Part shown: positions 1-49,320 of the stretch, piece by piece | How positions within the stretch are numbered: position 1 is the first letter of the stretch | Layout: each line of letters begins with the position of its first letter | Position numbers and translations under genes: made by a program | Virus record (IMG/VR): IMGVR_UViG_3300008050_000019 | Direction: 5' to 3' (one strand) | From: a virus | DNA length: 49,320 nt | Notes under the pieces: generated by a model | The model's database searches: none | Told to the model about the DNA's origin: nothing | What the model saw: the letters and a program-made list of their open reading frames with translations, nothing else

Positions 1-173
1 CTCATGCTCATTTCTTCGAATCTTTCGTCCCACATTTCATTAATTTGGGCATCTTTAATTAAGTCAAGAACCTCAAGCAAATGCTCAGCAGTTAGGCCCA
101 ATTCCCCGATATTTTTAAATGCATCATATGATGACAGTCGCTCTTTTTCAAATTCAATACAGATTAAGCACAT
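1..173 (-). CDS. hypothetical protein, 5' part (runs off window start)
   Basis: ATG at 173..171, frame open to position 1 (MCLICIEFEKERLSSYDAFKNIGELGL...); 8-nt ATGTGCTTAA overlap with stop of upstream ORF 164..397. Confidence 0.4.
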   Translation of the reverse strand, partial: MCLICIEFEKERLSSYDAFKNIGELGLTAEHLLEVLDLIKDAQINEMWDERFEEMSM

Positions 174-397
174 ACCATAACTTTACATATGAGGTATTTT
201 TGCTGCCTTATGCTAACAGCATGAAAAGGGCTAGGTGTACTAGACTCTGGGTCTAACAATCTAACAACTGTGTCTTTATCGAGGCTTCCGACAAGGTCTA
301 AATGAAATCTAGGGTCTTTTTTTGATAAAGTTTTTATCTTTTTAACGTTAGACCTCTTAAACAAAAGGGTGCCTTGTTGTAATTTTACTCTTAACAT
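164..397 (-). CDS. hypothetical basic protein (77 aa)
   Basis: six-frame ORF, same strand as neighbouring tRNA block. Confidence 0.4.
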   Translation of the reverse strand: MLRVKLQQGTLLFKRSNVKKIKTLSKKDPRFHLDLVGSLDKDTVVRLLDPESSTPSPFHAVSIRQQKYLICKVMVCA

Positions 398-399
398 TA

Positions 400-488
400 A
401 GGAAGCGAAGGGATTCGAACCCCCAAAACGACTTGCATCGCCCTACTGGTTTTCAAAACCAGGCCCTCGTCCACCACGGACCGCTTCC
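400..488 (-). tRNA. tRNA-Ser (anticodon TGA), class II
   Basis: acceptor GGAAGCG/CGCTTCC, anticodon arm CTGGT-TTTGAAA-ACCAG, long variable arm, T arm GGGGG-TTCGAAT-CCCTT. Confidence 0.8.
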
Positions 489-531
489 ATTAAAATAATT
501 ATAACACGCATTTAAAAAAATGTACACGCAA

Positions 532-768
532 TCATTTTTTATATTTTATGATAACATTATATCCTGCTATAGAGATAAGTGACGCTATATTGAGTTCTAT
601 AGTTCTTGGTAATTCATCAATTGCAATGCAAGAAAGATATCTACTATCAGTAAAAGATAAAAAAATGATAGGGGTGAATAAGTGTTTTGCAAGCATAATA
701 TCACCAAACTTTAGATTCATAATATTATTTCTTGTAAAGGCTTGCATGCCATCATCTATCATGTTCAT
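532..768 (-). CDS. hypothetical protein (78 aa)
   Basis: ORF on cluster strand; opposite-strand ORF 548..790 looks less protein-like. Confidence 0.35.
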   Translation of the reverse strand: MNMIDDGMQAFTRNNIMNLKFGDIMLAKHLFTPIIFLSFTDSRYLSCIAIDELPRTIELNIASLISIAGYNVIIKYKK

Positions 769-840
769 GATTCATCACGCTCTTTTCTAGTATAGATTTT
801 ATATGAAAGTGTTGTTACATATATCCAAATATTCATTGCA

Positions 841-1083
841 TTAGAATGTTTTCTGGCTTATTCTTGCAAGTATTTTATGACCGATCAAAAAGCTTTTTGG
901 GAGATGTCCTATACCAGGTGATATCCACTTAAGATTTAAAAAAGCAAATTCTTTGTACGCATCATTGATATCATCATTTACAAACCCAAAAAAAACTAGC
1001 AAATTTTCGCTGTAACTTGTCTTAATAAGAATTATATCACCAATTGCCAACTCATTGAGGTTATCTTTGTCTATGATTTCCAT
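841..1083 (-). CDS. hypothetical protein (80 aa)
   Basis: six-frame ORF, cluster strand. Confidence 0.4.
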   Translation of the reverse strand: MEIIDKDNLNELAIGDIILIKTSYSENLLVFFGFVNDDINDAYKEFAFLNLKWISPGIGHLPKSFLIGHKILARISQKTF

Positions 1084-1086
1084 CTA

Positions 1087-1158
1087 TAGTGCTACCTGGT
1101 AACGCTCCAGGATTTCTGGTATGTCAAACCAGCGTTCATACTTCCCTACTATAGCACC
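1087..1158 (-). tRNA. tRNA-Val-like (anticodon GAC), non-canonical T loop AGCGTTA
   Basis: acceptor GGTGCTA/TAGCACT (G1-U72), anticodon arm CTGGT-TTGACAT-ACCAG, T arm CCTGG-AGCGTTA-CCAGG; near-identical copy at 7327..7398 differs only in anticodon arm. Confidence 0.5.
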
Positions 1159-1163
1159 AAAAT

Positions 1164-1236
1164 ACCCCCACCGAGAATCGAACTCGGGTCGCCGACGTGA
1201 AAAGCCAGTGTTCTAAACCACTAAACTATAGGGGCG
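1164..1236 (-). tRNA. tRNA-Glu (anticodon TTC)
   Basis: D arm GTTT/GAAC, anticodon loop TTTTCAC, T arm CCGAG-TTCGATT-CTCGG; G1-G72 acceptor mismatch. Confidence 0.65.
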
Positions 1237-1277
1237 TATTAAATATATTATAAATCAAGAAAAAACATTATTACATG

Positions 1278-1604
1278 CTAAAGATAACTTTCTTCGAATA
1301 AGATATCTTTATGGTTTGGACAGCGTGTACAAGAATAGTAGTTAACATGTATTAATTTACCATCGCCACCACAAATCTCACAAATTGAGCCAGATGCGTC
1401 TTCTGTACGGCAAATTAACTTAAACATTTGTGGCGTAACGCTTTTTGTGTAAAACCGCAACTCACCAAATTTTTCTTTTATTTGCGTTACGTTGCGGTTC
1501 CAGCCAAGTTTGTCTAGATCAATTATAAGCTGATCAATTATAGGCGTCCAACCTTCGCCAACGCCATAAGTATTATGGATCTTTATTCCGCTCTTATCTT
1601 TCAT
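1278..1604 (-). CDS. hypothetical protein with C-terminal CxxC...CxxC zinc-ribbon-like motif
   Basis: ORF 108 aa; CEICGG...CTRCPNH. Confidence 0.55.
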   Translation of the reverse strand: MKDKSGIKIHNTYGVGEGWTPIIDQLIIDLDKLGWNRNVTQIKEKFGELRFYTKSVTPQMFKLICRTEDASGSICEICGGDGKLIHVNYYSCTRCPNHKDILFEESYL

Positions 1605-1609
1605 TTAAA

Positions 1610-1681
1610 TTGTCCCTAGAGGACTCGAACCTCTAACGCCTGAACCAAAATCAAGTGTCTTGCCAATTAGACTAAGGGACA
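1610..1681 (-). tRNA. tRNA-Gln (anticodon TTG)
   Basis: U1-A72 acceptor TGTCCCT/AGGGACA, anticodon arm CTTGA-TTTTGGT-TCAGG, T arm AGAGG-TTCGAGT-CCTCT. Confidence 0.8.
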
Positions 1682-2092
1682 TTAATACTTTTTATTCGCG
1701 ATTGTTATATGGAAACATTTATAGTATTGCTTGGGTGGTAATGTCCATTTACTTCTAGGAAGCATGCCGAGACCAGCACGTAGCTCTGTGAGTCTATCAC
1801 ACCAAACATTAAGCCAATAATATACATTATCGAAATATACAGTCGGCTCATATTTAAATTGTACAATTTCATTATCAAATTCTCCCCAAGCTTTTAAGCA
1901 TAAAGGAGTTTCCTTAAATGGTCTTACAACTGTACAATGTGGGGGATATCTGGGCACTTGGCATTTCATATACTTTGGTATTAGTGCTCGATAATATCGC
2001 GCAATATCTTTATCTATTTCTAGATTAAGCTTTAACCCTTCATTTTGTCCAGAATATACCAACCTTCCAGTTGAAGTCAATAACTTTTTCAT
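1682..2092 (-). CDS. hypothetical protein (136 aa)
   Basis: six-frame ORF. Confidence 0.5.
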   Translation of the reverse strand: MKKLLTSTGRLVYSGQNEGLKLNLEIDKDIARYYRALIPKYMKCQVPRYPPHCTVVRPFKETPLCLKAWGEFDNEIVQFKYEPTVYFDNVYYWLNVWCDRLTELRAGLGMLPRSKWTLPPKQYYKCFHITIANKKY

Positions 2093-2096
2093 AAGA

Positions 2097-2168
2097 TGGG
2101 CCCAAAGAGAATCGAACTCTCATCATCTTGTATGTAAGACAAGCGCTTTACCGTTAAGCTATGTTCCC
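2097..2168 (-). tRNA. tRNA-Val (anticodon TAC)
   Basis: D arm GCTT/AAGC, anticodon arm CTTGT-CTTACAT-ACAAG, T loop TTCGATT; two A-G mismatches in acceptor. Confidence 0.6.
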
Positions 2169-3043
2169 TAATAAAACTCATTATTCTTTACATCGTTGTA
2201 AAGCCTTAAAGGAATCTTTGTTTTTTGTGTTTTCATGATTGGAGCATCTAGACTCCACCACCCTTTTTCGTAAACAGTCCCAAGTTGTAGAATAAATTTC
2301 TGGAGCTGTGCCTTCGACCCTCCGACAAATGCTTTATTCATAGCATTTCTAACAACAACCGCTGATCGGGCTGTTCCTGCTTGGCTTAGCGCTATATATA
2401 ATGCTTTTGTAGCTTTTACAAGATCATGTGCCCGTGGCTCAATTGTATACTGGGGTCTGGCAACAAGAACGCATGCAAAAACTTGTTCTTCTTCTATACC
2501 GAGTATTTTCAAAGCTATAATTGCAGAGTTTATCGTCTCGCCTGTTTGTAATGAATCATCGACAAGAACAATCGTTTTGCCGATATATTCTTCTGGGATG
2601 CGTTCCGACGTTGCGGTCATTATATCATCCGCTCGTTTTAAATAAGATTGCTTTTTCTTAATAGAGAGGTCCGACTTTATTGTTAAAATATCTGATGCGG
2701 TTCCGCCAAAGTCTTGCTCAAGGCGTTCGGCCAATGCATACCCCCATTTATTTTTACCTGTTGTCGAAGGAACGACAATCCATAATGGATCTTCACCCTT
2801 AAACAAAGAAAATGCATTTTTATTTTTATTATAAAGGGTCTCGAACACTTCATTTGACTGCAGCGTAGAAAGACCAGGATCATCTTTTTTTGCCTTTATA
2901 AAAGCATCAAACTGTGTCTCTGATGCTACCCCTGTAACAAGCCTGTCTTTTACAGATGAAAGCCTTGATACAGGGGCTTCTAAAATTAATGAAATAAACT
3001 CTTTTATTACACTAGTCATTGTAACTATTTGAAGATCGTCCAA
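2168..3043 (-). CDS. phosphoribosyltransferase (PRT type I) domain protein
   Basis: PRPP-binding motif TIVLVDDSLQTGET; 291 aa. Confidence 0.65.
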   Translation of the reverse strand: MDDLQIVTMTSVIKEFISLILEAPVSRLSSVKDRLVTGVASETQFDAFIKAKKDDPGLSTLQSNEVFETLYNKNKNAFSLFKGEDPLWIVVPSTTGKNKWGYALAERLEQDFGGTASDILTIKSDLSIKKKQSYLKRADDIMTATSERIPEEYIGKTIVLVDDSLQTGETINSAIIALKILGIEEEQVFACVLVARPQYTIEPRAHDLVKATKALYIALSQAGTARSAVVVRNAMNKAFVGGSKAQLQKFILQLGTVYEKGWWSLDAPIMKTQKTKIPLRLYNDVKNNEFY

Positions 3044-3575
3044 AGACCTTTTTTACGTATTTTTGTGTTTCTTCGAATGGCGGAACACCACCATGGCGCC
3101 TAACGTTTGTTGGGCCAGCATTATAAGCTGCAACCGCACTTCGCAAATCACCTGGAAACATCTTTATAAGCTTCTTTAAATATCTTGCTCCGCCGTCGAT
3201 ATTTTGTGCTGCATCCCAAGGGTCTTTAACACCTAGATACTCTGCAGTTTTTGGCATAAGCTGCATAACACCAATGGCACCCACGCCTGAATTGGCCGAG
3301 GGGTTGTATCTAGACTCAGTCCATGCCATTGCGTCAAGAATTGTGTATGGAACTTTATGCTTGATAGCAGCTTTCTTAATTAAGCTTGCAATGTCGGATT
3401 TGCTATATTCGATAGCTTGCTCTGCCTTAGGTTCCGCTGCAGAAGTATCCATGGGCCCAGATAAAGCTGCGACAGTTGCCAATCCTGCTGCGGCACGTTT
3501 TAATGGGCCTTCGTCAATTTTGCAATCCATTGACTCTTGAATCATCCCCTTGAGGTCTTTAATTGATATCTTCAT
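3012..3575 (-). CDS. lytic transglycosylase, SLT domain
   Basis: AMAWTESRYNPSANSGVGAIGVMQLMP catalytic-region motif; 32-nt overlap with downstream gene. Confidence 0.75.
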   Translation of the reverse strand: MKISIKDLKGMIQESMDCKIDEGPLKRAAAGLATVAALSGPMDTSAAEPKAEQAIEYSKSDIASLIKKAAIKHKVPYTILDAMAWTESRYNPSANSGVGAIGVMQLMPKTAEYLGVKDPWDAAQNIDGGARYLKKLIKMFPGDLRSAVAAYNAGPTNVRRHGGVPPFEETQKYVKKVFGRSSNSYND

Positions 3576-3671
3576 ATCTATATATATAAGCAGCTAACAG
3601 AATTTGCACCCATACTTTCAACTTGGCAAGCTGATATGCTACTGTTAAACATCATAGCTGCATTAATTTCA

Positions 3672-3743
3672 CATTTCTGAAGAGATTCGAACTCCCATTT
3701 CGACGTTCGTAGCGCCGCGCTCTATCCATTGAACTACAGAAAT
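3672..3743 (-). tRNA. tRNA-Arg (anticodon ACG)
   Basis: acceptor ATTTCTG/CAGAAAT, anticodon arm CGGCG-CTACGAA-CGTCG, T loop TTCGAAT. Confidence 0.8.
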
Positions 3744-3746
3744 AAA

Positions 3747-3818
3747 CACTCACAGAAAGACTCGAACTTTCACGATCAGTTTAGAAGACTGAGATGCTAT
3801 CCATTACATCATGCGAGC
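3747..3818 (-). tRNA. tRNA-Arg (anticodon TCT)
   Basis: acceptor GCTCGCA/TGTGAGT, anticodon arm TCAGT-CTTCTAA-ACTGA, T arm GAAAG-TTCGAGT-CTTTC. Confidence 0.8.
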
Positions 3819-3821
3819 ATA

Positions 3822-3895
3822 TGCCCTCGGCCGGGTTTGAACCGGCACTTTTTGGAATTTGAACCCAATGACTCTACCAGTTGGTCTACGAAGGC
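3822..3895 (-). tRNA. tRNA with Leu-type anticodon CAA but short (class I) variable arm, A73
   Basis: acceptor GCCTTCG/CGAGGGC, anticodon arm TTGGG-TTCAAAT-TCCAA, 5-nt variable loop, T arm GCCGG-TTCAAAC-CCGGC. Confidence 0.55.
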
Positions 3896-3898
3896 AAG

Positions 3899-3972
3899 TA
3901 CCCCTAGGCGGATTCGAACCGCCAACACTCAGATTTTAAATCTGATAACTCTACCAGTTGGTTTATAGGGGC
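3899..3972 (-). tRNA. tRNA with Leu-type anticodon TAA but class I architecture
   Basis: anticodon arm TCAGA-TTTAAAA-TCTGA, T arm GGCGG-TTCGAAT-CCGCC; paralog of 3822..3895. Confidence 0.55.
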
Positions 3973-4355
3973 GAAATTTGACTAACTTTTTTAAAACAAA
4001 TGCATGTATTATATCTTGATACAATTATATCAAATGCATTTGTATGTTGGTCAGTGCGTATTACAATTTCTCTTTGTATTGAAAGGTTTATATCATGAAA
4101 TATAGAGCCTGTAGCATAGAAATCAGAGTCATAGTAAGACTTATATACGCTTTTATGCTTAACAGAATAAACGCAGAGCGAGACATCTTCCGCTTCTGCG
4201 TGATCAACATATAGAACTATCATAGGCTCATCTTTCTTTATAAAATGTGTAATATAGTTTATATACTTCGGAATCTTACTTTGAACAAGCTCCATCTCTA
4301 ATTCTTGAATATCATCTTTAAGAATAACAAGATCACCAGGAATAAAATCATTCAT
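3963..4355 (-). CDS. hypothetical protein (130 aa)
   Basis: six-frame ORF. Confidence 0.5.
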   Translation of the reverse strand: MNDFIPGDLVILKDDIQELEMELVQSKIPKYINYITHFIKKDEPMIVLYVDHAEAEDVSLCVYSVKHKSVYKSYYDSDFYATGSIFHDINLSIQREIVIRTDQHTNAFDIIVSRYNTCICFKKVSQISPL

Positions 4356-4356
4356 A

Positions 4357-4431
4357 TGACACTGAAGGGATTCGAACCCATACTGTTCTGGTCCTAAACC
4401 AGATGCCTCCTACCGATTGGGCTACAGTGCC
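4357..4431 (-). tRNA. tRNA with Leu-type anticodon TAG, class I architecture
   Basis: acceptor GGCACTG/CAGTGTC, anticodon arm TCTGG-TTTAGGA-CCAGA, T loop TTCGAAT. Confidence 0.5.
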
Positions 4432-4436
4432 GAAAC

Positions 4437-4507
4437 AGGCCGCCAGGGACTCGAACCCTGATTAAAAGATTTGGAATCTTTTGTGTTACCAATTACACTA
4501 ACGTCCC
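4437..4507 (-). tRNA. tRNA-Trp (anticodon CCA)
   Basis: D arm GTGT/ACAC, anticodon arm AAAGA-TTCCAAA-TCTTT, T arm CAGGG-TTCGAGT-CCCTG; imperfect acceptor. Confidence 0.6.
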
Positions 4508-4661
4508 AGATGAATGCGGTATGATCTGACTTCGATACTCTTATGGGCATATGATCTCCATAAGGCTCTTTCTACGGTACTTTATAGGCTACCAGATTGC
4601 AGGCGTTGGAGTGAATCCTAGCATACAAAAATATAACCGCTAAGTTATACTACACATTCAA

Positions 4662-4735
4662 TGCTTTTGAGTGGACTCGAACCACCAAACACCAGACCCT
4701 CGACCTGGCCGCTTGACCGATTAGCGTACAAAAGC
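4662..4735 (-). tRNA. tRNA with Leu-type anticodon GAG, class I architecture, C33
   Basis: perfect acceptor GCTTTTG/CAAAAGC, anticodon arm CCAGG-TCGAGGG-TCTGG, T arm GGTGG-TTCGAGT-CCACT. Confidence 0.5.
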
Positions 4736-4748
4736 TCTATCATATTTA

Positions 4749-5174
4749 CTACAAGAAATCACAAGGTGGCGCAACATCTTCATGTCGGCAACCTAGCAAA
4801 TGCCCAAGTTCATGTCTTATGGTTTCTCGTTTTGCTTTATTCTGAATAAAAACTTGCCGAAAGATTATTTTTCTGTTGTGTCTTGTTATCATTATACAAC
4901 CATAATATCCACACCTTCGTGGGAGTGTGTTTACGAATGCTACCGGCACAAGATCATCACTGTCATTGCAAAAAGGAGAAATTTTAAAAACTTTTTCTTT
5001 CATCTTCCTATTCCAGAAAATAACTTCTTCTTCAAAAGGCTTAAGTTTCTTGCTTGGTATATCATCTATAAACAAGCATACTGGAAAAATTCCCCCTTCT
5101 CTTACTTTTAAGTCTATTACTGTTTTGCAACTTAATAATGAAATTATTACCAATGTTAACAATACTTTCTTCAT
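4749..5174 (-). CDS. metzincin-like zinc metallopeptidase, predicted lipoprotein
   Basis: HELGHLLGCRHE (HExxHxxGxxH); N-terminal signal MKKVLLTLVIISLLSC with lipobox-like LLSC. Confidence 0.6.
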   Translation of the reverse strand: MKKVLLTLVIISLLSCKTVIDLKVREGGIFPVCLFIDDIPSKKLKPFEEEVIFWNRKMKEKVFKISPFCNDSDDLVPVAFVNTLPRRCGYYGCIMITRHNRKIIFRQVFIQNKAKRETIRHELGHLLGCRHEDVAPPCDFL

Positions 5175-5202
5175 ACTACTAATTATAGTAGCTTAATCTA
5201 AA

Positions 5203-5275
5203 AGGGCAAAGCGAGACTTGAACTCGCGACCAATCGGTTAACAACCGACCGTTCTAACCACTGAACTATTCACCC
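5203..5275 (-). tRNA. tRNA-Asn (anticodon GTT)
   Basis: D arm GTTC/GAAC, anticodon arm GTCGG-TTGTTAA-CCGAT, T arm GCGAG-TTCAAGT-CTCGC. Confidence 0.8.
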
Positions 5276-5364
5276 GATCGAGGGGGAATTATTCCCCCTC
5301 TTTTGTTATCCTTGCTTAACCTTCATATTTCTTCCTCCGGAAAATAATATCTCTATTATTTAAG

Positions 5365-5439
5365 CCCCCCGTATGAGATTCGAACTCATGATCTCTGCGG
5401 TGACAACGCAACGTCCACTCCTGACTGGACCGACGGGGG
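5365..5439 (-). tRNA. tRNA-Asp (anticodon GTC)
   Basis: perfect acceptor CCCCCGT/ACGGGGG, anticodon arm TTGCG-TTGTCAC-CGCAG, T arm ATGAG-TTCGAAT-CTCAT. Confidence 0.8.
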
Positions 5440-5540
5440 AAATAAAATTTTATTTGGTCGATGGCCCGGCAATCGCGAGCTTGCCAGTTTGACCCCAAAG
5501 CAGAGTCCGGTAACAGCCTTATCTCTCTGGTGCACATCGA

Positions 5541-5615
5541 TCTAGACGGCAGGGCTTGAACCTGCAAAAAACCTGACACGGAATCAGGCGCCACACCAAA
5601 TTTGTGGTCGTCTAG
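5541..5615 (-). tRNA. tRNA-like, possibly Arg (anticodon CCG); atypical
   Basis: perfect acceptor CTAGACG/CGTCTAG, anticodon arm CCTGA-TTCCGTG-TCAGG (pyrimidine 37), T arm GCAGG-TTCAAGC-CCTGC, shifted D arm. Confidence 0.4.
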
Positions 5616-5626
5616 TTAAAATCAAC

Positions 5627-5700
5627 TCTGGGCAAAGGGATTCGAACCCCTGTTCTCACGGTCCCAAACCGCGTGTGATACCAAACTTCACCATACCCAG
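5627..5700 (-). tRNA. tRNA-Pro (anticodon TGG)
   Basis: acceptor CTGGGTA/TGCCCAG, anticodon arm CGCGG-TTTGGGA-CCGTG, T loop TTCGAAT. Confidence 0.8.
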
Positions 5701-5704
5701 TGAA

Positions 5705-5791
5705 TTTGAAGAGTGGGATTCGAACCGCACATTTCCGACCCTTCTCGGCCGTGAGACAGGATTGGCGTGTTACCGCTAACACTATCTTTAA
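5705..5791 (-). tRNA. degenerate tRNA-like element (class II length), anticodon not assignable
   Basis: TTCGAAT T-loop signature and D arm GTGT/ACAC present but T stem and anticodon stem do not pair cleanly. Confidence 0.3.
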
Positions 5792-5794
5792 TTA

Positions 5795-5873
5795 CCCGTA
5801 TAGCGGGATTTGAACCCACGTCTTCGCCACCCCTTAGAGGCCGAACGATGTTTTACCCTTAAACTACCAACGG
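5795..5873 (-). tRNA. degenerate tRNA-like element, anticodon not assignable
   Basis: T arm GTGGG-TTCAAAT-CCCGC and D arm GTTT/AAAC; acceptor with 2 mismatches, no clean anticodon stem. Confidence 0.3.
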
Positions 5874-5878
5874 ATAAA

Positions 5879-5961
5879 TGAATGAGGAGGGAGTTGAACC
5901 CCCAAAGACCGAAGCCGGGTCGTTTACAGCGACTTGATTTTACCAATAACCATACTCATCC
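5879..5961 (-). tRNA. tRNA-Tyr (anticodon GTA), class II
   Basis: acceptor GGATGAG/CTCATTC, anticodon loop CTGTAAA, variable-arm hairpin CCG-GCTT-CGG, T arm GGGGG-TTCAACT-CCCTC. Confidence 0.65.
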
Positions 5962-6079
5962 AAAAAAGTAAAGATAGGTCTTTCACCTATATCTTCCCCC
6001 TCATACGGGAGCTGTTCTATTTTAAACTACTTTACTACGCTTATAACATACATCATTACCACTATATGTTATAAACAAT

Positions 6080-6150
6080 TGCGGATCCCAGACTTGCACT
6101 GGGCCCTGTGGCTTATGAGGCCACCGAGGTACCTATATCCTCCAATCCGC
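6080..6150 (-). tRNA. tRNA-Met-like (anticodon CAT), non-canonical T loop TGCAAGT
   Basis: acceptor GCGGAT/ATCCGC, anticodon arm GTGGC-CTCATAA-GCCAC, T arm CCCAG-TGCAAGT-CTGGG. Confidence 0.5.
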
Positions 6151-6219
6151 GTCAATGGTTTTAATGAGATCCGAAAACTCCATATTGGTCCCGCCGATGA
6201 TTAAAAAAGCTAAACCCAC

Positions 6220-6591
6220 TCAGGAACTTGGAAAGATAACGCTTTCGACATATACCTTCAAAAAATCTGATTTATCATCGTTATCATAGCCCCCTCTCGG
6301 AAACCCAAAACTCCTTGATAAAAGATATTTCTTAGTAACTAGTCCTGGTTCAAACTGTCCCTCAAAACCATAACATGAACAGTGTCCACCCCGATTCAGG
6401 AACAATTTGTCTGTCTTTCTTTCTCTCAATACAAACCAAGATCCAGAATCACACCCCCAGGAACCTTCATGTTGGTATGCAATTAAAATTTTGAAGCGGT
6501 TAAGCTCTGCCAATGTAATATCATAATCTCCACAAATTTGTTCTTTTACTTCGTCTTTCGACATTCCTTCATAATCAGCTAACAATAACAT
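6220..6591 (-). CDS. hypothetical protein (123 aa) inside tRNA block
   Basis: six-frame ORF, protein-like composition. Confidence 0.5.
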   Translation of the reverse strand: MLLLADYEGMSKDEVKEQICGDYDITLAELNRFKILIAYQHEGSWGCDSGSWFVLRERKTDKLFLNRGGHCSCYGFEGQFEPGLVTKKYLLSRSFGFPRGGYDNDDKSDFLKVYVESVIFPSS

Positions 6592-6650
6592 AACAAACCC
6601 TCCGTATTATACAGAAATGCTTAGCGTTTGCTATATACTATTAACTAAAA

Positions 6651-6725
6651 TCCCCCCACCAGGACTCGAACCTGGAACCTCCGGCTTAAAAGGCCATTGC
6701 ACTAATCCAGTTGTGCTATGGAGGG
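6651..6725 (-). tRNA. tRNA-Lys (anticodon TTT)
   Basis: acceptor CCCTCCA/TGGGGGG, D arm GCAC/GTGC, anticodon loop CTTTTAA, T arm CCAGG-TTCGAGT-CCTGG. Confidence 0.7.
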
Positions 6726-6726
6726 T

Positions 6727-6799
6727 TTATAAGGGAAGAATTCGAATCTTCATTTCCCGCTTTAATCGTGCGGGTGTACTACCATTATACTACCTTATG
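6727..6799 (-). tRNA. tRNA-like with C1-A72 mismatch and 9-nt anticodon loop ACGATTAAA; identity ambiguous
   Basis: T arm GAAGA-TTCGAAT-TCTTC, D arm GTAT/GTAC, anticodon stem CCCGC/GCGGG around a 9-nt loop containing TTA. Confidence 0.4.
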
Positions 6800-6952
6800 G
6801 TTGTCATATGAAGAGTTTATACTTCAATTCCTCAATCCAAATGAGGCGCGATATTTTCACCAATATGACGATTTTAGATATTAACCTAGGCTATGAACCT
6901 ATATCCAATGCAACACTGCTATTGCAAAGGCCGGAATATATTTAATATCTAA

Positions 6953-7027
6953 TGGGATTACCGGGATTCGAACCCGGATCTGTCCGATTAAGAGTCGGCT
7001 ATATTAACACATTAATACTATAATCCC
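6953..7027 (-). tRNA. tRNA-Lys (anticodon CTT)
   Basis: perfect acceptor GGGATTA/TAATCCC, anticodon loop CTCTTAA, T arm CCGGG-TTCGAAT-CCCGG. Confidence 0.7.
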
Positions 7028-7078
7028 AATTTACATTTTATTCAATTTTCAAAGAAACAAATCACAAAATGATTTGAA

Positions 7079-7163
7079 TGAGGAACCTGAGGATCGAACT
7101 CAGTTGCACCCTAAGGCGACCAGGTTTACAGCCTGGGTTATCTCCATAATAATCTAGTTCCCC
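7079..7163 (-). tRNA. tRNA-Tyr (anticodon GTA), second diverged copy, class II
   Basis: acceptor GGGGAAC/GTTCCTC, anticodon arm CCAGG-CTGTAAA-CCTGG, long variable arm, T arm CTGAG-TTCGATC-CTCAG. Confidence 0.55.
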
Positions 7164-7252
7164 GTAATCATGAATGGCTTTAATCATCCAGTGTGTAGTT
7201 ATTATAACTCATTAGTTATCAAATTACAACATTTTTAAATTTTATTTTCATA

Positions 7253-7324
7253 AGATTGAGATGAGACTCGAACTCACAATCTTGGTTTTGCAGACCAAAG
7301 CCTTAACCATTTAGCTACTCAATC
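7253..7324 (-). tRNA. tRNA-Cys (anticodon GCA)
   Basis: perfect acceptor GATTGAG/CTCAATC, anticodon arm TTGGT-CTGCAAA-ACCAA, T arm GTGAG-TTCGAGT-CTCAT. Confidence 0.8.
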
Positions 7325-7326
7325 GA

Positions 7327-7398
7327 TGGTGCTACCTGGTAACGCTCCAGGATCTTCTGTTTATCAGACAGACGTTCATACTTCCCTACTATAGCACC
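7327..7398 (-). tRNA. tRNA-Ile-like (anticodon GAT), non-canonical T loop AGCGTTA
   Basis: same body as 1087..1158 (acceptor GGTGCTA/TAGCACC, T arm CCTGG-AGCGTTA-CCAGG) but anticodon arm TCTGT-CTGATAA-ACAGA. Confidence 0.5.
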
Positions 7399-7402
7399 AA
7401 AA

Positions 7403-7474
7403 CGCTTTTTAGTGGATTCGAACCACTACATCTGGTACTTCACACCAGCATGCTACCGTTAACATCAAAAAAGC
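7403..7474 (-). tRNA. tRNA-Phe (anticodon GAA)
   Basis: perfect acceptor GCTTTTT/AAAAAGC, D arm ATGT/GCAT, anticodon arm CTGGT-GTGAAGT-ACCAG, T arm AGTGG-TTCGAAT-CCACT. Confidence 0.8.
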
Positions 7475-7724
7475 ATAAATCCTATTACAACTAACTAGCC
7501 TTTTGGGCCTGTAATTGGCACCCGTTCTCTCAGCGGGTGTTATATTAACGAATGTTAATACATCCTCTAGCCAGCAGCTTAATTAAAAGCAGGATATTTC
7601 TCGCAATCAAGGTCTAGCGATGGTTTCGACCCATCTTCTGCACCCACTGCAGGTGTGCCGTAATACTTCTATACGAGCTAGACTTATTTCTTTTATATTT
7701 TCTTCCAATTTTTATGTAACATTA

Positions 7725-7793
7725 TGGAGAAGACGGGTAACGCTCCCGCTCATTCCGGTGTGCAAAACCAGATGCTATCCTTATAGCTTCCCC
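7725..7793 (-). tRNA. tRNA-Ala-like (anticodon TGC), short D arm, T loop AGCGTTA
   Basis: acceptor GGGGAAG/CTTCTCC, anticodon arm CTGGT-TTTGCAC-ACCGG, T arm GCGGG-AGCGTTA-CCCGT. Confidence 0.5.
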
Positions 7794-7797
7794 AATA

Positions 7798-7871
7798 AGC
7801 AAGTAAGGGGATTCGAACCCCTACATCAAGAGTGGAAATCTTGCATGCTATCCATTAAACATCATACTCGC
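7798..7871 (-). tRNA. tRNA-Gly (anticodon TCC)
   Basis: acceptor GCGAGTA/TACTTGC, D arm ATGT/GCAT, anticodon arm CAAGA-TTTCCAC-TCTTG, T arm AGGGG-TTCGAAT-CCCCT, U73. Confidence 0.8.
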
Positions 7872-7968
7872 ATACTCGATTTTGTTTTAACCTCATCATG
7901 TTAAATAATTATATAACATTTTTTTTCATTTAACACTTAATTTAAAACAAAATTGAAATTCTTATTCT

Positions 7969-8154
7969 TTAATCAGCAAACTTGTGAATGTTCCCACCCA
8001 CCTTCGTAACCATATTCTGAATGAACTCAGCACGCCCCAGAGCCCGCCAAGCAATTTTTAGTTCATCATCAATACGCTGGGTTGCATCCTTGATGGTTTC
8101 CTTTAACTTTCTAAAAGACTCTTCCATCTCTTGGTCAGTTTGATCATTACTCAT
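7969..8154 (-). CDS. hypothetical small protein (61 aa)
   Basis: six-frame ORF between tRNA genes. Confidence 0.35.
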   Translation of the reverse strand: MSNDQTDQEMEESFRKLKETIKDATQRIDDELKIAWRALGRAEFIQNMVTKVGGNIHKFAD

Positions 8155-8201
8155 AATTTATTTTATCACCTATAATATCCAATGACATATTTTATTTTTA
8201 A

Positions 8202-8288
8202 CGGAAGGCAGAAGGATTGAACTCCATCCACTTTTAAGAACCCACTGATTAGCAAACAGCGACCAGAACCAATCTGGTATTACCTTCC
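8202..8288 (-). tRNA. tRNA-Ser (anticodon GCT), class II
   Basis: acceptor GGAAGGT/GCCTTCC, D arm CCAG-ATTGGTT-CTGG, anticodon loop TTGCTAA, long variable arm. Confidence 0.65.
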
Positions 8289-8293
8289 AAAAG

Positions 8294-8407
8294 TTACGTT
8301 ACCAGGAGTCGAACCTGGCTTGTCAACCAGACACCAGATGAAAACATCTTGAATGGATTCGAACCACTATTACTCGCGCGCAGAGTATATACCGACTTAC
8401 TAACGTA
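8294..8407 (-). tRNA. irregular or nested tRNA-like locus (two T-arm signatures inside one perfect 7-bp acceptor pairing)
   Basis: TACGTTA (8401..8407) pairs perfectly with TAACGTA next to T arm CCAGG-TTCGACT-CCTGG (8302..8318); a second T arm AGTGG-TTCGAAT-CCATT lies between. Confidence 0.3.
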
Positions 8408-8413
8408 ACCAGA

Positions 8414-8486
8414 GGTACTCGAAGGGGATTGAACCCTCATCGTTCGGACCACAGCCGAAAGCTCTAACCATTGAGCTACGAGCACC
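8414..8486 (-). tRNA. tRNA-His (anticodon GTG) with genome-encoded G-1
   Basis: acceptor GTGCTCG/CGAGTAC preceded by G, D arm GCTC/GAGC, anticodon arm TTCGG-CTGTGGT-CCGAA, T arm GAGGG-TTCAATC-CCCTT. Confidence 0.8.
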
Positions 8487-8491
8487 ATAAA

Positions 8492-8563
8492 AGCCTGCGA
8501 GAGGAATTCAACCCCCATTTCTTGATTACAAAACAAGAGTAATAAGCATTATACTACACAGGC
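8492..8563 (-). tRNA. tRNA-Thr (anticodon TGT)
   Basis: acceptor GCCTGTG/CGCAGGC, anticodon loop TTTGTAA, T loop TTGAATT (G56). Confidence 0.6.
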
Positions 8564-8896
8564 ATTATTATTTATCTTTGTTGTGTTTATATTATAAAGC
8601 GAAATTTTCACTTTAACACATAAAATAAATATAAATTTTTCTTTTATTCAATTTTCAAATAACTCTTCCAACCTCTTTCAAGGCCTAAAGGTTACTTGAA
8701 AGAGGGCAGGAAACTAGGTTGGTAGTTTTGTACCTTGCGCTGTCTTATCACTTACACGCAAAAAGTGAATGGGATTAGTTAAATAGTCCCATCTTTCATT
8801 TGCGCAAATTTTAATATGATTATACATAGCAGTTTTAACCTTCGTTGTGATTAATATATACCACTAGGAAAAAGCTTTGTTCAATAAAAAATGATT

Positions 8897-9550
8897 TTAT
8901 TTTAAATAATAGCTTGCAGCCCTATCTGGAGCTGGAGTGTCTTTTAAATAAATTTCTTTCTCTTTTCTCCAAACTGAAGGGCTTGAAGAGACTTTCCTTA
9001 ACTTCGGGAGAAAAAACATACCATCTTTTTCTTCAAGGAGATGCTGAGGAAGTCGCATGTCTTTCTTGCTTGACCCTGGTAAATAGATTTGTGCATACAT
9101 GTTCGGTCCATATACTCTGTCTAAGGCGTGCTTGATGTCATTTTTCATTGTATTTCCAATGAACTCATACATGCCATAACATTCATTATTTCTTAGTGGC
9201 CTATTTGTTATAACATATAAATGAACTTTTCCCGTTGTCGATGGTATTGCTATATATGAATTTTCCTTAAATGGGAATTCGCTACTTCTCTCCCATTCAT
9301 AGAAATAACTCCAATTTCTTATGTCAATATCAACCCACATAAGGTGTTTATCTCCGCCTGCGGTTAAAACCTCACTTGCCTGAGTACCAACAATAATGCC
9401 CTTTCTGCATAAATCAGTAAGAAATCGAAATTTTTCATCTAGAGTCGTGAATTTCCCAAAGTGGCAAGATGAGGGCATCTTAAGAGATTTCGTTATTAGG
9501 TATGTAGTCCAGTATAGACTAATATCAGAAATCATACAAATGATTCCCAA
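8897..9550 (-). CDS. hypothetical protein (217 aa)
   Basis: six-frame ORF; 19-nt overlap with upstream gene. Confidence 0.55.
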   Translation of the reverse strand: MGIICMISDISLYWTTYLITKSLKMPSSCHFGKFTTLDEKFRFLTDLCRKGIIVGTQASEVLTAGGDKHLMWVDIDIRNWSYFYEWERSSEFPFKENSYIAIPSTTGKVHLYVITNRPLRNNECYGMYEFIGNTMKNDIKHALDRVYGPNMYAQIYLPGSSKKDMRLPQHLLEEKDGMFFLPKLRKVSSSPSVWRKEKEIYLKDTPAPDRAASYYLK

Positions 9551-11136
9551 ATTTTAATTTCTTCATCTACCCAATGGGCGAAATCTATGTAGTTTTTGAA
9601 ATCAATCGGTTGACCATCATGCGTTTCACCAGACGTCAAATGCCCATCATAAATTTTATTATATAGATTATTATAATACGCAATAGCCCCAGCTGCCTCT
9701 GCGATCATCTCTGATGTTGCGATCGCAGAGATATTACCATCCCAATCATCATCTTGCATGAACGCGGCGTCTTGTAACACACCTGCTGTACGTTTTACGA
9801 AGTCCTCATATGCATCAGGACTAAGCTGTTTTTGTAGCGCTTTAATATACTTGAATAAATTGTCTGTGTTGCCTTTGTATATCCATTTAAAATATGCTTC
9901 TGGAACGAGCTCTGGAGAAGACATGACACGTTTCAGTATTTTAATCGATAATACCGGGTTGTCATCCCAATTCCTGGCATACCCATCCAAAAATCCCTTC
10001 GCAATTGACTCATTCCCACTATCAAATATTTGATTTTGTTGTTGTTTTGTTACACCATTTTCTTCTGACGCATATCTTGCTATGAAATAGTTAACTCCTT
10101 CATCATTCGCTGCAAGCGCTGCCTCTATTAAATCATTAGTGTATTTAAATCCCTCTCCATATTCGAATACGCGTAGCGCGGTAGCCGCGGATCTTACTCT
10201 GCCTGAGTTTATTAGATCAGTGACGAGTGGCCCAGTGATACTCACGGGCTCGTCATACAGCATGTCACTGATATGAGCATGCAATGTTTCATCGCTTGTT
10301 TCATTAAAAAGCTTTTCTCTGATTTCTGATGGCGTATTCGGATTTTCGAGTAGCACCGTCTGACAAGTTTTATCATTCGCATACTTTTTAATGAGTTCCT
10401 GATCATCAGTTTTTGACAAAGTATATAACAACATTTCTCCCGAACTCATGCAGTCTTCGTGAATGACTTTTATAACATCATCACCCACCATATTCTCGAG
10501 TATATCGGCGCTAAATGTAGCATCCGTTGCATCAAAATTCTGTTGTGTGAAAGGTTTAACTTCCGTGCGCACCATTGCGACTGCTATCTTATGGTACTTA
10601 TCATCTTTATCTTTTGATTTATCGATAATAAAGTAAAACTTCACCCCTCTCTTAACATATGAAGCAAAATAATTATGAGACTGAGTAGCAGCGATACACC
10701 ACTTTGTCCCCCTACCATAATAACATGACGCTTCCTTTGTCGTAACTCTCAAGACGACTATGCTTCCCTGTGCATATATTACCTGAGCACCACTCTTGGC
10801 AAGTTTTTTGTCTTCGCCTTTTGAAGTTCCGAGAATTTCAAAAGCATTTCGCAAATCGGCCAGCGTAGCATATGAATTTATATCTTTAACTTGCAGTCTT
10901 TGCTTTTCTTTTTCAAATTTCTTTATTAAGTTGACAATTTCTGCAACAGGTTCATCATTAATTGCTTGTTTTAGCATCCAGTCAAGATACTTTTTTGTAG
11001 GTGACGGGTCTGCAATAGCTAATCTATCAATTATTTTAATATGGTCAGGATACTTAACTTTTAAGTCATCAATCCTACCTTCCGAAAGAAGTGTTTTTGC
11101 TAAAACTTCTTTAATAAGCCTTTTGATATTGTCCAT
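9532..11136 (-). CDS. hypothetical large protein (534 aa)
   Basis: long ORF with even composition; no recognised motif. Confidence 0.65.
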   Translation of the reverse strand: MDNIKRLIKEVLAKTLLSEGRIDDLKVKYPDHIKIIDRLAIADPSPTKKYLDWMLKQAINDEPVAEIVNLIKKFEKEKQRLQVKDINSYATLADLRNAFEILGTSKGEDKKLAKSGAQVIYAQGSIVVLRVTTKEASCYYGRGTKWCIAATQSHNYFASYVKRGVKFYFIIDKSKDKDDKYHKIAVAMVRTEVKPFTQQNFDATDATFSADILENMVGDDVIKVIHEDCMSSGEMLLYTLSKTDDQELIKKYANDKTCQTVLLENPNTPSEIREKLFNETSDETLHAHISDMLYDEPVSITGPLVTDLINSGRVRSAATALRVFEYGEGFKYTNDLIEAALAANDEGVNYFIARYASEENGVTKQQQNQIFDSGNESIAKGFLDGYARNWDDNPVLSIKILKRVMSSPELVPEAYFKWIYKGNTDNLFKYIKALQKQLSPDAYEDFVKRTAGVLQDAAFMQDDDWDGNISAIATSEMIAEAAGAIAYYNNLYNKIYDGHLTSGETHDGQPIDFKNYIDFAHWVDEEIKIWESFV

Positions 11137-11196
11137 TATATATTATATATTGCTACGTCATTGTAATTTAATTCTAGTTTTTCTATAATTAATATT

Positions 11197-12078
11197 ATGT
11201 TTAATCGTAAGAACACTCAGAGAAGAAATATAGCATTGATAATGTGTTTGTTCACATTCAGTATTGCATGCAGTAATGTACCAAACTGCGCTAGCATTAA
11301 TATTGCCCCACAAATCGCCGCAGTTCATGACACAAAAAATCTCCCCTTCAATTCTTTTGTCACTGTCAGAAGTAAGACTTTTGAGCGGACATGCACACCA
11401 TCGTTGGCGTTAACAAGCACAGCAGCAGATGTATGCCCGATAAATATTAGAATAGCTTCTGCATCTGGTGTCGTGATTTACAAATCAATACATGATACTG
11501 GCGTTGCATACGTCCTAACAGCAAAGCATATGTGTAATACCAAGCAAGAGATTAAAGGAGACGTAATAAACCATCAATTTGTAATTAAAGATTTCAACTA
11601 TGATTCGTATGAAGCGCTATCATTTGTAAAGTCTGATGCATCGGATTCTTGTATATTGATATTTGCGCACTCGCCCGATTGGATGCAGCCAGTTGAAATC
11701 ACAGAAACTGAACCATCACTTGGTGAGCGTGTATTTAATTTAGCAGCGCCAGAAAGTATGTCTGCGAAACAAACGATGATGGTCTTTGAAGGGTTCTACT
11801 CAGGTATATATGAAGACTACCATATATTTACTCTGCCGGCGTCACAAGGGTCATCTGGTTCACCGATTTTCAATAAAGAAAATCAACTTGTTGGAATGAT
11901 TTTTGCCGTTCCAACAAGTTTAAAAGACGAAAGACTGGGCGACAGTTCAACAAGAGTTACTAAACAAACTATGGAAAATTTAGCATATGCTGTAGGCATC
12001 GATGATATCAAAGCGCTTGTTACCGTACTAGTAGACGTCGATGCTAATATAGACATCGGCAGCATAGAAAAGAATTAA
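11197..12078 (+). CDS. secreted trypsin-like (S1) serine protease, predicted lipoprotein
   Basis: His motif VLTAKHM, Ser motif GSSGSPIF, N-terminal signal ending FSIAC. Confidence 0.75.
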   Translation: MFNRKNTQRRNIALIMCLFTFSIACSNVPNCASINIAPQIAAVHDTKNLPFNSFVTVRSKTFERTCTPSLALTSTAADVCPINIRIASASGVVIYKSIHDTGVAYVLTAKHMCNTKQEIKGDVINHQFVIKDFNYDSYEALSFVKSDASDSCILIFAHSPDWMQPVEITETEPSLGERVFNLAAPESMSAKQTMMVFEGFYSGIYEDYHIFTLPASQGSSGSPIFNKENQLVGMIFAVPTSLKDERLGDSSTRVTKQTMENLAYAVGIDDIKALVTVLVDVDANIDIGSIEKN

Positions 12079-12629
12079 CGTCTACCCAATACCCTCTTTT
12101 GATATTTCTTCATCTTCCGAAGCAGAATATCACGCTTCACCCTCGAAAGTCTATCAAAAAATAGCTTGCCATCCAAATGATCAATTTCATGTTGTAAGCA
12201 GCATGAAAGCAGGCCAAAAGCTTCAACCTCAATATTTTCGCCATTCTCATTTAAGCCCTGAACTTTAATATACGTTGAACGCTCAACCTTACCTGATTGT
12301 CCAGGGACCGACATACAACGCTCAGTCCATATAGATGAGCCTCGGGATTCAACAAGCTTCGGGTTTACGATTGCCAAGCGTCCATGGCTCTTGACGTTGC
12401 TGGTGTCTTCACCATCAGCATCAAGAGGCTCAACATCAACGACAATGACACGCTCAGTCCTTCCAACTTGTGTCGCAGCGAGGCCAATTGAGCCGTGTTG
12501 ATCAATAGTATGAAACATATCTTCGATCAGTTTTCGTGTACTGTCATTAACAACCCCTACTGCCTGTGACGGTACGCGAAGTAATTTATTAGGAGCTTTA
12601 ATAACATGAAGCAATGTAGGATTATTCAT
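12075..12629 (-). CDS. def: peptide deformylase
   Basis: GLAATQVG, CMSVPG and HEIDHLDG motifs; convergent 4-nt overlap with protease gene. Confidence 0.85.
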   Translation of the reverse strand: MNNPTLLHVIKAPNKLLRVPSQAVGVVNDSTRKLIEDMFHTIDQHGSIGLAATQVGRTERVIVVDVEPLDADGEDTSNVKSHGRLAIVNPKLVESRGSSIWTERCMSVPGQSGKVERSTYIKVQGLNENGENIEVEAFGLLSCCLQHEIDHLDGKLFFDRLSRVKRDILLRKMKKYQKRVLGRR

Positions 12630-12666
12630 TTTTTATAATTTATCACCAAAGAAATACTTTAACATA

Positions 12667-12796
12667 CTTAATATTCTTCTTTCCATGAATCTTGTTTTCC
12701 CAGTAAGTCTTGAAGTTCGGCGACGCTATCTTCATCACCTGACCATATAATTTCTTTGATCTCTTCTATCAAAGAGATTAGTTCTTGTTGTGACAT
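12667..12796 (-). CDS. small acidic ORF (~42 aa) upstream of def
   Basis: ATG...TAA MSQQELISLIEEIKEIIWSGDEDSVAELQDLLGKQDSWKEEY, below ORF-track cutoff. Confidence 0.25.
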
Positions 12797-13000
12797 ATCA
12801 GTTATATCTATCATAGTAGTTAGGTATTCATTTGCTAGTGAAATGTTAACGCCGCTGCCGCTTATTTTTGATAATCCTTGGTCTTTTTGGGCCCCTGATG
12901 CGACTCATCCGTGTCATGCTGTAGTATGCACGGCGTACATAATAGTCTTTAAAAAATGTCCACTTTATCATCCGACGTCGGTGCCCGGATATTTTTAATA

Positions 13001-13019
13001 TTGACATGTACGTATAATA
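13001..13019 (+). promoter_or_regulatory. candidate promoter for the cysteine-motif gene array (TTGACA ... TATAAT at 13014..13019)
   Basis: TTGACATGTACGTATAAT 17 nt upstream of first array gene; spacer is atypically short. Confidence 0.3.
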
Positions 13020-13035
13020 CCACAAAATAAAATGA

Positions 13036-13353
13036 TTGACACATTATTTTATTTTGTGCATTATGCATAATTTACGTGGTATTTTTAATAAAATGAAAAT
13101 TCATGAAGGAGATCTTATATGGCATCATAACCGATGCGAAACGTTTATCGTCATTGAACTCGCTGCTTTTGATCTATGGAGATGGAATCCGAATTCTGAG
13201 ATAGTCTGCAGATGCTCAAACTTCGCCTGTGTAGATATTCGTGTACTAAATATAAAAACGGGTGAATTGCATAACTTCGAGACGTGCTCAGATAGCTACC
13301 ATGAACATACACAGGAGTCGACAATATTGCTTATCAGGAAGCTAACTCCATAA
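13036..13353 (+). CDS. cysteine-motif array paralog 1
   Basis: HEGDLIWHHN ... CRC ... ETCSDSYHEH; likely true start at internal M (13093). Confidence 0.55.
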   Translation: MTHYFILCIMHNLRGIFNKMKIHEGDLIWHHNRCETFIVIELAAFDLWRWNPNSEIVCRCSNFACVDIRVLNIKTGELHNFETCSDSYHEHTQESTILLIRKLTP

Positions 13354-13619
13354 TGAACATACATGAATTAAAAGATGGAGATCTTATTGCGGCTCGCCAT
13401 AATAGAAAACTATTGATAGTTGCTACTACATTTACCTATGGTAATGATATACCAGCACTTAAGAAGCCAATATGCCATTGTGGTATGCCCGCACACAGAA
13501 GTATAAAGTTATACGATTCAGCATCAAAAACCGACTTCGAAATTGTTTGTTGCAAGAATCCAGAATGCTTAGAAGATCCTTCATTAAACGGTGCTAAGTT
13601 GGTATGCTCACTTGAATGA
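13353..13619 (+). CDS. cysteine-motif array paralog 2
   Basis: KDGDLIAARHN ... CHC ... CCKNPEC; ATGA overlap. Confidence 0.6.
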   Translation: MNIHELKDGDLIAARHNRKLLIVATTFTYGNDIPALKKPICHCGMPAHRSIKLYDSASKTDFEIVCCKNPECLEDPSLNGAKLVCSLE

Positions 13620-13839
13620 AGGGAAAACGGCGAAATTTAAACCAGGAGATATGCTTTGCTCAGAAACTTTCTGCCAAAAGTTCATCATATTAAATGAAGT
13701 TATCGGTAGTGCCTGGGCATACGAGAGATTTACTTTAAACCAATGTGGTGAACTTCCTCCCTGCGGAGTGTGCCACGCTTGCCTTGTGTTGAATACAGGT
13801 TCAATGTTTTGGACACTGATACGAATGAAGTCTACGTAA
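13591..13839 (+). CDS. cysteine-motif array paralog 3 (divergent)
   Basis: KPGDMLC ... CGELPPCGVCHAC. Confidence 0.5.
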   Translation: MLSWYAHLNEGKTAKFKPGDMLCSETFCQKFIILNEVIGSAWAYERFTLNQCGELPPCGVCHACLVLNTGSMFWTLIRMKST

Positions 13840-13915
13840 GGCGCTTATGTTCATCACCAAGGTGCATTAGCAGCTTTATGAAAAACTGGATTTTGGTTAA
13901 GATAGAGGTTTCATT

Positions 13916-14158
13916 ATGAGTGAGATACTTAAGGCGGGTGATTTATTACGTTACTGGCTGCCAAGCTTTGACGGACGATACTATATTGTGCTAGAGAAAC
14001 CAGCATGCGAGACTGGTGTCTGTCATACGTGCCTTACAAAATACTATTATATAACTTTTTTTGACCTTCAATGTAGCGACTTACTACAAATAGTGTTCTG
14101 TGATGATTTTAAATGCGAGACTCAGCGAAATTGGAGTCTTGTATCTGATGGAGTGTAG
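13916..14158 (+). CDS. cysteine-motif array paralog 4
   Basis: KAGDLLRYW ... CHTC ... FCDDFKCE. Confidence 0.55.
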   Translation: MSEILKAGDLLRYWLPSFDGRYYIVLEKPACETGVCHTCLTKYYYITFFDLQCSDLLQIVFCDDFKCETQRNWSLVSDGV

Positions 14159-14381
14159 GCTCAAGCTCGGCGAAATGTGGAAAACTGGCCATAATAGTAA
14201 GTGCTTCATAGTCATTGCTCATCCAAAAGCTTTATCACATCAGTGCCCACAGTGTGGGGGCGTGTGGTACAGAGTACAAATATATTATACGTCAAATCCT
14301 CTCCTGCGAGTAGGGTTGCTTGTCTGTGAAGCTGATGAATGCTTCAAGAGCACAGCATTAAATTTTGTGTCCTCAATCTAG
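14100..14381 (+). CDS. cysteine-motif array paralog 5
   Basis: LGEMWKTGHN ... CPQC ... VCEADEC; true start probably internal. Confidence 0.5.
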   Translation: MMILNARLSEIGVLYLMECRLKLGEMWKTGHNSKCFIVIAHPKALSHQCPQCGGVWYRVQIYYTSNPLLRVGLLVCEADECFKSTALNFVSSI

Positions 14382-14430
14382 TAATATATCGTGTATTTCG
14401 TATACTACAAGTAATAAAATTATTTAGGAA

Positions 14431-14676
14431 ATGAATAACCCATTTGAAATAGGCAAGTTATACCATGATACATCCGATACTGAGAAAGCCATTGTTATAT
14501 CTGAACCTTGGATTTTTTGTCGTTGGGATTGCACCACATGTGGACAGGATATCTATGCAGTAACTACTGTAGCATTTCCCCCTATATATTCCGAAGAAGT
14601 CAGGCGTGATAGAATAATATACTGTAAATCGCCAAAATGCAAAGATTACGAGACGACATGGGTGGTTTGTGCTTAA
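14431..14676 (+). CDS. cysteine-motif array paralog 6
   Basis: EIGKLYHD ... CTTC ... YCKSPKC. Confidence 0.6.
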   Translation: MNNPFEIGKLYHDTSDTEKAIVISEPWIFCRWDCTTCGQDIYAVTTVAFPPIYSEEVRRDRIIYCKSPKCKDYETTWVVCA

Positions 14677-14911
14677 CAAGCATGATCTGAAGGTTGGTGC
14701 ATTATGCTATATGAACAACAAAATCATAGCAGACTATGATTTTTTTGTTGTTGTAGATGTCAACTTACCATGTGATGCAATATGTGCACCCTGTAATCAC
14801 CCTTCCCTATTAATAGACGCTTTGTTTCTTCGTGACTACATCCTCATGCGTTATACGATTTGTGCTGCAGGATGTTCCACAACATTATATGAGATTGAGG
14901 TGGTAGTTTGA
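14669..14911 (+). CDS. cysteine-motif array paralog 7
   Basis: KVGALCYMNN ... CAPC ... ICAAGC. Confidence 0.55.
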   Translation: MLNKHDLKVGALCYMNNKIIADYDFFVVVDVNLPCDAICAPCNHPSLLIDALFLRDYILMRYTICAAGCSTTLYEIEVVV

Positions 14912-15210
14912 AATATGACCCGGCGTTCCATCAAGAGTCATTTATGTCGGCAAGCGTTGTCGGGGTTGGTGATATTTGCATCTTTTATGGCTACAAAAAC
15001 TCGGCGGCGCTGGTGGCTGAGATTCGTGATTTATCTGAGGGCAGCCGGAAATGTTATTGTACACAAGACACGAACAAAGAGCAAACAATGAAGATGATAA
15101 AATTATATTATGTGCAGCATAACATTATCGCCACAGAGGTGTGTTGTACATCTCCATTATGTCATAGGTTTCGATACAGAACAGCTGTCGTTCACGCAGG
15201 CATCGAGTGA
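14908..15210 (+). CDS. cysteine-motif array paralog 8
   Basis: GVGDICIFYG ... CYC ... CCTSPLC; ATGA overlap. Confidence 0.6.
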   Translation: MKYDPAFHQESFMSASVVGVGDICIFYGYKNSAALVAEIRDLSEGSRKCYCTQDTNKEQTMKMIKLYYVQHNIIATEVCCTSPLCHRFRYRTAVVHAGIE

Positions 15211-15554
15211 TGGAGATTTTGCCAGTGGTGATGCCGTCCTTTACACCCGCTTTTTTTAGTAGCCGCACAAAAGTGGCTGAGGTTCATGATTTATTACATT
15301 TTACGTGTGATGGTCGAAGATCATCAGCGATCGTCCTCCGCGTCGCACCTATATGTACAATACGCAGATGCAGATGTATTTTAGGTAGTACAGGTCCCTG
15401 GAATGGGCCAGAAACGTTTACATTGGCCCAAGTGTATGTATTTTTTTGTTCAACAGGATGTCTAATTAATTTAGATTATTGTAATAGTCCGACGTGTAAC
15501 ACCGCACATTTTATTGTTCAAAACACCACCACACTCGAAAGGCTGTCAGAATGA
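15207..15554 (+). CDS. cysteine-motif array paralog 9
   Basis: EVHDLLHF ... CRC ... YCNSPTC. Confidence 0.6.
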   Translation: MMEILPVVMPSFTPAFFSSRTKVAEVHDLLHFTCDGRRSSAIVLRVAPICTIRRCRCILGSTGPWNGPETFTLAQVYVFFCSTGCLINLDYCNSPTCNTAHFIVQNTTTLERLSE

Positions 15555-15874
15555 CAATGACAGAAGCAACGGCATGTGATTTATTTATTAGACCACATAT
15601 GAGTACCGTCGGTGCTGCGTTCGCACCCAGCGATTTGTTATATTTTCCGCCCCGATCTTATGAAGCACGGTATGGTGTTGTTCTTAAAGTAGAACAAGAG
15701 ACCAGCAAAAGCCAATGTAGATGTACCATCGCCGCAGACCCTAAAGATCGCGCGTTTTTAAGCTATGTCTACGTATATCTTTTTGATACTCATGACATCA
15801 GTAAATTAACATATTGTATTAATACTAAATGTGGCAATGGCTGGTTCTACCCTAAAGTAATAGGTAACCTATAG
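15551..15874 (+). CDS. cysteine-motif array paralog 10
   Basis: CRC ... YCINTKC. Confidence 0.6.
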   Translation: MTMTEATACDLFIRPHMSTVGAAFAPSDLLYFPPRSYEARYGVVLKVEQETSKSQCRCTIAADPKDRAFLSYVYVYLFDTHDISKLTYCINTKCGNGWFYPKVIGNL

Positions 15875-15875
15875 T

Positions 15876-16220
15876 ATGGATCTTTTGTCCCATATATACA
15901 TAGTGCCATTTATGAAAATAGGCGGCTCATACCCACAGGTACATGATTTAGCCTTTATTCCGTGGTATAGTCATCTTGCGAGAAACAAACATATATGTAT
16001 TATTGTAGAGATAATATCAGCTAAAACCGTAATTTGTAAGTGTTCGAAAAGTGATGTCCACAAAGGCGCAACGCCAATTCTGTACGTTCAAGTATACATT
16101 TTAAGTCTTAAAATTACTAAAAATTTAACTTGTTGTATTAATCCGGAATGCACGCAGCCTAGCAATAGCATGGAAACAGTTAGCATACTTCCACAGAAAG
16201 GTTCAAATGGACGATTATAG
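15876..16220 (+). CDS. cysteine-motif array paralog 11
   Basis: QVHDLAFIPW ... CKC ... CCINPEC. Confidence 0.6.
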   Translation: MDLLSHIYIVPFMKIGGSYPQVHDLAFIPWYSHLARNKHICIIVEIISAKTVICKCSKSDVHKGATPILYVQVYILSLKITKNLTCCINPECTQPSNSMETVSILPQKGSNGRL

Positions 16221-16497
16221 ACTTTCATTTATACATACTGACGTTCTTCCGGAAGCAGGTGATTTAATTATCGTACCTCATGTAGATTTATACGCAATCG
16301 TTATTGGCACGCCAGAGTCTCACTCATATTTTTGCCGGTGCATGAGTTCAAGAAAAGAAAAATATAGGTCAGTCAGTTCTGTTAACCTATATTTCATTAA
16401 CATGAATAAGTATCGGACACTGACATGGTGCACTGCACCTTCTTGTGATGAATCTGGGATTTATCCAGTTTTCATTACAATACGAACAGAAATATGA
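16207..16497 (+). CDS. cysteine-motif array paralog 12
   Basis: EAGDLIIVPH ... CRC ... WCTAPSC. Confidence 0.6.
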   Translation: MDDYRLSFIHTDVLPEAGDLIIVPHVDLYAIVIGTPESHSYFCRCMSSRKEKYRSVSSVNLYFINMNKYRTLTWCTAPSCDESGIYPVFITIRTEI

Positions 16498-16524
16498 CGT
16501 GCTATATACAATCAAGGTATCCAA

Positions 16525-16869
16525 ATGACTGAGAAAATCAAAAAACCAATTGCATATATCACACCTAGCCTTTCAATTCGTGATCAATATGACGCAGTTA
16601 TACAACGACCAGAGATCGGTGATATGTTGGCGTTGTTGACATATGCTCAAACAATGTCCTATGACAAAGCAATTATCATTGAAACTGAAGCTTTGGTCGA
16701 CAAGTGTGCTTGCTGGTGCAGCAGGCATGGGGAGCCAATGTGGCTTACTGAGTTGACATGTTTCGATGTAACAACGAGGGTGCTGTACACACCAACGTAT
16801 TGCAAATCTCCCAATTGTGATGAACACAGAAATTTGTCACGAATTATACGATATAGGAGCAAGAAATAA
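16525..16869 (+). CDS. cysteine-motif array paralog 13
   Basis: EIGDMLALL ... CACWC ... YCKSPNC. Confidence 0.6.
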   Translation: MTEKIKKPIAYITPSLSIRDQYDAVIQRPEIGDMLALLTYAQTMSYDKAIIIETEALVDKCACWCSRHGEPMWLTELTCFDVTTRVLYTPTYCKSPNCDEHRNLSRIIRYRSKK

Positions 16870-17220
16870 GTGTCTATTAAAGACATTGCATACTTAATAC
16901 CCAGCATAAAAGTGGGAATGAGCGATGGCAAGCCTCCTGGTCCTGGTGACGTCTTATTAGCGCTACCAGCGGCTGGGACCTCCTCCACGGAGGAGACTGG
17001 AGTCATCACCGGCTCTGCGCCCATCGAGTGTTATTACCTTTGTGCATGTCAAAAGTACGCTATAACGAAGATATCCACACTTGTCGCAGTTTATTTTTTC
17101 TCGCTTTTATATAAAGATGTTGGGCGAGCAATATATTGCAGTGAACCTAACTGTAATAAACATAATGTAACTGTAACTGGAATCCGATACGAAACGCGAG
17201 AGACAAAATGCTATTTATAG
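16870..17220 (+). CDS. cysteine-motif array paralog 14 (GTG start)
   Basis: GPGDVLLAL ... CAC ... YCSEPNC. Confidence 0.55.
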   Translation: MSIKDIAYLIPSIKVGMSDGKPPGPGDVLLALPAAGTSSTEETGVITGSAPIECYYLCACQKYAITKISTLVAVYFFSLLYKDVGRAIYCSEPNCNKHNVTVTGIRYETRETKCYL

Positions 17221-17531
17221 AACCACATGCAAAAGAGCTAACCGCACTTAATCCAGGTGACATAATATTTAAAGCTCCTGGAACTACCGATGTCGTTGGT
17301 GATATCGGGTTTGCAGTTATTGATAACATTAGGCCCGCGGTCAATGTTGGTTGCTTGTGCAATAGAGCTTGTAGAGGTATCATTAAGTTGGAAAAGGCAC
17401 TCACGGTAGTAACGTTTTTCTCTTTAAGCAATAATTGCTTAGACTGGTTCACGTATTGTACCAACCCTAACTGTAGTGAAGGTAGGGTCACTTACTGCGT
17501 GATAAAATACAAAAAGGGCGGGATAGAATGA
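17208..17531 (+). CDS. cysteine-motif array paralog 15
   Basis: NPGDIIFKAP ... CLC ... YCTNPNC. Confidence 0.6.
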   Translation: MLFIEPHAKELTALNPGDIIFKAPGTTDVVGDIGFAVIDNIRPAVNVGCLCNRACRGIIKLEKALTVVTFFSLSNNCLDWFTYCTNPNCSEGRVTYCVIKYKKGGIE

Positions 17532-17836
17532 GTCATACTGAATTAGATAGTGATATAGTGCCAACTATAGCCACACTCCTTCCTCATGTCGGCGACTTAC
17601 TCATTATTAACACACGGACTTACGTTGTTACCAATGACAAGTTTACCCTTGAAGATTACTACTTCTGCGAAGAACACTATAAAGAGCGCAAAAAGAGCAT
17701 TGTTATACTTGACACATTTTGCCTAGAAGAGAATTATTGCGCATACCTCATTTGCTGCATTGAACCTGGATGTAATTCTGCAGACAATGACGTGGCAATT
17801 GTAAAATATGAAAGGAGAAAGCAGGATGAGCTATAA
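17528..17836 (+). CDS. cysteine-motif array paralog 16
   Basis: HVGDLLIIN ... FCEEH ... CCIEPGC; ATGA overlap. Confidence 0.6.
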   Translation: MSHTELDSDIVPTIATLLPHVGDLLIINTRTYVVTNDKFTLEDYYFCEEHYKERKKSIVILDTFCLEENYCAYLICCIEPGCNSADNDVAIVKYERRKQDEL

Positions 17837-18149
17837 TATATACAAAGGAAAGCTCGTACGCGTGCATAAAGGTGTACAGCTAGGTGATCTTCTTATAGAG
17901 CGTGGTAACTATGAAGACAGTTCTATGCTGATGACGAATGTCATCGTCGGCCAGGAGACTGAGAGTCAACGCCTTTATTGCTCGTGTCTCTTACCACCCG
18001 AGCCCCATAAATCGACCATTCGCTGGATTCGTGCGTATAATGTCGAGGATGACTATAGCTTATATCATACTTTTTGCGCGAACCCAGAGTGCGTTGAAGC
18101 CGTCAGGTGTGATATCGACATAATCTATATGAGTAAAGACCATGAATAA
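17808..18149 (+). CDS. cysteine-motif array paralog 17
   Basis: QLGDLLIERG ... CSC ... FCANPEC. Confidence 0.6.
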   Translation: MKGESRMSYNIYKGKLVRVHKGVQLGDLLIERGNYEDSSMLMTNVIVGQETESQRLYCSCLLPPEPHKSTIRWIRAYNVEDDYSLYHTFCANPECVEAVRCDIDIIYMSKDHE

Positions 18150-18489
18150 AAGTAAGTGGAGGAAACAAATGACTGAAGCCTTATATTGGCCCGCTTTCGT
18201 GTCAAGTCAACCAGGAGGTCCGATGACCCCAGAACCTGGCGATTATTTTTATACAAAAGAACAAATTGGGCAGAACGAAACGTCAGGAATTGTCATTCAT
18301 GCTGAACTTAATTCTGAGAGATATTGTTCTTGCCAGCGTTGTTTACCGAAAAGGGTGTTCACTGTCTTCGACGTTGAACTTGCCTTCTTCCCTCCCGACT
18401 TTGCACGTCATCTGACATGGTGCACAAACACGCGATGCAACGTGTCATCTTATTGCCCCAACCTTGTCAAACTTGAACCTACAGAGTAA
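18142..18489 (+). CDS. cysteine-motif array paralog 18
   Basis: EPGDYFY ... CSCQRC ... WCTNTRC. Confidence 0.6.
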   Translation: MNKSKWRKQMTEALYWPAFVSSQPGGPMTPEPGDYFYTKEQIGQNETSGIVIHAELNSERYCSCQRCLPKRVFTVFDVELAFFPPDFARHLTWCTNTRCNVSSYCPNLVKLEPTE

Positions 18490-18919
18490 TCCTGCCTAGC
18501 TATCCACTTGTCACGCGCAACAGGGGCACCACCCTACGACGCCCAAAAAAACACTCGAGAAAAATTTGAGAAGTGCGACAAAATGGTCTTGTATGGGTGT
18601 GGTGGGCAATGGTTGGGAAAGTTTTGGGCAGCGGGGGACAAAATTTCTCTCGAAAATCTGGAAAAATCTCCCAGCAGAGAAGGGCGCTTAGGCCGCCCTA
18701 GGCAGCCCCACAGGCCGCCCACACACCTTGCTACGGGCCGGGGGGCCCCAGGCCCCCGTTATATAGGCCCCAAGGGGCCCCCAAGAGGGGCCAGGCCCCT
18801 ACGTGCAGAATGATGAGGGGTACTATGGGGCTCTCCAGAATGCCGACACGAGTGCTCCTGTGCACGCAGAATACAGGGAAGTCCCGGGCTCTGTACAGGT
18901 CTAAATAAAATAAAAAAAG

Positions 18920-19090
18920 CCTGTACAGTCTCTGATTTTCCACTGTCGAAAATAAGTGAATTTAGCTGTATCTATTTCCTCGAGCCTGTGTTACTATATT
19001 CTTACCAGGTCAGGAATGGCACTGGGAAAACGGAGTTTAAATAATTATAAAATAATCCTGTTCTTTGAACCGAGATTGTGTTATAATATT
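18920..19090 (+). repeat. ~170-bp direct repeat, copy 1 (promoter-bearing leader of GC-rich paralog 1)
   Basis: cctgtaca..ccactgtcgaaaa.aagtgaa...ctgtatctattt...taccaggtcaggaatggcactg..gagtttaaataattataaaataatcctgttcttt..gagatt.tgttataat recurs at 21470..21640. Confidence 0.7.
19077..19087 (+). promoter_or_regulatory. extended -10 promoter TGTGTTATAAT
   Basis: matches the window-wide consensus TGTGTTATAATATTCTTA; 56 nt upstream of ATG 19144. Confidence 0.55.
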
Positions 19091-19143
19091 CTTACCAACT
19101 GGGGAGCTTAAAACCTTCCCCCCAAACAGAAAGCAGAGTCACT

Positions 19144-19671
19144 ATGACCTTCAAATTTACCGTCGGACAAACCTACAACGTCATCGACGAGAAGGGAGCC
19201 CGCGTCAACAAGGCCGGTGTGGTCGCCATCTCCGAACGGGAGAACAAGGGTGTCCTTACTCCTGACATGGACCTTGAGTACATCGGGAAGGCCGCCAAGG
19301 ACACGCCCCAGGCCGGACACCACATGTTCAAATTGCCCGAGGGTGTTGAAATCCTGGGTGAGACCACGATCGCCGGAGTCCGAAACCACTTCGACTTCAA
19401 TGCGGCTTACGTTCAAGCCAAGAAAAATATCCCGACCAAGGGGACGCTGCAGGAGCGTGCCGACGAGGCCACTCGCCAAGCGGAAGCAGCCAGCGACCAT
19501 GCCGAGAAGCTGCAAAGGATTGCTGCAGACCTGAGGGTCGAAATCCTCTGCCTCCAAGCGGATGAGCAGAAGGCTGCGGAGGCTGCGGCTAAGACACAGG
19601 CCGAAATCGACGCCTCCTGGGATGAGGCTGAGGCACAAGCCTCAGGGTACACCACCAACGCCCCAGAGTAA
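19144..19671 (+). CDS. GC3-rich paralog family member 1 (175 aa, N-terminal conserved domain and Ala/Glu-rich C-terminus)
   Basis: GxTYNVI..KGA...PDMDL.Y.GK...HH.F.LPEGV..LG..TI.G..NHFD shared with 21873..22409 and 40570..41214; GC-rich codons in an AT-rich genome. Confidence 0.7.
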   Translation: MTFKFTVGQTYNVIDEKGARVNKAGVVAISERENKGVLTPDMDLEYIGKAAKDTPQAGHHMFKLPEGVEILGETTIAGVRNHFDFNAAYVQAKKNIPTKGTLQERADEATRQAEAASDHAEKLQRIAADLRVEILCLQADEQKAAEAAAKTQAEIDASWDEAEAQASGYTTNAPE

Positions 19672-19684
19672 TGGGCACTGGGAC

Positions 19685-19712
19685 GGGGGAGGGAAATCTC
19701 CCCCTTCTCTTT
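19685..19712 (+). terminator. intrinsic terminator
   Basis: 7-bp G/C stem GGGGGAG/CTCCCCC, loop GGAAAT, then TTCTCTTT, 14 nt after stop of 19144..19671. Confidence 0.6.
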
Positions 19713-19784
19713 ATGGTAATGAGGATTGACTTCTTTGCCATAAAGAGGATTGACACCCCTCTGTATTCTTCCCGACCATTCCCT

Positions 19785-20183
19785 ATGAAAGTGGGTATTC
19801 TCTTGTCGCAACTAAAATGTAACGCTGTATTCTCCTTCTCACCTGGTGGTTCTGTGCGTGCAGTCATCACCGGTGACAGGCCAGGTGAGCATTCCTTCAA
19901 ACCTGACCTTGATCGCTCTCTAAACGAGAACATCTACGATTTCCTGCATTCCCAAGGGAATGGTGAGGGTCTAGAATTTATCATTCAGGCAAGGCATTTC
20001 CTGACCTCTCCCAAGAACGCCGAGGGTAAGTTCCACTGGTCCACTCGTGATTCTGTGGGACACGAATCCATTGAGGTTTCCTATGTGGGTATCCCCAAGA
20101 ACGCTGGATTCTCCGATGTCGTTTCCGCGTTCTTTCCTGGCCTGGCTAAACGCCGGCAACCTCAGGCAGCTGCCTGTTCTTGA
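19785..20183 (+). CDS. hypothetical protein (start uncertain)
   Basis: ORF 19671..20183 overlaps a terminator; internal ATG at 19785 keeps frame (MKVGILLSQ...). Confidence 0.3.
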   Translation: MKVGILLSQLKCNAVFSFSPGGSVRAVITGDRPGEHSFKPDLDRSLNENIYDFLHSQGNGEGLEFIIQARHFLTSPKNAEGKFHWSTRDSVGHESIEVSYVGIPKNAGFSDVVSAFFPGLAKRRQPQAAACS

Positions 20184-20714
20184 TGGTTCGTGACATTCTG
20201 GTCAACCCGTCGTTCTTCATTCCTGATGCCTGCCTTTCTGCTGGACTATTCCTCATCCGGTACCCATTCCTGCTCACCAGTCTAGTCTAGCCTAGCATTC
20301 TTCAGGATTCCTGCCATTACCACGTTCCTCCATCAGGAATGCCCAGAGCCATGAGGCTCCTTTCTGGTCCTTCCGGATAGGAATGATGATGGATTCCACA
20401 TCCCGCCATAAATGAGCACCCGGGCATTCCTGTAACACTGGTCAAGAGCGCTTGTTCCTCATATTTCTAACCCTTTGTAGTCTCGCCTCTTTCTTGGCTT
20501 CGCGCCTTTTCCTGCGGGCATTCCTGGCTATGGCCTTTCTTGGCCAGCTCATAAATACAGAGAACGCTATGCAGATTCCCATCACGATTACGAAGACGGG
20601 ATCAAACATGCGAGTGTTCTGTGGTTGCGGTTGCGGTTGCTTCTTCCGCTCCCATCTGGTCCACCAGCAAAATCCTCAACCCAAGGCTTGGAGCTTCAAG
20701 CCCTCTTTCCTCAA

Positions 20715-21038
20715 TCACCTGTTATACACACCTTCAATTGGGTGTGGTGTGGGCTTGATGTCCCAACCTTGGCGTGGCTCTACGGTGAGGTCAGCCCCTT
20801 GAAGTGGGATGACACGCCATCTCGTTCGGGAGTTACGTAGCGTATCAAACGAATCAAGAAACATTTCTAGCGCTGCTTCCGGCGTTTCTGCTGCGTACAC
20901 GCCCTTAAACATGTGGCCGTAGCTTGCCTTACAGATCTTCTCAGGGTCGGCATCTAAAGCGACCTGGAGTATCATCCAAAGAGGCAGCCACGATCCGGCC
21001 CTGGATGTATGAATATGAATTCCCTGCTTACTTGTCAT
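20715..21038 (-). CDS. hypothetical protein, leaderless start
   Basis: TGTGATATAATATTCCT immediately precedes ATG on minus strand; 3' end runs into motif-dense GC region. Confidence 0.4.
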   Translation of the reverse strand: MTSKQGIHIHTSRAGSWLPLWMILQVALDADPEKICKASYGHMFKGVYAAETPEAALEMFLDSFDTLRNSRTRWRVIPLQGADLTVEPRQGWDIKPTPHPIEGVYNR

Positions 21039-21085
21039 AGGAATATTATATCACAGGTGATTGAGGAAAGATACAACTAAGTGAT

Positions 21086-21391
21086 TTATTGTTTATCCCT
21101 TGGTAGAGATCTTCCAGGTCCCGAGGTAAATGACCTCGGTTTGTACGTTTCTGTGCCTGGCCGGAGTGGGATGCTGCCTTCACTTTTCACTTCCCAATCA
21201 TCGCCCATGATCTCAGCCACCGTGGCGTCAGTGCCCGCTATCCACTCCTGTCTGGTGAACGTAAGATTGTGCGCAGCCCTAGAAAGAAGAACTCCATCCC
21301 ACTTCAAGTTTGAAGCGAATGTGTTCGCTGGTGCCGCGAGGTTCACGTAGACTGGGTGCTCCCGTGTTGCAGGGATGTCGGTCAACTTCAT
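21086..21391 (-). CDS. hypothetical protein, leaderless start
   Basis: TGTGATATAATATTCTT-ATG on minus strand; upstream conserved GTATCTTTCCTCAATCAC box shared with 20715..21038. Confidence 0.45.
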   Translation of the reverse strand: MKLTDIPATREHPVYVNLAAPANTFASNLKWDGVLLSRAAHNLTFTRQEWIAGTDATVAEIMGDDWEVKSEGSIPLRPGTETYKPRSFTSGPGRSLPRDKQ

Positions 21392-21469
21392 AAGAATATT
21401 ATATCACAAGTGATTGAGGAAAGATACCATTAAGTTCATTATGATTTATTTTCAATTAGCAGAGAAAAA

Positions 21470-21640
21470 CCTGTACAAGGCACGAAATTCCACTGTCGAA
21501 AAAGAGTGAAAATAACTGTATCTATTTTTCTGAGCCTATGATACCATATTCATACCAGGTCAGGAATGGCACTGAGTAAATACTGAGTTTAAATAATTAT
21601 AAAATAATCCTGTTCTTTTGAATGAGATTATGTTATAATT
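21470..21640 (+). repeat. ~170-bp direct repeat, copy 2 (leader of GC-rich paralog 2)
   Basis: see 18920..19090. Confidence 0.7.
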
Positions 21641-21810
21641 GAAAGGACGGAGGAGATAGAAACGGTACGGAAATAAAAATTAATATATAAATAAAAAAAC
21701 CTTTTAAAATAACCGAGTTTATGTTATAATAATCTTACGGAAACGGAGCAAAAACAAAAAACTTAAATATTAAATATAAATAAAACAAACCTTTTCTCGG
21801 TACCGAAACC

Positions 21811-21820
21811 GTGTTATAAT
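21811..21820 (+). promoter_or_regulatory. promoter GTGTTATAAT (last of four stacked promoter-like boxes 21530..21830)
   Basis: boxes ATGATACCATATTC, ATGTTATAATTG, ATGTTATAATAATC, GTGTTATAATAATC in tandem before ATG 21873. Confidence 0.5.
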
Positions 21821-21872
21821 AATCTAACAACGGGGACCTAATAAATCCTCCCTAACACAAAGGCAAATACAT

Positions 21873-22409
21873 ATGGCTATCTCACTCATCGTCGGCAACA
21901 CCTACAACGTCATTGGGGCGAAAGGGGCGTTTACCAACGCGCAGATTATGGTGGCGATTTCCGAGAACAAGCAGGTCGGCCTTGTCACCCCTGACATGGA
22001 CCTGAAATACCTCGGGAAGCTTGCGGGCGGCAAGAGCGGCGGGAAGCATCACACCTTCCAACTCCCCGAGGGAGTAACCGTGCTGGGCAGCAACACCATC
22101 GTGGGACACCCGAACCACTTCGATGTGGCAGCAGGGTACAACGCGAACAAGGTTGGGGCGACCAAAGGGACCCTCGCCGAGCAAATCGCCACGGCATCCC
22201 GCAATGTAGCGGAAGCCCAGGCTCACCTGGCACGAGCCCAAGGCCGCATGGCAGAACTGGAGCAGAAACGAGTCGAGACCGAAGCGGGCATCGAAAAGGC
22301 AGCCGCCGAAAAGGCGAAAGCCGGGCCCTGCACCGTCTTCACCCCCGAGGAGATCGCTGGGTGGGAGCAAATGGAAGCTGAGCGAAAGGCCGCCGCTTCC
22401 GCTGAGTAA
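21873..22409 (+). CDS. GC3-rich paralog family member 2 (178 aa)
   Basis: conserved N-terminal domain shared with 19144..19671; Ala/Glu/Lys-rich C-terminus. Confidence 0.7.
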   Translation: MAISLIVGNTYNVIGAKGAFTNAQIMVAISENKQVGLVTPDMDLKYLGKLAGGKSGGKHHTFQLPEGVTVLGSNTIVGHPNHFDVAAGYNANKVGATKGTLAEQIATASRNVAEAQAHLARAQGRMAELEQKRVETEAGIEKAAAEKAKAGPCTVFTPEEIAGWEQMEAERKAAASAE

Positions 22410-22421
22410 TCAATAACCTCC

Positions 22422-22455
22422 GGGGAGGGCTCACGCCCTCCCCACTTTCTCTGTG
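22422..22455 (+). terminator. intrinsic terminator
   Basis: 9-bp stem GGGGAGGGC/GCCCTCCCC, loop TCAC, then ACTTTCTCT. Confidence 0.6.
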
Positions 22456-22653
22456 TTCTTAATGAGTATTCTTGCGCTGACCCTGGTATATCCTTGGTCA
22501 TGGAGTTCCGCCCATTAAGAACACAGAGAGGGTCTCTGGGTTCCCCCCTTTGATTCTTCGTGACCATTCCATGGTTACATACCCATGATAGTTCTCGTTA
22601 TTCTGGTTAAGAGCCAGTGTTCTCTGTGACTGTCCTACCACCATTCCTTAGGA

Positions 22654-23148
22654 GTGTTCTCTGTGATTAACTGCGAAGCTGTATTCTCCCTAATTCCCAC
22701 GCCGGGTGTTTCTGGCCCTGGGAATTCTGTCAAGATGGTTGTTCTTAATGGGCGTTCTGAAGAAAGGATCTGGCCCACTGCGTTCCTGCCTGGTGTTTCT
22801 TTGGCTGAGATGGCTGACAACATTCTTCGGACCATTCTTCCGACCAAGACCCAGGATATCCTGGTTGAGGAAACTATCATCCTTCCTGACGGGACTGTTA
22901 CAGTATTCTTCAGTCTCACCAATCCAGATGAGCCCATTCTCCTGACGGAGCCCTATGTTCCGGTTGACGACCAGGATATTCTGCATGTGGTTCCCTTCGT
23001 TCCGAATTCTTCAGAACTGGCGTCTATTCTCTCTTCACTGGAGAATGCCAGGTATGATATTCCGGACAATTCCGCATTCTCAAAGAATGGTCCCGTCGTC
23101 ATGGTTCCTTGGGAACCAATGATTTGTGTCCAGCGTCCCCGGAAATAG
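22654..23148 (+). CDS. hypothetical protein (164 aa) in GC-rich island
   Basis: six-frame ORF; preceded by GTGTTCTCTGTGA direct repeats. Confidence 0.4.
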   Translation: MFSVINCEAVFSLIPTPGVSGPGNSVKMVVLNGRSEERIWPTAFLPGVSLAEMADNILRTILPTKTQDILVEETIILPDGTVTVFFSLTNPDEPILLTEPYVPVDDQDILHVVPFVPNSSELASILSSLENARYDIPDNSAFSKNGPVVMVPWEPMICVQRPRK

Positions 23149-23322
23149 CATGATCACTCAGCTAAAAACTTTTTTCATAAATCCCCTTGTGCTGGCTTTG
23201 CTGGTCATCTTTCCGGCTAGCCTGTACGGGGGTAAGGGAGTTTATTTCTTGCTTAGCCTTCTGTAGCCCAGCATTCCCTCTCTAATAATGTTGTAATATT
23301 TTTGTATCTTTCGGGGTATGGC

Positions 23323-23333
23323 TGTATTACAAT
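23323..23333 (+). promoter_or_regulatory. promoter core TGTATTACAAT of the conserved intergenic module
   Basis: module TCTCTTTCTAATAATGTTGTAATATTCTTGTATC...GTATTACAATATTTTTAGGAATTGG occurs before at least 9 genes. Confidence 0.5.
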
Positions 23334-23357
23334 ATTCTTGAGGATGGAAACAACAAC

Positions 23358-23813
23358 ATGATTTATGGAACTGATGATTGCGCAACCCCTCCCGAAACGC
23401 TGACCGGCCGGATTCAAGTCCAGGTCGAGTTCCGCAATGGCAAATGGCTGATCTCCATCGCTGATGAGGACTGTATTAAAAAGCAGTATGAGTCTGACCA
23501 CATGCCGAAACTTACTGATCTCAGACCAACAAGGCCTCCCTCGAAGTCCAGTGCAGTGCTTGAATCGACGAAGACTCCCTCGGATCTTGAAGGGATGAGG
23601 GAATTCGTCATTGAATTCCAGCCGCCGGTTGGAAACATCACACATCTCAAATGCGTCGAGGGAGATGCTGCAGGCTACGGGTGGCACGTCAAGATTGATG
23701 AAGAATGGATTAACGGATACATAGTCGACCGAACCCACCTTAAAGAAGTCTGGGACGTCGCCGGAGCATTCTTCGAAAAGATGGGTGTCTACAACACTCC
23801 CGCTTTAGACTGA
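23358..23813 (+). CDS. hypothetical protein (151 aa)
   Basis: module promoter plus GAGGATGG SD before ATG. Confidence 0.55.
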   Translation: MIYGTDDCATPPETLTGRIQVQVEFRNGKWLISIADEDCIKKQYESDHMPKLTDLRPTRPPSKSSAVLESTKTPSDLEGMREFVIEFQPPVGNITHLKCVEGDAAGYGWHVKIDEEWINGYIVDRTHLKEVWDVAGAFFEKMGVYNTPALD

Positions 23814-23814
23814 C

Positions 23815-23862
23815 TCCCCATTCTCCTCGTTCTCCCCACCCTCCTCGTTCTCCCCACCCTCC
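23815..23862 (+). repeat. tandem 21-nt repeat (2.3 copies) CCTCCTCGTTCTCCCCACCCT
   Basis: direct tandem copies immediately after stop of 23358..23813. Confidence 0.6.
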
Positions 23863-23942
23863 TCATTCTCTTCATGATATAATATCGTAATTTTTCTGTA
23901 TTCTCTGTGATATGATCGTATTATAATATTTTTAGGAAAAAA

Positions 23943-24284
23943 ATGGAAACCGAATTTGAATACCCTGACTGGGAAAAAATTAGGGCTAAACACCCAAACA
24001 TGATCATCGGATCAACTTTTTATCATGGCTGTGGTGAATTTATCGCTTCCATCAACGGTCAGCGCTTTTGGAAGGGAGGGGTAGAAGAGGGCGACGGCAA
24101 CACATTGGTTGAAAAAGCGATATCAACGTACGATATGGTTCAGCGGAGAATGGAAGCTGCTGGAGTCACACATTGCCTCGTTGATGAAGAAGATCCCAGC
24201 ATGGAACTTCGCCCCATCCAAAAATTCTTCGATGAAGATCGAGAGCGCGCCGCAGATGTCTATTACGACATCTGCGACTACTGA
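23943..24284 (+). CDS. hypothetical protein (113 aa)
   Basis: module promoter then ATG. Confidence 0.55.
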   Translation: METEFEYPDWEKIRAKHPNMIIGSTFYHGCGEFIASINGQRFWKGGVEEGDGNTLVEKAISTYDMVQRRMEAAGVTHCLVDEEDPSMELRPIQKFFDEDRERAADVYYDICDY

Positions 24285-24356
24285 TTTCTCTTTCTAATAA
24301 TGTTGTAATACTCTTGTGTCCTCAGGGATATGATTGTATTACAATATTTTTAGGAA

Positions 24357-24371
24357 TTGGGAATTTCCCAA
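24357..24371 (+). promoter_or_regulatory. operator-like palindrome TTGGGAATTTCCCAA at or just after predicted transcription start
   Basis: perfect 7-bp arms; related palindromes in the same module position at 26491, 27895, 28255, 40510. Confidence 0.5.
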
Positions 24372-24393
24372 CATCCAAACAAGGAGCAAAATT

Positions 24394-25122
24394 ATGGGCG
24401 CAGGATCTAGAGGTCGTCAAGCGGGCGACGCAGACGAGTTGGATGAATCAATCACAACGGCATACGCTGATGGTGATGGGACGATGCAGTCAGTTCTTGA
24501 AGCGCTAAGCGTTTTCGACATTCACCATAATCTCTCAATCCTCCGTGGTTATCTTGATGTCGTCCCCCTGACCGGCATGTCCATTGCGGAGAGTAGAGAG
24601 ATCGAAGAGCTTGTGGATGACCTGATGGATAGCCTCAAGTGCTTTCTCGAAACTGGAGAATACTATCCAGGCGCTCGTGCAAACCGGGCCGACCAGTTGC
24701 GCGAAGAAGCTGATTTTCAAGCAGAAAAACTTTGGGACGAGACCATCGCGCAAGTTGAGGTTCTTGCTGAGGGTGAAATAGAGCTTGAACAGCCAAAACC
24801 AACAACCATCTTCGTTCTCACATACGACGTTGTAGGCGAGGACGAGCTTCTAGGCTTCTTCAGCACAAGGGCTCTGGCTTGGAAGTTCGCCGAGGATTGT
24901 GCACAAGAAGATTGGGAATCGGAGCAGGAATATGGCACTGACGAAACTTTCGAAGAGTTTATGATCGATTGGAGACGTGCAGTCGTTCATGAGTGTGCTT
25001 TGGATCAATGCTTCAAGCCGTATAAATCCGGAGATCCGGACCGCAACCTCAGCCTCCGCCTTCGTGATCAAGACTGGGGCAACGCCAAAGAGACCACATA
25101 CGAGAGCTTTAAAAACAGCTAG
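24394..25122 (+). CDS. hypothetical acidic protein (242 aa)
   Basis: AAGGAG SD 8 nt before ATG; ORF-track N-extension is translated promoter. Confidence 0.6.
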   Translation: MGAGSRGRQAGDADELDESITTAYADGDGTMQSVLEALSVFDIHHNLSILRGYLDVVPLTGMSIAESREIEELVDDLMDSLKCFLETGEYYPGARANRADQLREEADFQAEKLWDETIAQVEVLAEGEIELEQPKPTTIFVLTYDVVGEDELLGFFSTRALAWKFAEDCAQEDWESEQEYGTDETFEEFMIDWRRAVVHECALDQCFKPYKSGDPDRNLSLRLRDQDWGNAKETTYESFKNS

Positions 25123-25195
25123 CCTGCCATTCTCTTTCTAATAATGTTGTAATATTCTTGTATCTTCCGAGAATATTCGTGATATAATATTATTA

Positions 25196-25618
25196 ATGAA
25201 AAAAACTGGGTATGCCACATTTACATATAGATGGTTCAGTCAAGCTGAACCATCAGTAACACAAGAGCTTCGGGACAAAATCAATGCAGCCTTTGATGAA
25301 GGCGGCTATGGTGCGGGAATGAAGTACTGGCATGATAACCGTCCCTCAGATGAAGTCCTAGATGCAGTCTGGGCATCCCTTACCGATGTCAGGGCCGAGA
25401 TTGAAATGGCTGCACAGGAAGTCGGCTTTAGTCCAAAGAGTCAAAAGGCTTTTGATCGTATCATGAAAGAAGGACCCCATCGAGTCCCGCTCAAAAGTAA
25501 CAGGCTCAAAAAGATGGCAGATAGGCTTTCACCCGTTGCTTCGCACATCGCAAATTCACTATGTGATTATGAAGCACAGGTTTTTTGTGGAGCTTTGCGA
25601 GGTCATGACGAAGGATAA
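25196..25618 (+). CDS. hypothetical protein (140 aa), leaderless
   Basis: GTGATATAATATTATTA-ATG: -10 ends 6 nt before ATG. Confidence 0.55.
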   Translation: MKKTGYATFTYRWFSQAEPSVTQELRDKINAAFDEGGYGAGMKYWHDNRPSDEVLDAVWASLTDVRAEIEMAAQEVGFSPKSQKAFDRIMKEGPHRVPLKSNRLKKMADRLSPVASHIANSLCDYEAQVFCGALRGHDEG

Positions 25619-25712
25619 ACTCCTCGTTAAATTCTCTTTCTAATAATGTTGTAATATTCTTGTATCTTCCGAGAATATTCGTGATATAATATTATTAGGA
25701 GTTAAACACTAC

Positions 25713-26123
25713 ATGGCAAGCTTACCCAACCAAGACTACCACCGACGTAATGCTGCACCGATCCCAGCAGAAATCTGGGCCACCGATAAGTGGCAAGAGC
25801 AGAATGCTGCCAAATTCAAATCACGTAGAGATGCAGTGGAACTTTACGCTGCCACGTTCAAGCTTGTTCTGAATGTTGATCCCATGGAGGAGTGGTACGA
25901 AGACATCGGCCTGCATGACTACAGTGCATCAGAATTCGGCACCTCTCATGAACCCCCAGTAATCTACTTGGCGATTCGTGATGTTGTTGAAGAAGAGTTG
26001 GAGGAGCTTCCTGAGTATGAAGTTGAGGGCATCTTCATCACCGACTCGACCGGGACCCAGATGAGAACGCTCCAGTTTGTCAAGAATTGCTGCAGCTTCG
26101 GAATTGCTGCACATAATAAGTAA
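25713..26123 (+). CDS. hypothetical protein (136 aa)
   Basis: AGGAG SD then ATG. Confidence 0.6.
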   Translation: MASLPNQDYHRRNAAPIPAEIWATDKWQEQNAAKFKSRRDAVELYAATFKLVLNVDPMEEWYEDIGLHDYSASEFGTSHEPPVIYLAIRDVVEEELEELPEYEVEGIFITDSTGTQMRTLQFVKNCCSFGIAAHNK

Positions 26124-26172
26124 ACAATTTAGTATTCCCTGTATCCTAATCGTGTTACCATGTTCTTAGGAA

Positions 26173-26418
26173 ATGACACAAACTCATATAATTTTATCTT
26201 ATGAAGATCTGAGTCTTCGTTTATGTGATCAGGGCACCCGTGATGACCTGATCAAGCTTTTGAATGAAGGGTGGAAACCTGAGCCTGGGCCGTTCTCCCT
26301 TTGGGACATCACCGATGACGGCCACATCTATAAGGTAAATACGTACCTAGGCAAAATCGTGATTGCCCCATTACCTAAAGGTGGTAACTCCCTTGATGTC
26401 ACGTCGTTAATTGACTAA
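26173..26418 (+). CDS. hypothetical protein (81 aa)
   Basis: six-frame ORF. Confidence 0.5.
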   Translation: MTQTHIILSYEDLSLRLCDQGTRDDLIKLLNEGWKPEPGPFSLWDITDDGHIYKVNTYLGKIVIAPLPKGGNSLDVTSLID

Positions 26419-26526
26419 ATTCTCTTTCTAATAATGTTGTAATACTTTTGTATCTTTCGGGACATGATCGTATTATAATATTTTTAGGAATTGGGAATTT
26501 CCCAACATCCCTTTACAGGAGTTAAT

Positions 26527-26931
26527 ATGGAAGCACCCTTCGACTGGGGCACGATCAGTGTCAACTTTCCTTCAATTGCCAACCTGCTTCTTGAGCAAGT
26601 CGAGGAGTTTGGTGATGAAGGTGAGGAAGAGTTCACCCCAATCTACCTGGACGACGACGAGTATCTTGGTGAACCCCCGGGTGATGCTGAAGCTTATCTT
26701 GAGGGCGACACCCTTATGATTGTGCACCCCACTGAGCTCGATGCTTACCTCATTTGCATCAACCCGTCCGGAATGGTGTACCACCCAGGACCAACCTTCT
26801 ACACATATCGGAACGGCAAGCTTCACTATGAATCTCAAATGGACAATAATTCCACCATCGACCTCTTCGAGGGTGATGAAGCCTTCACGGGCGACCAAGG
26901 CCGGTCGTATATGGCTGCTTCAACAACATGA
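26527..26931 (+). CDS. hypothetical acidic protein (134 aa)
   Basis: CAGGAG SD then ATG; module operator TTGGGAATTTCCCAA at 26491..26505. Confidence 0.55.
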   Translation: MEAPFDWGTISVNFPSIANLLLEQVEEFGDEGEEEFTPIYLDDDEYLGEPPGDAEAYLEGDTLMIVHPTELDAYLICINPSGMVYHPGPTFYTYRNGKLHYESQMDNNSTIDLFEGDEAFTGDQGRSYMAASTT

Positions 26932-27177
26932 AGTGCAGTGGCGAGTTTAGGGAATCGACTGGGTGGATTTATACCAAATGGGACGCTGAGAACACTGCAC
27001 CAAACACTTGCGCTCGGAAGCCCTATGGCCAGAGGAGAAAAAGAGGGAAATAATCCCCCTAATTTCCTTCTCTAATAATGTTGTAATATTCTTGTGTCCT
27101 CAGGGATATGATTGTATTACAATATTCTTAGGAATTGGGAATCACTGAGGTCACCCTCCATTGCAAAGCAGGTAAGT

Positions 27178-27486
27178 ATGTCAGAATGTATCAGAAGCCC
27201 CCACAAAAGTGGGAACCTCTCTATCAAGGCTGTCGATGAAGGGGGCGAAACCTTCGGGAACATGCTCCTTAGGTTCATATGCTATGAGCTTTCGACATGG
27301 CACCTCATGCCGAAGGACTATGAGGCTTTGAGAGTGTTCTTAGAACAAACACATGATGATTGCGCATGGATTGACTATAAGGGTACTCTGGATGCTCCTG
27401 GACCCGTGAGCATCACCATTTATGTGTGGAATAGCTGGCTACATGATGGACTCCCGAAGACGCCAAGGTCACTTATCCTCCGGTAA
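27178..27486 (+). CDS. hypothetical protein (102 aa)
   Basis: module promoter; GCAGGTAAG then ATG. Confidence 0.45.
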   Translation: MSECIRSPHKSGNLSIKAVDEGGETFGNMLLRFICYELSTWHLMPKDYEALRVFLEQTHDDCAWIDYKGTLDAPGPVSITIYVWNSWLHDGLPKTPRSLILR

Positions 27487-27545
27487 GCCAGGAAAAAAGA
27501 GGAAAATAATCCTCAATCGTATCCTATCTGTGTTATAATATTCCT

Positions 27546-27830
27546 ATGGAAAATGCGGATATTGAATCCAAACTCATCTCTGATGAACTCCTTCGCCTCT
27601 CCACCCTCGATACCTTCCGAACCGTCGCATTTCGGGTCAAGGGAATTGACCCGGGTGAATATGGGGGTGGGCACGAACTTCAAGCAATCTGTTTTGAGTT
27701 TCTGGAAGAGTCGAACTCCAAGGACTTCATGGGTCTGACGGACGCCGATTTGGACGAAGGGCCAGGAATCTGGTACAGACTGAATGATGATCTCACCACC
27801 TTCATGCAAGAATTTAGCTTCAAAAGCTGA
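27546..27830 (+). CDS. hypothetical acidic protein (94 aa), leaderless
   Basis: TGTGTTATAATATTCCT-ATG. Confidence 0.55.
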   Translation: MENADIESKLISDELLRLSTLDTFRTVAFRVKGIDPGEYGGGHELQAICFEFLEESNSKDFMGLTDADLDEGPGIWYRLNDDLTTFMQEFSFKS

Positions 27831-27937
27831 TTCCCTTCTCTAATAATGCTGTAATATTCTTGTATCTTCCGGGATATGATTGTATTACAATATTTTTAGG
27901 AATTGGAATTAATCCAATATCCAAACAAGGAGTTTCT

Positions 27938-28189
27938 ATGACTAGCAAAGTGTATCTCGTTATTCGTGAAGATGAGTTCGGTGACTCAGTCAAGATTGTC
28001 CCAGAAACCTATCAAATCGTAGGGTTTACTCACTCAAAAGAGTTGGCGGAAGCCGCAGCAAACAAGCTCAATCACACTGGGCGCGATGGATGTGGTCATG
28101 ACATCGACTTCAGTGATCCCTATTGGGGAGATGAGTTCTGTGATGGTGATATAACTGTCTGGACAGTCGAGGAAGTTGACGCACTCTAA
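27938..28189 (+). CDS. hypothetical protein (83 aa)
   Basis: CAAGGAG SD then ATG. Confidence 0.55.
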   Translation: MTSKVYLVIREDEFGDSVKIVPETYQIVGFTHSKELAEAAANKLNHTGRDGCGHDIDFSDPYWGDEFCDGDITVWTVEEVDAL

Positions 28190-28287
28190 TCTCATTTTCT
28201 AAGAATATTGTAATATTTTTGTATCCTTCGGGGTATGATCGTATTACAATATTTTTAGGAATTGGAAATTCCGAATAAGGAGCAACT

Positions 28288-28527
28288 ATGAGAAGCCCAC
28301 ATAGACTATCCGTGAAGGCAGCGGCAGAATTCTTCGAAGAACCAATTTGGCATAACTACGCCAATGGCAGCCTGATGTTGACCGAAGGTCGCAAGTATTT
28401 TGACTACTGCGCATCTCCCGCCCTAAAGTTCAAGGTGAGACTGGTGTCACCACATGATGTGACAGCGATCGTTTATCAGGGCAACTGCCTCTTTGAGGCA
28501 CTGCATGCATATAATGAGTTAGACTAA
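28288..28527 (+). CDS. hypothetical protein (79 aa)
   Basis: AATAAGGAG SD then ATG. Confidence 0.55.
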   Translation: MRSPHRLSVKAAAEFFEEPIWHNYANGSLMLTEGRKYFDYCASPALKFKVRLVSPHDVTAIVYQGNCLFEALHAYNELD

Positions 28528-28530
28528 TTA

Positions 28531-28589
28531 GTCGAAACGGGTTTAACCCGTCACTTGGGAGTTCCTTCCCAGGTCTGATGAGACAGGAG
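28531..28589 (+). ncRNA. hammerhead ribozyme, type II (HH1); predicted cleavage after C28552
   Basis: GUC-GAAA-[ACGGG-uuuaa-CCCGU]-C|A-[CUUGGGA-guuccu-UCCCAGG]-U-CUGAUGA-GAC-AGGAG; 3' AGGA can pair loop-I UCCU. Confidence 0.8.
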
Positions 28590-28594
28590 CATAG

Positions 28595-28903
28595 ATGAAA
28601 TTATCCGAACTTAAGAAGCAAATCGTTACGCTGGAAGAACGATTCCCAGGGGAGAATATCGAGGTTCGTGTGGGGACCAACGCAAAAATTGATCCCTTCC
28701 TGTCCCAAGTCGTGACCACAGGTCTGCGATTTCACAATTCCAGCCCGCCATTCTACGGGCATGAAATCCAGAGCCCACCAATGGAAGCCAGGGTGGTTTT
28801 GCACATCACTGTCACACAGAAGCCAGTCATTGTCGATCCCATTGCTCACGCTGATGACTTTGATATCCGTGATAGTCAGTGTCGGAACCCTTCCCAGGAT
28901 TAA
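28595..28903 (+). CDS. hypothetical protein (102 aa) downstream of HH1
   Basis: GGAG SD 6 nt after ribozyme core, then ATG. Confidence 0.55.
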   Translation: MKLSELKKQIVTLEERFPGENIEVRVGTNAKIDPFLSQVVTTGLRFHNSSPPFYGHEIQSPPMEARVVLHITVTQKPVIVDPIAHADDFDIRDSQCRNPSQD

Positions 28904-28907
28904 CAAA

Positions 28908-29165
28908 ATGTCAGCAGACAACAACATCCTAAACAACCTCACACCAAAAGAGAAAACACTCGTTGAGTATGCGACGATGGTCGAAAGGATGCGAATCGCG
29001 AAGATTGTGCATGCTCAAATGGATGACATGCAGAAGGTGGTCGACGGTCCGCGAGACAACATTAAGGGGTACTATGAAATGCTACCCCAGCTGTTAAGCG
29101 GGATTAGTGTGTTAAAGTTTACCTTTGACAACATCACCAAGGAGCCTTCCGATGACACAGACTGA
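28908..29165 (+). CDS. hypothetical protein (85 aa)
   Basis: MSADNNILNNL...; ORF-track upstream extension overlaps previous gene. Confidence 0.45.
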   Translation: MSADNNILNNLTPKEKTLVEYATMVERMRIAKIVHAQMDDMQKVVDGPRDNIKGYYEMLPQLLSGISVLKFTFDNITKEPSDDTD

Positions 29166-29487
29166 AAGAGCCATTCGGCAATCTGAGCGTGAGGACATTG
29201 TCCAGCAATTACAGGCCAAGCTTGATAAGCTTACGCTTCGAATCGAAAGCTGGTCAGATGAAGGTGATAGACCATTCAGCCTAATCAGGGCATGCATAGC
29301 ACAGGAATGTGTCCTTAAAGACATGATTGAGGAGATCACGTATGATGCTGATCTTACTTTCTCTAATGATGTGGCGGGTGTGTATGTGTTTGCAGATGAT
29401 GGTTCCGCGGGTGATGGTCTTCCTGATGAAGCAATGTGTGCGTTGAATAATTTTTGCATGTTCCTGGACGTCATCATCCGAAAGTGA
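29152..29487 (+). CDS. hypothetical protein (~111 aa)
   Basis: ATGA overlap with previous stop; alternative start 29125. Confidence 0.45.
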   Translation: MTQTERAIRQSEREDIVQQLQAKLDKLTLRIESWSDEGDRPFSLIRACIAQECVLKDMIEEITYDADLTFSNDVAGVYVFADDGSAGDGLPDEAMCALNNFCMFLDVIIRK

Positions 29488-29488
29488 T

Positions 29489-30040
29489 TCACTCCCTGTG
29501 AACAGCACGAAAAGTAGCCGTTAACCCTTCCTCTTTATTCCTGGCGAGACACCACAGCCTATACTCAGAAACCGTCATTGGCTGTCCATTGATGCTGTAA
29601 CTCTCCGCCCGAGTCTTTGTTCTACGTGACCAACTTCTGTATGAAGGTCCAGTCTCGCAGTGTTCTCTTCCTTCGAACATATGCTGTTCTGACCATACAC
29701 TCCCGTCTTCATCATATACTATCACAGCCGGTCCATCTTCTCTATGGTATAGACCATGAGTATAATACTTATCTGTGAGCTTAATTCCTTGTCTCGTCAT
29801 GCAGTATGCAGGCCCATCCGTTCTATGATAGATGCCTAGCGGTCCCTTAAAATCAGCTATCGAAGGATTAAAGAGCCTCTGATCACCTGCAAAACCCACC
29901 CTATGTTGATAAATTTGATAAATGCTGTTCTGTGAAAGTGTACTATCTATCATCACAAAGTGTGCAGAGACTTCATAACCCTCAAGCTTTCTTACAATCT
30001 TGAGAGTATTCTCGTCATAGATACTAGACGTCCATTCCAT
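29489..30040 (-). CDS. HREDGPA / MORN-like repeat protein
   Basis: YHRTDGPAY, YHREDGPAV repeats; leaderless TGTGATATTATAAAAT-ATG. Confidence 0.6.
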   Translation of the reverse strand: MEWTSSIYDENTLKIVRKLEGYEVSAHFVMIDSTLSQNSIYQIYQHRVGFAGDQRLFNPSIADFKGPLGIYHRTDGPAYCMTRQGIKLTDKYYTHGLYHREDGPAVIVYDEDGSVWSEQHMFEGREHCETGPSYRSWSRRTKTRAESYSINGQPMTVSEYRLWCLARNKEEGLTATFRAVHRE

Positions 30041-30106
30041 ATTTTATAATATCACATCTAGCGAGCTCCTACAACATATTTTACTCACGCTCGCCGGCGC
30101 AAAAAG

Positions 30107-30433
30107 TTATCTTTTAAAAGTTGATTCTAAGCCCTTTTTGCAGCCTCTAACAAGGCAATGTAGCCTGAATATTTCGATTGACAGCACCACTCCCTCTTGA
30201 TACCAGATCTGATAATAAACCTCACCTGTGTGGTAATATGAGATGTATGCTGGCCCATCGTCTCTGTGTATTAAGCCATTTACATACCAGCGCTCGTAGT
30301 TAATGTTGCCATTTGGGTAATAAGCGATAACTGCTGGCTTATCTTTCCTATGTGGTCTGCAGTTTTGATACCAGTATTCTGAGCTAATTTTGCCGTTTGA
30401 ATAATAATCAATTATTGATTCAGCACCATCCAT
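30107..30433 (-). CDS. HREDGPA / MORN-like repeat protein with conserved C-terminal tail
   Basis: WYxNGxxHRDDGPA repeats; tail FRLHCLVRGCKKGLESTFKR; leaderless TGTGATATTATAAACTG-ATG. Confidence 0.65.
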   Translation of the reverse strand: MDGAESIIDYYSNGKISSEYWYQNCRPHRKDKPAVIAYYPNGNINYERWYVNGLIHRDDGPAYISYYHTGEVYYQIWYQEGVVLSIEIFRLHCLVRGCKKGLESTFKR

Positions 30434-30640
30434 CAGTTTATAATATCACATCTGATGAACTTTTGCAACATATTTTACTCACACTCGCCGGCGCAAAAAG
30501 TTATCTTTTTTTGAAAAAAAGGGTTATAAGAGCACATTATCATGAACGGTAAAAAATCATTAAAGTTGCAAAAGCTGTATTAAATGAGACAGGAATGTCA
30601 TATAATATTTTAAGGGACAGGAAAATTATAATGAGCAAGC

Positions 30641-30985
30641 TTAATCATCACGCCAATCTTCGATATCGTATATCCCGTACGTATCTTTCAAGGGTTGTTC
30701 TTTACCTGTCATTAGCAGGTAAACACGATACAGTTCTATTGGTAGTTCCTCTCCATGTAAATAAAAGATAGCGTTTTTTCTTAGTGAGTTGCTATGAGCA
30801 AAAACAACCGCTGGACCATCTTCTCTGTGCGTGATACAAGAAGCATCACGATAATGCACCAAAATAAGCTCGCCATAATCGTCTTTTACTTTTCTTAGAA
30901 ACCCACCATTAGGTAAGGAAATTCTGCTAATCATATTGCACGCTTCATATTTGATAATATCACATCTGGTGAACTCTTGCAACAT
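30641..30985 (-). CDS. HREDGPA / MORN-like repeat protein
   Basis: THREDGPAVVF; tail LYRVYLLMTGKEQPLKDTY; leaderless TGTGATATTATCAAAT-ATG. Confidence 0.55.
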   Translation of the reverse strand: MLQEFTRCDIIKYEACNMISRISLPNGGFLRKVKDDYGELILVHYRDASCITHREDGPAVVFAHSNSLRKNAIFYLHGEELPIELYRVYLLMTGKEQPLKDTYGIYDIEDWRDD

Positions 30986-31089
30986 ATTTTACTCGCATCC
31001 ACCCCGGGGCAAGTATACCGCTAACTGTTCTTATTTTGTGTCAAATGTTCCTAATTCGTGGTATAATTTATATAGAAATGAGGAACATA

Positions 31090-31586
31090 TGAAGTTTAGT
31101 TCTATTAAGTGCTTTCTAGGGTTTCATGATTGGTTTCGCATGTATCGATCAGCAGAACAAAACAAGAGGTACGATGGTGTACCCTTGCAGGATGCGTATG
31201 CGTACATTACCGTCTGGGAGGCATGGAAGTTAGGGACCACCATTGGCGGGAGGCATATTACACAGACTTCTACAGCTCGACAAAAAAACTTTATTGCCGA
31301 CATCCATCGTGACAAAACATGCATACACTGCAAGAAGGTTAATCTGAGGTTTGAAAAGTTGCTAGTTTCGTGTGAAGCGAAGCAAGCAGTAAGAGATCGT
31401 GCTAGAGTCGCCGAGTTGGGGCGCCAAAACTGCATTCCCATTGACACTTATGTAGCCAGGATCTGTGAAGCACGTGAAGCGTATGGTAAGCCTGTAACAC
31501 CTCTAGTGACAGGTAAGGCCCAGGGGAAGCTTTCAATAGCAGAACTTGGGCCAGGAAACATCTCACTTTCAGAAAAGAGTAAATAG
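31090..31586 (+). CDS. CFxGxHDW / CxxC / GKLSIAE family paralog 1
   Basis: MKFSSIKCFLGFHDWF ... DKTCIHCKKVNLRFEKLL ... GKLSIAELGPGNISL; AGGAACAT then ATG. Confidence 0.55.
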
Positions 31587-31587
31587 T

Positions 31588-32064
31588 ATGTCATTAAAAA
31601 GGCTACTGTGTTTCATTGGTAGACATGATTACCATAACGTTCCTAAAACATTTGAACATGCCACTAAGTTCAAAGCAATTGAACTTTACTGGATAGTGCG
31701 ACAGCTTACACCAGCGCAATTTTCTGCGTGTAACATTTCCCTAGAGAGATCACTTAACCAGAAGCACCTGCAAGTCAATAAAGCAAAAATCTTATGCACG
31801 ATACATGATAGTGTGTGCGTAAGGTGTAATAATGTCGACTTAGCATTTACGAAGATTCTTTCTGGAGCGGAGAAGGCAATCAGTGAGGCATGCACCAAAA
31901 ACCAACGAGATGCTGCCAGAAACAATGAGTATGAAGAAATGGTCAAGAAGGCTAGAATGATATACTTTGATGAAAGGCCAGCCCACACTCTTATAACAGA
32001 TGGGAAGCTTTCAATAGCAGAACCACATAATGGTAGGGTTTCTATACCTAGGAGTCACAAATAA
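31588..32064 (+). CDS. CFxGxHDW / CxxC / GKLSIAE family paralog 2
   Basis: MSLKRLLCFIGRHDY ... DSVCVRCNNVDLAFTKIL ... GKLSIAEPHNGRVSIP. Confidence 0.55.
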   Translation: MSLKRLLCFIGRHDYHNVPKTFEHATKFKAIELYWIVRQLTPAQFSACNISLERSLNQKHLQVNKAKILCTIHDSVCVRCNNVDLAFTKILSGAEKAISEACTKNQRDAARNNEYEEMVKKARMIYFDERPAHTLITDGKLSIAEPHNGRVSIPRSHK

Positions 32065-32065
32065 T

Positions 32066-32587
32066 ATGGGTTGGAAAAAGTTGCAATGTTTCATTGGGTG
32101 GCATGATTGGTGCAACGCTCTGCCAACGGTCGAGCAAATAAAGAGGTGGGATTCCTTAGATATTGCTCATATCAAGCAAGCAGCCAGCTGGGCCGTCCGT
32201 AGTCATTCTAAGAAGGAAGTCAAGTATTTTTATCGTGATAAAGCATGTAGGCGATGCGAGAAGATTGATTTGGCACATGAAAAGCTGCTGGAAGAATCAG
32301 AAAAGATAGAGTATAAAAGCACCCAAATTGAGCATAAGTCCAAAGATATAGAACATATTCTGATAAGTAAGATTACGGGTGCTAGGATGCAACGCCATAA
32401 AGAGCTTGTCGCAGGGACAGAGATAAAACAATCTTCTGGTGGGAAGCTTTCAATCGCAGAAAATGTTGAGGGGAGCGTTTCGCTGCCAAGTGATGAGACT
32501 TTAAAAGCACGACACACAGAAGATGAGCTTGATTTCGAAGTTAGTCAACAAAGAGAAGCAAAAATAGTAGACAATTACGTTTCTTAA
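32066..32587 (+). CDS. CFxGxHDW / CxxC / GKLSIAE family paralog 3
   Basis: MGWKKLQCFIGWHDW ... DKACRRCEKIDLAHEKLL ... GKLSIAENVEGSVSLP. Confidence 0.55.
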   Translation: MGWKKLQCFIGWHDWCNALPTVEQIKRWDSLDIAHIKQAASWAVRSHSKKEVKYFYRDKACRRCEKIDLAHEKLLEESEKIEYKSTQIEHKSKDIEHILISKITGARMQRHKELVAGTEIKQSSGGKLSIAENVEGSVSLPSDETLKARHTEDELDFEVSQQREAKIVDNYVS

Positions 32588-32908
32588 AGTTAGGAGGGGA
32601 TGGGTAAGAGCATAAAAGCAGCATAATTGTGAGGCTCGAAAAAAGGGCCGAGCCAAGTCCCACCAGCCCCCGTCGCCAGCCACTACTATCCCACGCCTCC
32701 CCACATAAAAAATAACACCTTCCCACAATCATGAGGTCATCATCTAGCCCTATGATTCGAGGGATATATGTACACTTGTCGTTCTGTGCTTGATTAAATC
32801 CGAGTGATTCTGTGCATTTCTGTGCTGTTCCAGCATACCATATACAAAGCATCAAAAAACATGTGGGGATATGTGTGCTAAAAAGCACCAGATGTGGTAT
32901 AATAAAGG

Positions 32909-33463
32909 ATGAAAAATATAATCTTAGCTGGCCTATTTACTCTAACTGTGGGGTGTGGACCTGCAATCGAAAAAGAAGACTTCATTGGTGCATGGACTTA
33001 TTATAGCGGAATTTCGACAGACATATGTTCTAATGGTCAAACACAAGTACGTTCCGCTGCAGGCGCAACAATCGCATATGAACAGAAGGGTGACCTCATA
33101 AGGGCGTATGGCATAAATGACACCAATGTAGGGGAACTTATATTTGGTGATGATGGGTTCTATTACAAGTTAAACAAGAATAAGCTTGTGGCAGAAGGAC
33201 CCCAGTCTCAATGTTGGAGAATTTACAATGGCAATTACCCCTATGAATGTCTAACCCAAGAAGAAGCCACGTTCAGCATGGAGTATTCAAATGTTAAACG
33301 AGAAGGTGCTGAAGATGTTGAGGAGCTGGTCATAACCATGGCAGGTAGTGGTCACCATGAAGGATTGCTTAGTAATGATACACGTGATGTTGGTTTGTCT
33401 TGTGACTATACAATAGAGGGTAAGTTGTTGTTCAACCCTATTGCAACCAACTTGTTAGACTAG
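32909..33463 (+). CDS. predicted secreted lipoprotein (184 aa)
   Basis: MKNIILAGLFTLTVGC signal and lipobox. Confidence 0.55.
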   Translation: MKNIILAGLFTLTVGCGPAIEKEDFIGAWTYYSGISTDICSNGQTQVRSAAGATIAYEQKGDLIRAYGINDTNVGELIFGDDGFYYKLNKNKLVAEGPQSQCWRIYNGNYPYECLTQEEATFSMEYSNVKREGAEDVEELVITMAGSGHHEGLLSNDTRDVGLSCDYTIEGKLLFNPIATNLLD

Positions 33464-33600
33464 TTCTATTCCTTTAGTCTATCCTAGATCTTTGCTTTAT
33501 TTTGGTTTGCTGCCCTGGATGAGGGCTTGATATGGCAGCCACATGGCGGAGGAGTGGGGCAACACAATCATCATCAAGTATATGTCCGTCCTTCCTTTCT

Positions 33601-33660
33601 AATGTCGAAACACCTTCGGGTGTCATATTGGGTGACCTCCAACGTCTGATGAGATAGGTC
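33601..33660 (+). ncRNA. hammerhead ribozyme, type II (HH2); predicted cleavage after C33624
   Basis: GUC-GAAA-[ACACC-uucg-GGUGU]-C|A-stemI(UUGGG..GACCU..CCAA)-CUGAUGA-GAU-AGGUC; AGGUC pairs loop-I GACCU. Confidence 0.8.
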
Positions 33661-33671
33661 AAGGAGAAGTT

Positions 33672-34247
33672 ATGAGCGCATCTAGAAGAGACACTCAAGT
33701 AAGCAGATTAAAGAAAATCCTCCCGGGAGTACTTCAGACGAAGGGTATAATGTGCTTCATCCATGCTTATGATGAAGGCGGAATGAACCGAGCCTGGGAA
33801 AATGTTGATACAGAAGACAAGCAGGCATTCATGGCTTTCTGTGAAAGCATCATGGATGAAGAGCTAGAGTACTTGGCCGCCTTTCTTGGTCATGGTGATG
33901 AAAGCCTAAGTAGCCTATTCTCTGATTTCCTTGAAAAAATGGAGGTTCTATTTCAAATAGAATCAGACAAGGAGTATACAGAACAGCAAAACGCCCACAA
34001 CGAGTGGGTGAAAACTACCAGGACCTCGAACCAGGGGAAAGTCATTACTCGAGGTGATCGCGTCTTATCGGAATCTGGAATGACTGGTGTGGTCGTCGGG
34101 GTGGTTTCTGAGACGGCACAACACTTTGGGTCCATTAAAGTATGGAATGAAGACACCAAGGGGTGTTGTGACCAATGCGGAGAAAATCCCACTCGCACAT
34201 TTTCATTTAGCAATTGGGAATCAGAATTAATAATTCTCGATAAGTAA
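33672..34247 (+). CDS. hypothetical protein (191 aa) downstream of HH2
   Basis: AAGGAG SD overlaps ribozyme 3' tail; ATG 33672. Confidence 0.55.
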   Translation: MSASRRDTQVSRLKKILPGVLQTKGIMCFIHAYDEGGMNRAWENVDTEDKQAFMAFCESIMDEELEYLAAFLGHGDESLSSLFSDFLEKMEVLFQIESDKEYTEQQNAHNEWVKTTRTSNQGKVITRGDRVLSESGMTGVVVGVVSETAQHFGSIKVWNEDTKGCCDQCGENPTRTFSFSNWESELIILDK

Positions 34248-34329
34248 CATCCTTGTATCCTTCGTGTCCTTCTTGTATTAAAATATTTCAGGATTCGGGA
34301 ATCACCCAATCTTTTGAGATAGGATTCAT

Positions 34330-34392
34330 ATGTACGAATTGTTGAGTGGCATCTTTATTTTTTCAATCACCATCATGTCAGTGTTTGCCTGA
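34330..34392 (+). CDS. candidate micro-ORF encoding 20-aa hydrophobic peptide MYELLSGIFIFSITIMSVFA
   Basis: ATG..TGA behind a module-like promoter CTTGTATTAAAATATTTCAGGATTCGGGAATCACC. Confidence 0.2.
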   Translation: MYELLSGIFIFSITIMSVFA

Positions 34393-34483
34393 TGTTGGAA
34401 GCTGTCTTAAACTGAGTGGAACGCCGTATTGACGCTATTGGTGGCATGAGTTGCAGAGCATGTCCAATTTAAAATCGGCTGCA

Positions 34484-34540
34484 TTCGAAACGCCCTAAGG
34501 GCGTCATGTTGGGTGACCTCCAACGTCTGATGAGATAGGT
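34484..34540 (+). ncRNA. hammerhead ribozyme, type II (HH3); predicted cleavage after C34505
   Basis: GAAA-[ACGCCC-uaa-GGGCGU]-C|A then sequence identical to HH2 from stem I onward; stem III differs by compensatory changes. Confidence 0.75.
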
Positions 34541-34552
34541 CAAGGAGAAGTT

Positions 34553-34678
34553 ATGAATATCACGAAACCCAAACCCACATCTGCAGTTATTACGCACACC
34601 TGCGGGCCAGCCGAGAAGACGTATAAAGTTACAAGCACCGTCAAGCTCAAGAAAGTGAGCACAAAGGAGCTAAAATAA
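34553..34678 (+). CDS. small ORF (~41 aa) downstream of HH3
   Basis: AAGGAG SD then ATG; MNITKPKPTSAVITHTCGPAEKTYKVTSTVKLKKVSTKELK. Confidence 0.35.
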   Translation: MNITKPKPTSAVITHTCGPAEKTYKVTSTVKLKKVSTKELK

Positions 34679-34680
34679 CA

Positions 34681-34929
34681 ATGATGTACTTTGTAGGAAC
34701 TGCACAAGAGGAAAATAAGAACTCACTTAAGTATTTTTTGACCCAATTGTGTTCCTCTGTCGAAACAGAGGACGGACCGGAAGCTGCAGCTAAGCTATAT
34801 GCAGCCGATATGGATAGCGTTGACAGGGAAGATCTCGTTATTTATGTTATAAGTCAACGAACCACTTGTACTGTACGCAATGAAACTGTTTCGACGGTTA
34901 CGGATATAGAAACAAAAGATGAAAAATAA
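34681..34929 (+). CDS. hypothetical protein (82 aa)
   Basis: six-frame ORF directly after previous stop. Confidence 0.45.
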   Translation: MMYFVGTAQEENKNSLKYFLTQLCSSVETEDGPEAAAKLYAADMDSVDREDLVIYVISQRTTCTVRNETVSTVTDIETKDEK

Positions 34930-35006
34930 GTATCATCTGTAGGATGCCAGTGTTACAATATTCTTGGAAATAGGAAATAAAGCCTATCTCCAATGGAGTA
35001 TATAGC

Positions 35007-35537
35007 ATGGCTGGCATCAACTCAATCGACATCTACTCAATTCCACATTCGCAATCCAAGAAAGCTGGCATTACCAATGTCGACTTCATCGCGTTATACC
35101 TCATGAAATATGGACCAACGAAGTACACGCCACTTCGTAATGCACTTCTGCGTTGGCGGGGCATCAATCCTAAGAGGGCATCTCGTGGATACCTCACCAA
35201 CTACTTCAGCGGAGCACCCTCAAGTGGTCGATACAGGGCATACAGTGACGGCTATGCTGGACTTACCTACGGGTTTGGAGTTAGGTACGGCCCTATCACC
35301 CACAACTGGAGAGCATATTGGTGGAAACCAGAGACGTCCATTCGCACAGAAACCCAAGTCATGCGGGAAATTCCGATCTATAAAGATGGTAAAGAGACTG
35401 GAGAAACGAAGAGCATTCCGCAATTGGACGTCACTATGACCCCATCCGGACACCACAATGATCCTTTCCAACTTACTGGACGAGGCAAGAGGCGGGCGAC
35501 TTTGGTATTAAAGACCATCACTTCCCTAAAGCTCTAA
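35007..35537 (+). CDS. hypothetical protein (176 aa)
   Basis: promoter CCAGTGTTACAATATTCTTGG then ATG. Confidence 0.55.
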   Translation: MAGINSIDIYSIPHSQSKKAGITNVDFIALYLMKYGPTKYTPLRNALLRWRGINPKRASRGYLTNYFSGAPSSGRYRAYSDGYAGLTYGFGVRYGPITHNWRAYWWKPETSIRTETQVMREIPIYKDGKETGETKSIPQLDVTMTPSGHHNDPFQLTGRGKRRATLVLKTITSLKL

Positions 35538-36032
35538 ATCCCTCTCAGCTGCTCGCCTCTTTGCTTCCTGCAAATTTTCTAATGCCATAATAAGTGATTC
35601 AAGTTCGCTTGTTGAATTTGTTCCACCTACCCCTCGGACACACCAGTTCATCGGCCTAGGCCTCCCACTCATATCTGGTTGATTATTTTGCCAGACATGG
35701 GTGGTAATTTTATCATCTTTATAGGCTTTGCGAACGATATCAATCAACACGCAGGCTGTCATTATGTCACTGAAGTCTGGCCACCATCGCTGCTGATCTA
35801 GCAGTTCAGTGTAAACATGATATCTGCCTGGCCCAAACCAACCGTCTTCAGTGATAATGTCATTGCACAACCTCCCCCAGATAAGATCATTCGTAGGGTG
35901 GTTGTATCTCATACCATCCCTGAGCTCATCAGATGATGTACATGCGTTAAATAGTTCACCAAGAGCGTGCCAATAATCTCTATCTTTTGTCATTCTAGTC
36001 ACCGCACTCGATTGTTTTAACGCAACCATCAT
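35526..36032 (-). CDS. hypothetical protein (168 aa), last gene of 7-gene minus-strand operon
   Basis: six-frame ORF. Confidence 0.5.
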   Translation of the reverse strand: MMVALKQSSAVTRMTKDRDYWHALGELFNACTSSDELRDGMRYNHPTNDLIWGRLCNDIITEDGWFGPGRYHVYTELLDQQRWWPDFSDIMTACVLIDIVRKAYKDDKITTHVWQNNQPDMSGRPRPMNWCVRGVGGTNSTSELESLIMALENLQEAKRRAAERDLEL

Positions 36033-36225
36033 GATGGCAAAATAGATTAATCAATCCACTTTCCGTGCGAACAGAGCAGTTATTAACTGAGCAGTGAACG
36101 CCAGTTATCGGGATGCCAAGATCGTCTGCCCACTTTTTTGCAAGAACATCTCTTGGTACTGATCCGCAACATGAAATGCAGCTAGCAAGTACGAGTAAAA
36201 CTACCCACTCAACTATATGTTTCAT
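35995..36225 (-). CDS. predicted lipoprotein (76 aa)
   Basis: MKHIVEWVVLLVLASC signal and lipobox; Cys-rich. Confidence 0.5.
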   Translation of the reverse strand: MKHIVEWVVLLVLASCISCCGSVPRDVLAKKWADDLGIPITGVHCSVNNCSVRTESGLINLFCHHDGCVKTIECGD

Positions 36226-36228
36226 TTG

Positions 36229-36666
36229 TTATGCTTTCTGCCTGTATACAGATCCGATGTCAATCCACTTTCCCCCGATGTGGTTGCCAGCATGGTTATC
36301 ACGTTGTTCATAGATGATCCCATCTACAGAAAACTCTTCTGGAGGGTGAACGAAGCAGACGCCACCGGGCTGCACATACGCTGGAAGTTGTTCTTTACAT
36401 AGCATACGGCGCTGCAGGACCAAGACAGACATGCGACCATTTATAGCGCGCTGGACAACTTCCAGCTCTAGGATGGGTGCGACTGGAATATCCATTTTTC
36501 CAAGAAAAGCTTGATGCACAGCGAGCGTGTCGTCGTACATCATAGATAATTTAAGAACTGTGTTACCGGGCATGGGCCAAACATATGACTCAGTACCATA
36601 CCAGGGTGGATACCCATAGGCTTCTTTGAGACTATTTAATATATGATTGTCTAATTCGAGATTCAT
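36229..36666 (-). CDS. hypothetical protein (145 aa)
   Basis: six-frame ORF. Confidence 0.5.
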   Translation of the reverse strand: MNLELDNHILNSLKEAYGYPPWYGTESYVWPMPGNTVLKLSMMYDDTLAVHQAFLGKMDIPVAPILELEVVQRAINGRMSVLVLQRRMLCKEQLPAYVQPGGVCFVHPPEEFSVDGIIYEQRDNHAGNHIGGKWIDIGSVYRQKA

Positions 36667-36872
36667 CTGTTGCCCTCTCTTACGGCTCGGATCTTTTTTT
36701 CGAAGTCAAAAACGGCATGATAAAGAGAGTGAAGGTCTGCTCGATGATCAGAGTCCCATTCTGATGGATTATTAATCCTCTCGTTCATTGCTTCGAGCAG
36801 ACCTTCACACCCATCAATAATCTTGTCGCAGTGTGGTGTTAACTGTTGTTCATCTGGTGTATATGACATCAT
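36663..36872 (-). CDS. hypothetical protein (69 aa)
   Basis: ATGA-type overlap with downstream gene. Confidence 0.45.
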   Translation of the reverse strand: MMSYTPDEQQLTPHCDKIIDGCEGLLEAMNERINNPSEWDSDHRADLHSLYHAVFDFEKKIRAVREGNR

Positions 36873-36876
36873 GTCC

Positions 36877-37275
36877 TCAAATATCTAAAGCTGTGGTTTG
36901 TTTAACCAGCACCCGTGTTCGTCCTCTTGTTACGGTTGCTTGATATGTGAATGGTCGGCCAGAACAATCATATGCTGACTCAGCCCATTCAACATTGAGA
37001 TCAAAGTCATGAGCGATGTCGATGTCTGGAGTACCAGCTGAGTATACTTTCCATCGTGTCCAGGACTCACCGCAACCGCCCTTGTCGGACACTCCCTCAG
37101 ATAAAATGGGCTGAGTGCATTCCCATAATACTTTCCCTAGGAGATAAGCAAATTCATCCCGTGCCCTAAACTCATCAGGTGAGCACTCCAGCTCCTTCAG
37201 GCGCCTAAGAACTTCTTTTAAAGAAACACCAGGAATGCGATAAAAGGTATGACGTGAGTGCGGGTAAGGCTTCAT
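36877..37275 (-). CDS. hypothetical protein (132 aa)
   Basis: six-frame ORF. Confidence 0.5.
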   Translation of the reverse strand: MKPYPHSRHTFYRIPGVSLKEVLRRLKELECSPDEFRARDEFAYLLGKVLWECTQPILSEGVSDKGGCGESWTRWKVYSAGTPDIDIAHDFDLNVEWAESAYDCSGRPFTYQATVTRGRTRVLVKQTTALDI

Positions 37276-37284
37276 ATTTCCTCC

Positions 37285-37476
37285 TTAGAGCAAGCTTCGT
37301 AAGTCTGCAACGAGTGCTTTGCACCTAACGTATTGACTCAAATATGTGATTGTATCTTCGACGTCGGTTGGATCAACCGGTTCACCAGCTCGACCCCTTT
37401 CGAGAAGAAGCTCTCCATACTCAACCTGCTTATCGAAGATATCAACAATCTCGAATGCTGCATCACAATCGAACAT
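37285..37476 (-). CDS. hypothetical protein (63 aa)
   Basis: six-frame ORF. Confidence 0.4.
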   Translation of the reverse strand: MFDCDAAFEIVDIFDKQVEYGELLLERGRAGEPVDPTDVEDTITYLSQYVRCKALVADLRSLL

Positions 37477-37811
37477 CAGTTAAGCTCAGGTTCTTGGCAA
37501 ATGAAATAGTTATTGGCCATTTCCATAGCTTCCAAGAAGCCGTCAAGAGGAAACTCATATCCGCCCCTGTCACGGCGGGCATAGGACCCATCATGTTTAA
37601 TGATGAAAGTATATCTTGCTTCAGCGCTTGTTGTACCTACACGATGCTCACTATCAGCAAAGCTATGATACACATATCCAGAGACATCAGTCTCATTAGG
37701 AAATGCTTGTTCAGCATTTACCTGCAGAGCTTTGAAAAGCTGGTTTGCAGAGTAAGTATTAATGTCAGCCGTAGTTCCAGGTGGGAGTTTATTTTTCAAT
37801 TCTGGCCTCAT
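37476..37811 (-). CDS. hypothetical protein (111 aa), first gene of operon
   Basis: minus-strand TGTGTTATAATATTATTAGGAA-ATG promoter at 37812..37845. Confidence 0.5.
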   Translation of the reverse strand: MRPELKNKLPPGTTADINTYSANQLFKALQVNAEQAFPNETDVSGYVYHSFADSEHRVGTTSAEARYTFIIKHDGSYARRDRGGYEFPLDGFLEAMEMANNYFICQEPELN

Positions 37812-37854
37812 TTCCTAATAATATTATAACACATGTATTAAACCTATGTTACGT

Positions 37855-38013
37855 TTATTTTTCCTGTTGTCTCAGTACTCGAGGCGCAAGCTTCGGCGCA
37901 TAGCACGGCGTTGATACCGCTTCATCATCCTGCGGCCGTTGGGTCCGTAATCCCGTAAGCCGATAGAAATCGCTTCCGACATAGAATTCACTATACTTAT
38001 TAACCTTTGTCAT
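37855..38013 (-). CDS. small basic ORF (~52 aa), near-leaderless
   Basis: minus-strand ATGTTATAATATTCTTACG-ATG. Confidence 0.25.
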   Translation of the reverse strand: MTKVNKYSEFYVGSDFYRLTGLRTQRPQDDEAVSTPCYAPKLAPRVLRQQEK

Positions 38014-38276
38014 CGTAAGAATATTATAACATATTCATGAAACAAAAGAACTTGTTTTTATCATTTTGTGTATAATATTATCACCGATTTTATATAACCA
38101 CAGCCGCATAAGTGCTATTAGGCTCACCTCTCGGGGACTGGATATCCTTTATTATATGGATATATATCCAAAATTATGGTTTATTAGAGGTGAGCCCAGG
38201 AATACCGTCAATAAAAGTAAGATAGTGAAATCTGTTGTATCTTCAGATTCAATGATGTGTTATAATATTTTAACCG

Positions 38277-38555
38277 ATGGAAATACCACAAAGCGTTCAC
38301 GAAAAAGTTCATAGTGTTGAGTCACAATGGCATTATACTATCATGACAAAGTATGGTTATAAGACTGAAGTGAGGGAGCGTAAGGGGCTTGTTCGTTCGT
38401 ATAATTATTCATCATCCAATGATTGTAAAGACATCACTTGCTCGACCGGCGTCAACGGAGATCATTGGTTTACCAGATCCGAGTGTGGCGGGTGGGCGGG
38501 AGGGTATGCAGGTGAACTAGAAGATTACCTTCGCTCAATTACGGAAACTAAATAG
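38277..38555 (+). CDS. hypothetical protein (92 aa), leaderless
   Basis: TGTGTTATAATATTTTAACCG-ATG. Confidence 0.5.
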   Translation: MEIPQSVHEKVHSVESQWHYTIMTKYGYKTEVRERKGLVRSYNYSSSNDCKDITCSTGVNGDHWFTRSECGGWAGGYAGELEDYLRSITETK

Positions 38556-38593
38556 TATCATTGGTTAAACATACGTGTTATAATATATCTACA

Positions 38594-38884
38594 ATGACAA
38601 AGGTTATTAACAACAACGCCCCACACAGAATCACATTGTCGCTTACACTGAATCCTGCTAAGGATGCAGTCAGAATTCAAAGCTCTGATGGCGATGCTGC
38701 AGAGATCAGGGTTAAAGACTTGCACGGGTGGGATTCTAATCAAGAACCACCCCAAGCTATGCTTAATGTAGGCTCCGAAATCCTCAGTGATTTCTGCTCA
38801 GGGCAAGATGTTCGAATGATGAGCAAGCGCCTGTGGGGAAATCAAGTAACCATCTTTTACACGCTCTATCCAAACGAAGGGTAA
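38594..38884 (+). CDS. hypothetical protein (96 aa), leaderless
   Basis: CGTGTTATAATATATCTACA-ATG. Confidence 0.5.
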   Translation: MTKVINNNAPHRITLSLTLNPAKDAVRIQSSDGDAAEIRVKDLHGWDSNQEPPQAMLNVGSEILSDFCSGQDVRMMSKRLWGNQVTIFYTLYPNEG

Positions 38885-38889
38885 TCACG

Positions 38890-39228
38890 ATGACAATTCG
38901 AACATACTCCTATGTCCTGACAGCCTGTATTGATGGGTCTTCACCCATTCCCATTGGCCATTTTCCTGATTGGTCTTCGGCACTGGAATTTGTCACAAAA
39001 AGTGTACCCCCGACCCAAAAACATTGGGTGGAACATGACGGCTCCACGGACATTGAATACATTAACATCACACCCATTGTGATGTACCCATCTTCGCTAC
39101 AGGAAGCCTCTGACTCTGTCAGGCAAACAAAAGAGCTGGTTGATTTTGGCGCATGGCCATGCTGGTCTACCGAAGACGGCAAAAAGCCGGTGTCATTCAA
39201 TAGCATAAGAAACACGTCAGAGATTTAA
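38890..39228 (+). CDS. hypothetical protein (112 aa)
   Basis: 5 nt after previous stop. Confidence 0.45.
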   Translation: MTIRTYSYVLTACIDGSSPIPIGHFPDWSSALEFVTKSVPPTQKHWVEHDGSTDIEYINITPIVMYPSSLQEASDSVRQTKELVDFGAWPCWSTEDGKKPVSFNSIRNTSEI

Positions 39229-39269
39229 TCGTTTCATTAGTATCCTGTCTGTATTATAATAATCACACA

Positions 39270-39491
39270 ATGGATATGTTCATGATCTTCGATCAATCTG
39301 GCCCAAGCAATGATTTGCTGGGATCATTTCCCTCAGAAGGTGAAGCAAAACACTTCGCATATGCACAGTCAAGGGGATACGACTACTGTCAAGGTCTCAA
39401 AGTGCCTTCAGGCACCCCCGTCGAACTCCTCGACCCAGACTGTGACGATGCCGAGCTTGAGGAGTATGGCATCACTCGATTCCAAATATAA
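39270..39491 (+). CDS. hypothetical acidic protein (73 aa)
   Basis: TGTATTATAATAATCACACA-ATG. Confidence 0.5.
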   Translation: MDMFMIFDQSGPSNDLLGSFPSEGEAKHFAYAQSRGYDYCQGLKVPSGTPVELLDPDCDDAELEEYGITRFQI

Positions 39492-39540
39492 AATATTCCT
39501 TTCTTCAGTATCTCACCTGTGTTATAATATTCTTACAATT

Positions 39541-39741
39541 ATGACAGGAACAAACAAACCCACAATGTGTAAAGGTAAGCTCGAAGCTGTTGCTAATGAG
39601 CGCCGCCGGATCTTGGACTTCTTCGAAGCCACTGCTGCGAGACTTGAGGCCAATATGTCAAAAGGTGACGCTGAAGCTGAAGCTGCTTGTGCTCAACTAT
39701 CAATTCTGCAGGAGCTGGAGGATGTTGTCCTAAATAAGTGA
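39541..39741 (+). CDS. hypothetical coiled-coil protein (66 aa)
   Basis: TGTGTTATAATATTCTTACAATT-ATG. Confidence 0.5.
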   Translation: MTGTNKPTMCKGKLEAVANERRRILDFFEATAARLEANMSKGDAEAEAACAQLSILQELEDVVLNK

Positions 39742-39802
39742 TAATGCCTGTATCTATCGAGTCAAGACAGTGTTAATATATTCTTAGGAATTGAGGAACA
39801 AC

Positions 39803-40180
39803 ATGAAATTAGAAATTACTCTTGCACCATGTATTAAACAACTCGGCGGCGGACCTGAAAGTGAACTGCAGTTTGAGCCCGCGATCACTGTCAACGTGTA
39901 CGAAGCAGCGCGGCCGCCAAGAAATACGATGCCGAAAAGTGTTGAGTCTACCACGGATTTATTTCCAGCCGAAGACGAAATTGAACTCACTCTTAAAGCG
40001 CGCCAGTCTGGTGTCTTGCTAGAACAAACTAGGGTTTTAGCACTGGTTAACGAAATGCATGAGACTCTATGCGAAGCTCTTAAGGAAGATGGCCACTTCA
40101 ACGGGAATCACACCAAGTATGATGCTCAGATTGATGCACTCAATCAACTCCAAAAATTAATTTTGGGCACAGAAAAATAA
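39803..40180 (+). CDS. hypothetical protein (125 aa)
   Basis: AGTGTTAATATATTCTTAGGAATTGAGGAACAAC-ATG. Confidence 0.5.
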   Translation: MKLEITLAPCIKQLGGGPESELQFEPAITVNVYEAARPPRNTMPKSVESTTDLFPAEDEIELTLKARQSGVLLEQTRVLALVNEMHETLCEALKEDGHFNGNHTKYDAQIDALNQLQKLILGTEK

Positions 40181-40195
40181 AGGTATCCATCGAAC

Positions 40196-40313
40196 CAAGA
40201 CAGTGTTAATATAAACCAACAAACCGGATAATGGAAATTAAATAAAGAGAAAAAATAAAGAAAAAATAAAGTATCTTTAGAGCCAAGACAGTGTTAATAT
40301 AAACCAACAAATG
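40196..40313 (+). repeat. two 29-nt direct repeats CCAAGACAGTGTTAATATAAACCAACAAA (promoter-like) flanking A-rich spacer
   Basis: copies at 40196..40224 and 40285..40313; third related copy at 39762..39790. Confidence 0.6.
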
Positions 40314-40403
40314 ATGAAAGGCGGAATTAAAATGAAGAAAACCTGACGATCTTGACTTTAATAAATAAATGCAAAACTGGGAATTAAGAAACGGAAAGAA
40401 AAA

Positions 40404-40460
40404 GCCGAAACGCTGAGAAGCGTCTGCTAAGACTAACCCCTTGGCACTGATGAGGCAGGT
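40404..40460 (+). ncRNA. hammerhead ribozyme, type II (HH4); predicted cleavage after C40424
   Basis: GCC-GAAA-[CGCU-gaga-AGCG]-UC|U-[GCUAAG..UUGGC]-A-CUGAUGA-GGC-AGGU. Confidence 0.7.
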
Positions 40461-40569
40461 AAATAAATTAATTACCTTGTTTCAATTGAATTAAGAATGT
40501 AATAATATATTCTTACAAACGGGGATTGGAAATTCCCCCTCAACATTCAAAAGAAAGCAATAACCAATT

Positions 40570-41214
40570 ATGCCTAAAGCAATCAACTTCGTCTCCGGCC
40601 AGTCTTACAACGTCTTCGAGGACAAGGGTTCCGCCATCAATGGTAAGGGTCAGCTCCAAATTTCCGAAAACAAGAATAAGGGGAGCATCACCCCAAGCAT
40701 GGACCTCACGTACGTCGGTCGTGGGGCAAAGGACACTCCCAACGCCGGCAAGGATATCTTCGACTTGCCTGCTGGGGTGGTACTTCAAGGCCAAAGCCAA
40801 ATCGTTGGCCACAAGAACCACTTCGATTCCCAGACCGAATACAATCTCGCCAAGAACGGAAGTGCCCGAAAGGGTACTTTGGCGGAGCAGATTGCCGACG
40901 TCAGGAGCCGGCTGGCTTCGAATGCCACTTTCCGCCTCAAGCTTGAAGGGCAAATTGCTGCTCTTGAGGTTAAGCAGTCCGAACAAGAAGTAGCTGAGGA
41001 GCTTGCGGCACAGGTGAATGCTGCGGCTGCTGCTGATTTGGCTGCTGCAGAAGCTGAAGGGCCTAGCGCCCCTGAAGAGGTCTCTGAGGCTGACGCTGAG
41101 GAAGCGGAAGCATTGGCTGCTGCAGAAGCGGAGAGTGATTCCGAGGTCGACCTTGAGGCTTTGATGGGGAGCCTTACGGAATCTACGCCAGTCGTCGACT
41201 ACGACGAAGCCTAA
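40570..41214 (+). CDS. GC3-rich paralog family member 3 (214 aa, acidic Ala/Glu-rich C-terminus)
   Basis: GQSYNVFEDKGS...PSMDLTYVGRGAKDTP...VGHKNHFD matches 19144 and 21873 genes. Confidence 0.7.
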   Translation: MPKAINFVSGQSYNVFEDKGSAINGKGQLQISENKNKGSITPSMDLTYVGRGAKDTPNAGKDIFDLPAGVVLQGQSQIVGHKNHFDSQTEYNLAKNGSARKGTLAEQIADVRSRLASNATFRLKLEGQIAALEVKQSEQEVAEELAAQVNAAAAADLAAAEAEGPSAPEEVSEADAEEAEALAAAEAESDSEVDLEALMGSLTESTPVVDYDEA

Positions 41215-41228
41215 GCCGAAAGGGCTAA

Positions 41229-41287
41229 GCCGAAACCCCCTCGGGGGTTATCCTAGGGTTACCTCCTAGGGTCTGATGAGGCAGGTT
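41229..41287 (+). ncRNA. hammerhead ribozyme, type II (HH5); predicted cleavage after GUU at 41249
   Basis: GCC-GAAA-[CCCCC-ucg-GGGGG]-UU|A-[UCCUAGGG-uuaccu-CCUAGGGU]-CUGAUGA-GGC-AGGU. Confidence 0.7.
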
Positions 41288-41309
41288 CCCTCCCTATTCT
41301 TAGGAAAAC

Positions 41310-41546
41310 ATGAAACAAAAAATTACTCGGGCAATGAACAAATCTGATTGGAAGTGCCCATGTCATGGTAAACAAGTTGTTGAAAAGCGGCGGATGAGAG
41401 AGGATAATCAAGGCCGACGTAAATACGCTGGTACATATTTTTCATGCCCCCAGTATTCTGAGTGTGGCTACTACGTCTCAGGGACATTTCAAGTCCCACT
41501 AACTGATGATGCTGGCATCGCCCTTAACCGTCAAAAGAAAGACTAA
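41310..41546 (+). CDS. hypothetical protein with CxxC...C...CxxC motif (78 aa)
   Basis: WKCPCHG ... FSCPQYSECGYY. Confidence 0.5.
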   Translation: MKQKITRAMNKSDWKCPCHGKQVVEKRRMREDNQGRRKYAGTYFSCPQYSECGYYVSGTFQVPLTDDAGIALNRQKKD

Positions 41547-41549
41547 GAT

Positions 41550-41750
41550 ATGAGTAAAATGTACATTGTTGTTGACCAAACTACACCCAAAGATGTGGTG
41601 GCCTTAGCAACGGGTGACCAAATTGAAGCAGAAGAATATGCGGTCAAGTATGACCCAAGCCACTTCAACATGCGAATCATTTGCCTTTCACCAGGTGACA
41701 CCATCGTTCCAGGTGCTAATGAACGCTTCCCGGGTAAAGTAATTTTCTAA
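41550..41750 (+). CDS. hypothetical protein (66 aa)
   Basis: six-frame ORF. Confidence 0.45.
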   Translation: MSKMYIVVDQTTPKDVVALATGDQIEAEEYAVKYDPSHFNMRIICLSPGDTIVPGANERFPGKVIF

Positions 41751-41810
41751 GTCGAAACGGGCTTCGGCCCGTCGTTCTGGAATGACTCCCAGGGCCTGAT
41801 GAGACAAGTC
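41751..41810 (+). ncRNA. hammerhead ribozyme, type II (HH6); predicted cleavage after C41773
   Basis: GUC-GAAA-[CGGGC-uucg-GCCCG]-UC|G-[UUCUGG..CCAGGGC]-CUGAUGA-GAC-AAGUC; AAGUC pairs loop-I GACU. Confidence 0.8.
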
Positions 41811-41836
41811 TTAACCTTAAACAAAACGAGAACTTT

Positions 41837-42016
41837 ATGAAGACTATGGGATTTTTTGGATTTCTTTTTGCGCTGATTTTCCTTGTTGCCGGTGCGGAAC
41901 TTGGCTATAGCGTTTTTAAATCAGCAACTGATCAGTGTGATGTCCGGCTTCCGATCGACGCATATCTACATGGGCAGTGGTTGTGCCCCGAAACCAACAT
42001 CATTGGTGAACGATGA
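41837..42016 (+). CDS. small predicted membrane protein (~58 aa)
   Basis: MKTMGFFGFLFALIFLVAGAELGY... one TM helix; stop overlaps next ATG. Confidence 0.35.
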   Translation: MKTMGFFGFLFALIFLVAGAELGYSVFKSATDQCDVRLPIDAYLHGQWLCPETNIIGER

Positions 42017-42240
42017 AGCAGTCTAATTCAAGCGATTTCATCTTCTGGGCGGCTGCAGCAGCCACCATTGGGTCCGCTTGTTTATCAATCGGGTTTGTGT
42101 TAGGTAACCTTTGGTTAAGCCTAAGCTTCGGCGCAAGTGCATTGAAGGCTTTCACCAAAGGATGTGACAGAACGTACACCATTGAAAAATATGTCAGTGG
42201 TGATTGGTTCTGCGAAGCGAAAACCCCCTACACACGATAA
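42013..42240 (+). CDS. small predicted membrane protein (75 aa)
   Basis: two hydrophobic segments. Confidence 0.45.
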   Translation: MKQSNSSDFIFWAAAAATIGSACLSIGFVLGNLWLSLSFGASALKAFTKGCDRTYTIEKYVSGDWFCEAKTPYTR

Positions 42241-42301
42241 GTCGAAACGGGCTTCGGCCCGTCATTCTGGTCTAACCTCCAGAATCTGATGAGACAGGTT
42301 A
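42241..42301 (+). ncRNA. hammerhead ribozyme, type II (HH7); predicted cleavage after C42263
   Basis: GUC-GAAA-[CGGGC-uucg-GCCCG]-UC|A-[AUUCUGG-ucuaaccu-CCAGAAU]-CUGAUGA-GAC-AGGUUA; AGGUUA pairs loop-I UAACCU. Confidence 0.8.
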
Positions 42302-42312
42302 AAGGAAGCAAG

Positions 42313-42606
42313 ATGAAGTGCATAGTTTATCACACGTTGATGGCAGGGAAAATATTTCTTCCTAACCCGGAGCTGCCGGTTGCTGAGTACGCAAAGACTG
42401 TTGATTGTTGTCGGAATCTTGGCCATAAAGAAATTTATACTTTCAACCCGCTAATTGTTTCATGCTTTGATGCTTCCGATGTGTTCATCTACGGAACGGG
42501 CATCTGCCTAGCCGATCATCCTGCGTGGTCTGAGTGGAAAGACTCACTTAGTACTGGGGAATTTTATGAACATGTCGGAGCCGACATCACCAATTGGGGG
42601 TTTTGA
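42313..42606 (+). CDS. hypothetical protein (97 aa) downstream of HH7
   Basis: AAAGGAAG SD then ATG 42313. Confidence 0.5.
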   Translation: MKCIVYHTLMAGKIFLPNPELPVAEYAKTVDCCRNLGHKEIYTFNPLIVSCFDASDVFIYGTGICLADHPAWSEWKDSLSTGEFYEHVGADITNWGF

Positions 42607-42608
42607 AT

Positions 42609-42968
42609 ATGTCTGGCGAACTTGCTGACGAAAATTTTGCATTGCAACTTCAATTGCAAGAAGCTAGAAAGAAAATTGAGCGATACGAAAAGCTCCTTTC
42701 AATGGAGTCCATTCTTGAACTCGCTTACACATTCGTAGTGGCAAAAGGCGCGGGTAACCTTGATGCTCATATCTTGGTGAAGTTCGTACCGAACACTTCT
42801 CTCAGGGCAGCGAAAGAAATATGTGAGCTATTCCGTGCAGAGGCAATAATCGGTGCCAAGCATGTAACAGCACACACTGCATACTACGCCGCTTGCCGAA
42901 TCATGCATAAACTCCAATTTAAAATTGTGCGACCAAATACGCACACAGACACAAGAGAAAGTAAATGA
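42609..42968 (+). CDS. hypothetical protein (119 aa)
   Basis: MSGELADEN...; 2 nt after previous stop. Confidence 0.5.
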   Translation: MSGELADENFALQLQLQEARKKIERYEKLLSMESILELAYTFVVAKGAGNLDAHILVKFVPNTSLRAAKEICELFRAEAIIGAKHVTAHTAYYAACRIMHKLQFKIVRPNTHTDTRESK

Positions 42969-43285
42969 ACAAATCTAATATCGGTGCCATACTCATGGCA
43001 TCCTGCATACAATTTGCATGTGGAGGGTCTGGTCCTGTATCAAGTGATGCTTCTATTCCAGACGCCATGTCTGCTCAGGATTCCGGCATCGATGCGGGCG
43101 TTCTGCATGCTGATTCTGGTGTGACCAATACTACATGCATCGTGGATCTAGCATCAGGTGCAATTATCGTTTACATGCAGTGCACATTTTCTGATGAGTG
43201 TCAAAACGTGTGCACTGCATGTAATGCAGCAAATGATGTGGCGTGTGTGTCTGATAGCACACCATACTGCTACTGTCGAAATTAA
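42965..43285 (+). CDS. Cys-rich predicted secreted lipoprotein (106 aa)
   Basis: MNKSNIGAILMASCIQFACGG signal; 12 Cys. Confidence 0.55.
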   Translation: MNKSNIGAILMASCIQFACGGSGPVSSDASIPDAMSAQDSGIDAGVLHADSGVTNTTCIVDLASGAIIVYMQCTFSDECQNVCTACNAANDVACVSDSTPYCYCRN

Positions 43286-43297
43286 GGAGACTAATTA

Positions 43298-44113
43298 ATG
43301 CCAACCCCACCTGTGCCCTGGACGGGCTTCCAAGATGATGAGCCTGTCGAAGATGAGTTGTTCATGTTCAAGGTCAGATGTAAATCCCTGACCGATGAAA
43401 CTTGGTACCACTTCAGTGCTCACTCGCCTGTTGGTGCTGCTAAGAGGTATATGAATACCCGACTGTCTTTCCTGCAAGAGAGGGAGTCCAAGGCCGGCTA
43501 TATCATTGATATTATGCCACATACCGCTATAGGAATTGCGGGCCACAAAGTTAAGATTGGTCTAGCTCTTTGTGAGGGAAAGTGGGTTCAAGGTACCATC
43601 ATAAGTGATGCGGGTGTCGCCCCTCACGTTGAAATTAGGACACCTCAAAAGTTTATGAATGACTGGCTTCCTGTGTATGATACAATGGAAGAAATGCAAC
43701 GCTTAAACAAACTGAATAGAGGCGGGGATCTTGCGGTTCCTGACTGGCAATCAGATCAACCATCAATGCAAGATGGTGTCATTGCTCTTCCGCTCGGAGA
43801 TGACTCTCCTGACCCATCTCAGGACACCTCATTTCTGCTCTTCGATGAAGCTAACGTTGCAAGCGAAGAGGAACATAATCAGCTCCTGGATCTCATTGCC
43901 GGGCAGTCAGGCGGAACCAGGGCAGTCAGAGTTATTAGGAAGCATTGGAGGGTTGCAATTGCCATTGCACTCATCTTGGAAGCCATTCTCTTGGTGTGCG
44001 TGCCCACCAAATTTGTGTTATTTGGTTGGTTCGTCTTATTCATGTTTGGCCCATTTGCCTGGGCATTTGAAAAGCATATCATGAGAAAAATCTTACGTTA
44101 TGTGGGTCAGTAA
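43298..44113 (+). CDS. hypothetical membrane-anchored protein (271 aa)
   Basis: C-terminal hydrophobic segments VAIAIALILEAILLV and FVLFGWFVLFMFGPFAWAF. Confidence 0.6.
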   Translation: MPTPPVPWTGFQDDEPVEDELFMFKVRCKSLTDETWYHFSAHSPVGAAKRYMNTRLSFLQERESKAGYIIDIMPHTAIGIAGHKVKIGLALCEGKWVQGTIISDAGVAPHVEIRTPQKFMNDWLPVYDTMEEMQRLNKLNRGGDLAVPDWQSDQPSMQDGVIALPLGDDSPDPSQDTSFLLFDEANVASEEEHNQLLDLIAGQSGGTRAVRVIRKHWRVAIAIALILEAILLVCVPTKFVLFGWFVLFMFGPFAWAFEKHIMRKILRYVGQ

Positions 44114-44334
44114 AATAAGAGATTGGCTCAGGTTGATGGCTAAGCAACCTGATGTTATGCCCGATAACTGGGTTAATGGCATCAACAAATTGCTGGGGCC
44201 CTCGGGTGGATAGTGCTCATTGCATCAGACCCGCCACTTGCCTTCATGGCATTTCTATCATACTACTACATTATCATCCCCGTCTTTATCGTCGTCTGGT
44301 ATTACTTCTACAGACTTCCTGATCCTGAATAGTT

Positions 44335-44727
44335 TTGTTCTTTATGATTAAGGGCTCAGTCATTACACGCTATACAAGTGACATTGAACTTCATACATCA
44401 TATTATGATAATGGAAACCGATGGCTTGAGCGTTATATCAACATAAAGTTTTATAAACTGCACAGGGAAGATGGACCTGCTGAGATTACTTATGAAGTGA
44501 GTGGTGAGGTCACATCAAAGAAATGGTATATAGAGGGTCAATTGCATAGAGAAGACGGGTGCGCACATATGCTTAGGGGTTTTGATGCTGGGACATTCAT
44601 TTCGTACTATTTTTTAAAAGACGTTAACTATAGTGTAGGTGACTTCCGCTTGTATTGCTTGGCATCTGGTAACATAAAAGGGTTAGAATCTACTTTTAGC
44701 AACAACATAAACATCAAAAATATGTAA
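44335..44727 (+). CDS. HREDGPA / MORN-like repeat protein
   Basis: YKLHREDGPAEITY, LHREDGCA; tail DFRLYCLASGNIKGLESTFS. Confidence 0.6.
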   Translation: MFFMIKGSVITRYTSDIELHTSYYDNGNRWLERYINIKFYKLHREDGPAEITYEVSGEVTSKKWYIEGQLHREDGCAHMLRGFDAGTFISYYFLKDVNYSVGDFRLYCLASGNIKGLESTFSNNINIKNM

Positions 44728-44771
44728 AATATACGTGGATATTTGATTAATAACTTGTGATATAATATACT

Positions 44772-45182
44772 ATGAAGCCTGATTATATATGGTATACGGA
44801 TAAAATTCGATTAGAGACGGACAGAACGAAGACTGGCAAAATAACCTCAGAGATTTACACTATACTCTCTGGTGAAAAGCCAAATAATTGGAACTTCGAA
44901 AAAACAAGAATTTATCACAGAGAAGATGGTCCAGCGTTTGTGTCATATTTTGAAGATGGTACTATAATGCATGAATTCTGGTACAGAAATGGATCACCCA
45001 ACAATCCTATTGGACCGGCGTGTGTGTCGTACAATCAAGCTGGTAAGGTTGTAAAAAAATCATATTTCATAATGGGTTATGGTAAAGTAGACGAAGCCTT
45101 TTTTCGACTACACTGTCTTATAACTGGCAACGCGGAAGGCCTAAATTCCACCTTCAGGGAAGAACATAGTGGAAGCGTATAA
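44772..45182 (+). CDS. HREDGPA / MORN-like repeat protein
   Basis: YHREDGPAFVSY; tail FFRLHCLITGNAEGLNSTF. Confidence 0.6.
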   Translation: MKPDYIWYTDKIRLETDRTKTGKITSEIYTILSGEKPNNWNFEKTRIYHREDGPAFVSYFEDGTIMHEFWYRNGSPNNPIGPACVSYNQAGKVVKKSYFIMGYGKVDEAFFRLHCLITGNAEGLNSTFREEHSGSV

Positions 45183-45600
45183 AGTTATTGATTATACGGA
45201 CGAGATCAAGATACTACGTGTGTATGATGCTAAAGGCATTTTAATACGCGAAGAGTATAGCAAAGAGGGAGCCCGCTCCAAAGACAACTCTGTGTATATT
45301 GAACCTTATCATCTTGATACACGCGAATGGTTTACAAAAAATCGGCGCCATAGAGACGATGGGCCTGCTGAGATTTGTTATTTCGAAAATGGAGACATCT
45401 TCCGAAAATCTTGGTACAAAGATGATCTTCTTCATAATCAAGCAGGGCCTGCATATATACGGTATAGTGATGATGGTCGTGTCAGTATGAAATACTATGT
45501 GTTATGGGGAACTGACGTAAGCTTTCATGATTTTCGTATGTACTGTCTTATAACTGGTAACATGGAGGGTTTAGCTTCTACTTACGAAACCACTAAATGA
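45169..45600 (+). CDS. HREDGPA / MORN-like repeat protein
   Basis: RHRDDGPAEICY; tail DFRMYCLITGNMEGLASTY. Confidence 0.6.
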   Translation: MEAYKVIDYTDEIKILRVYDAKGILIREEYSKEGARSKDNSVYIEPYHLDTREWFTKNRRHRDDGPAEICYFENGDIFRKSWYKDDLLHNQAGPAYIRYSDDGRVSMKYYVLWGTDVSFHDFRMYCLITGNMEGLASTYETTK

Positions 45601-46003
45601 TTCCCTCTAACATATTGGCGTATTTTTCTAAATTGGTTTTCTCGTATGTTTCTTCAAAGGCATCAAAATCTTTTTGAATTATCGTATGCAACCTGTACTC
45701 TTCGAGTGTTACGAATTCTCCATTAAAAGAATAATATTTATTGCCATCTTCGATCAGTGATATGCCATTGTTCTTACAAACCTCACCCATCACCCAAAAT
45801 TCAACGCAAGTGATTTTGTTGCGTATATATTTGATATATGCTGGACCACTTTCATTATGAAGTATCCTGTGAGTAGCATGTTCGTTGTCTAAAGCATAAT
45901 AATAAACTATACCTGAGTGCTTTGTGAGTCTAACGACCTTTTTAAAGTGAGCTTTTTCATCTGGCCTAATCAAGCTTTTTATATGTTGATTCAAGTCCAT
46001 CAT
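45593..46003 (-). CDS. HREDGPA / MORN-like repeat protein (diverged)
   Basis: LHNESGPAYIKY; tail EYRLHTIIQKDFDAFEETY. Confidence 0.55.
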   Translation of the reverse strand: MMDLNQHIKSLIRPDEKAHFKKVVRLTKHSGIVYYYALDNEHATHRILHNESGPAYIKYIRNKITCVEFWVMGEVCKNNGISLIEDGNKYYSFNGEFVTLEEYRLHTIIQKDFDAFEETYEKTNLEKYANMLEGII

Positions 46004-46370
46004 TATAACCTCTAATAAGACAATATAGCCTGTAGTGCTCGATAGTTAAGTATTCATCATTGATAACAAAATAGACATCTGGAATGCCGTCAGGATTGTA
46101 CGTGATACGCGCTGGCCCGTTTGTATTATGCAGTCTATCTTTTCTGTACCATCCTTTACTTACAACTTTCCTATAAGGCTTATTGCAGGCATGAATGCCA
46201 CCATCATCATACAGAAAACTTGAGAATATAATGCGAGCTGGGCCATCAACTCGGTGTAGGGTGTGATCAGCAGCTGATCTGTACTCAATGCTGACTGGGT
46301 TCGTATGATCACGGCGCATGAAGCGCAACAGCTTCAATATCCCGGGAGCGTAATTAAAAATTCTTATCAT
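45966..46370 (-). CDS. HREDGPA / MORN-like repeat protein
   Basis: LHRVDGPARIIF, LHNTNGPARITY; tail HYRLYCLIRGYNDGLESTY. Confidence 0.6.
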   Translation of the reverse strand: MIRIFNYAPGILKLLRFMRRDHTNPVSIEYRSAADHTLHRVDGPARIIFSSFLYDDGGIHACNKPYRKVVSKGWYRKDRLHNTNGPARITYNPDGIPDVYFVINDEYLTIEHYRLYCLIRGYNDGLESTYKKLD

Positions 46371-46797
46371 ATGTTGACCTAAGCCCTCTTGTATAACCGA
46401 GCTTTAAGCAGTGAAGCCTATACTCCCCTTTTGATAATATCGTCCCGTTTAAAGCGTATATCCTACTATAAACTTCGCCCTTGCAGTTGTAGTACATACT
46501 GGCAGGACCTGTAATGTTATGCCTATGGCCCTCTTCATACCAGCTCTCTATCCTGATAGAGCCGTCAGCGAAGAACTCAATATATGCAGGACCATCTTCC
46601 TTGTGAAGCATCCCCTGAGCGTTTCCGGTTCTAAATTTGTTAAATTTAAGGTTTTCCCATGTTAAGCTCTGTGGCATTTTGTCTTCGACCGTGTAGCTTT
46701 TGCTTATCATATGCCCAGCAGGACCTTCACCAATAACACCCTCAGGAAGGTATGCTATTGTGCAAATCCCAGTGTCTAATTGAATAATTTCTTGCAT
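46354..46797 (-). CDS. HREDGPA / MORN-like repeat protein
   Basis: LHKEDGPAYIEF; tail EYRLHCLKLGYTRGLRSTY. Confidence 0.6.
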   Translation of the reverse strand: MQEIIQLDTGICTIAYLPEGVIGEGPAGHMISKSYTVEDKMPQSLTWENLKFNKFRTGNAQGMLHKEDGPAYIEFFADGSIRIESWYEEGHRHNITGPASMYYNCKGEVYSRIYALNGTILSKGEYRLHCLKLGYTRGLRSTYDKNF

Positions 46798-46800
46798 ACT

Positions 46801-47268
46801 TTATTTATCCCCCGAAATAGAGAAAGTAGCAGTTAACCCTTTCATATTATTAGTGGCAAGACAGTGAAGCCTATACTCACCTTCTGTTATGTATTGGTCA
46901 AACAAGTAGTACCTTACTACCCATGGAGCGCGTGGGTGATCCCGTTCAATGATCGCCGGTCCATCTTCTCTGTGGAGGCGACCATAATGATAGTAAGTTA
47001 TCACACTGGGAGAACCACAAAGAAAGAAAGTTATGTGAGCTGGCTCATTATCTCGGTGATATGTTACAGAGCAAGTCTCATTACTAGGTAATGTATAATA
47101 TACACAGAAGTTGCTATTTTCGGCCTTAGGCCCGTAATATGGACCCCATGTTGTGACAGTTTTTACGAGAGAAATTCCGTTGACACAGATGTTTTCTTTT
47201 CTTATTATCATATTTCTCATTTTAGATTTAGAAGTCGTAGATAACTGCTTCGTCATATTTGCAGTCAT
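46801..47268 (-). CDS. HREDGPA / MORN-like repeat protein
   Basis: LHREDGPAIIER; tail EYRLHCLATNNMKGLTATF. Confidence 0.6.
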   Translation of the reverse strand: MTANMTKQLSTTSKSKMRNMIIRKENICVNGISLVKTVTTWGPYYGPKAENSNFCVYYTLPSNETCSVTYHRDNEPAHITFFLCGSPSVITYYHYGRLHREDGPAIIERDHPRAPWVVRYYLFDQYITEGEYRLHCLATNNMKGLTATFSISGDK

Positions 47269-47623
47269 AAGTTGCTTCTAAACCCACTAGATTATCATTA
47301 GTTAAACAATAAAGCCTATATTCCATGAGTGTCATTGTAGTTCCGAGAATGGCATATGATATGCCAATAACTGCACCTGTAATTTTATAGTCAATATATG
47401 ATGGACCCTCTTCATGGTGTTCAAGCCCTGATCTTGCATATAATACACTTAATAAGTTGCCGAGACGTGAGTATTGCACTCGAGCAGGGCCAGAATCTCT
47501 ATGGAAGAGACCCTCTGCAGAATACATCAGTTTACCACATTCATAGTCAATCTCAGAATCCCCGAGTTCATTCACAAGTGTATACACTTCAGAAAGTATA
47601 GTGCCGTCTTCATAAAAAGCCAA
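47228..47623 (-). CDS. HREDGPA / MORN-like repeat protein
   Basis: FHRDSGPARVQY; tail EYRLYCLTNDNLVGLEATY. Confidence 0.6.
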   Translation of the reverse strand: MAFYEDGTILSEVYTLVNELGDSEIDYECGKLMYSAEGLFHRDSGPARVQYSRLGNLLSVLYARSGLEHHEEGPSYIDYKITGAVIGISYAILGTTMTLMEYRLYCLTNDNLVGLEATYDCKYDEAVIYDF

Positions 47624-47830
47624 CGTTTTGCGTGTAACTCTATCATATGAAGATATTTTTTCATATGATTATATTAACACATTTGATTAAACATTTACAA
47701 CAAATGTGTTAAACACTAGTCTGTTTATTTGTTACAAAGTGTTATAAATTAGTGATATAATTTATATAGAAATATGGATATTCAATCTATTATGTGCTTT
47801 TTTGGATGTCACAGGCAATAATCTCTACCT

Positions 47831-48196
47831 ATGAAAAAAGTCAGCCAGTACTCATCTAATCTCCGCCTAACAGAGAGTTATACCAATGATATCAAAGTAT
47901 CTGAAGCTTATACTCTTGAGGACATCGAGAGCTGTGAAGATGGACCATGCTATCATCGTGAAGATGGCCCGGCATTCATAAGTTACTACTCCACTGGTGA
48001 GCGTCAATGTGAGTATTGGTTTATACGTGACAAACTCAACAGAAAGAATGGACCATCAATAATTCAGTATCACAGAAACCAAAGCGTGATCGCGAAGACG
48101 TACATGGTAGACAGCACTAAGGTATCTGTGAATTATTTTAGAGTATTATGCCTTGTGACCAGCAACGTAAAGGGCTTAGCATCAACTTTCGAGTAA
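47831..48196 (+). CDS. HREDGPA / MORN-like repeat protein
   Basis: YHREDGPAFISY; tail YFRVLCLVTSNVKGLASTFE. Confidence 0.6.
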   Translation: MKKVSQYSSNLRLTESYTNDIKVSEAYTLEDIESCEDGPCYHREDGPAFISYYSTGERQCEYWFIRDKLNRKNGPSIIQYHRNQSVIAKTYMVDSTKVSVNYFRVLCLVTSNVKGLASTFE

Positions 48197-48204
48197 ATGA
48201 CATT

Positions 48205-48621
48205 ATGAAACTCAATGGCATAAAGAAGCATTATTATGATAATGACAACCTAATGGAGGTTAGTATTTGGAGGGATGACCGGCTTCATAGTACTGGTAGA
48301 CCTGCTTTACAAATATTTTTAAACAATGGAGACCTTAGATGCGAAGTATTTTACCAAAATGGGTTAATACACAGAGAAAATGGCCCAGCGGTTGAAAAAT
48401 TTTATGATACTACGCCTGAGCACTGCTGGTTTAGAGCGCACTTTAGACATGGCATATTACATAATGCGCGTGGACCAGCGAGAGAACATAGCCCTGTCCG
48501 GAATATACCACACAAAGTGTACTCACTTAATGGGCATAAACTATCTGTTAGCGAATTTAGAATATTTTTGCTTACCAACAAAAATTTTGAAGCTTTGGCT
48601 AACACGTATGATGATTTATAA
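48205..48621 (+). CDS. HREDGPA / MORN-like repeat protein
   Basis: IHRENGPAVEKF, LHNARGPAREHS; tail EFRIFLLTNKNFEALANTY; ATG 9 nt after previous stop. Confidence 0.55.
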   Translation: MKLNGIKKHYYDNDNLMEVSIWRDDRLHSTGRPALQIFLNNGDLRCEVFYQNGLIHRENGPAVEKFYDTTPEHCWFRAHFRHGILHNARGPAREHSPVRNIPHKVYSLNGHKLSVSEFRIFLLTNKNFEALANTYDDL

Positions 48622-48825
48622 TTCCTTGATATTATACCAAAGTAGCACCAGGGTAATCAGGTTCACACCCGATAAACTATAATCATATTATAATAATGGC
48701 CTATATCAAAAATTCCGGTTCATTAGAAGTGATTACATGAATACCAATAAAACTACATTATGTCGTGAATAAATAGTGTTAATCACTTGTGCAATGTGAT
48801 ATTATAGCAAACAAGGCAAAATCAT

Positions 48826-49014
48826 ATGAACGAGATAAAATTACACGATGAGTGGGTCACGGCGTATAAGCGAATGAAAAACTGGATCACGACGCAGGTA
48901 CCGCTTGATGAAGCGCAGGATGATGCGACGCGTGAAGTGACAGATGCTTTACGAAAAGATACATCAGACAAATTGGATGCATGGCAAAATGAACTCATCA
49001 AAGAGTCAGAGTGA
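48826..49014 (+). CDS. hypothetical acidic protein (62 aa)
   Basis: six-frame ORF after AT-rich promoter-like region. Confidence 0.4.
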   Translation: MNEIKLHDEWVTAYKRMKNWITTQVPLDEAQDDATREVTDALRKDTSDKLDAWQNELIKESE

Positions 49015-49035
49015 ACTATTCCCTACTTATCAACC

Positions 49036-49308
49036 TTACGCAACCCCACTATCTTCGAATGTGCTAGCTAATCCTGCTTGGTTGTTAACTATTAAGCACC
49101 TAAGGCGAAACTCTTCAACTGTATATATCATATCTTCTAACCAGTATGAACCACTTCTGGTAACATAACTATCACGTATATATGCTGGACCATTTTCATT
49201 ATGGAGACGATTTCTCAAGTAAAAAGATTGTGAAGTCATTTCGCCTGATCGCGAAAATGTTTCTATTGCAGGGCCATCTTCACGATGTGTGCCAAAATCT
49301 CTATGCAT
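49036..49308 (-). CDS. HREDGPA / MORN-like repeat protein
   Basis: THREDGPAIETF, LHNENGPAYIRD; tail EFRLRCLIVNNQAGLASTFE. Confidence 0.55.
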   Translation of the reverse strand: MHRDFGTHREDGPAIETFSRSGEMTSQSFYLRNRLHNENGPAYIRDSYVTRSGSYWLEDMIYTVEEFRLRCLIVNNQAGLASTFEDSGVA

Positions 49309-49320
49309 ATATTGCAGTTC

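Follow-up and report, generated by a model that had tools for sequence, protein, structure and literature searches.

Two type II hammerhead motifs, HH2 and HH3, stand before two unrelated genes of a phage-like genome and carry near-identical 3' halves that run through the ribosome-binding site. We consider it likely that these members of a seven-motif type II array form a natural ribozyme insulator combined with a ribosome-binding site and that they are the product of partial duplication or recombination. The window, meaning the whole stretch of DNA analysed here, comprises 49,320 nucleotides of the IMG/VR virus record IMGVR_UViG_3300008050_000019 and is part of a large phage-like genome (~309 kb, a jumbo-phage-like contig).

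Identification of HH2 and HH3 as type II hammerheads

The two motifs were located in the sequence where the initial annotation had placed them, and their elements were assigned as follows.

33603..33661, + strand: HH2, type II hammerhead motif
33603-33606 and 33653-33656, + strand: HH2 stem II, 3' strand UGUC and 5' strand GAUA
33607-33610 and 33646-33652, + strand: HH2 GAAA and CUGAUGA
33610-33614, 33615-33618 and 33619-33623, + strand: HH2 stem III, ACACC, loop UUCG and GGUGU
33622-33624, + strand: HH2 GUC, with C17 at 33624 and predicted cleavage between 33624 and 33625
33625-33631, 33632-33638 and 33639-33645, + strand: HH2 stem I, AUAUUGG, loop GUGACCU and CCAACGU
33656-33661 and 33633-33638, + strand: HH2 pseudoknot, tail AGGUCA pairing with UGACCU
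34483..34542, + strand: HH3, type II hammerhead motif
34483-34486 and 34534-34537, + strand: HH3 stem II, 3' strand (AU)UC and GA(UA), only 2 bp
34487-34490 and 34527-34533, + strand: HH3 GAAA and CUGAUGA
34490-34495, 34496-34498 and 34499-34504, + strand: HH3 stem III, ACGCCC, loop UAA and GGGCGU
34503-34505, + strand: HH3 GUC, with C17 at 34505 and predicted cleavage between 34505 and 34506
34506-34512, 34513-34519 and 34520-34526, + strand: HH3 stem I, AUGUUGG, loop GUGACCU and CCAACGU
34537-34542 and 34514-34519, + strand: HH3 pseudoknot, tail AGGUCA pairing with UGACCU

Judged from sequence and predicted fold, HH2 and HH3 are genuine type II hammerhead motifs. Both copies read CGAAAC, a hairpin, GUC, a second hairpin and CUGAUGAG, with no core substitutions, and present the order GAAA, stem III, cleavage site, stem I and CUGAUGA. 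In each, the NUH triplet after stem III is GUC and the closing pair is A15.1-U16.1. The Rfam and R2 alignments showed stems I and III closed and stem II open in both motifs, which is the type II permutation. The UGACCU/AGGUCA pseudoknot is perfect in both copies and spans 6 bp (criterion, at least 4 bp), at about -8 kcal/mol as a duplex.

HH3 scored 38.0 bits against Rfam RF02276 (Hammerhead_II; gathering score, 37) and was detected with relaxed filters only, the default search having missed it. HH2 scored 29.0 bits, under the gathering score, surfaced only when a 141-nt stretch was searched and was not picked up in wider Rfam searches. Against R2, a covariance model built from 59 hammerheads of other viral contigs without sequence from the window, both motifs were strong matches; HH2 scored 51.8 bits (E = 3.5e-12) and HH3 61.1 bits (E = 9.4e-15), on the understanding that R2 leans towards the loop and tail sequence of HH2 and HH3, 24 of its loci having been retrieved by a pattern containing it.

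A search of the whole window with R2 and with filters off yielded seven type II hammerheads, all on the + strand; matches with E <= 1 start at 28528, 33601, 34481, 40401, 41226, 41748, and 42238. The five members other than HH2 and HH3 are the following.

28528..28599, + strand: type II hammerhead of the same array (Rfam, 39.6 bits; R2, 59.8 bits)
40401-40471, 41226-41297, 41748-41820 and 42238-42310, + strand: four hammerheads (Rfam, 37.7-40.8 bits; R2, 55.7-73.3 bits)

In the hammerhead at 28528..28599, the pseudoknot tail AGGAG is also the Shine-Dalgarno sequence of an ORF starting at 28595. Each of the four hammerheads in 40401..42310 flanks one or two small ORFs. Degenerate or additional hammerheads, including one at the tail-like string TGAGATAGGATTCA (34313-34326), were sought with filters off, and none was found beyond the seven; no other ribozyme class was detected near the array in Rfam at E <= 5.

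The hammerheads at 41748 and 42238 have an identical 26-nt 5' half and differ in stem I and the pseudoknot. This pair, with a common 5' half and differing 3' parts, is the mirror case to HH2 and HH3. The same 26-mer also occurs in unrelated viral contigs.

Covariation across the hammerhead family

The initial annotation had read the HH2/HH3 pair as a signature of selection on RNA structure rather than sequence. We evaluated base pairing in a covariation alignment of 89 hammerheads, of which 71 are distinct, drawn from the window and 27 IMG/VR loci and fitted to the model. Among the 71 distinct hammerheads, standard pairs filled 93.7% of cells, compared with 62.7% after shuffling and 27-41% when the partners were slid. 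The covariation score was 0.764 versus 0.184 for shuffled and <= 0.108 for slid alignments, with the fitting of the alignment to the model to be kept in mind. Changes on both sides were seen at 14 of 16 pairs, and all three stems covary. The pseudoknot columns were paired in 81.7% of the 71 sequences, with five of the six pairs changed on both sides. These data strongly support selection on structure at the level of the family. The HH2/HH3 pair by itself, with its one compensatory base-pair change, is a weak indication of structural selection.

Minimum-free-energy folding, which had been proposed as a check, predicted stem III in both copies. It was uninformative on stem I, since the preferred fold contains the pseudoknot helix, which is not combinable with stem I in such a prediction.

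HH2 as the weaker copy

HH2 and HH3 differ in predicted stability. HH2 carries a mismatch at the third pair of stem I (A33627×C33643), a position at which non-standard pairs occur in 2 of the 71 distinct sequences. The stem I hairpin was computed at -2.5 kcal/mol in HH2 and -6.9 kcal/mol in HH3, stem III at -5.6 and -8.7 kcal/mol, and the whole hammerhead fold without the pseudoknot at -6.6 and -13.8 kcal/mol, respectively. Stem II is longer in HH2 (3-4 bp) than in HH3. The R2 score of HH2 is the lowest of the seven. Because of its low Rfam score, weak fold, and rare stem I mismatch, HH2 is the weaker copy and may be a slow, decaying or inactive ribozyme. As the two motifs differ in a stem I mismatch, in the length of stem II, and in the stability of stem III, they offer a simple test case for how such features tune cleavage.

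Genomic context and transcription units

The array is located in a region of small ORFan genes. The window also encodes an array of tRNA genes (26 by ARAGORN, 29 by Rfam), a peptide deformylase, a lytic transglycosylase, and many ORFans. Between 23273 and 28270, it contains intergenic repeats of 67-106 nt with 85-100% identity. The features adjoining HH2 and HH3 are listed below.

30597..30609, + strand: promoter-like motif nearest upstream of HH2, from the GTGTTAnAATATT scan
33661..33674, + strand: start region of the 191-aa gene, with Shine-Dalgarno AAGGAG (33661-33666), spacer AAGUU and AUG at 33672
33672..34247, + strand: 191-aa ORFan gene between HH2 and HH3, from the ORF list
34275..34287, + strand: promoter-like extended -10 motif GTATTAAAATATT, a one-mismatch member of GTGTTAnAATATT, repeat family D1
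34330..34392, + strand: 20-aa hydrophobic micro-ORF (MYELLSGIFIFSITIMSVFA), from the ORF list, with AGGA 5 nt before AUG
34553-34678, + strand: 41-aa ORF, with the same start region as the 191-aa gene
34681-34929, + strand: 82-aa ORF, beginning 2 nt past the stop codon of the 41-aa ORF

The promoter-like box and the 20-aa ORF had both been noted between the two hammerheads, and both were found there. The box is a copy of a motif that is abundant in the window: GTGTTAnAATATT occurred 47 times against 8.0 expected, and none of 100 shuffles reached 47. It sits ~215 nt upstream of the HH3 cleavage site, and the predicted micro-ORF falls in the leader that HH3 would remove. No copies of GTGTTAnAATATT were found between 30597 and 34275; on motif positions alone, HH2 therefore probably lies inside a polycistronic transcript in which four genes (30936-33463) are followed by HH2 and then by the 191-aa gene. 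Neither of the two leaders showed unusual structure (z-scores of 0.22, for the HH3 leader with the micro-ORF, and 1.14).

HH3 had been described as driving only an ORF of ~41 aa, which proved incomplete. Since only 2 nt separate the 41-aa stop codon from the 82-aa ORF and no further promoter motif follows HH3 before 34950-34962, HH3 heads a predicted two-ORF unit (41 aa and 82 aa). From this unit, the gene caller run on L004 predicted only an 81-aa form of the second ORF.

In both copies, the last A of the pseudoknot tail is the first base of AAGGAG, 5 nt before AUG, and the sequence of 33661-33674 is the same as that of 34542-34555. In 60 of the 73 distinct hammerheads, the CUGAUGA box has a Shine-Dalgarno sequence and start codon after it, at a median distance of 28.5 nt; for HH2 and HH3, this distance is 19 nt. 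Sharing of the tail and start region was higher within contigs (0.67) than between contigs (0.57; p = 1e-24).

The genes adjoining HH2 and HH3 matched no Pfam or PHROGs family. For the 191-aa ORFan, searches of 5.8 billion clusters and 1.84 billion representatives returned only self or 99%-identical matches, and neither this protein nor the 176-aa one had homologues beyond the same phage. Diverged relatives of the phage were sought by megablast of 17 kb against phages, by exact 40-mer and protein patterns in IMG/VR, by a 29-mer in metagenome contigs and by the homologue searches with the two proteins; together these recovered only same-phage copies of at least 99.9% identity. For the ~309-kb contig, the phage, plasmid-free, and IMG/VR collections searched contained no close relative.

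Extent and origin of the repeat

The repeat finder aligned 33613-33675 with 34494-34556 at 94% identity. Within this, a 54-nt block that begins at GUC and ends with the A following the start codon (33622-33675 and 34503-34556) differs at one position, A33627 versus G34508, and the 47-nt string quoted in the initial annotation is the same in both copies. Its statement that the copies are nearly identical from stem I through the ribosome-binding site was borne out by this alignment. The flanks are unrelated both upstream of CGAAAC and downstream of ATGA, where identity is at chance level (27%).

Misassembly had been named as an outcome that would undo the duplication. A 308,593-bp contig from an independent assembly (ena:ERZ27249009:k141_306648) contains HH2 as well as HH3, matching at 99.98% identity and without a single difference within the two ribozymes, and two short contigs cover HH2, which together exclude a misassembly.

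The shared block does not reflect a general start-site consensus. The 14-mer AAGGAGAAGTTATG of the start region has exact matches in the window at the HH2 and HH3 sites only, which argues for shared ancestry. Moreover, the other hammerhead copies show free variation in stem I, loop I, and the tail, so the near-identity of HH2 and HH3 in these elements is not due to constraint. We infer that the 3' halves and translation start regions of HH2 and HH3 are of recent common ancestry.

Stem III was said to be entirely different in the two copies yet a perfect hairpin in each. The hairpin is indeed perfect in both; the stems, however, have four of five base pairs in common (A-U, C-G, and two more C-G). 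The differences are one compensatory pair (A-U in HH2, G-C in HH3), an extra C-G pair in HH3, and the loop. These amount to about five change events in the 15 stem III columns versus one in the 54 nt that follow (Fisher p = 0.0014, an approximate value because the stem III events were treated as independent and paired changes are not). Given this clustering and the unrelated flanks, the data fit better with a partial duplication, gene conversion or recombination that placed a shared 3' half behind different 5' halves, with a boundary near the cleavage site, than with gradual compensatory drift.

A related reading takes the ~54-nt direct repeats as a recombination scar marking the gain or loss of a cassette with the 191-aa ORFan, with HH2 perhaps decaying and of little function as a ribozyme. 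The repeats do bracket a single ORFan gene amid repeated intergenic modules and the 47 promoter motifs, HH2 has its stem I mismatch and lowest score, and shuffling mediated by PeSLs, together with mini-circles, is documented in T4-type phages (PMC2839356). We nevertheless consider this account rather unlikely, since no variant without the 881-nt segment was found and the gene is present in all assemblies, the GC content and composition of the 191-aa gene segment are not distinct and bear no sign of recent acquisition, and the HH2 core is fully intact. The comparison for repeat-bounded indels covered relatives of at least 99.9% identity, all of which have the same arrangement. This account is compatible with the preferred explanation and does not exclude it. 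If the cassette were lost, the 881-bp deletion junction would consist of the HH2 5' half followed by ATGAATATCACG.

The explanation originally offered, namely one duplication of the whole module, after which stem III diverged by compensatory changes, with selection maintaining the hairpin and no change elsewhere, is possible and less likely than partial copying or recombination; on balance we judge it unlikely. It draws on the CGAAAC, the first two stem III pairs and the two further C-G pairs common to both copies, on the clean A-U to G-C swap at one pair, and on the strong covariation of stem III across the family. However, CGAAAC and the A-U and C-G pairs are near-invariant in all hammerheads and are therefore uninformative on recent descent; moreover, the excess of changes in stem III over the adjoining sequence, the equal variability of stem I, loop I, and the tail across the family, and the unrelated sequence upstream of CGAAAC all stand against it. 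The duplication was accordingly upheld for the 3' half, and its compensatory replacement of stem III was overstated.

Proposed role in transcript processing

Under the favoured model of an insulator joined to a ribosome-binding site, each module would fold into the stem III hairpin, followed by the GUC site and the stem I hairpin, and the UGACCU of loop I would pair with the AGGUCA of the tail. This pseudoknot would hold stems I and II parallel, stem II itself being short and open; the pseudoknot is needed for fast cleavage in hammerheads of this kind (PMC3088659). Cleavage after C33624 and C34505 would part the downstream gene from the upstream transcript, so that HH2 would cut off a four-gene transcript and HH3 a promoter-proximal leader of ~215 nt. 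The upstream RNA would be left with a 3' stem III hairpin and a cyclic phosphate, and the downstream mRNA would carry a 5'-OH and open with the stem I hairpin and a constant leader of 47 nt, whose AAGGAG takes its first base from the end of the pseudoknot and stands 5 nt before AUG. Most likely, the modules would serve to sever the transcript shortly before the ribosome-binding site, so that two genes receive the same 47-nt leader. The 3' half, which spans cleavage site through start codon, would have been copied before two unrelated genes and joined to different 5' halves. It is from the observed motifs, structure, family covariation, and repeat with its limits that we infer this recombination history, cleavage in vivo, and an effect on mRNA stability or translation.

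Two further possibilities were evaluated. The 881-nt RNA between the cleavage sites (33625-34505) might be excised and its ends joined, either through reversal of the hammerhead reaction or through an RtcB-type ligase of the host, to give a circular mRNA encoding the 191-aa protein, as two cuts would leave 5'-OH and 2',3'-cyclic phosphate ends that could rebuild a hammerhead because the 3' halves are identical, and as this possibility has been raised for phage arrays (PMC3088659); we regard it as very improbable, given that circular or spliced products were not detected in comparable arrays (PMC3088659), that stem II, needed to hold the ends, has only 2-4 bp, and that nothing in the sequence requires circularisation. 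Equally improbable is a block on translation by the upstream flank of the ribozyme until cleavage: the minimum-free-energy fold of HH2 pairs UUCCU (33592-33596) with the Shine-Dalgarno region, but HH3 is without such a complement, duplex energies between each flank and its own start region were no better than those of mismatched controls among the 71 hammerheads (p = 0.17), and HH2 and HH3 lie at about the 60th percentile of the controls. Masking of the Shine-Dalgarno sequence by the upstream flank was rejected on these energies.

Comparison with known systems and implications

Perreault et al. (2011; PMC3088659) described the type II topology, a pseudoknot joining loop I to the tail, and phage arrays that flank single genes. 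HH2 and HH3 share with the phage and prophage hammerheads of RF02276 the core, the topology, the GUC site, the 6-bp pseudoknot between loop I and the 3' tail, and an open stem II of 2-4 bp, as well as the arrangement in arrays that flank single genes or short blocks whose function is not known (PMC3088659). They differ from these in that the 3' half is near-identical through the ribosome-binding site and start codon in two copies, that HH2 falls under the Rfam threshold, and that the host genome is a ~309-kb jumbo-phage-like contig.

The modules also resemble the engineered RiboJ insulators, hammerhead parts that are used "to normalize the 5'-UTR" (PMC7536230). In both cases, a hammerhead lies directly upstream of a ribosome-binding site, provides a uniform short leader and is reused before different genes. 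In the circuit model of that study, faster decay of uncleaved mRNA is an assumption taken from cited literature. RiboJ is a satellite-RNA hammerhead with an added 23-nt hairpin, whereas the motifs here are of type II and their pseudoknot tail abuts the Shine-Dalgarno sequence. A RiboJ-like role is the proposed natural function of the HH2 and HH3 modules.

The PeSL cassettes of T4-type phages (PMC2839356, PMC4122927) provide a second parallel, in that short repeated regulatory modules bracket ORFans in variable regions and direct repeats could mediate gain or loss of the enclosed gene. PeSLs combine a promoter with a terminator stem-loop, whereas the HH2 and HH3 modules combine a ribozyme with a ribosome-binding site, and neither a promoter motif nor a terminator-like site was found in the repeated block, which accordingly lacks the composite make-up of a PeSL. 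Separate promoter-containing repeats in the window resemble PeSLs more closely.

A wider reading, which we hold to be quite doubtful, is that modules of a hammerhead and a ribosome-binding site serve large phages as portable expression cassettes that standardise leaders and, being direct repeats, also act as recombination sites moving ORFans into and out of the variable region. If true, such modules would be a ribozyme-based counterpart of PeSLs, with breakpoints tending to lie at the cleavage site and thereby shuffling the 5' and 3' halves of the ribozyme independently.

The kind of element and its arrangement were already known (Perreault et al., 2011), and general knowledge of hammerheads is unchanged by these data. 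In HH2 and HH3, a hammerhead is joined directly to a ribosome-binding site and the combination recurs before two unrelated genes, which adds a clean natural case of such a fusion. The pair lends support to the view that hammerhead arrays in phages divide long transcripts into messages for single genes, each with a defined leader.

Hammerhead motifs in the window

Two further hammerheads had an identical 26-nt 5' half (TAAGTCGAAACGGGCTTCGGCCCGTC, at 41748-41773 and 42238-42263) and differed in stem I and the pseudoknot. This pair is the mirror image of HH2 and HH3, the two type II hammerheads with near-identical 3' halves and different 5' halves. The same 26-mer was also present in three otherwise unrelated IMG/VR contigs (L001, L002, and L003). 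The hammerhead at 41226-41297 was the only one in the window with the cleavage site GUU instead of GUC; GUU is permitted under the NUH rule. In the hammerhead at 28528-28599, AGGAG was both the pseudoknot tail and the Shine-Dalgarno sequence for the ORF that begins at 28595; folding into the active ribozyme should therefore compete with ribosome binding.

The string TGAGATAGGATTCA (34313-34326), immediately 5' of the 20-aa hydrophobic micro-ORF upstream of HH3, was similar to the hammerhead tail TGAGATAGGTCA, and the GGGAATCACCC hairpin loop lying 5' of it could pair with it. Since the model search gave no match at 34313-34326, the tail-like string is probably a chance resemblance or a decayed remnant.

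Among the contigs used for comparison, L005 and L006 (ena:ERZ27249139:k141_241262) both began at window position 32676. L006, a short contig, ended exactly at position 34505, the C17 of HH3 (the base 5' of the predicted cleavage site). This end point coincided with the start of the block common to HH2 and HH3 and looks like an assembly break at a repeat.

Promoter-like motif, gene content, and tRNA array

The promoter-like motif GTGTTAnAATATT occurred in 47 copies in the window versus approximately 8 expected, and lay within intergenic repeats (67-106 nt, 85-100% identity) located between small ORFan genes. Some copies were preceded on the 5' side by a short stem-loop, such as GTATCCTTCGGGGTAT at 28221. 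These repeats were similar to PeSLs, the promoter-terminator cassettes found in T4-type phages. A tandem run of three paralogous genes, encoding 216, 172, and 185 aa, contained repeated segments, one of which, GGGAAGCTTTCAATAGCAGAAC, was found three times; none of the three genes had a family match. The only recognizable genes among those scanned against Pfam were the four listed below with the other features.

Features of the window
23273-28270 and scattered (e.g., 34950, 37820, 38257, and 39519), copies of GTGTTAnAATATT
30936-32587, + strand, three tandem paralogous genes
12075-12629, - strand, peptide deformylase (E 2e-44)
3012-3575, - strand, SLT lytic transglycosylase
2168-3043, - strand, phosphoribosyltransferase domain
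11197-12078, + strand, trypsin-like peptidase
400-8563, - strand, dense tRNA array

The tRNA array comprised 26 genes according to ARAGORN and 29 matches according to Rfam. An Rfam "tRNA-Sec" match at 401-488 (50.9 bits) was rejected as a selenocysteine tRNA because ARAGORN called it tRNA-Ser with the anticodon UGA.

Hammerheads in other contigs

The IMG/VR viral contigs L014, L027, L024, and L002 had type II hammerhead arrays of their own, with 6-9 copies in approximately 2-6 kb. The sequence of the tail and start region was common within each array and array-specific (e.g., CAAGGAGGA in L027 and GGGGAAATA in L002). The sequence CUGAUGAGAUAGGUCAAGGAG, in which the pseudoknot tail runs directly into a Shine-Dalgarno sequence, recurred in the metagenome contigs L033, L034, and L035, in hammerheads whose stems I and III were quite different. 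This recurrence indicates that the fusion of tail and ribosome-binding site is a recurrent design, not one peculiar to the phage of the window.

Follow-up and report, generated by a model that had tools for sequence, protein, structure and literature searches.

How is the 5′ end of a message defined when its gene is preceded by several promoter-like repeats and, in their midst, by a self-cleaving ribozyme? This question is raised by a 390-bp leader (positions 40180–40570) in a 49,320-nt stretch of viral DNA (hereafter referred to as the window), which belongs to a marine jumbo-phage contig of ~309 kb. Arrays of type II hammerheads (Rfam RF02276) flank genes in prophages and phages (Perreault et al. 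2011, PMC3088659), and hammerheads have been hypothesized to process phage polycistronic RNA (PMC3088659, PMC6765202); in a 2019 review, the processing of polycistronic RNA by genomic hammerheads was still only a suggestion (PMC6765202). From 5′ to 3′, the leader comprises two promoter-like sites (P-A and P-B), a type II hammerhead (HH4), a proximal promoter-like site, a GC-rich hairpin and the ATG of the gene. An initial annotation of this DNA had listed the repeats, the A-rich spacers, HH4, the proximal site, a palindrome and the downstream paralog, all of which we found where it had placed them. Reading the sequence, we suggest, with a probability of roughly 0.6, that the leader acts as a composite region driving very high expression of a jumbo-phage gene, in which transcripts from the distal starts would be cut by the ribozyme and the proximal start would bypass it. 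Multiple type II hammerheads flanking phage genes have been known since 2011, and this locus adds a further example.

The paralog 3 gene and its stacked promoter-like sites

The gene downstream of the leader (paralog 3; 40570–41214, + strand) encodes a 214-aa protein whose SH3-like small β-barrel N-domain is followed by a long helix and by a tail that is acidic and rich in Ala/Glu. Two relatives, with 39–44% identity, are encoded in the window (paralogs 1 and 2; 19144–19671 and 21873–22409), and the GC content across paralog 3 is 0.48–0.58, compared with ~0.32–0.46 in its flanks (300-nt windows), consistent with its description as the third of a set of GC-rich paralogs. The earlier guess that it is very highly expressed is backed by an extreme synonymous codon bias common to all three paralogs, which rank first to third among 67 genes in their share of C-ending NNY codons (0.83, 0.81 and 0.73; median, 0.39; maximum outside the family, 0.64). 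The protein matched no Pfam family, no PDB sequence and a single PHROG, weakly and of unknown function; a fold search with the full protein model returned only coiled-coil noise, and scans of viral contigs found no relatives. Five small genes stand upstream of the leader, the adjacent one (39803–40180, + strand) encoding 125 aa of no known family, and a terminator scan found no terminator-like site on the + strand of 40180–40570, including the region after this upstream gene. A megablast search with the 38–44-kb region found no match among 50,697 phage records, and the four public contigs that encode an identical paralog 3 protein represent the same genome; because these copies of the region are at least 99.98% identical, they provide the ribozyme at 40404–40456 with no evolutionary test of its own.

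The two direct repeats of 29 nt, for which the initial annotation had quoted a 26-mer (at 40198 and 40286), are present as the exact 29-mer CCAAGACAGTGTTAATATAAACCAACAAA at 40195 and 40283, and the true repeat is longer than claimed, consisting of two tandem units of 88 bp (unit A, 40171–40258; unit B, 40259–40346; both on the + strand) that are identical at 62 of 88 positions without gaps. A repeat search returned a 53-nt family with 87% identity. The 17-nt core CAAGACAGTGTTAATAT has three exact copies (39763, 40196 and 40284) and no others at up to three mismatches, compared with a chance expectation of 0.18 matches, and three copies were reached in 0 of 100 shuffles. The third repeat copy, which had been counted as part of the leader, is indeed present near 39762 but lies outside the leader: it forms a promoter-like site (39750–39779, + strand; GTATC-N19-TAATAT) directly 5′ of the upstream gene, with ATTCTTAGGAATTGAGGAACAAC and then the ATG (39803) downstream, and it serves this gene rather than paralog 3. 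Unit A holds P-A (40183–40212; GTATC ... TGT-TAATAT; predicted start, ~40219), and unit B holds P-B (40271–40300; predicted start, ~40307). The spacers between the repeats and the ribozyme are A-rich, as had been described, with 67% A in 40213–40270 and 52% in 40301–40402, compared with 29% across the window. The former (+ strand) runs from roughly −40 to −90 if counted from the predicted P-B start, and its promoter-proximal half would occupy the position of an UP element.

The promoter-like character of the repeats is supported by a two-block motif, GTWTC-N19-TAWWAT, which matches the leader without mismatch at 40183, 40271 and 40479. This family is ~3-fold over-represented in the window (35 matches versus 10.7 ± 3.0 expected; 35 was reached in 0 of 100 shuffles), and its members lie 5′ of ORFs on both strands, often 6–12 nt from an ATG. 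P-A and P-B have the extended −10 element of sigma-70 promoters (TGT-TAATAT), and at the proximal site the hexamer is TAATAT, with the TG displaced by 2 nt. No −35 element close to TTGACA is present at a distance of 16–18 nt, the conserved block being GTWTC, 19 nt before the hexamer, and a generic sigma-70 scan lists none of these sites. As GTWTC is non-consensus and the generic scan misses the sites, the word promoter refers here to motif enrichment and position only.

These departures from the consensus also fit a different reading, in which the repeat units are binding sites of a phage regulator or remnants of recombination, and the gene is driven from the proximal site or from an upstream operon promoter. 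The two units arose by a recent tandem duplication, which need not imply a function, and the sequence after their hexamers (AAACCAACAAA) is unlike the ATTCTTA that follows most other sites. However, both blocks match without mismatch, and with the exact 19-nt spacing, a family that is enriched before ORFs on both strands; the extended −10 element is present; repeat copy 1 is located directly 5′ of a gene with a Shine–Dalgarno (SD) sequence; and the stacking at ~90 bp is seen again in both other paralog leaders. We therefore regard a non-promoter role of the repeats as quite unlikely. An iteron or replication-origin function was rejected on two grounds: both blocks match the promoter family, and the stacked sites of the paralog leaders show the same 88-bp spacing as the units. 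Leader peptides were likewise rejected: the candidates (ATGGAAATTAAATAA after P-A and an 11-codon ORF after P-B) have no SD sequence and are not conserved between the units, because a single base change creates the second ATG.

The proximal site (40479–40508, + strand; GTTTC-N19-TAATAT) is followed by a conserved ATTCTTACAAAC at 40509–40520, with a predicted start at ~40515. Because it lies entirely 3′ of the ribozyme, its transcripts could not be cut on their 5′ side, in agreement with the proposal that the proximal promoter would give an uncut mRNA. This promoter had been described as containing a palindrome (GGGGATTGGAAATTCCCCC/GGGGAUUGGAAAUUCCCCC; 40521–40539, + strand). Both elements are present, but the palindrome is predicted to form a 5-bp hairpin (GGGGA..UCCCC) that begins ~5 nt past the predicted start and recurs likewise in the paralog leaders, and we consider it a transcribed hairpin outside the promoter. 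All three paralog leaders are predicted to form the hairpin at an equal offset from the −10 hexamer, the transcription start itself being only predicted; since its stem is nearly invariant, a role in the RNA is inseparable from one in the DNA. A similar hairpin is also found at other leadered promoter-like sites of the phage. Further downstream, the 11-mer TCAAAAGAAAG (40547–40557, + strand) lies 12 nt 5′ of the paralog 3 ATG and also precedes the 41559 gene, whose ORF opens with an ATG at 41550, 8 nt past the motif. No strong SD sequence precedes the paralog 3 ATG, and the 11-mer may serve as a ribosome-binding region of a weak or non-canonical kind.

The leaders of paralogs 1 and 2 contain two and four stacked promoter-like sites, respectively, ~90 bp apart, and the module consisting of the proximal site, ATTCTTAC..AAC and the GGGGA hairpin is common to all three paralog leaders. 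In the leader of a distant homologue, two TTATAAT sites are present, with a hairpin after the second. No hammerhead was found in the leaders of paralogs 1 and 2 or at the loci of three distant homologues, and the ribozyme is thus dispensable for expression of the family. The stacked promoter-like sites and the hairpin are therefore properties of the gene family, whereas the hammerhead is a member of a local run of ribozymes. The earlier interpretation is partly supported: the promoter-like repeats, the hammerhead, an uncut message from the proximal site and high expression hold up computationally, and the role given to the palindrome does not.

The hammerhead and its siblings

HH4 occupies 40404–40456 on the + strand and has the three-stem type II topology, in which stem I (hairpin 40425–40446) and stem III (hairpin 40410–40423) are closed by loops and stem II (40404–40406 with 40454–40456) is open to the flanks. 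Its conserved core, with CUGAUGA (40447–40453), the GAAA within CGAAAC (40406–40411), the A15.1–U16.1 pair and an NUH cleavage triplet (GUC, 40422–40424), is intact and aligns to the model consensus. The triplet places the predicted cut between C40424 and U40425, the latter being the nucleotide at which the initial annotation had expected a 5′-OH end. The Rfam model Hammerhead_II (RF02276) matches 40403–40464 with 37.7 bits, marginally (by 0.7 bits) above its gathering score of 37, and a covariance model built from the seven local copies, HH4 included, gives HH4 74 bits, with the best outside match at 12.7 bits. In the isolated 60-nt RNA, the canonical three-stem junction is both the minimum-energy and the centroid fold. 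Together with the intact core and six covarying siblings, the Rfam match bears out the assignment of HH4 as a hammerhead.

The seven covarying hammerheads in the window are all on the + strand. Across their alignment, 90.5% of the cells are paired and 12 pairs are changed on both sides; none of 500 shuffles reaches any of these measures, and slid controls are 30–50% paired. HH4 is the first of four hammerheads that bound gene-length units of 825, 524 and 490 nt. The next one (41229–41282, + strand), which the initial annotation had overlooked, starts 14 nt past the paralog 3 stop and has a predicted cut at 41249/41250, after GUU, 35 nt past this stop. It is followed by a copy at 41751–41805 (+ strand; cut, 41773/41774), whose 5′ edge abuts the stop of the 41559–41750 gene, and by one at 42241–42295 (+ strand; cut, 42263/42264), whose 5′ edge abuts the stop at 42240 and whose next start is likely to be 42313. 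The remaining copies, also on the + strand, are located at 28531–28584 (not detected by Rfam; the AGGAGC of its pseudoknot tail also serves as the SD sequence for an ATG at 28595), at 33604–33655 (missed by Rfam; an A·C mismatch in stem I) and at 34484–34536 (~200 nt 3′ of the promoter-like site 34255–34284). Identity reaches 92% between the 33604 and 34484 copies, with the downstream ribosome-binding site and ATG included, and 84% between those at 41751 and 42241. At 80 other viral loci, hammerheads directly adjoin the preceding stop (median distance, 0 nt) and leave a median of 26 nt to the following start, the intercistronic position expected of processing sites. Compared with a reference set of 150 hammerheads from other viral contigs, HH4 is an outlier in placement, with 223 nt separating it from the preceding stop and 113 nt from the following start.

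A pseudoknot of at least 4 bp between loop I and the 3′ tail is found in most type II hammerheads and is needed for high speed, although it is not strictly defining. In the tail of HH4 (40457–40477, + strand), GGU (40458–40460) pairs with ACC of loop I (40436–40438), forming a pseudoknot of 3 bp, which is below this 4-bp threshold and the shortest among the seven local copies (4–6 bp in the siblings). Among the 150 reference hammerheads from other viral contigs, pseudoknots of 3, 4, 5, 6 and at least 7 bp occur in 2, 33, 57, 49 and 9 members, respectively. In one study, shortening of this pseudoknot from 6 to 4 bp slowed cleavage ~20-fold, and shortening to 2 bp slowed it more than 100-fold (PMC3088659). 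Cleavage of HH4 may thus be slow or partial, as its tertiary pseudoknot comprises only 3 bp, and complete cleavage should not be assumed for a copy with the weakest pseudoknot of the seven and an outlying placement. Alternatively, the tail can form a weak hairpin (~−3.8 kcal/mol) between AGGUAA (40457–40462) and UUACCU (40472–40477). As a terminator, this hairpin was rejected, being too weak and not flagged by the terminator scan, and a minus-strand ‘terminator’ at 40425–40408 is simply stem III plus the complement of an A-run, with no minus-strand gene converging there. The tail DNA (40457–40477) is AT-rich and lies just 5′ of the proximal promoter-like site. When the three-stem fold was enforced in native context, the competent fraction at equilibrium was low in all seven copies, and that of HH4 was not below those of the best siblings; the low fractions arise because the model omits tertiary and pseudoknot energy. 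The calculation lends no support to a structural handicap of HH4 other than its short pseudoknot.

Proposed transcript processing and alternative readings

According to the composite model, a polymerase that starts at P-A or P-B, or reads through from the five small upstream genes, would transcribe the ribozyme, which would then cut itself at 40424/40425. The upstream RNA would carry the stem III hairpin and a 2′,3′-cyclic phosphate at its 3′ end, and the downstream mRNA would start with a 5′-OH directly on the stem I hairpin. Such cutting would uncouple the gene from its upstream context and create a single defined 5′ end for either distal start. By contrast, the proximal start (~40515) would yield a triphosphate mRNA without the ribozyme, headed by the GGGGA..UCCCC hairpin. 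The next hammerhead, at 41249/41250, would trim both forms, to messages of ~825 nt and ~735 nt, respectively, with a 3′ end that closes with a stem III hairpin; as this hammerhead cuts 35 nt past the stop, the two forms would share a ribozyme-made 3′ end. The differential stability that the initial annotation had proposed for the two 5′ forms is conceivable. The hammerhead in the leader is a real, tidy and fairly ordinary case of the proposed cutting of phage transcripts.

How much cleavage takes place in vivo is a separate matter. HH4 might be a weakened or decaying copy with little activity, the leader then acting as a triple promoter stack that produces mostly uncut or proximal mRNA. Its 3-bp pseudoknot (compared with 4–6 bp in 139 of the 150 references and in all six siblings), the 20- to more than 100-fold cost in rate of pseudoknot loss (PMC3088659), its atypical placement and the lack of a ribozyme in the other two paralog leaders are all in line with such decay, which does occur in the window, as the stem I mismatch in 33604–33655 indicates. 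However, all core nucleotides of HH4 are intact, its three stems pair, with changes relative to the siblings that preserve pairing, and the isolated RNA folds into the active junction. In addition, its secondary-structure competence in native context does not fall below that of the best siblings, in a model that omits tertiary and pseudoknot energy, and a slow ribozyme can still cut fully within the lifetime of an mRNA. We therefore consider a largely inactive HH4 unlikely. The weak pseudoknot could instead serve, together with the tail hairpin, to tie cleavage to transcription speed, Mg2+ or a bound factor, thereby fixing the balance between processed and unprocessed transcripts from the distal sites. 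The 78-nt fold indeed places the tail in the hairpin, the 141-nt minimum-energy fold extends this hairpin into GAGGCA and so takes up the 3′ strand of stem II, and pseudoknots are handy points for allosteric control (PMC3088659). Nevertheless, this gating is very unlikely, given that the hairpin is weak, that the region shows no evident conserved element for binding a ligand or protein and that the constrained ensemble, in which tertiary and pseudoknot energy are again omitted, reveals no special handicap relative to the siblings.

The same-sense ribozymes that bound single-gene units of 825, 524 and 490 nt, and the local duplication of hammerhead and ribosome-binding-site modules (the pairs with 92% and 84% identity), might further suggest that the 825-nt RNA freed by the flanking hammerheads is closed into a circular mRNA by an RtcB-type ligase, for which 5′-OH and 2′,3′-cyclic phosphate ends are suitable substrates (see also PMC4787814), or that the units between the ribozymes move as cassettes. 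The sequence demands neither; a ligase was not identified in the window, the ends lack long-range complementarity that could draw them together, and linear processing fully explains the intercistronic placement. Both ideas are barely credible. A broader proposal would treat HH4 as deliberately attenuated and kinetically gated, competition between the pseudoknot and the tail hairpin setting the fraction of 5′-OH mRNA, and would in its radical version include circularization of the 825-nt RNA; we regard this proposal as highly improbable. If true, a gated HH4 would act like a dial, with a ribozyme tuning how much is made from a very highly expressed phage gene. The tail hairpin that would compete with the pseudoknot overlaps with the DNA upstream of the proximal promoter-like site.

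Relation to known systems

In the early region of phage T7, promoters A1, A2 and A3 are followed by the RNase III site R0.3 and by gene 0.3. The paralog 3 leader resembles this arrangement in the order of strong stacked promoters, processing site and highly expressed small gene, in the further processing sites between later cistrons and in processed ends with hairpins. It differs in that cleavage would be autocatalytic, leaving a 5′-OH and a cyclic phosphate, rather than performed by host RNase III, and in that an additional promoter lies 3′ of the processing site; the two regions have no sequence relationship. RiboJ is an engineered insulator derived from a satellite-RNA hammerhead of another topology, with an added hairpin. 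As in RiboJ, a hammerhead between promoter and gene would strip the promoter-specific 5′ leader and leave a uniform 5′ end with a hairpin, but HH4 is natural, belongs to type II and has a bypass promoter downstream. The 5′ hairpin of Escherichia coli ompA is a 5′-terminal stem-loop that stabilizes the mRNA; all three paralogs similarly have a short GC-rich hairpin a few nucleotides from the predicted proximal 5′ end, although the transcription start of the leader is only predicted. Finally, rrn P1 and P2 are strong tandem promoters with A/T-rich UP elements. The leader sites, 88–93 bp apart, likewise leave room for separate polymerases and have A-tracts from about −40, but their −35-like block is GTWTC instead of TTGACA.

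The closest relatives in design are the arrays described in 2011 (PMC3088659), with which HH4 shares the pseudoknot between loop I and the 3′ tail, the presence of several same-sense copies around single genes or short gene blocks and the proposed cutting of long phage transcripts into gene-length mRNAs. Unlike those arrays, HH4 is located between promoter-like sites rather than tightly between stop and start, has an unusually short pseudoknot of 3 bp and resides in a ~309-kb jumbo phage rather than in a prophage. The value of the locus is limited, since the phage is known from metagenomes only and the general phenomenon was described in 2011, but it offers a natural comparison, of unusual clarity, of three strongly codon-biased paralogs that have in common a stacked-promoter leader and a 5′ hairpin, with a ribozyme in one only. 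The bracketing promoter-like sites would yield cut and uncut versions of the same message, and the type II topology ensures that both cleavage products end in a hairpin. For the annotation of phage operons, the placement rule drawn from the 150 phage hammerheads, with the 5′ edge at the upstream stop and the 3′ end ~26 nt before the start, should be useful. The order of hammerhead, A-rich spacer, promoter and gene is found again at two loci, L035 and L053.

Promoter-like sites in the paralog 3 leader

The leader of paralog 3 (40180-40570), upstream of the gene for a 214-aa protein (40570-41214, plus strand), contains an exact 29-mer, CCAAGACAGTGTTAATATAAACCAACAAA, at 40195 and 40283, in agreement with the direct repeats and third copy described in the initial annotation: the 17-nt core is exact at 39763, 40196 and 40284 (0.18 expected by chance), and no further copy with up to three mismatches was found elsewhere in the window. 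Each 29-mer lies in an 88-bp tandem unit (40171-40258 or 40259-40346; the two units agree at 62 of 88 positions) and is its most conserved stretch, and the leader spacers are A-rich, as had also been described (67% and 52% A versus 29% in the window). A promoter-like pattern, derived by aligning sites with TGTGTTATAAT-like sequence, has a two-block architecture consisting of GTWTC, 19 nt and TAWWAT, the last usually preceded by TGT. At up to one mismatch, GTWTC-N19-TAWWAT has 35 matches against 10.7 ± 3.0 expected, a count reached by none of 100 shuffles. The zero-mismatch matches include the three stacked repeats at 39750, 40183 (the distal site P-A, 40183-40212) and 40271 (P-B, 40271-40300) and the proximal site at 40479 (40479-40508).

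The promoter-like sites precede ORFs on both strands. At about ten of them, the ATG lies just 6–12 nt past the −10 hexamer, a leaderless-type geometry (for example, 21045-21074 (−), 21398-21427 (−), 25160-25188 (+), 30440-30469 (−), 38237-38266, 38555-38584, 39231-39260 and 39499-39528), which suggests that the mRNAs of numerous small phage genes have little or no leader. At leadered sites, a small hairpin tends to come directly after the predicted start. The −35-like block differs from TTGACA, and a generic sigma-70 scan of the window does not pick these sites. We infer, with good support, that the repeat family represents promoters. The A-rich tract at 40213-40270 covers positions from roughly −40 to −90 with respect to the predicted P-B start, and its promoter-proximal half would occupy the position of an UP element.

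Hammerhead ribozymes of the window

HH4, a type II hammerhead at 40404-40456, matches Rfam Hammerhead_II at 40403-40464 with 37.7 bits (gathering score, 37), and its predicted cut after GUC 40422-24 would leave a 5′-OH at 40425, the end that the initial annotation had predicted. Rfam identifies four type II hammerheads in the window at the gathering score and a fifth with looser filters, and a self-match and core-pattern scan added two more. A covariance model built from the seven copies and run on the window without filters recovers just its seven members (66–84 bits; next best match, 12.7 bits). All seven lie on the plus strand between 28.5 and 42.3 kb, with predicted 5′-OH ends at 28553, 33625, 34506, 40425, 41250, 41774 and 42264. 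In their alignment, the canonical fold and the loop I–tail pseudoknot are 90.5% paired, with both-side changes in 12 pairs; slid controls are 30–50% paired, and none of 500 shuffles reached any of the pairing measures. This pattern marks the seven as maintained ribozymes rather than coincidental matches. The last four predicted cuts bound three units (825, 524 and 490 nt) with one or two small genes apiece, and the hammerhead at 41229-41282 begins 14 nt past the paralog 3 stop codon.

Rfam missed the hammerheads at 28531-28584 and 33604-33655. The pseudoknot tail of the former, AGGAGC, is also the Shine–Dalgarno sequence of a gene starting at 28595; the latter, whose stem I contains an A·C mismatch, shares 92% identity with the copy at 34484, downstream AAGGAGAAGTTATG included. 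An uncalled 41-codon ORF (34553-34678) with a good Shine–Dalgarno sequence begins 16 nt past the 34484-34536 hammerhead, and the ~200-nt leader that separates this hammerhead from the promoter-like site at 34255-34284 contains a hydrophobic mini-ORF of 20 codons. An ORF listed at 42289-42606 has its ATG within the CUGAUGA core of another hammerhead (42241-42295); a start at 42313, after AAGGAAG, is more likely, and public gene calls place it at 42340. Sequence 3′ of the 41229 hammerhead (41283-41312), ATTCTTAGGAAAACATG, reuses a module, ATTCTTAGGA, which also follows the −10 hexamer of the 39750 site and has a minus-strand variant at 37823, ATTATTAGGA. Since the module is common to post-ribozyme and post-promoter sequence, ribozyme cleavage and transcription start may give similar short 5′ leaders.

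For reference, IMG/VR was scanned with a pattern for this subtype (at least 120 stretches), and the covariance model found at least 194 hammerheads in at least 80 of these loci. Among the best 150 of the 194, 37 loci have two or more hammerheads and 10 have four or more. In this set, the 5′ edge abuts the upstream stop codon (median distance, 0 nt; at most 10 nt in 124 of 149), the end of stem II lies a median of 26 nt from the next start (IQR 22–32; at most 50 nt in 126 of 150), compared with 58 nt for random positions, and 139 of the 150 pseudoknots have 4–6 bp, just two having 3 bp. Four of the seven window copies fit all of these norms (next start 10–31 nt, upstream stop 0–14 nt, pseudoknot 4–6 bp). 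For those at 33604 and 34484, the pseudoknot (6 bp) and the distance to the next start (16 nt) are typical, but the upstream stop is 140 and 236 nt away, respectively. HH4 alone departs on all three (upstream stop 223 nt, start 113 nt, pseudoknot 3 bp). Shortening the pseudoknot from 6 to 4 bp slows cleavage ~20-fold, and 2 bp slows it more than 100-fold (Perreault et al., PMC3088659); HH4, with just 3 bp, may therefore cleave slowly. Its tail is predicted to be able to form a weak local hairpin, and a constrained-ensemble calculation, in a model without tertiary or pseudoknot energy, gives HH4 no particular handicap relative to its siblings.

The layout at HH4 recurs, rarely, among the reference loci listed: two viral contig loci (L035 and L053) also have a hammerhead, an A-rich spacer, a sigma-70-type promoter and a gene in this order. 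A conserved, GC-rich structured element of ~80 nt is found between a type II hammerhead and the gene that follows it in four unrelated viral contigs (L011, ~7000-7095 (−); L046, ~3240-3346 (−); L030, 7366-7500 (+); L026, ~10030-10157 (−)), with the consensus ..CGAGGYCA.AACGG...GTAGAGGTTGGGAC...GGCCTCGTGAC..; scans of L011 and L030 gave no Rfam family at E ≤ 0.01.

Paralog leaders and codon usage

Four public contigs also encode the 214-aa protein: an ENA metagenome contig of 308,593 bp and three shorter marine ones. Each is at least 99.98% identical to the window; they thus represent one uncultured jumbo phage, without comparative signal in the public copies. Megablast of 38–44 kb against 50,697 phage records found no near-identical phage. 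The most informative comparison available is with the paralogs, which justify the label paralog 3: two window genes (paralog 1, 19144-19671; paralog 2, 21873-22409) encode proteins with 39–44% identity to it. The paralog 1 leader has two promoter-like sites ~90 bp apart and that of paralog 2 has four, spaced by ~91–93 bp, and A-rich spacers recur in both. Each of the three leaders continues past its last site with ATTCTTAC(C)AAC-like sequence, and a GGGGA...UCCCC hairpin comes immediately afterwards, 25–35 nt before the ATG. The annotated palindrome is present at 40521-40539, and its recurrence at the same place in three of three leaders suggests a conserved, transcribed 5′-proximal hairpin rather than the promoter part that it had been taken for. 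All elements of the initial observation are present, and its interpretation is supported in part, for the promoter-like sites, the ribozyme and the guess of very high expression.

The seven-copy covariance model found no hammerhead in the paralog 1 or 2 leader. The family has 27 members in an exhaustive profile search of 1.84 billion representative proteins, and no hammerhead was found at the loci of three distant homologues. The leader at one such locus, L129, has two TTATAAT sites spaced by ~180 nt; after the second come the hairpin CACCCCAAATGGGGTG and a larger one that is GC-rich. The stacked promoter-like sites and 5′ hairpin thus track the gene family, and the ribozyme tracks the local ribozyme run. 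Non-coding leaders of 400–600 nt lie upstream of the distant homologues at L129 (3393-4001) and L127 (3601-4001). The distal leader parts of paralogs 1 and 2 (18900-19143 and 21440-21640) are homologous: both contain CCACTGTCGAAAA and a promoter-like site with the hairpin CCAGGTCAGGAATGGCACTGG after it. The leader was thus duplicated along with the gene.

The share of C-ending NNY codons ranks the paralogs first, second and third among 67 genes (0.83, 0.81 and 0.73; median 0.39, comparison maximum 0.64), and the three are also top-ranked in GC3. The N-terminal domain by itself has a GC3 of 0.68, so the GC-richness is not explained by the Ala/Glu-rich tail. This bias supports the earlier guess that paralog 3 is very highly expressed. 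Horizontal origin in a GC-richer genome could also account for it but is less likely, as the bias is retained by three paralogs at ~40% identity, behind AT-rich, phage-typical leaders.

Proposed transcript processing and genomic setting

We infer the mechanism of the whole leader as follows. Transcripts from P-A (start ~40219) and P-B (~40307), and read-through from five small upstream genes, would carry the ribozyme; a terminator scan found no plus-strand terminator-like site between these genes and the HH4 region. The scissile bond of type II hammerheads has the stem III hairpin on one side and the stem I hairpin on the other, so the upstream RNA would end in a hairpin with a 2′,3′-cyclic phosphate, and the downstream mRNA would bear its 5′-OH directly on a hairpin. 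RNase E/RppH and 3′ exonucleases mediate end-dependent decay, for which both cleavage-made ends would be poor substrates. Proximal-site transcripts (start ~40515) would lack the ribozyme and have their 5′ end at the GGGGA hairpin, and the next ribozyme would cut both mRNA forms between 41249 and 41250. The outcome would be a single gene with two 5′-end chemistries, uncoupled from its neighbours on either side.

This arrangement resembles in function the T7 early region, with stacked promoters, a processing site and a first gene, although the cut would be autocatalytic instead of made by RNase III, and it is also like the engineered RiboJ insulator. Type II hammerheads are common in bacteria (Perreault et al. 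2011, PMC3088659), and in prophages several copies border individual genes or short gene blocks, implying processing of long phage transcripts (PMC3088659), which was still a 'suggestion' in a 2019 review (PMC6765202). The locus belongs to this known hammerhead-array kind; added here are the embedding of HH4 among promoter-like sites, its weak pseudoknot, the extreme codon bias of the gene behind it and a comparison of paralogs of which just one has a ribozyme. The locus would not surprise a ribozyme specialist, yet it could serve as a compact natural test case for the suggested processing.

The window also carries at least 27 tRNA genes in a dense minus-strand array (400-8600), in which 401-488 is an above-threshold match to the selenocysteine tRNA model. 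The remaining content is mostly ORFan genes plus a lytic transglycosylase, and one large ORF gives weak protein matches to PA5oct-group Pseudomonas jumbo phages. A large paralog family of ~90–185-aa proteins (at least 12 copies, 25–44% pairwise identity; 29489-30433 (−) and 44335-49308 (both strands)) explains the DNA repeat families D2 and D5.
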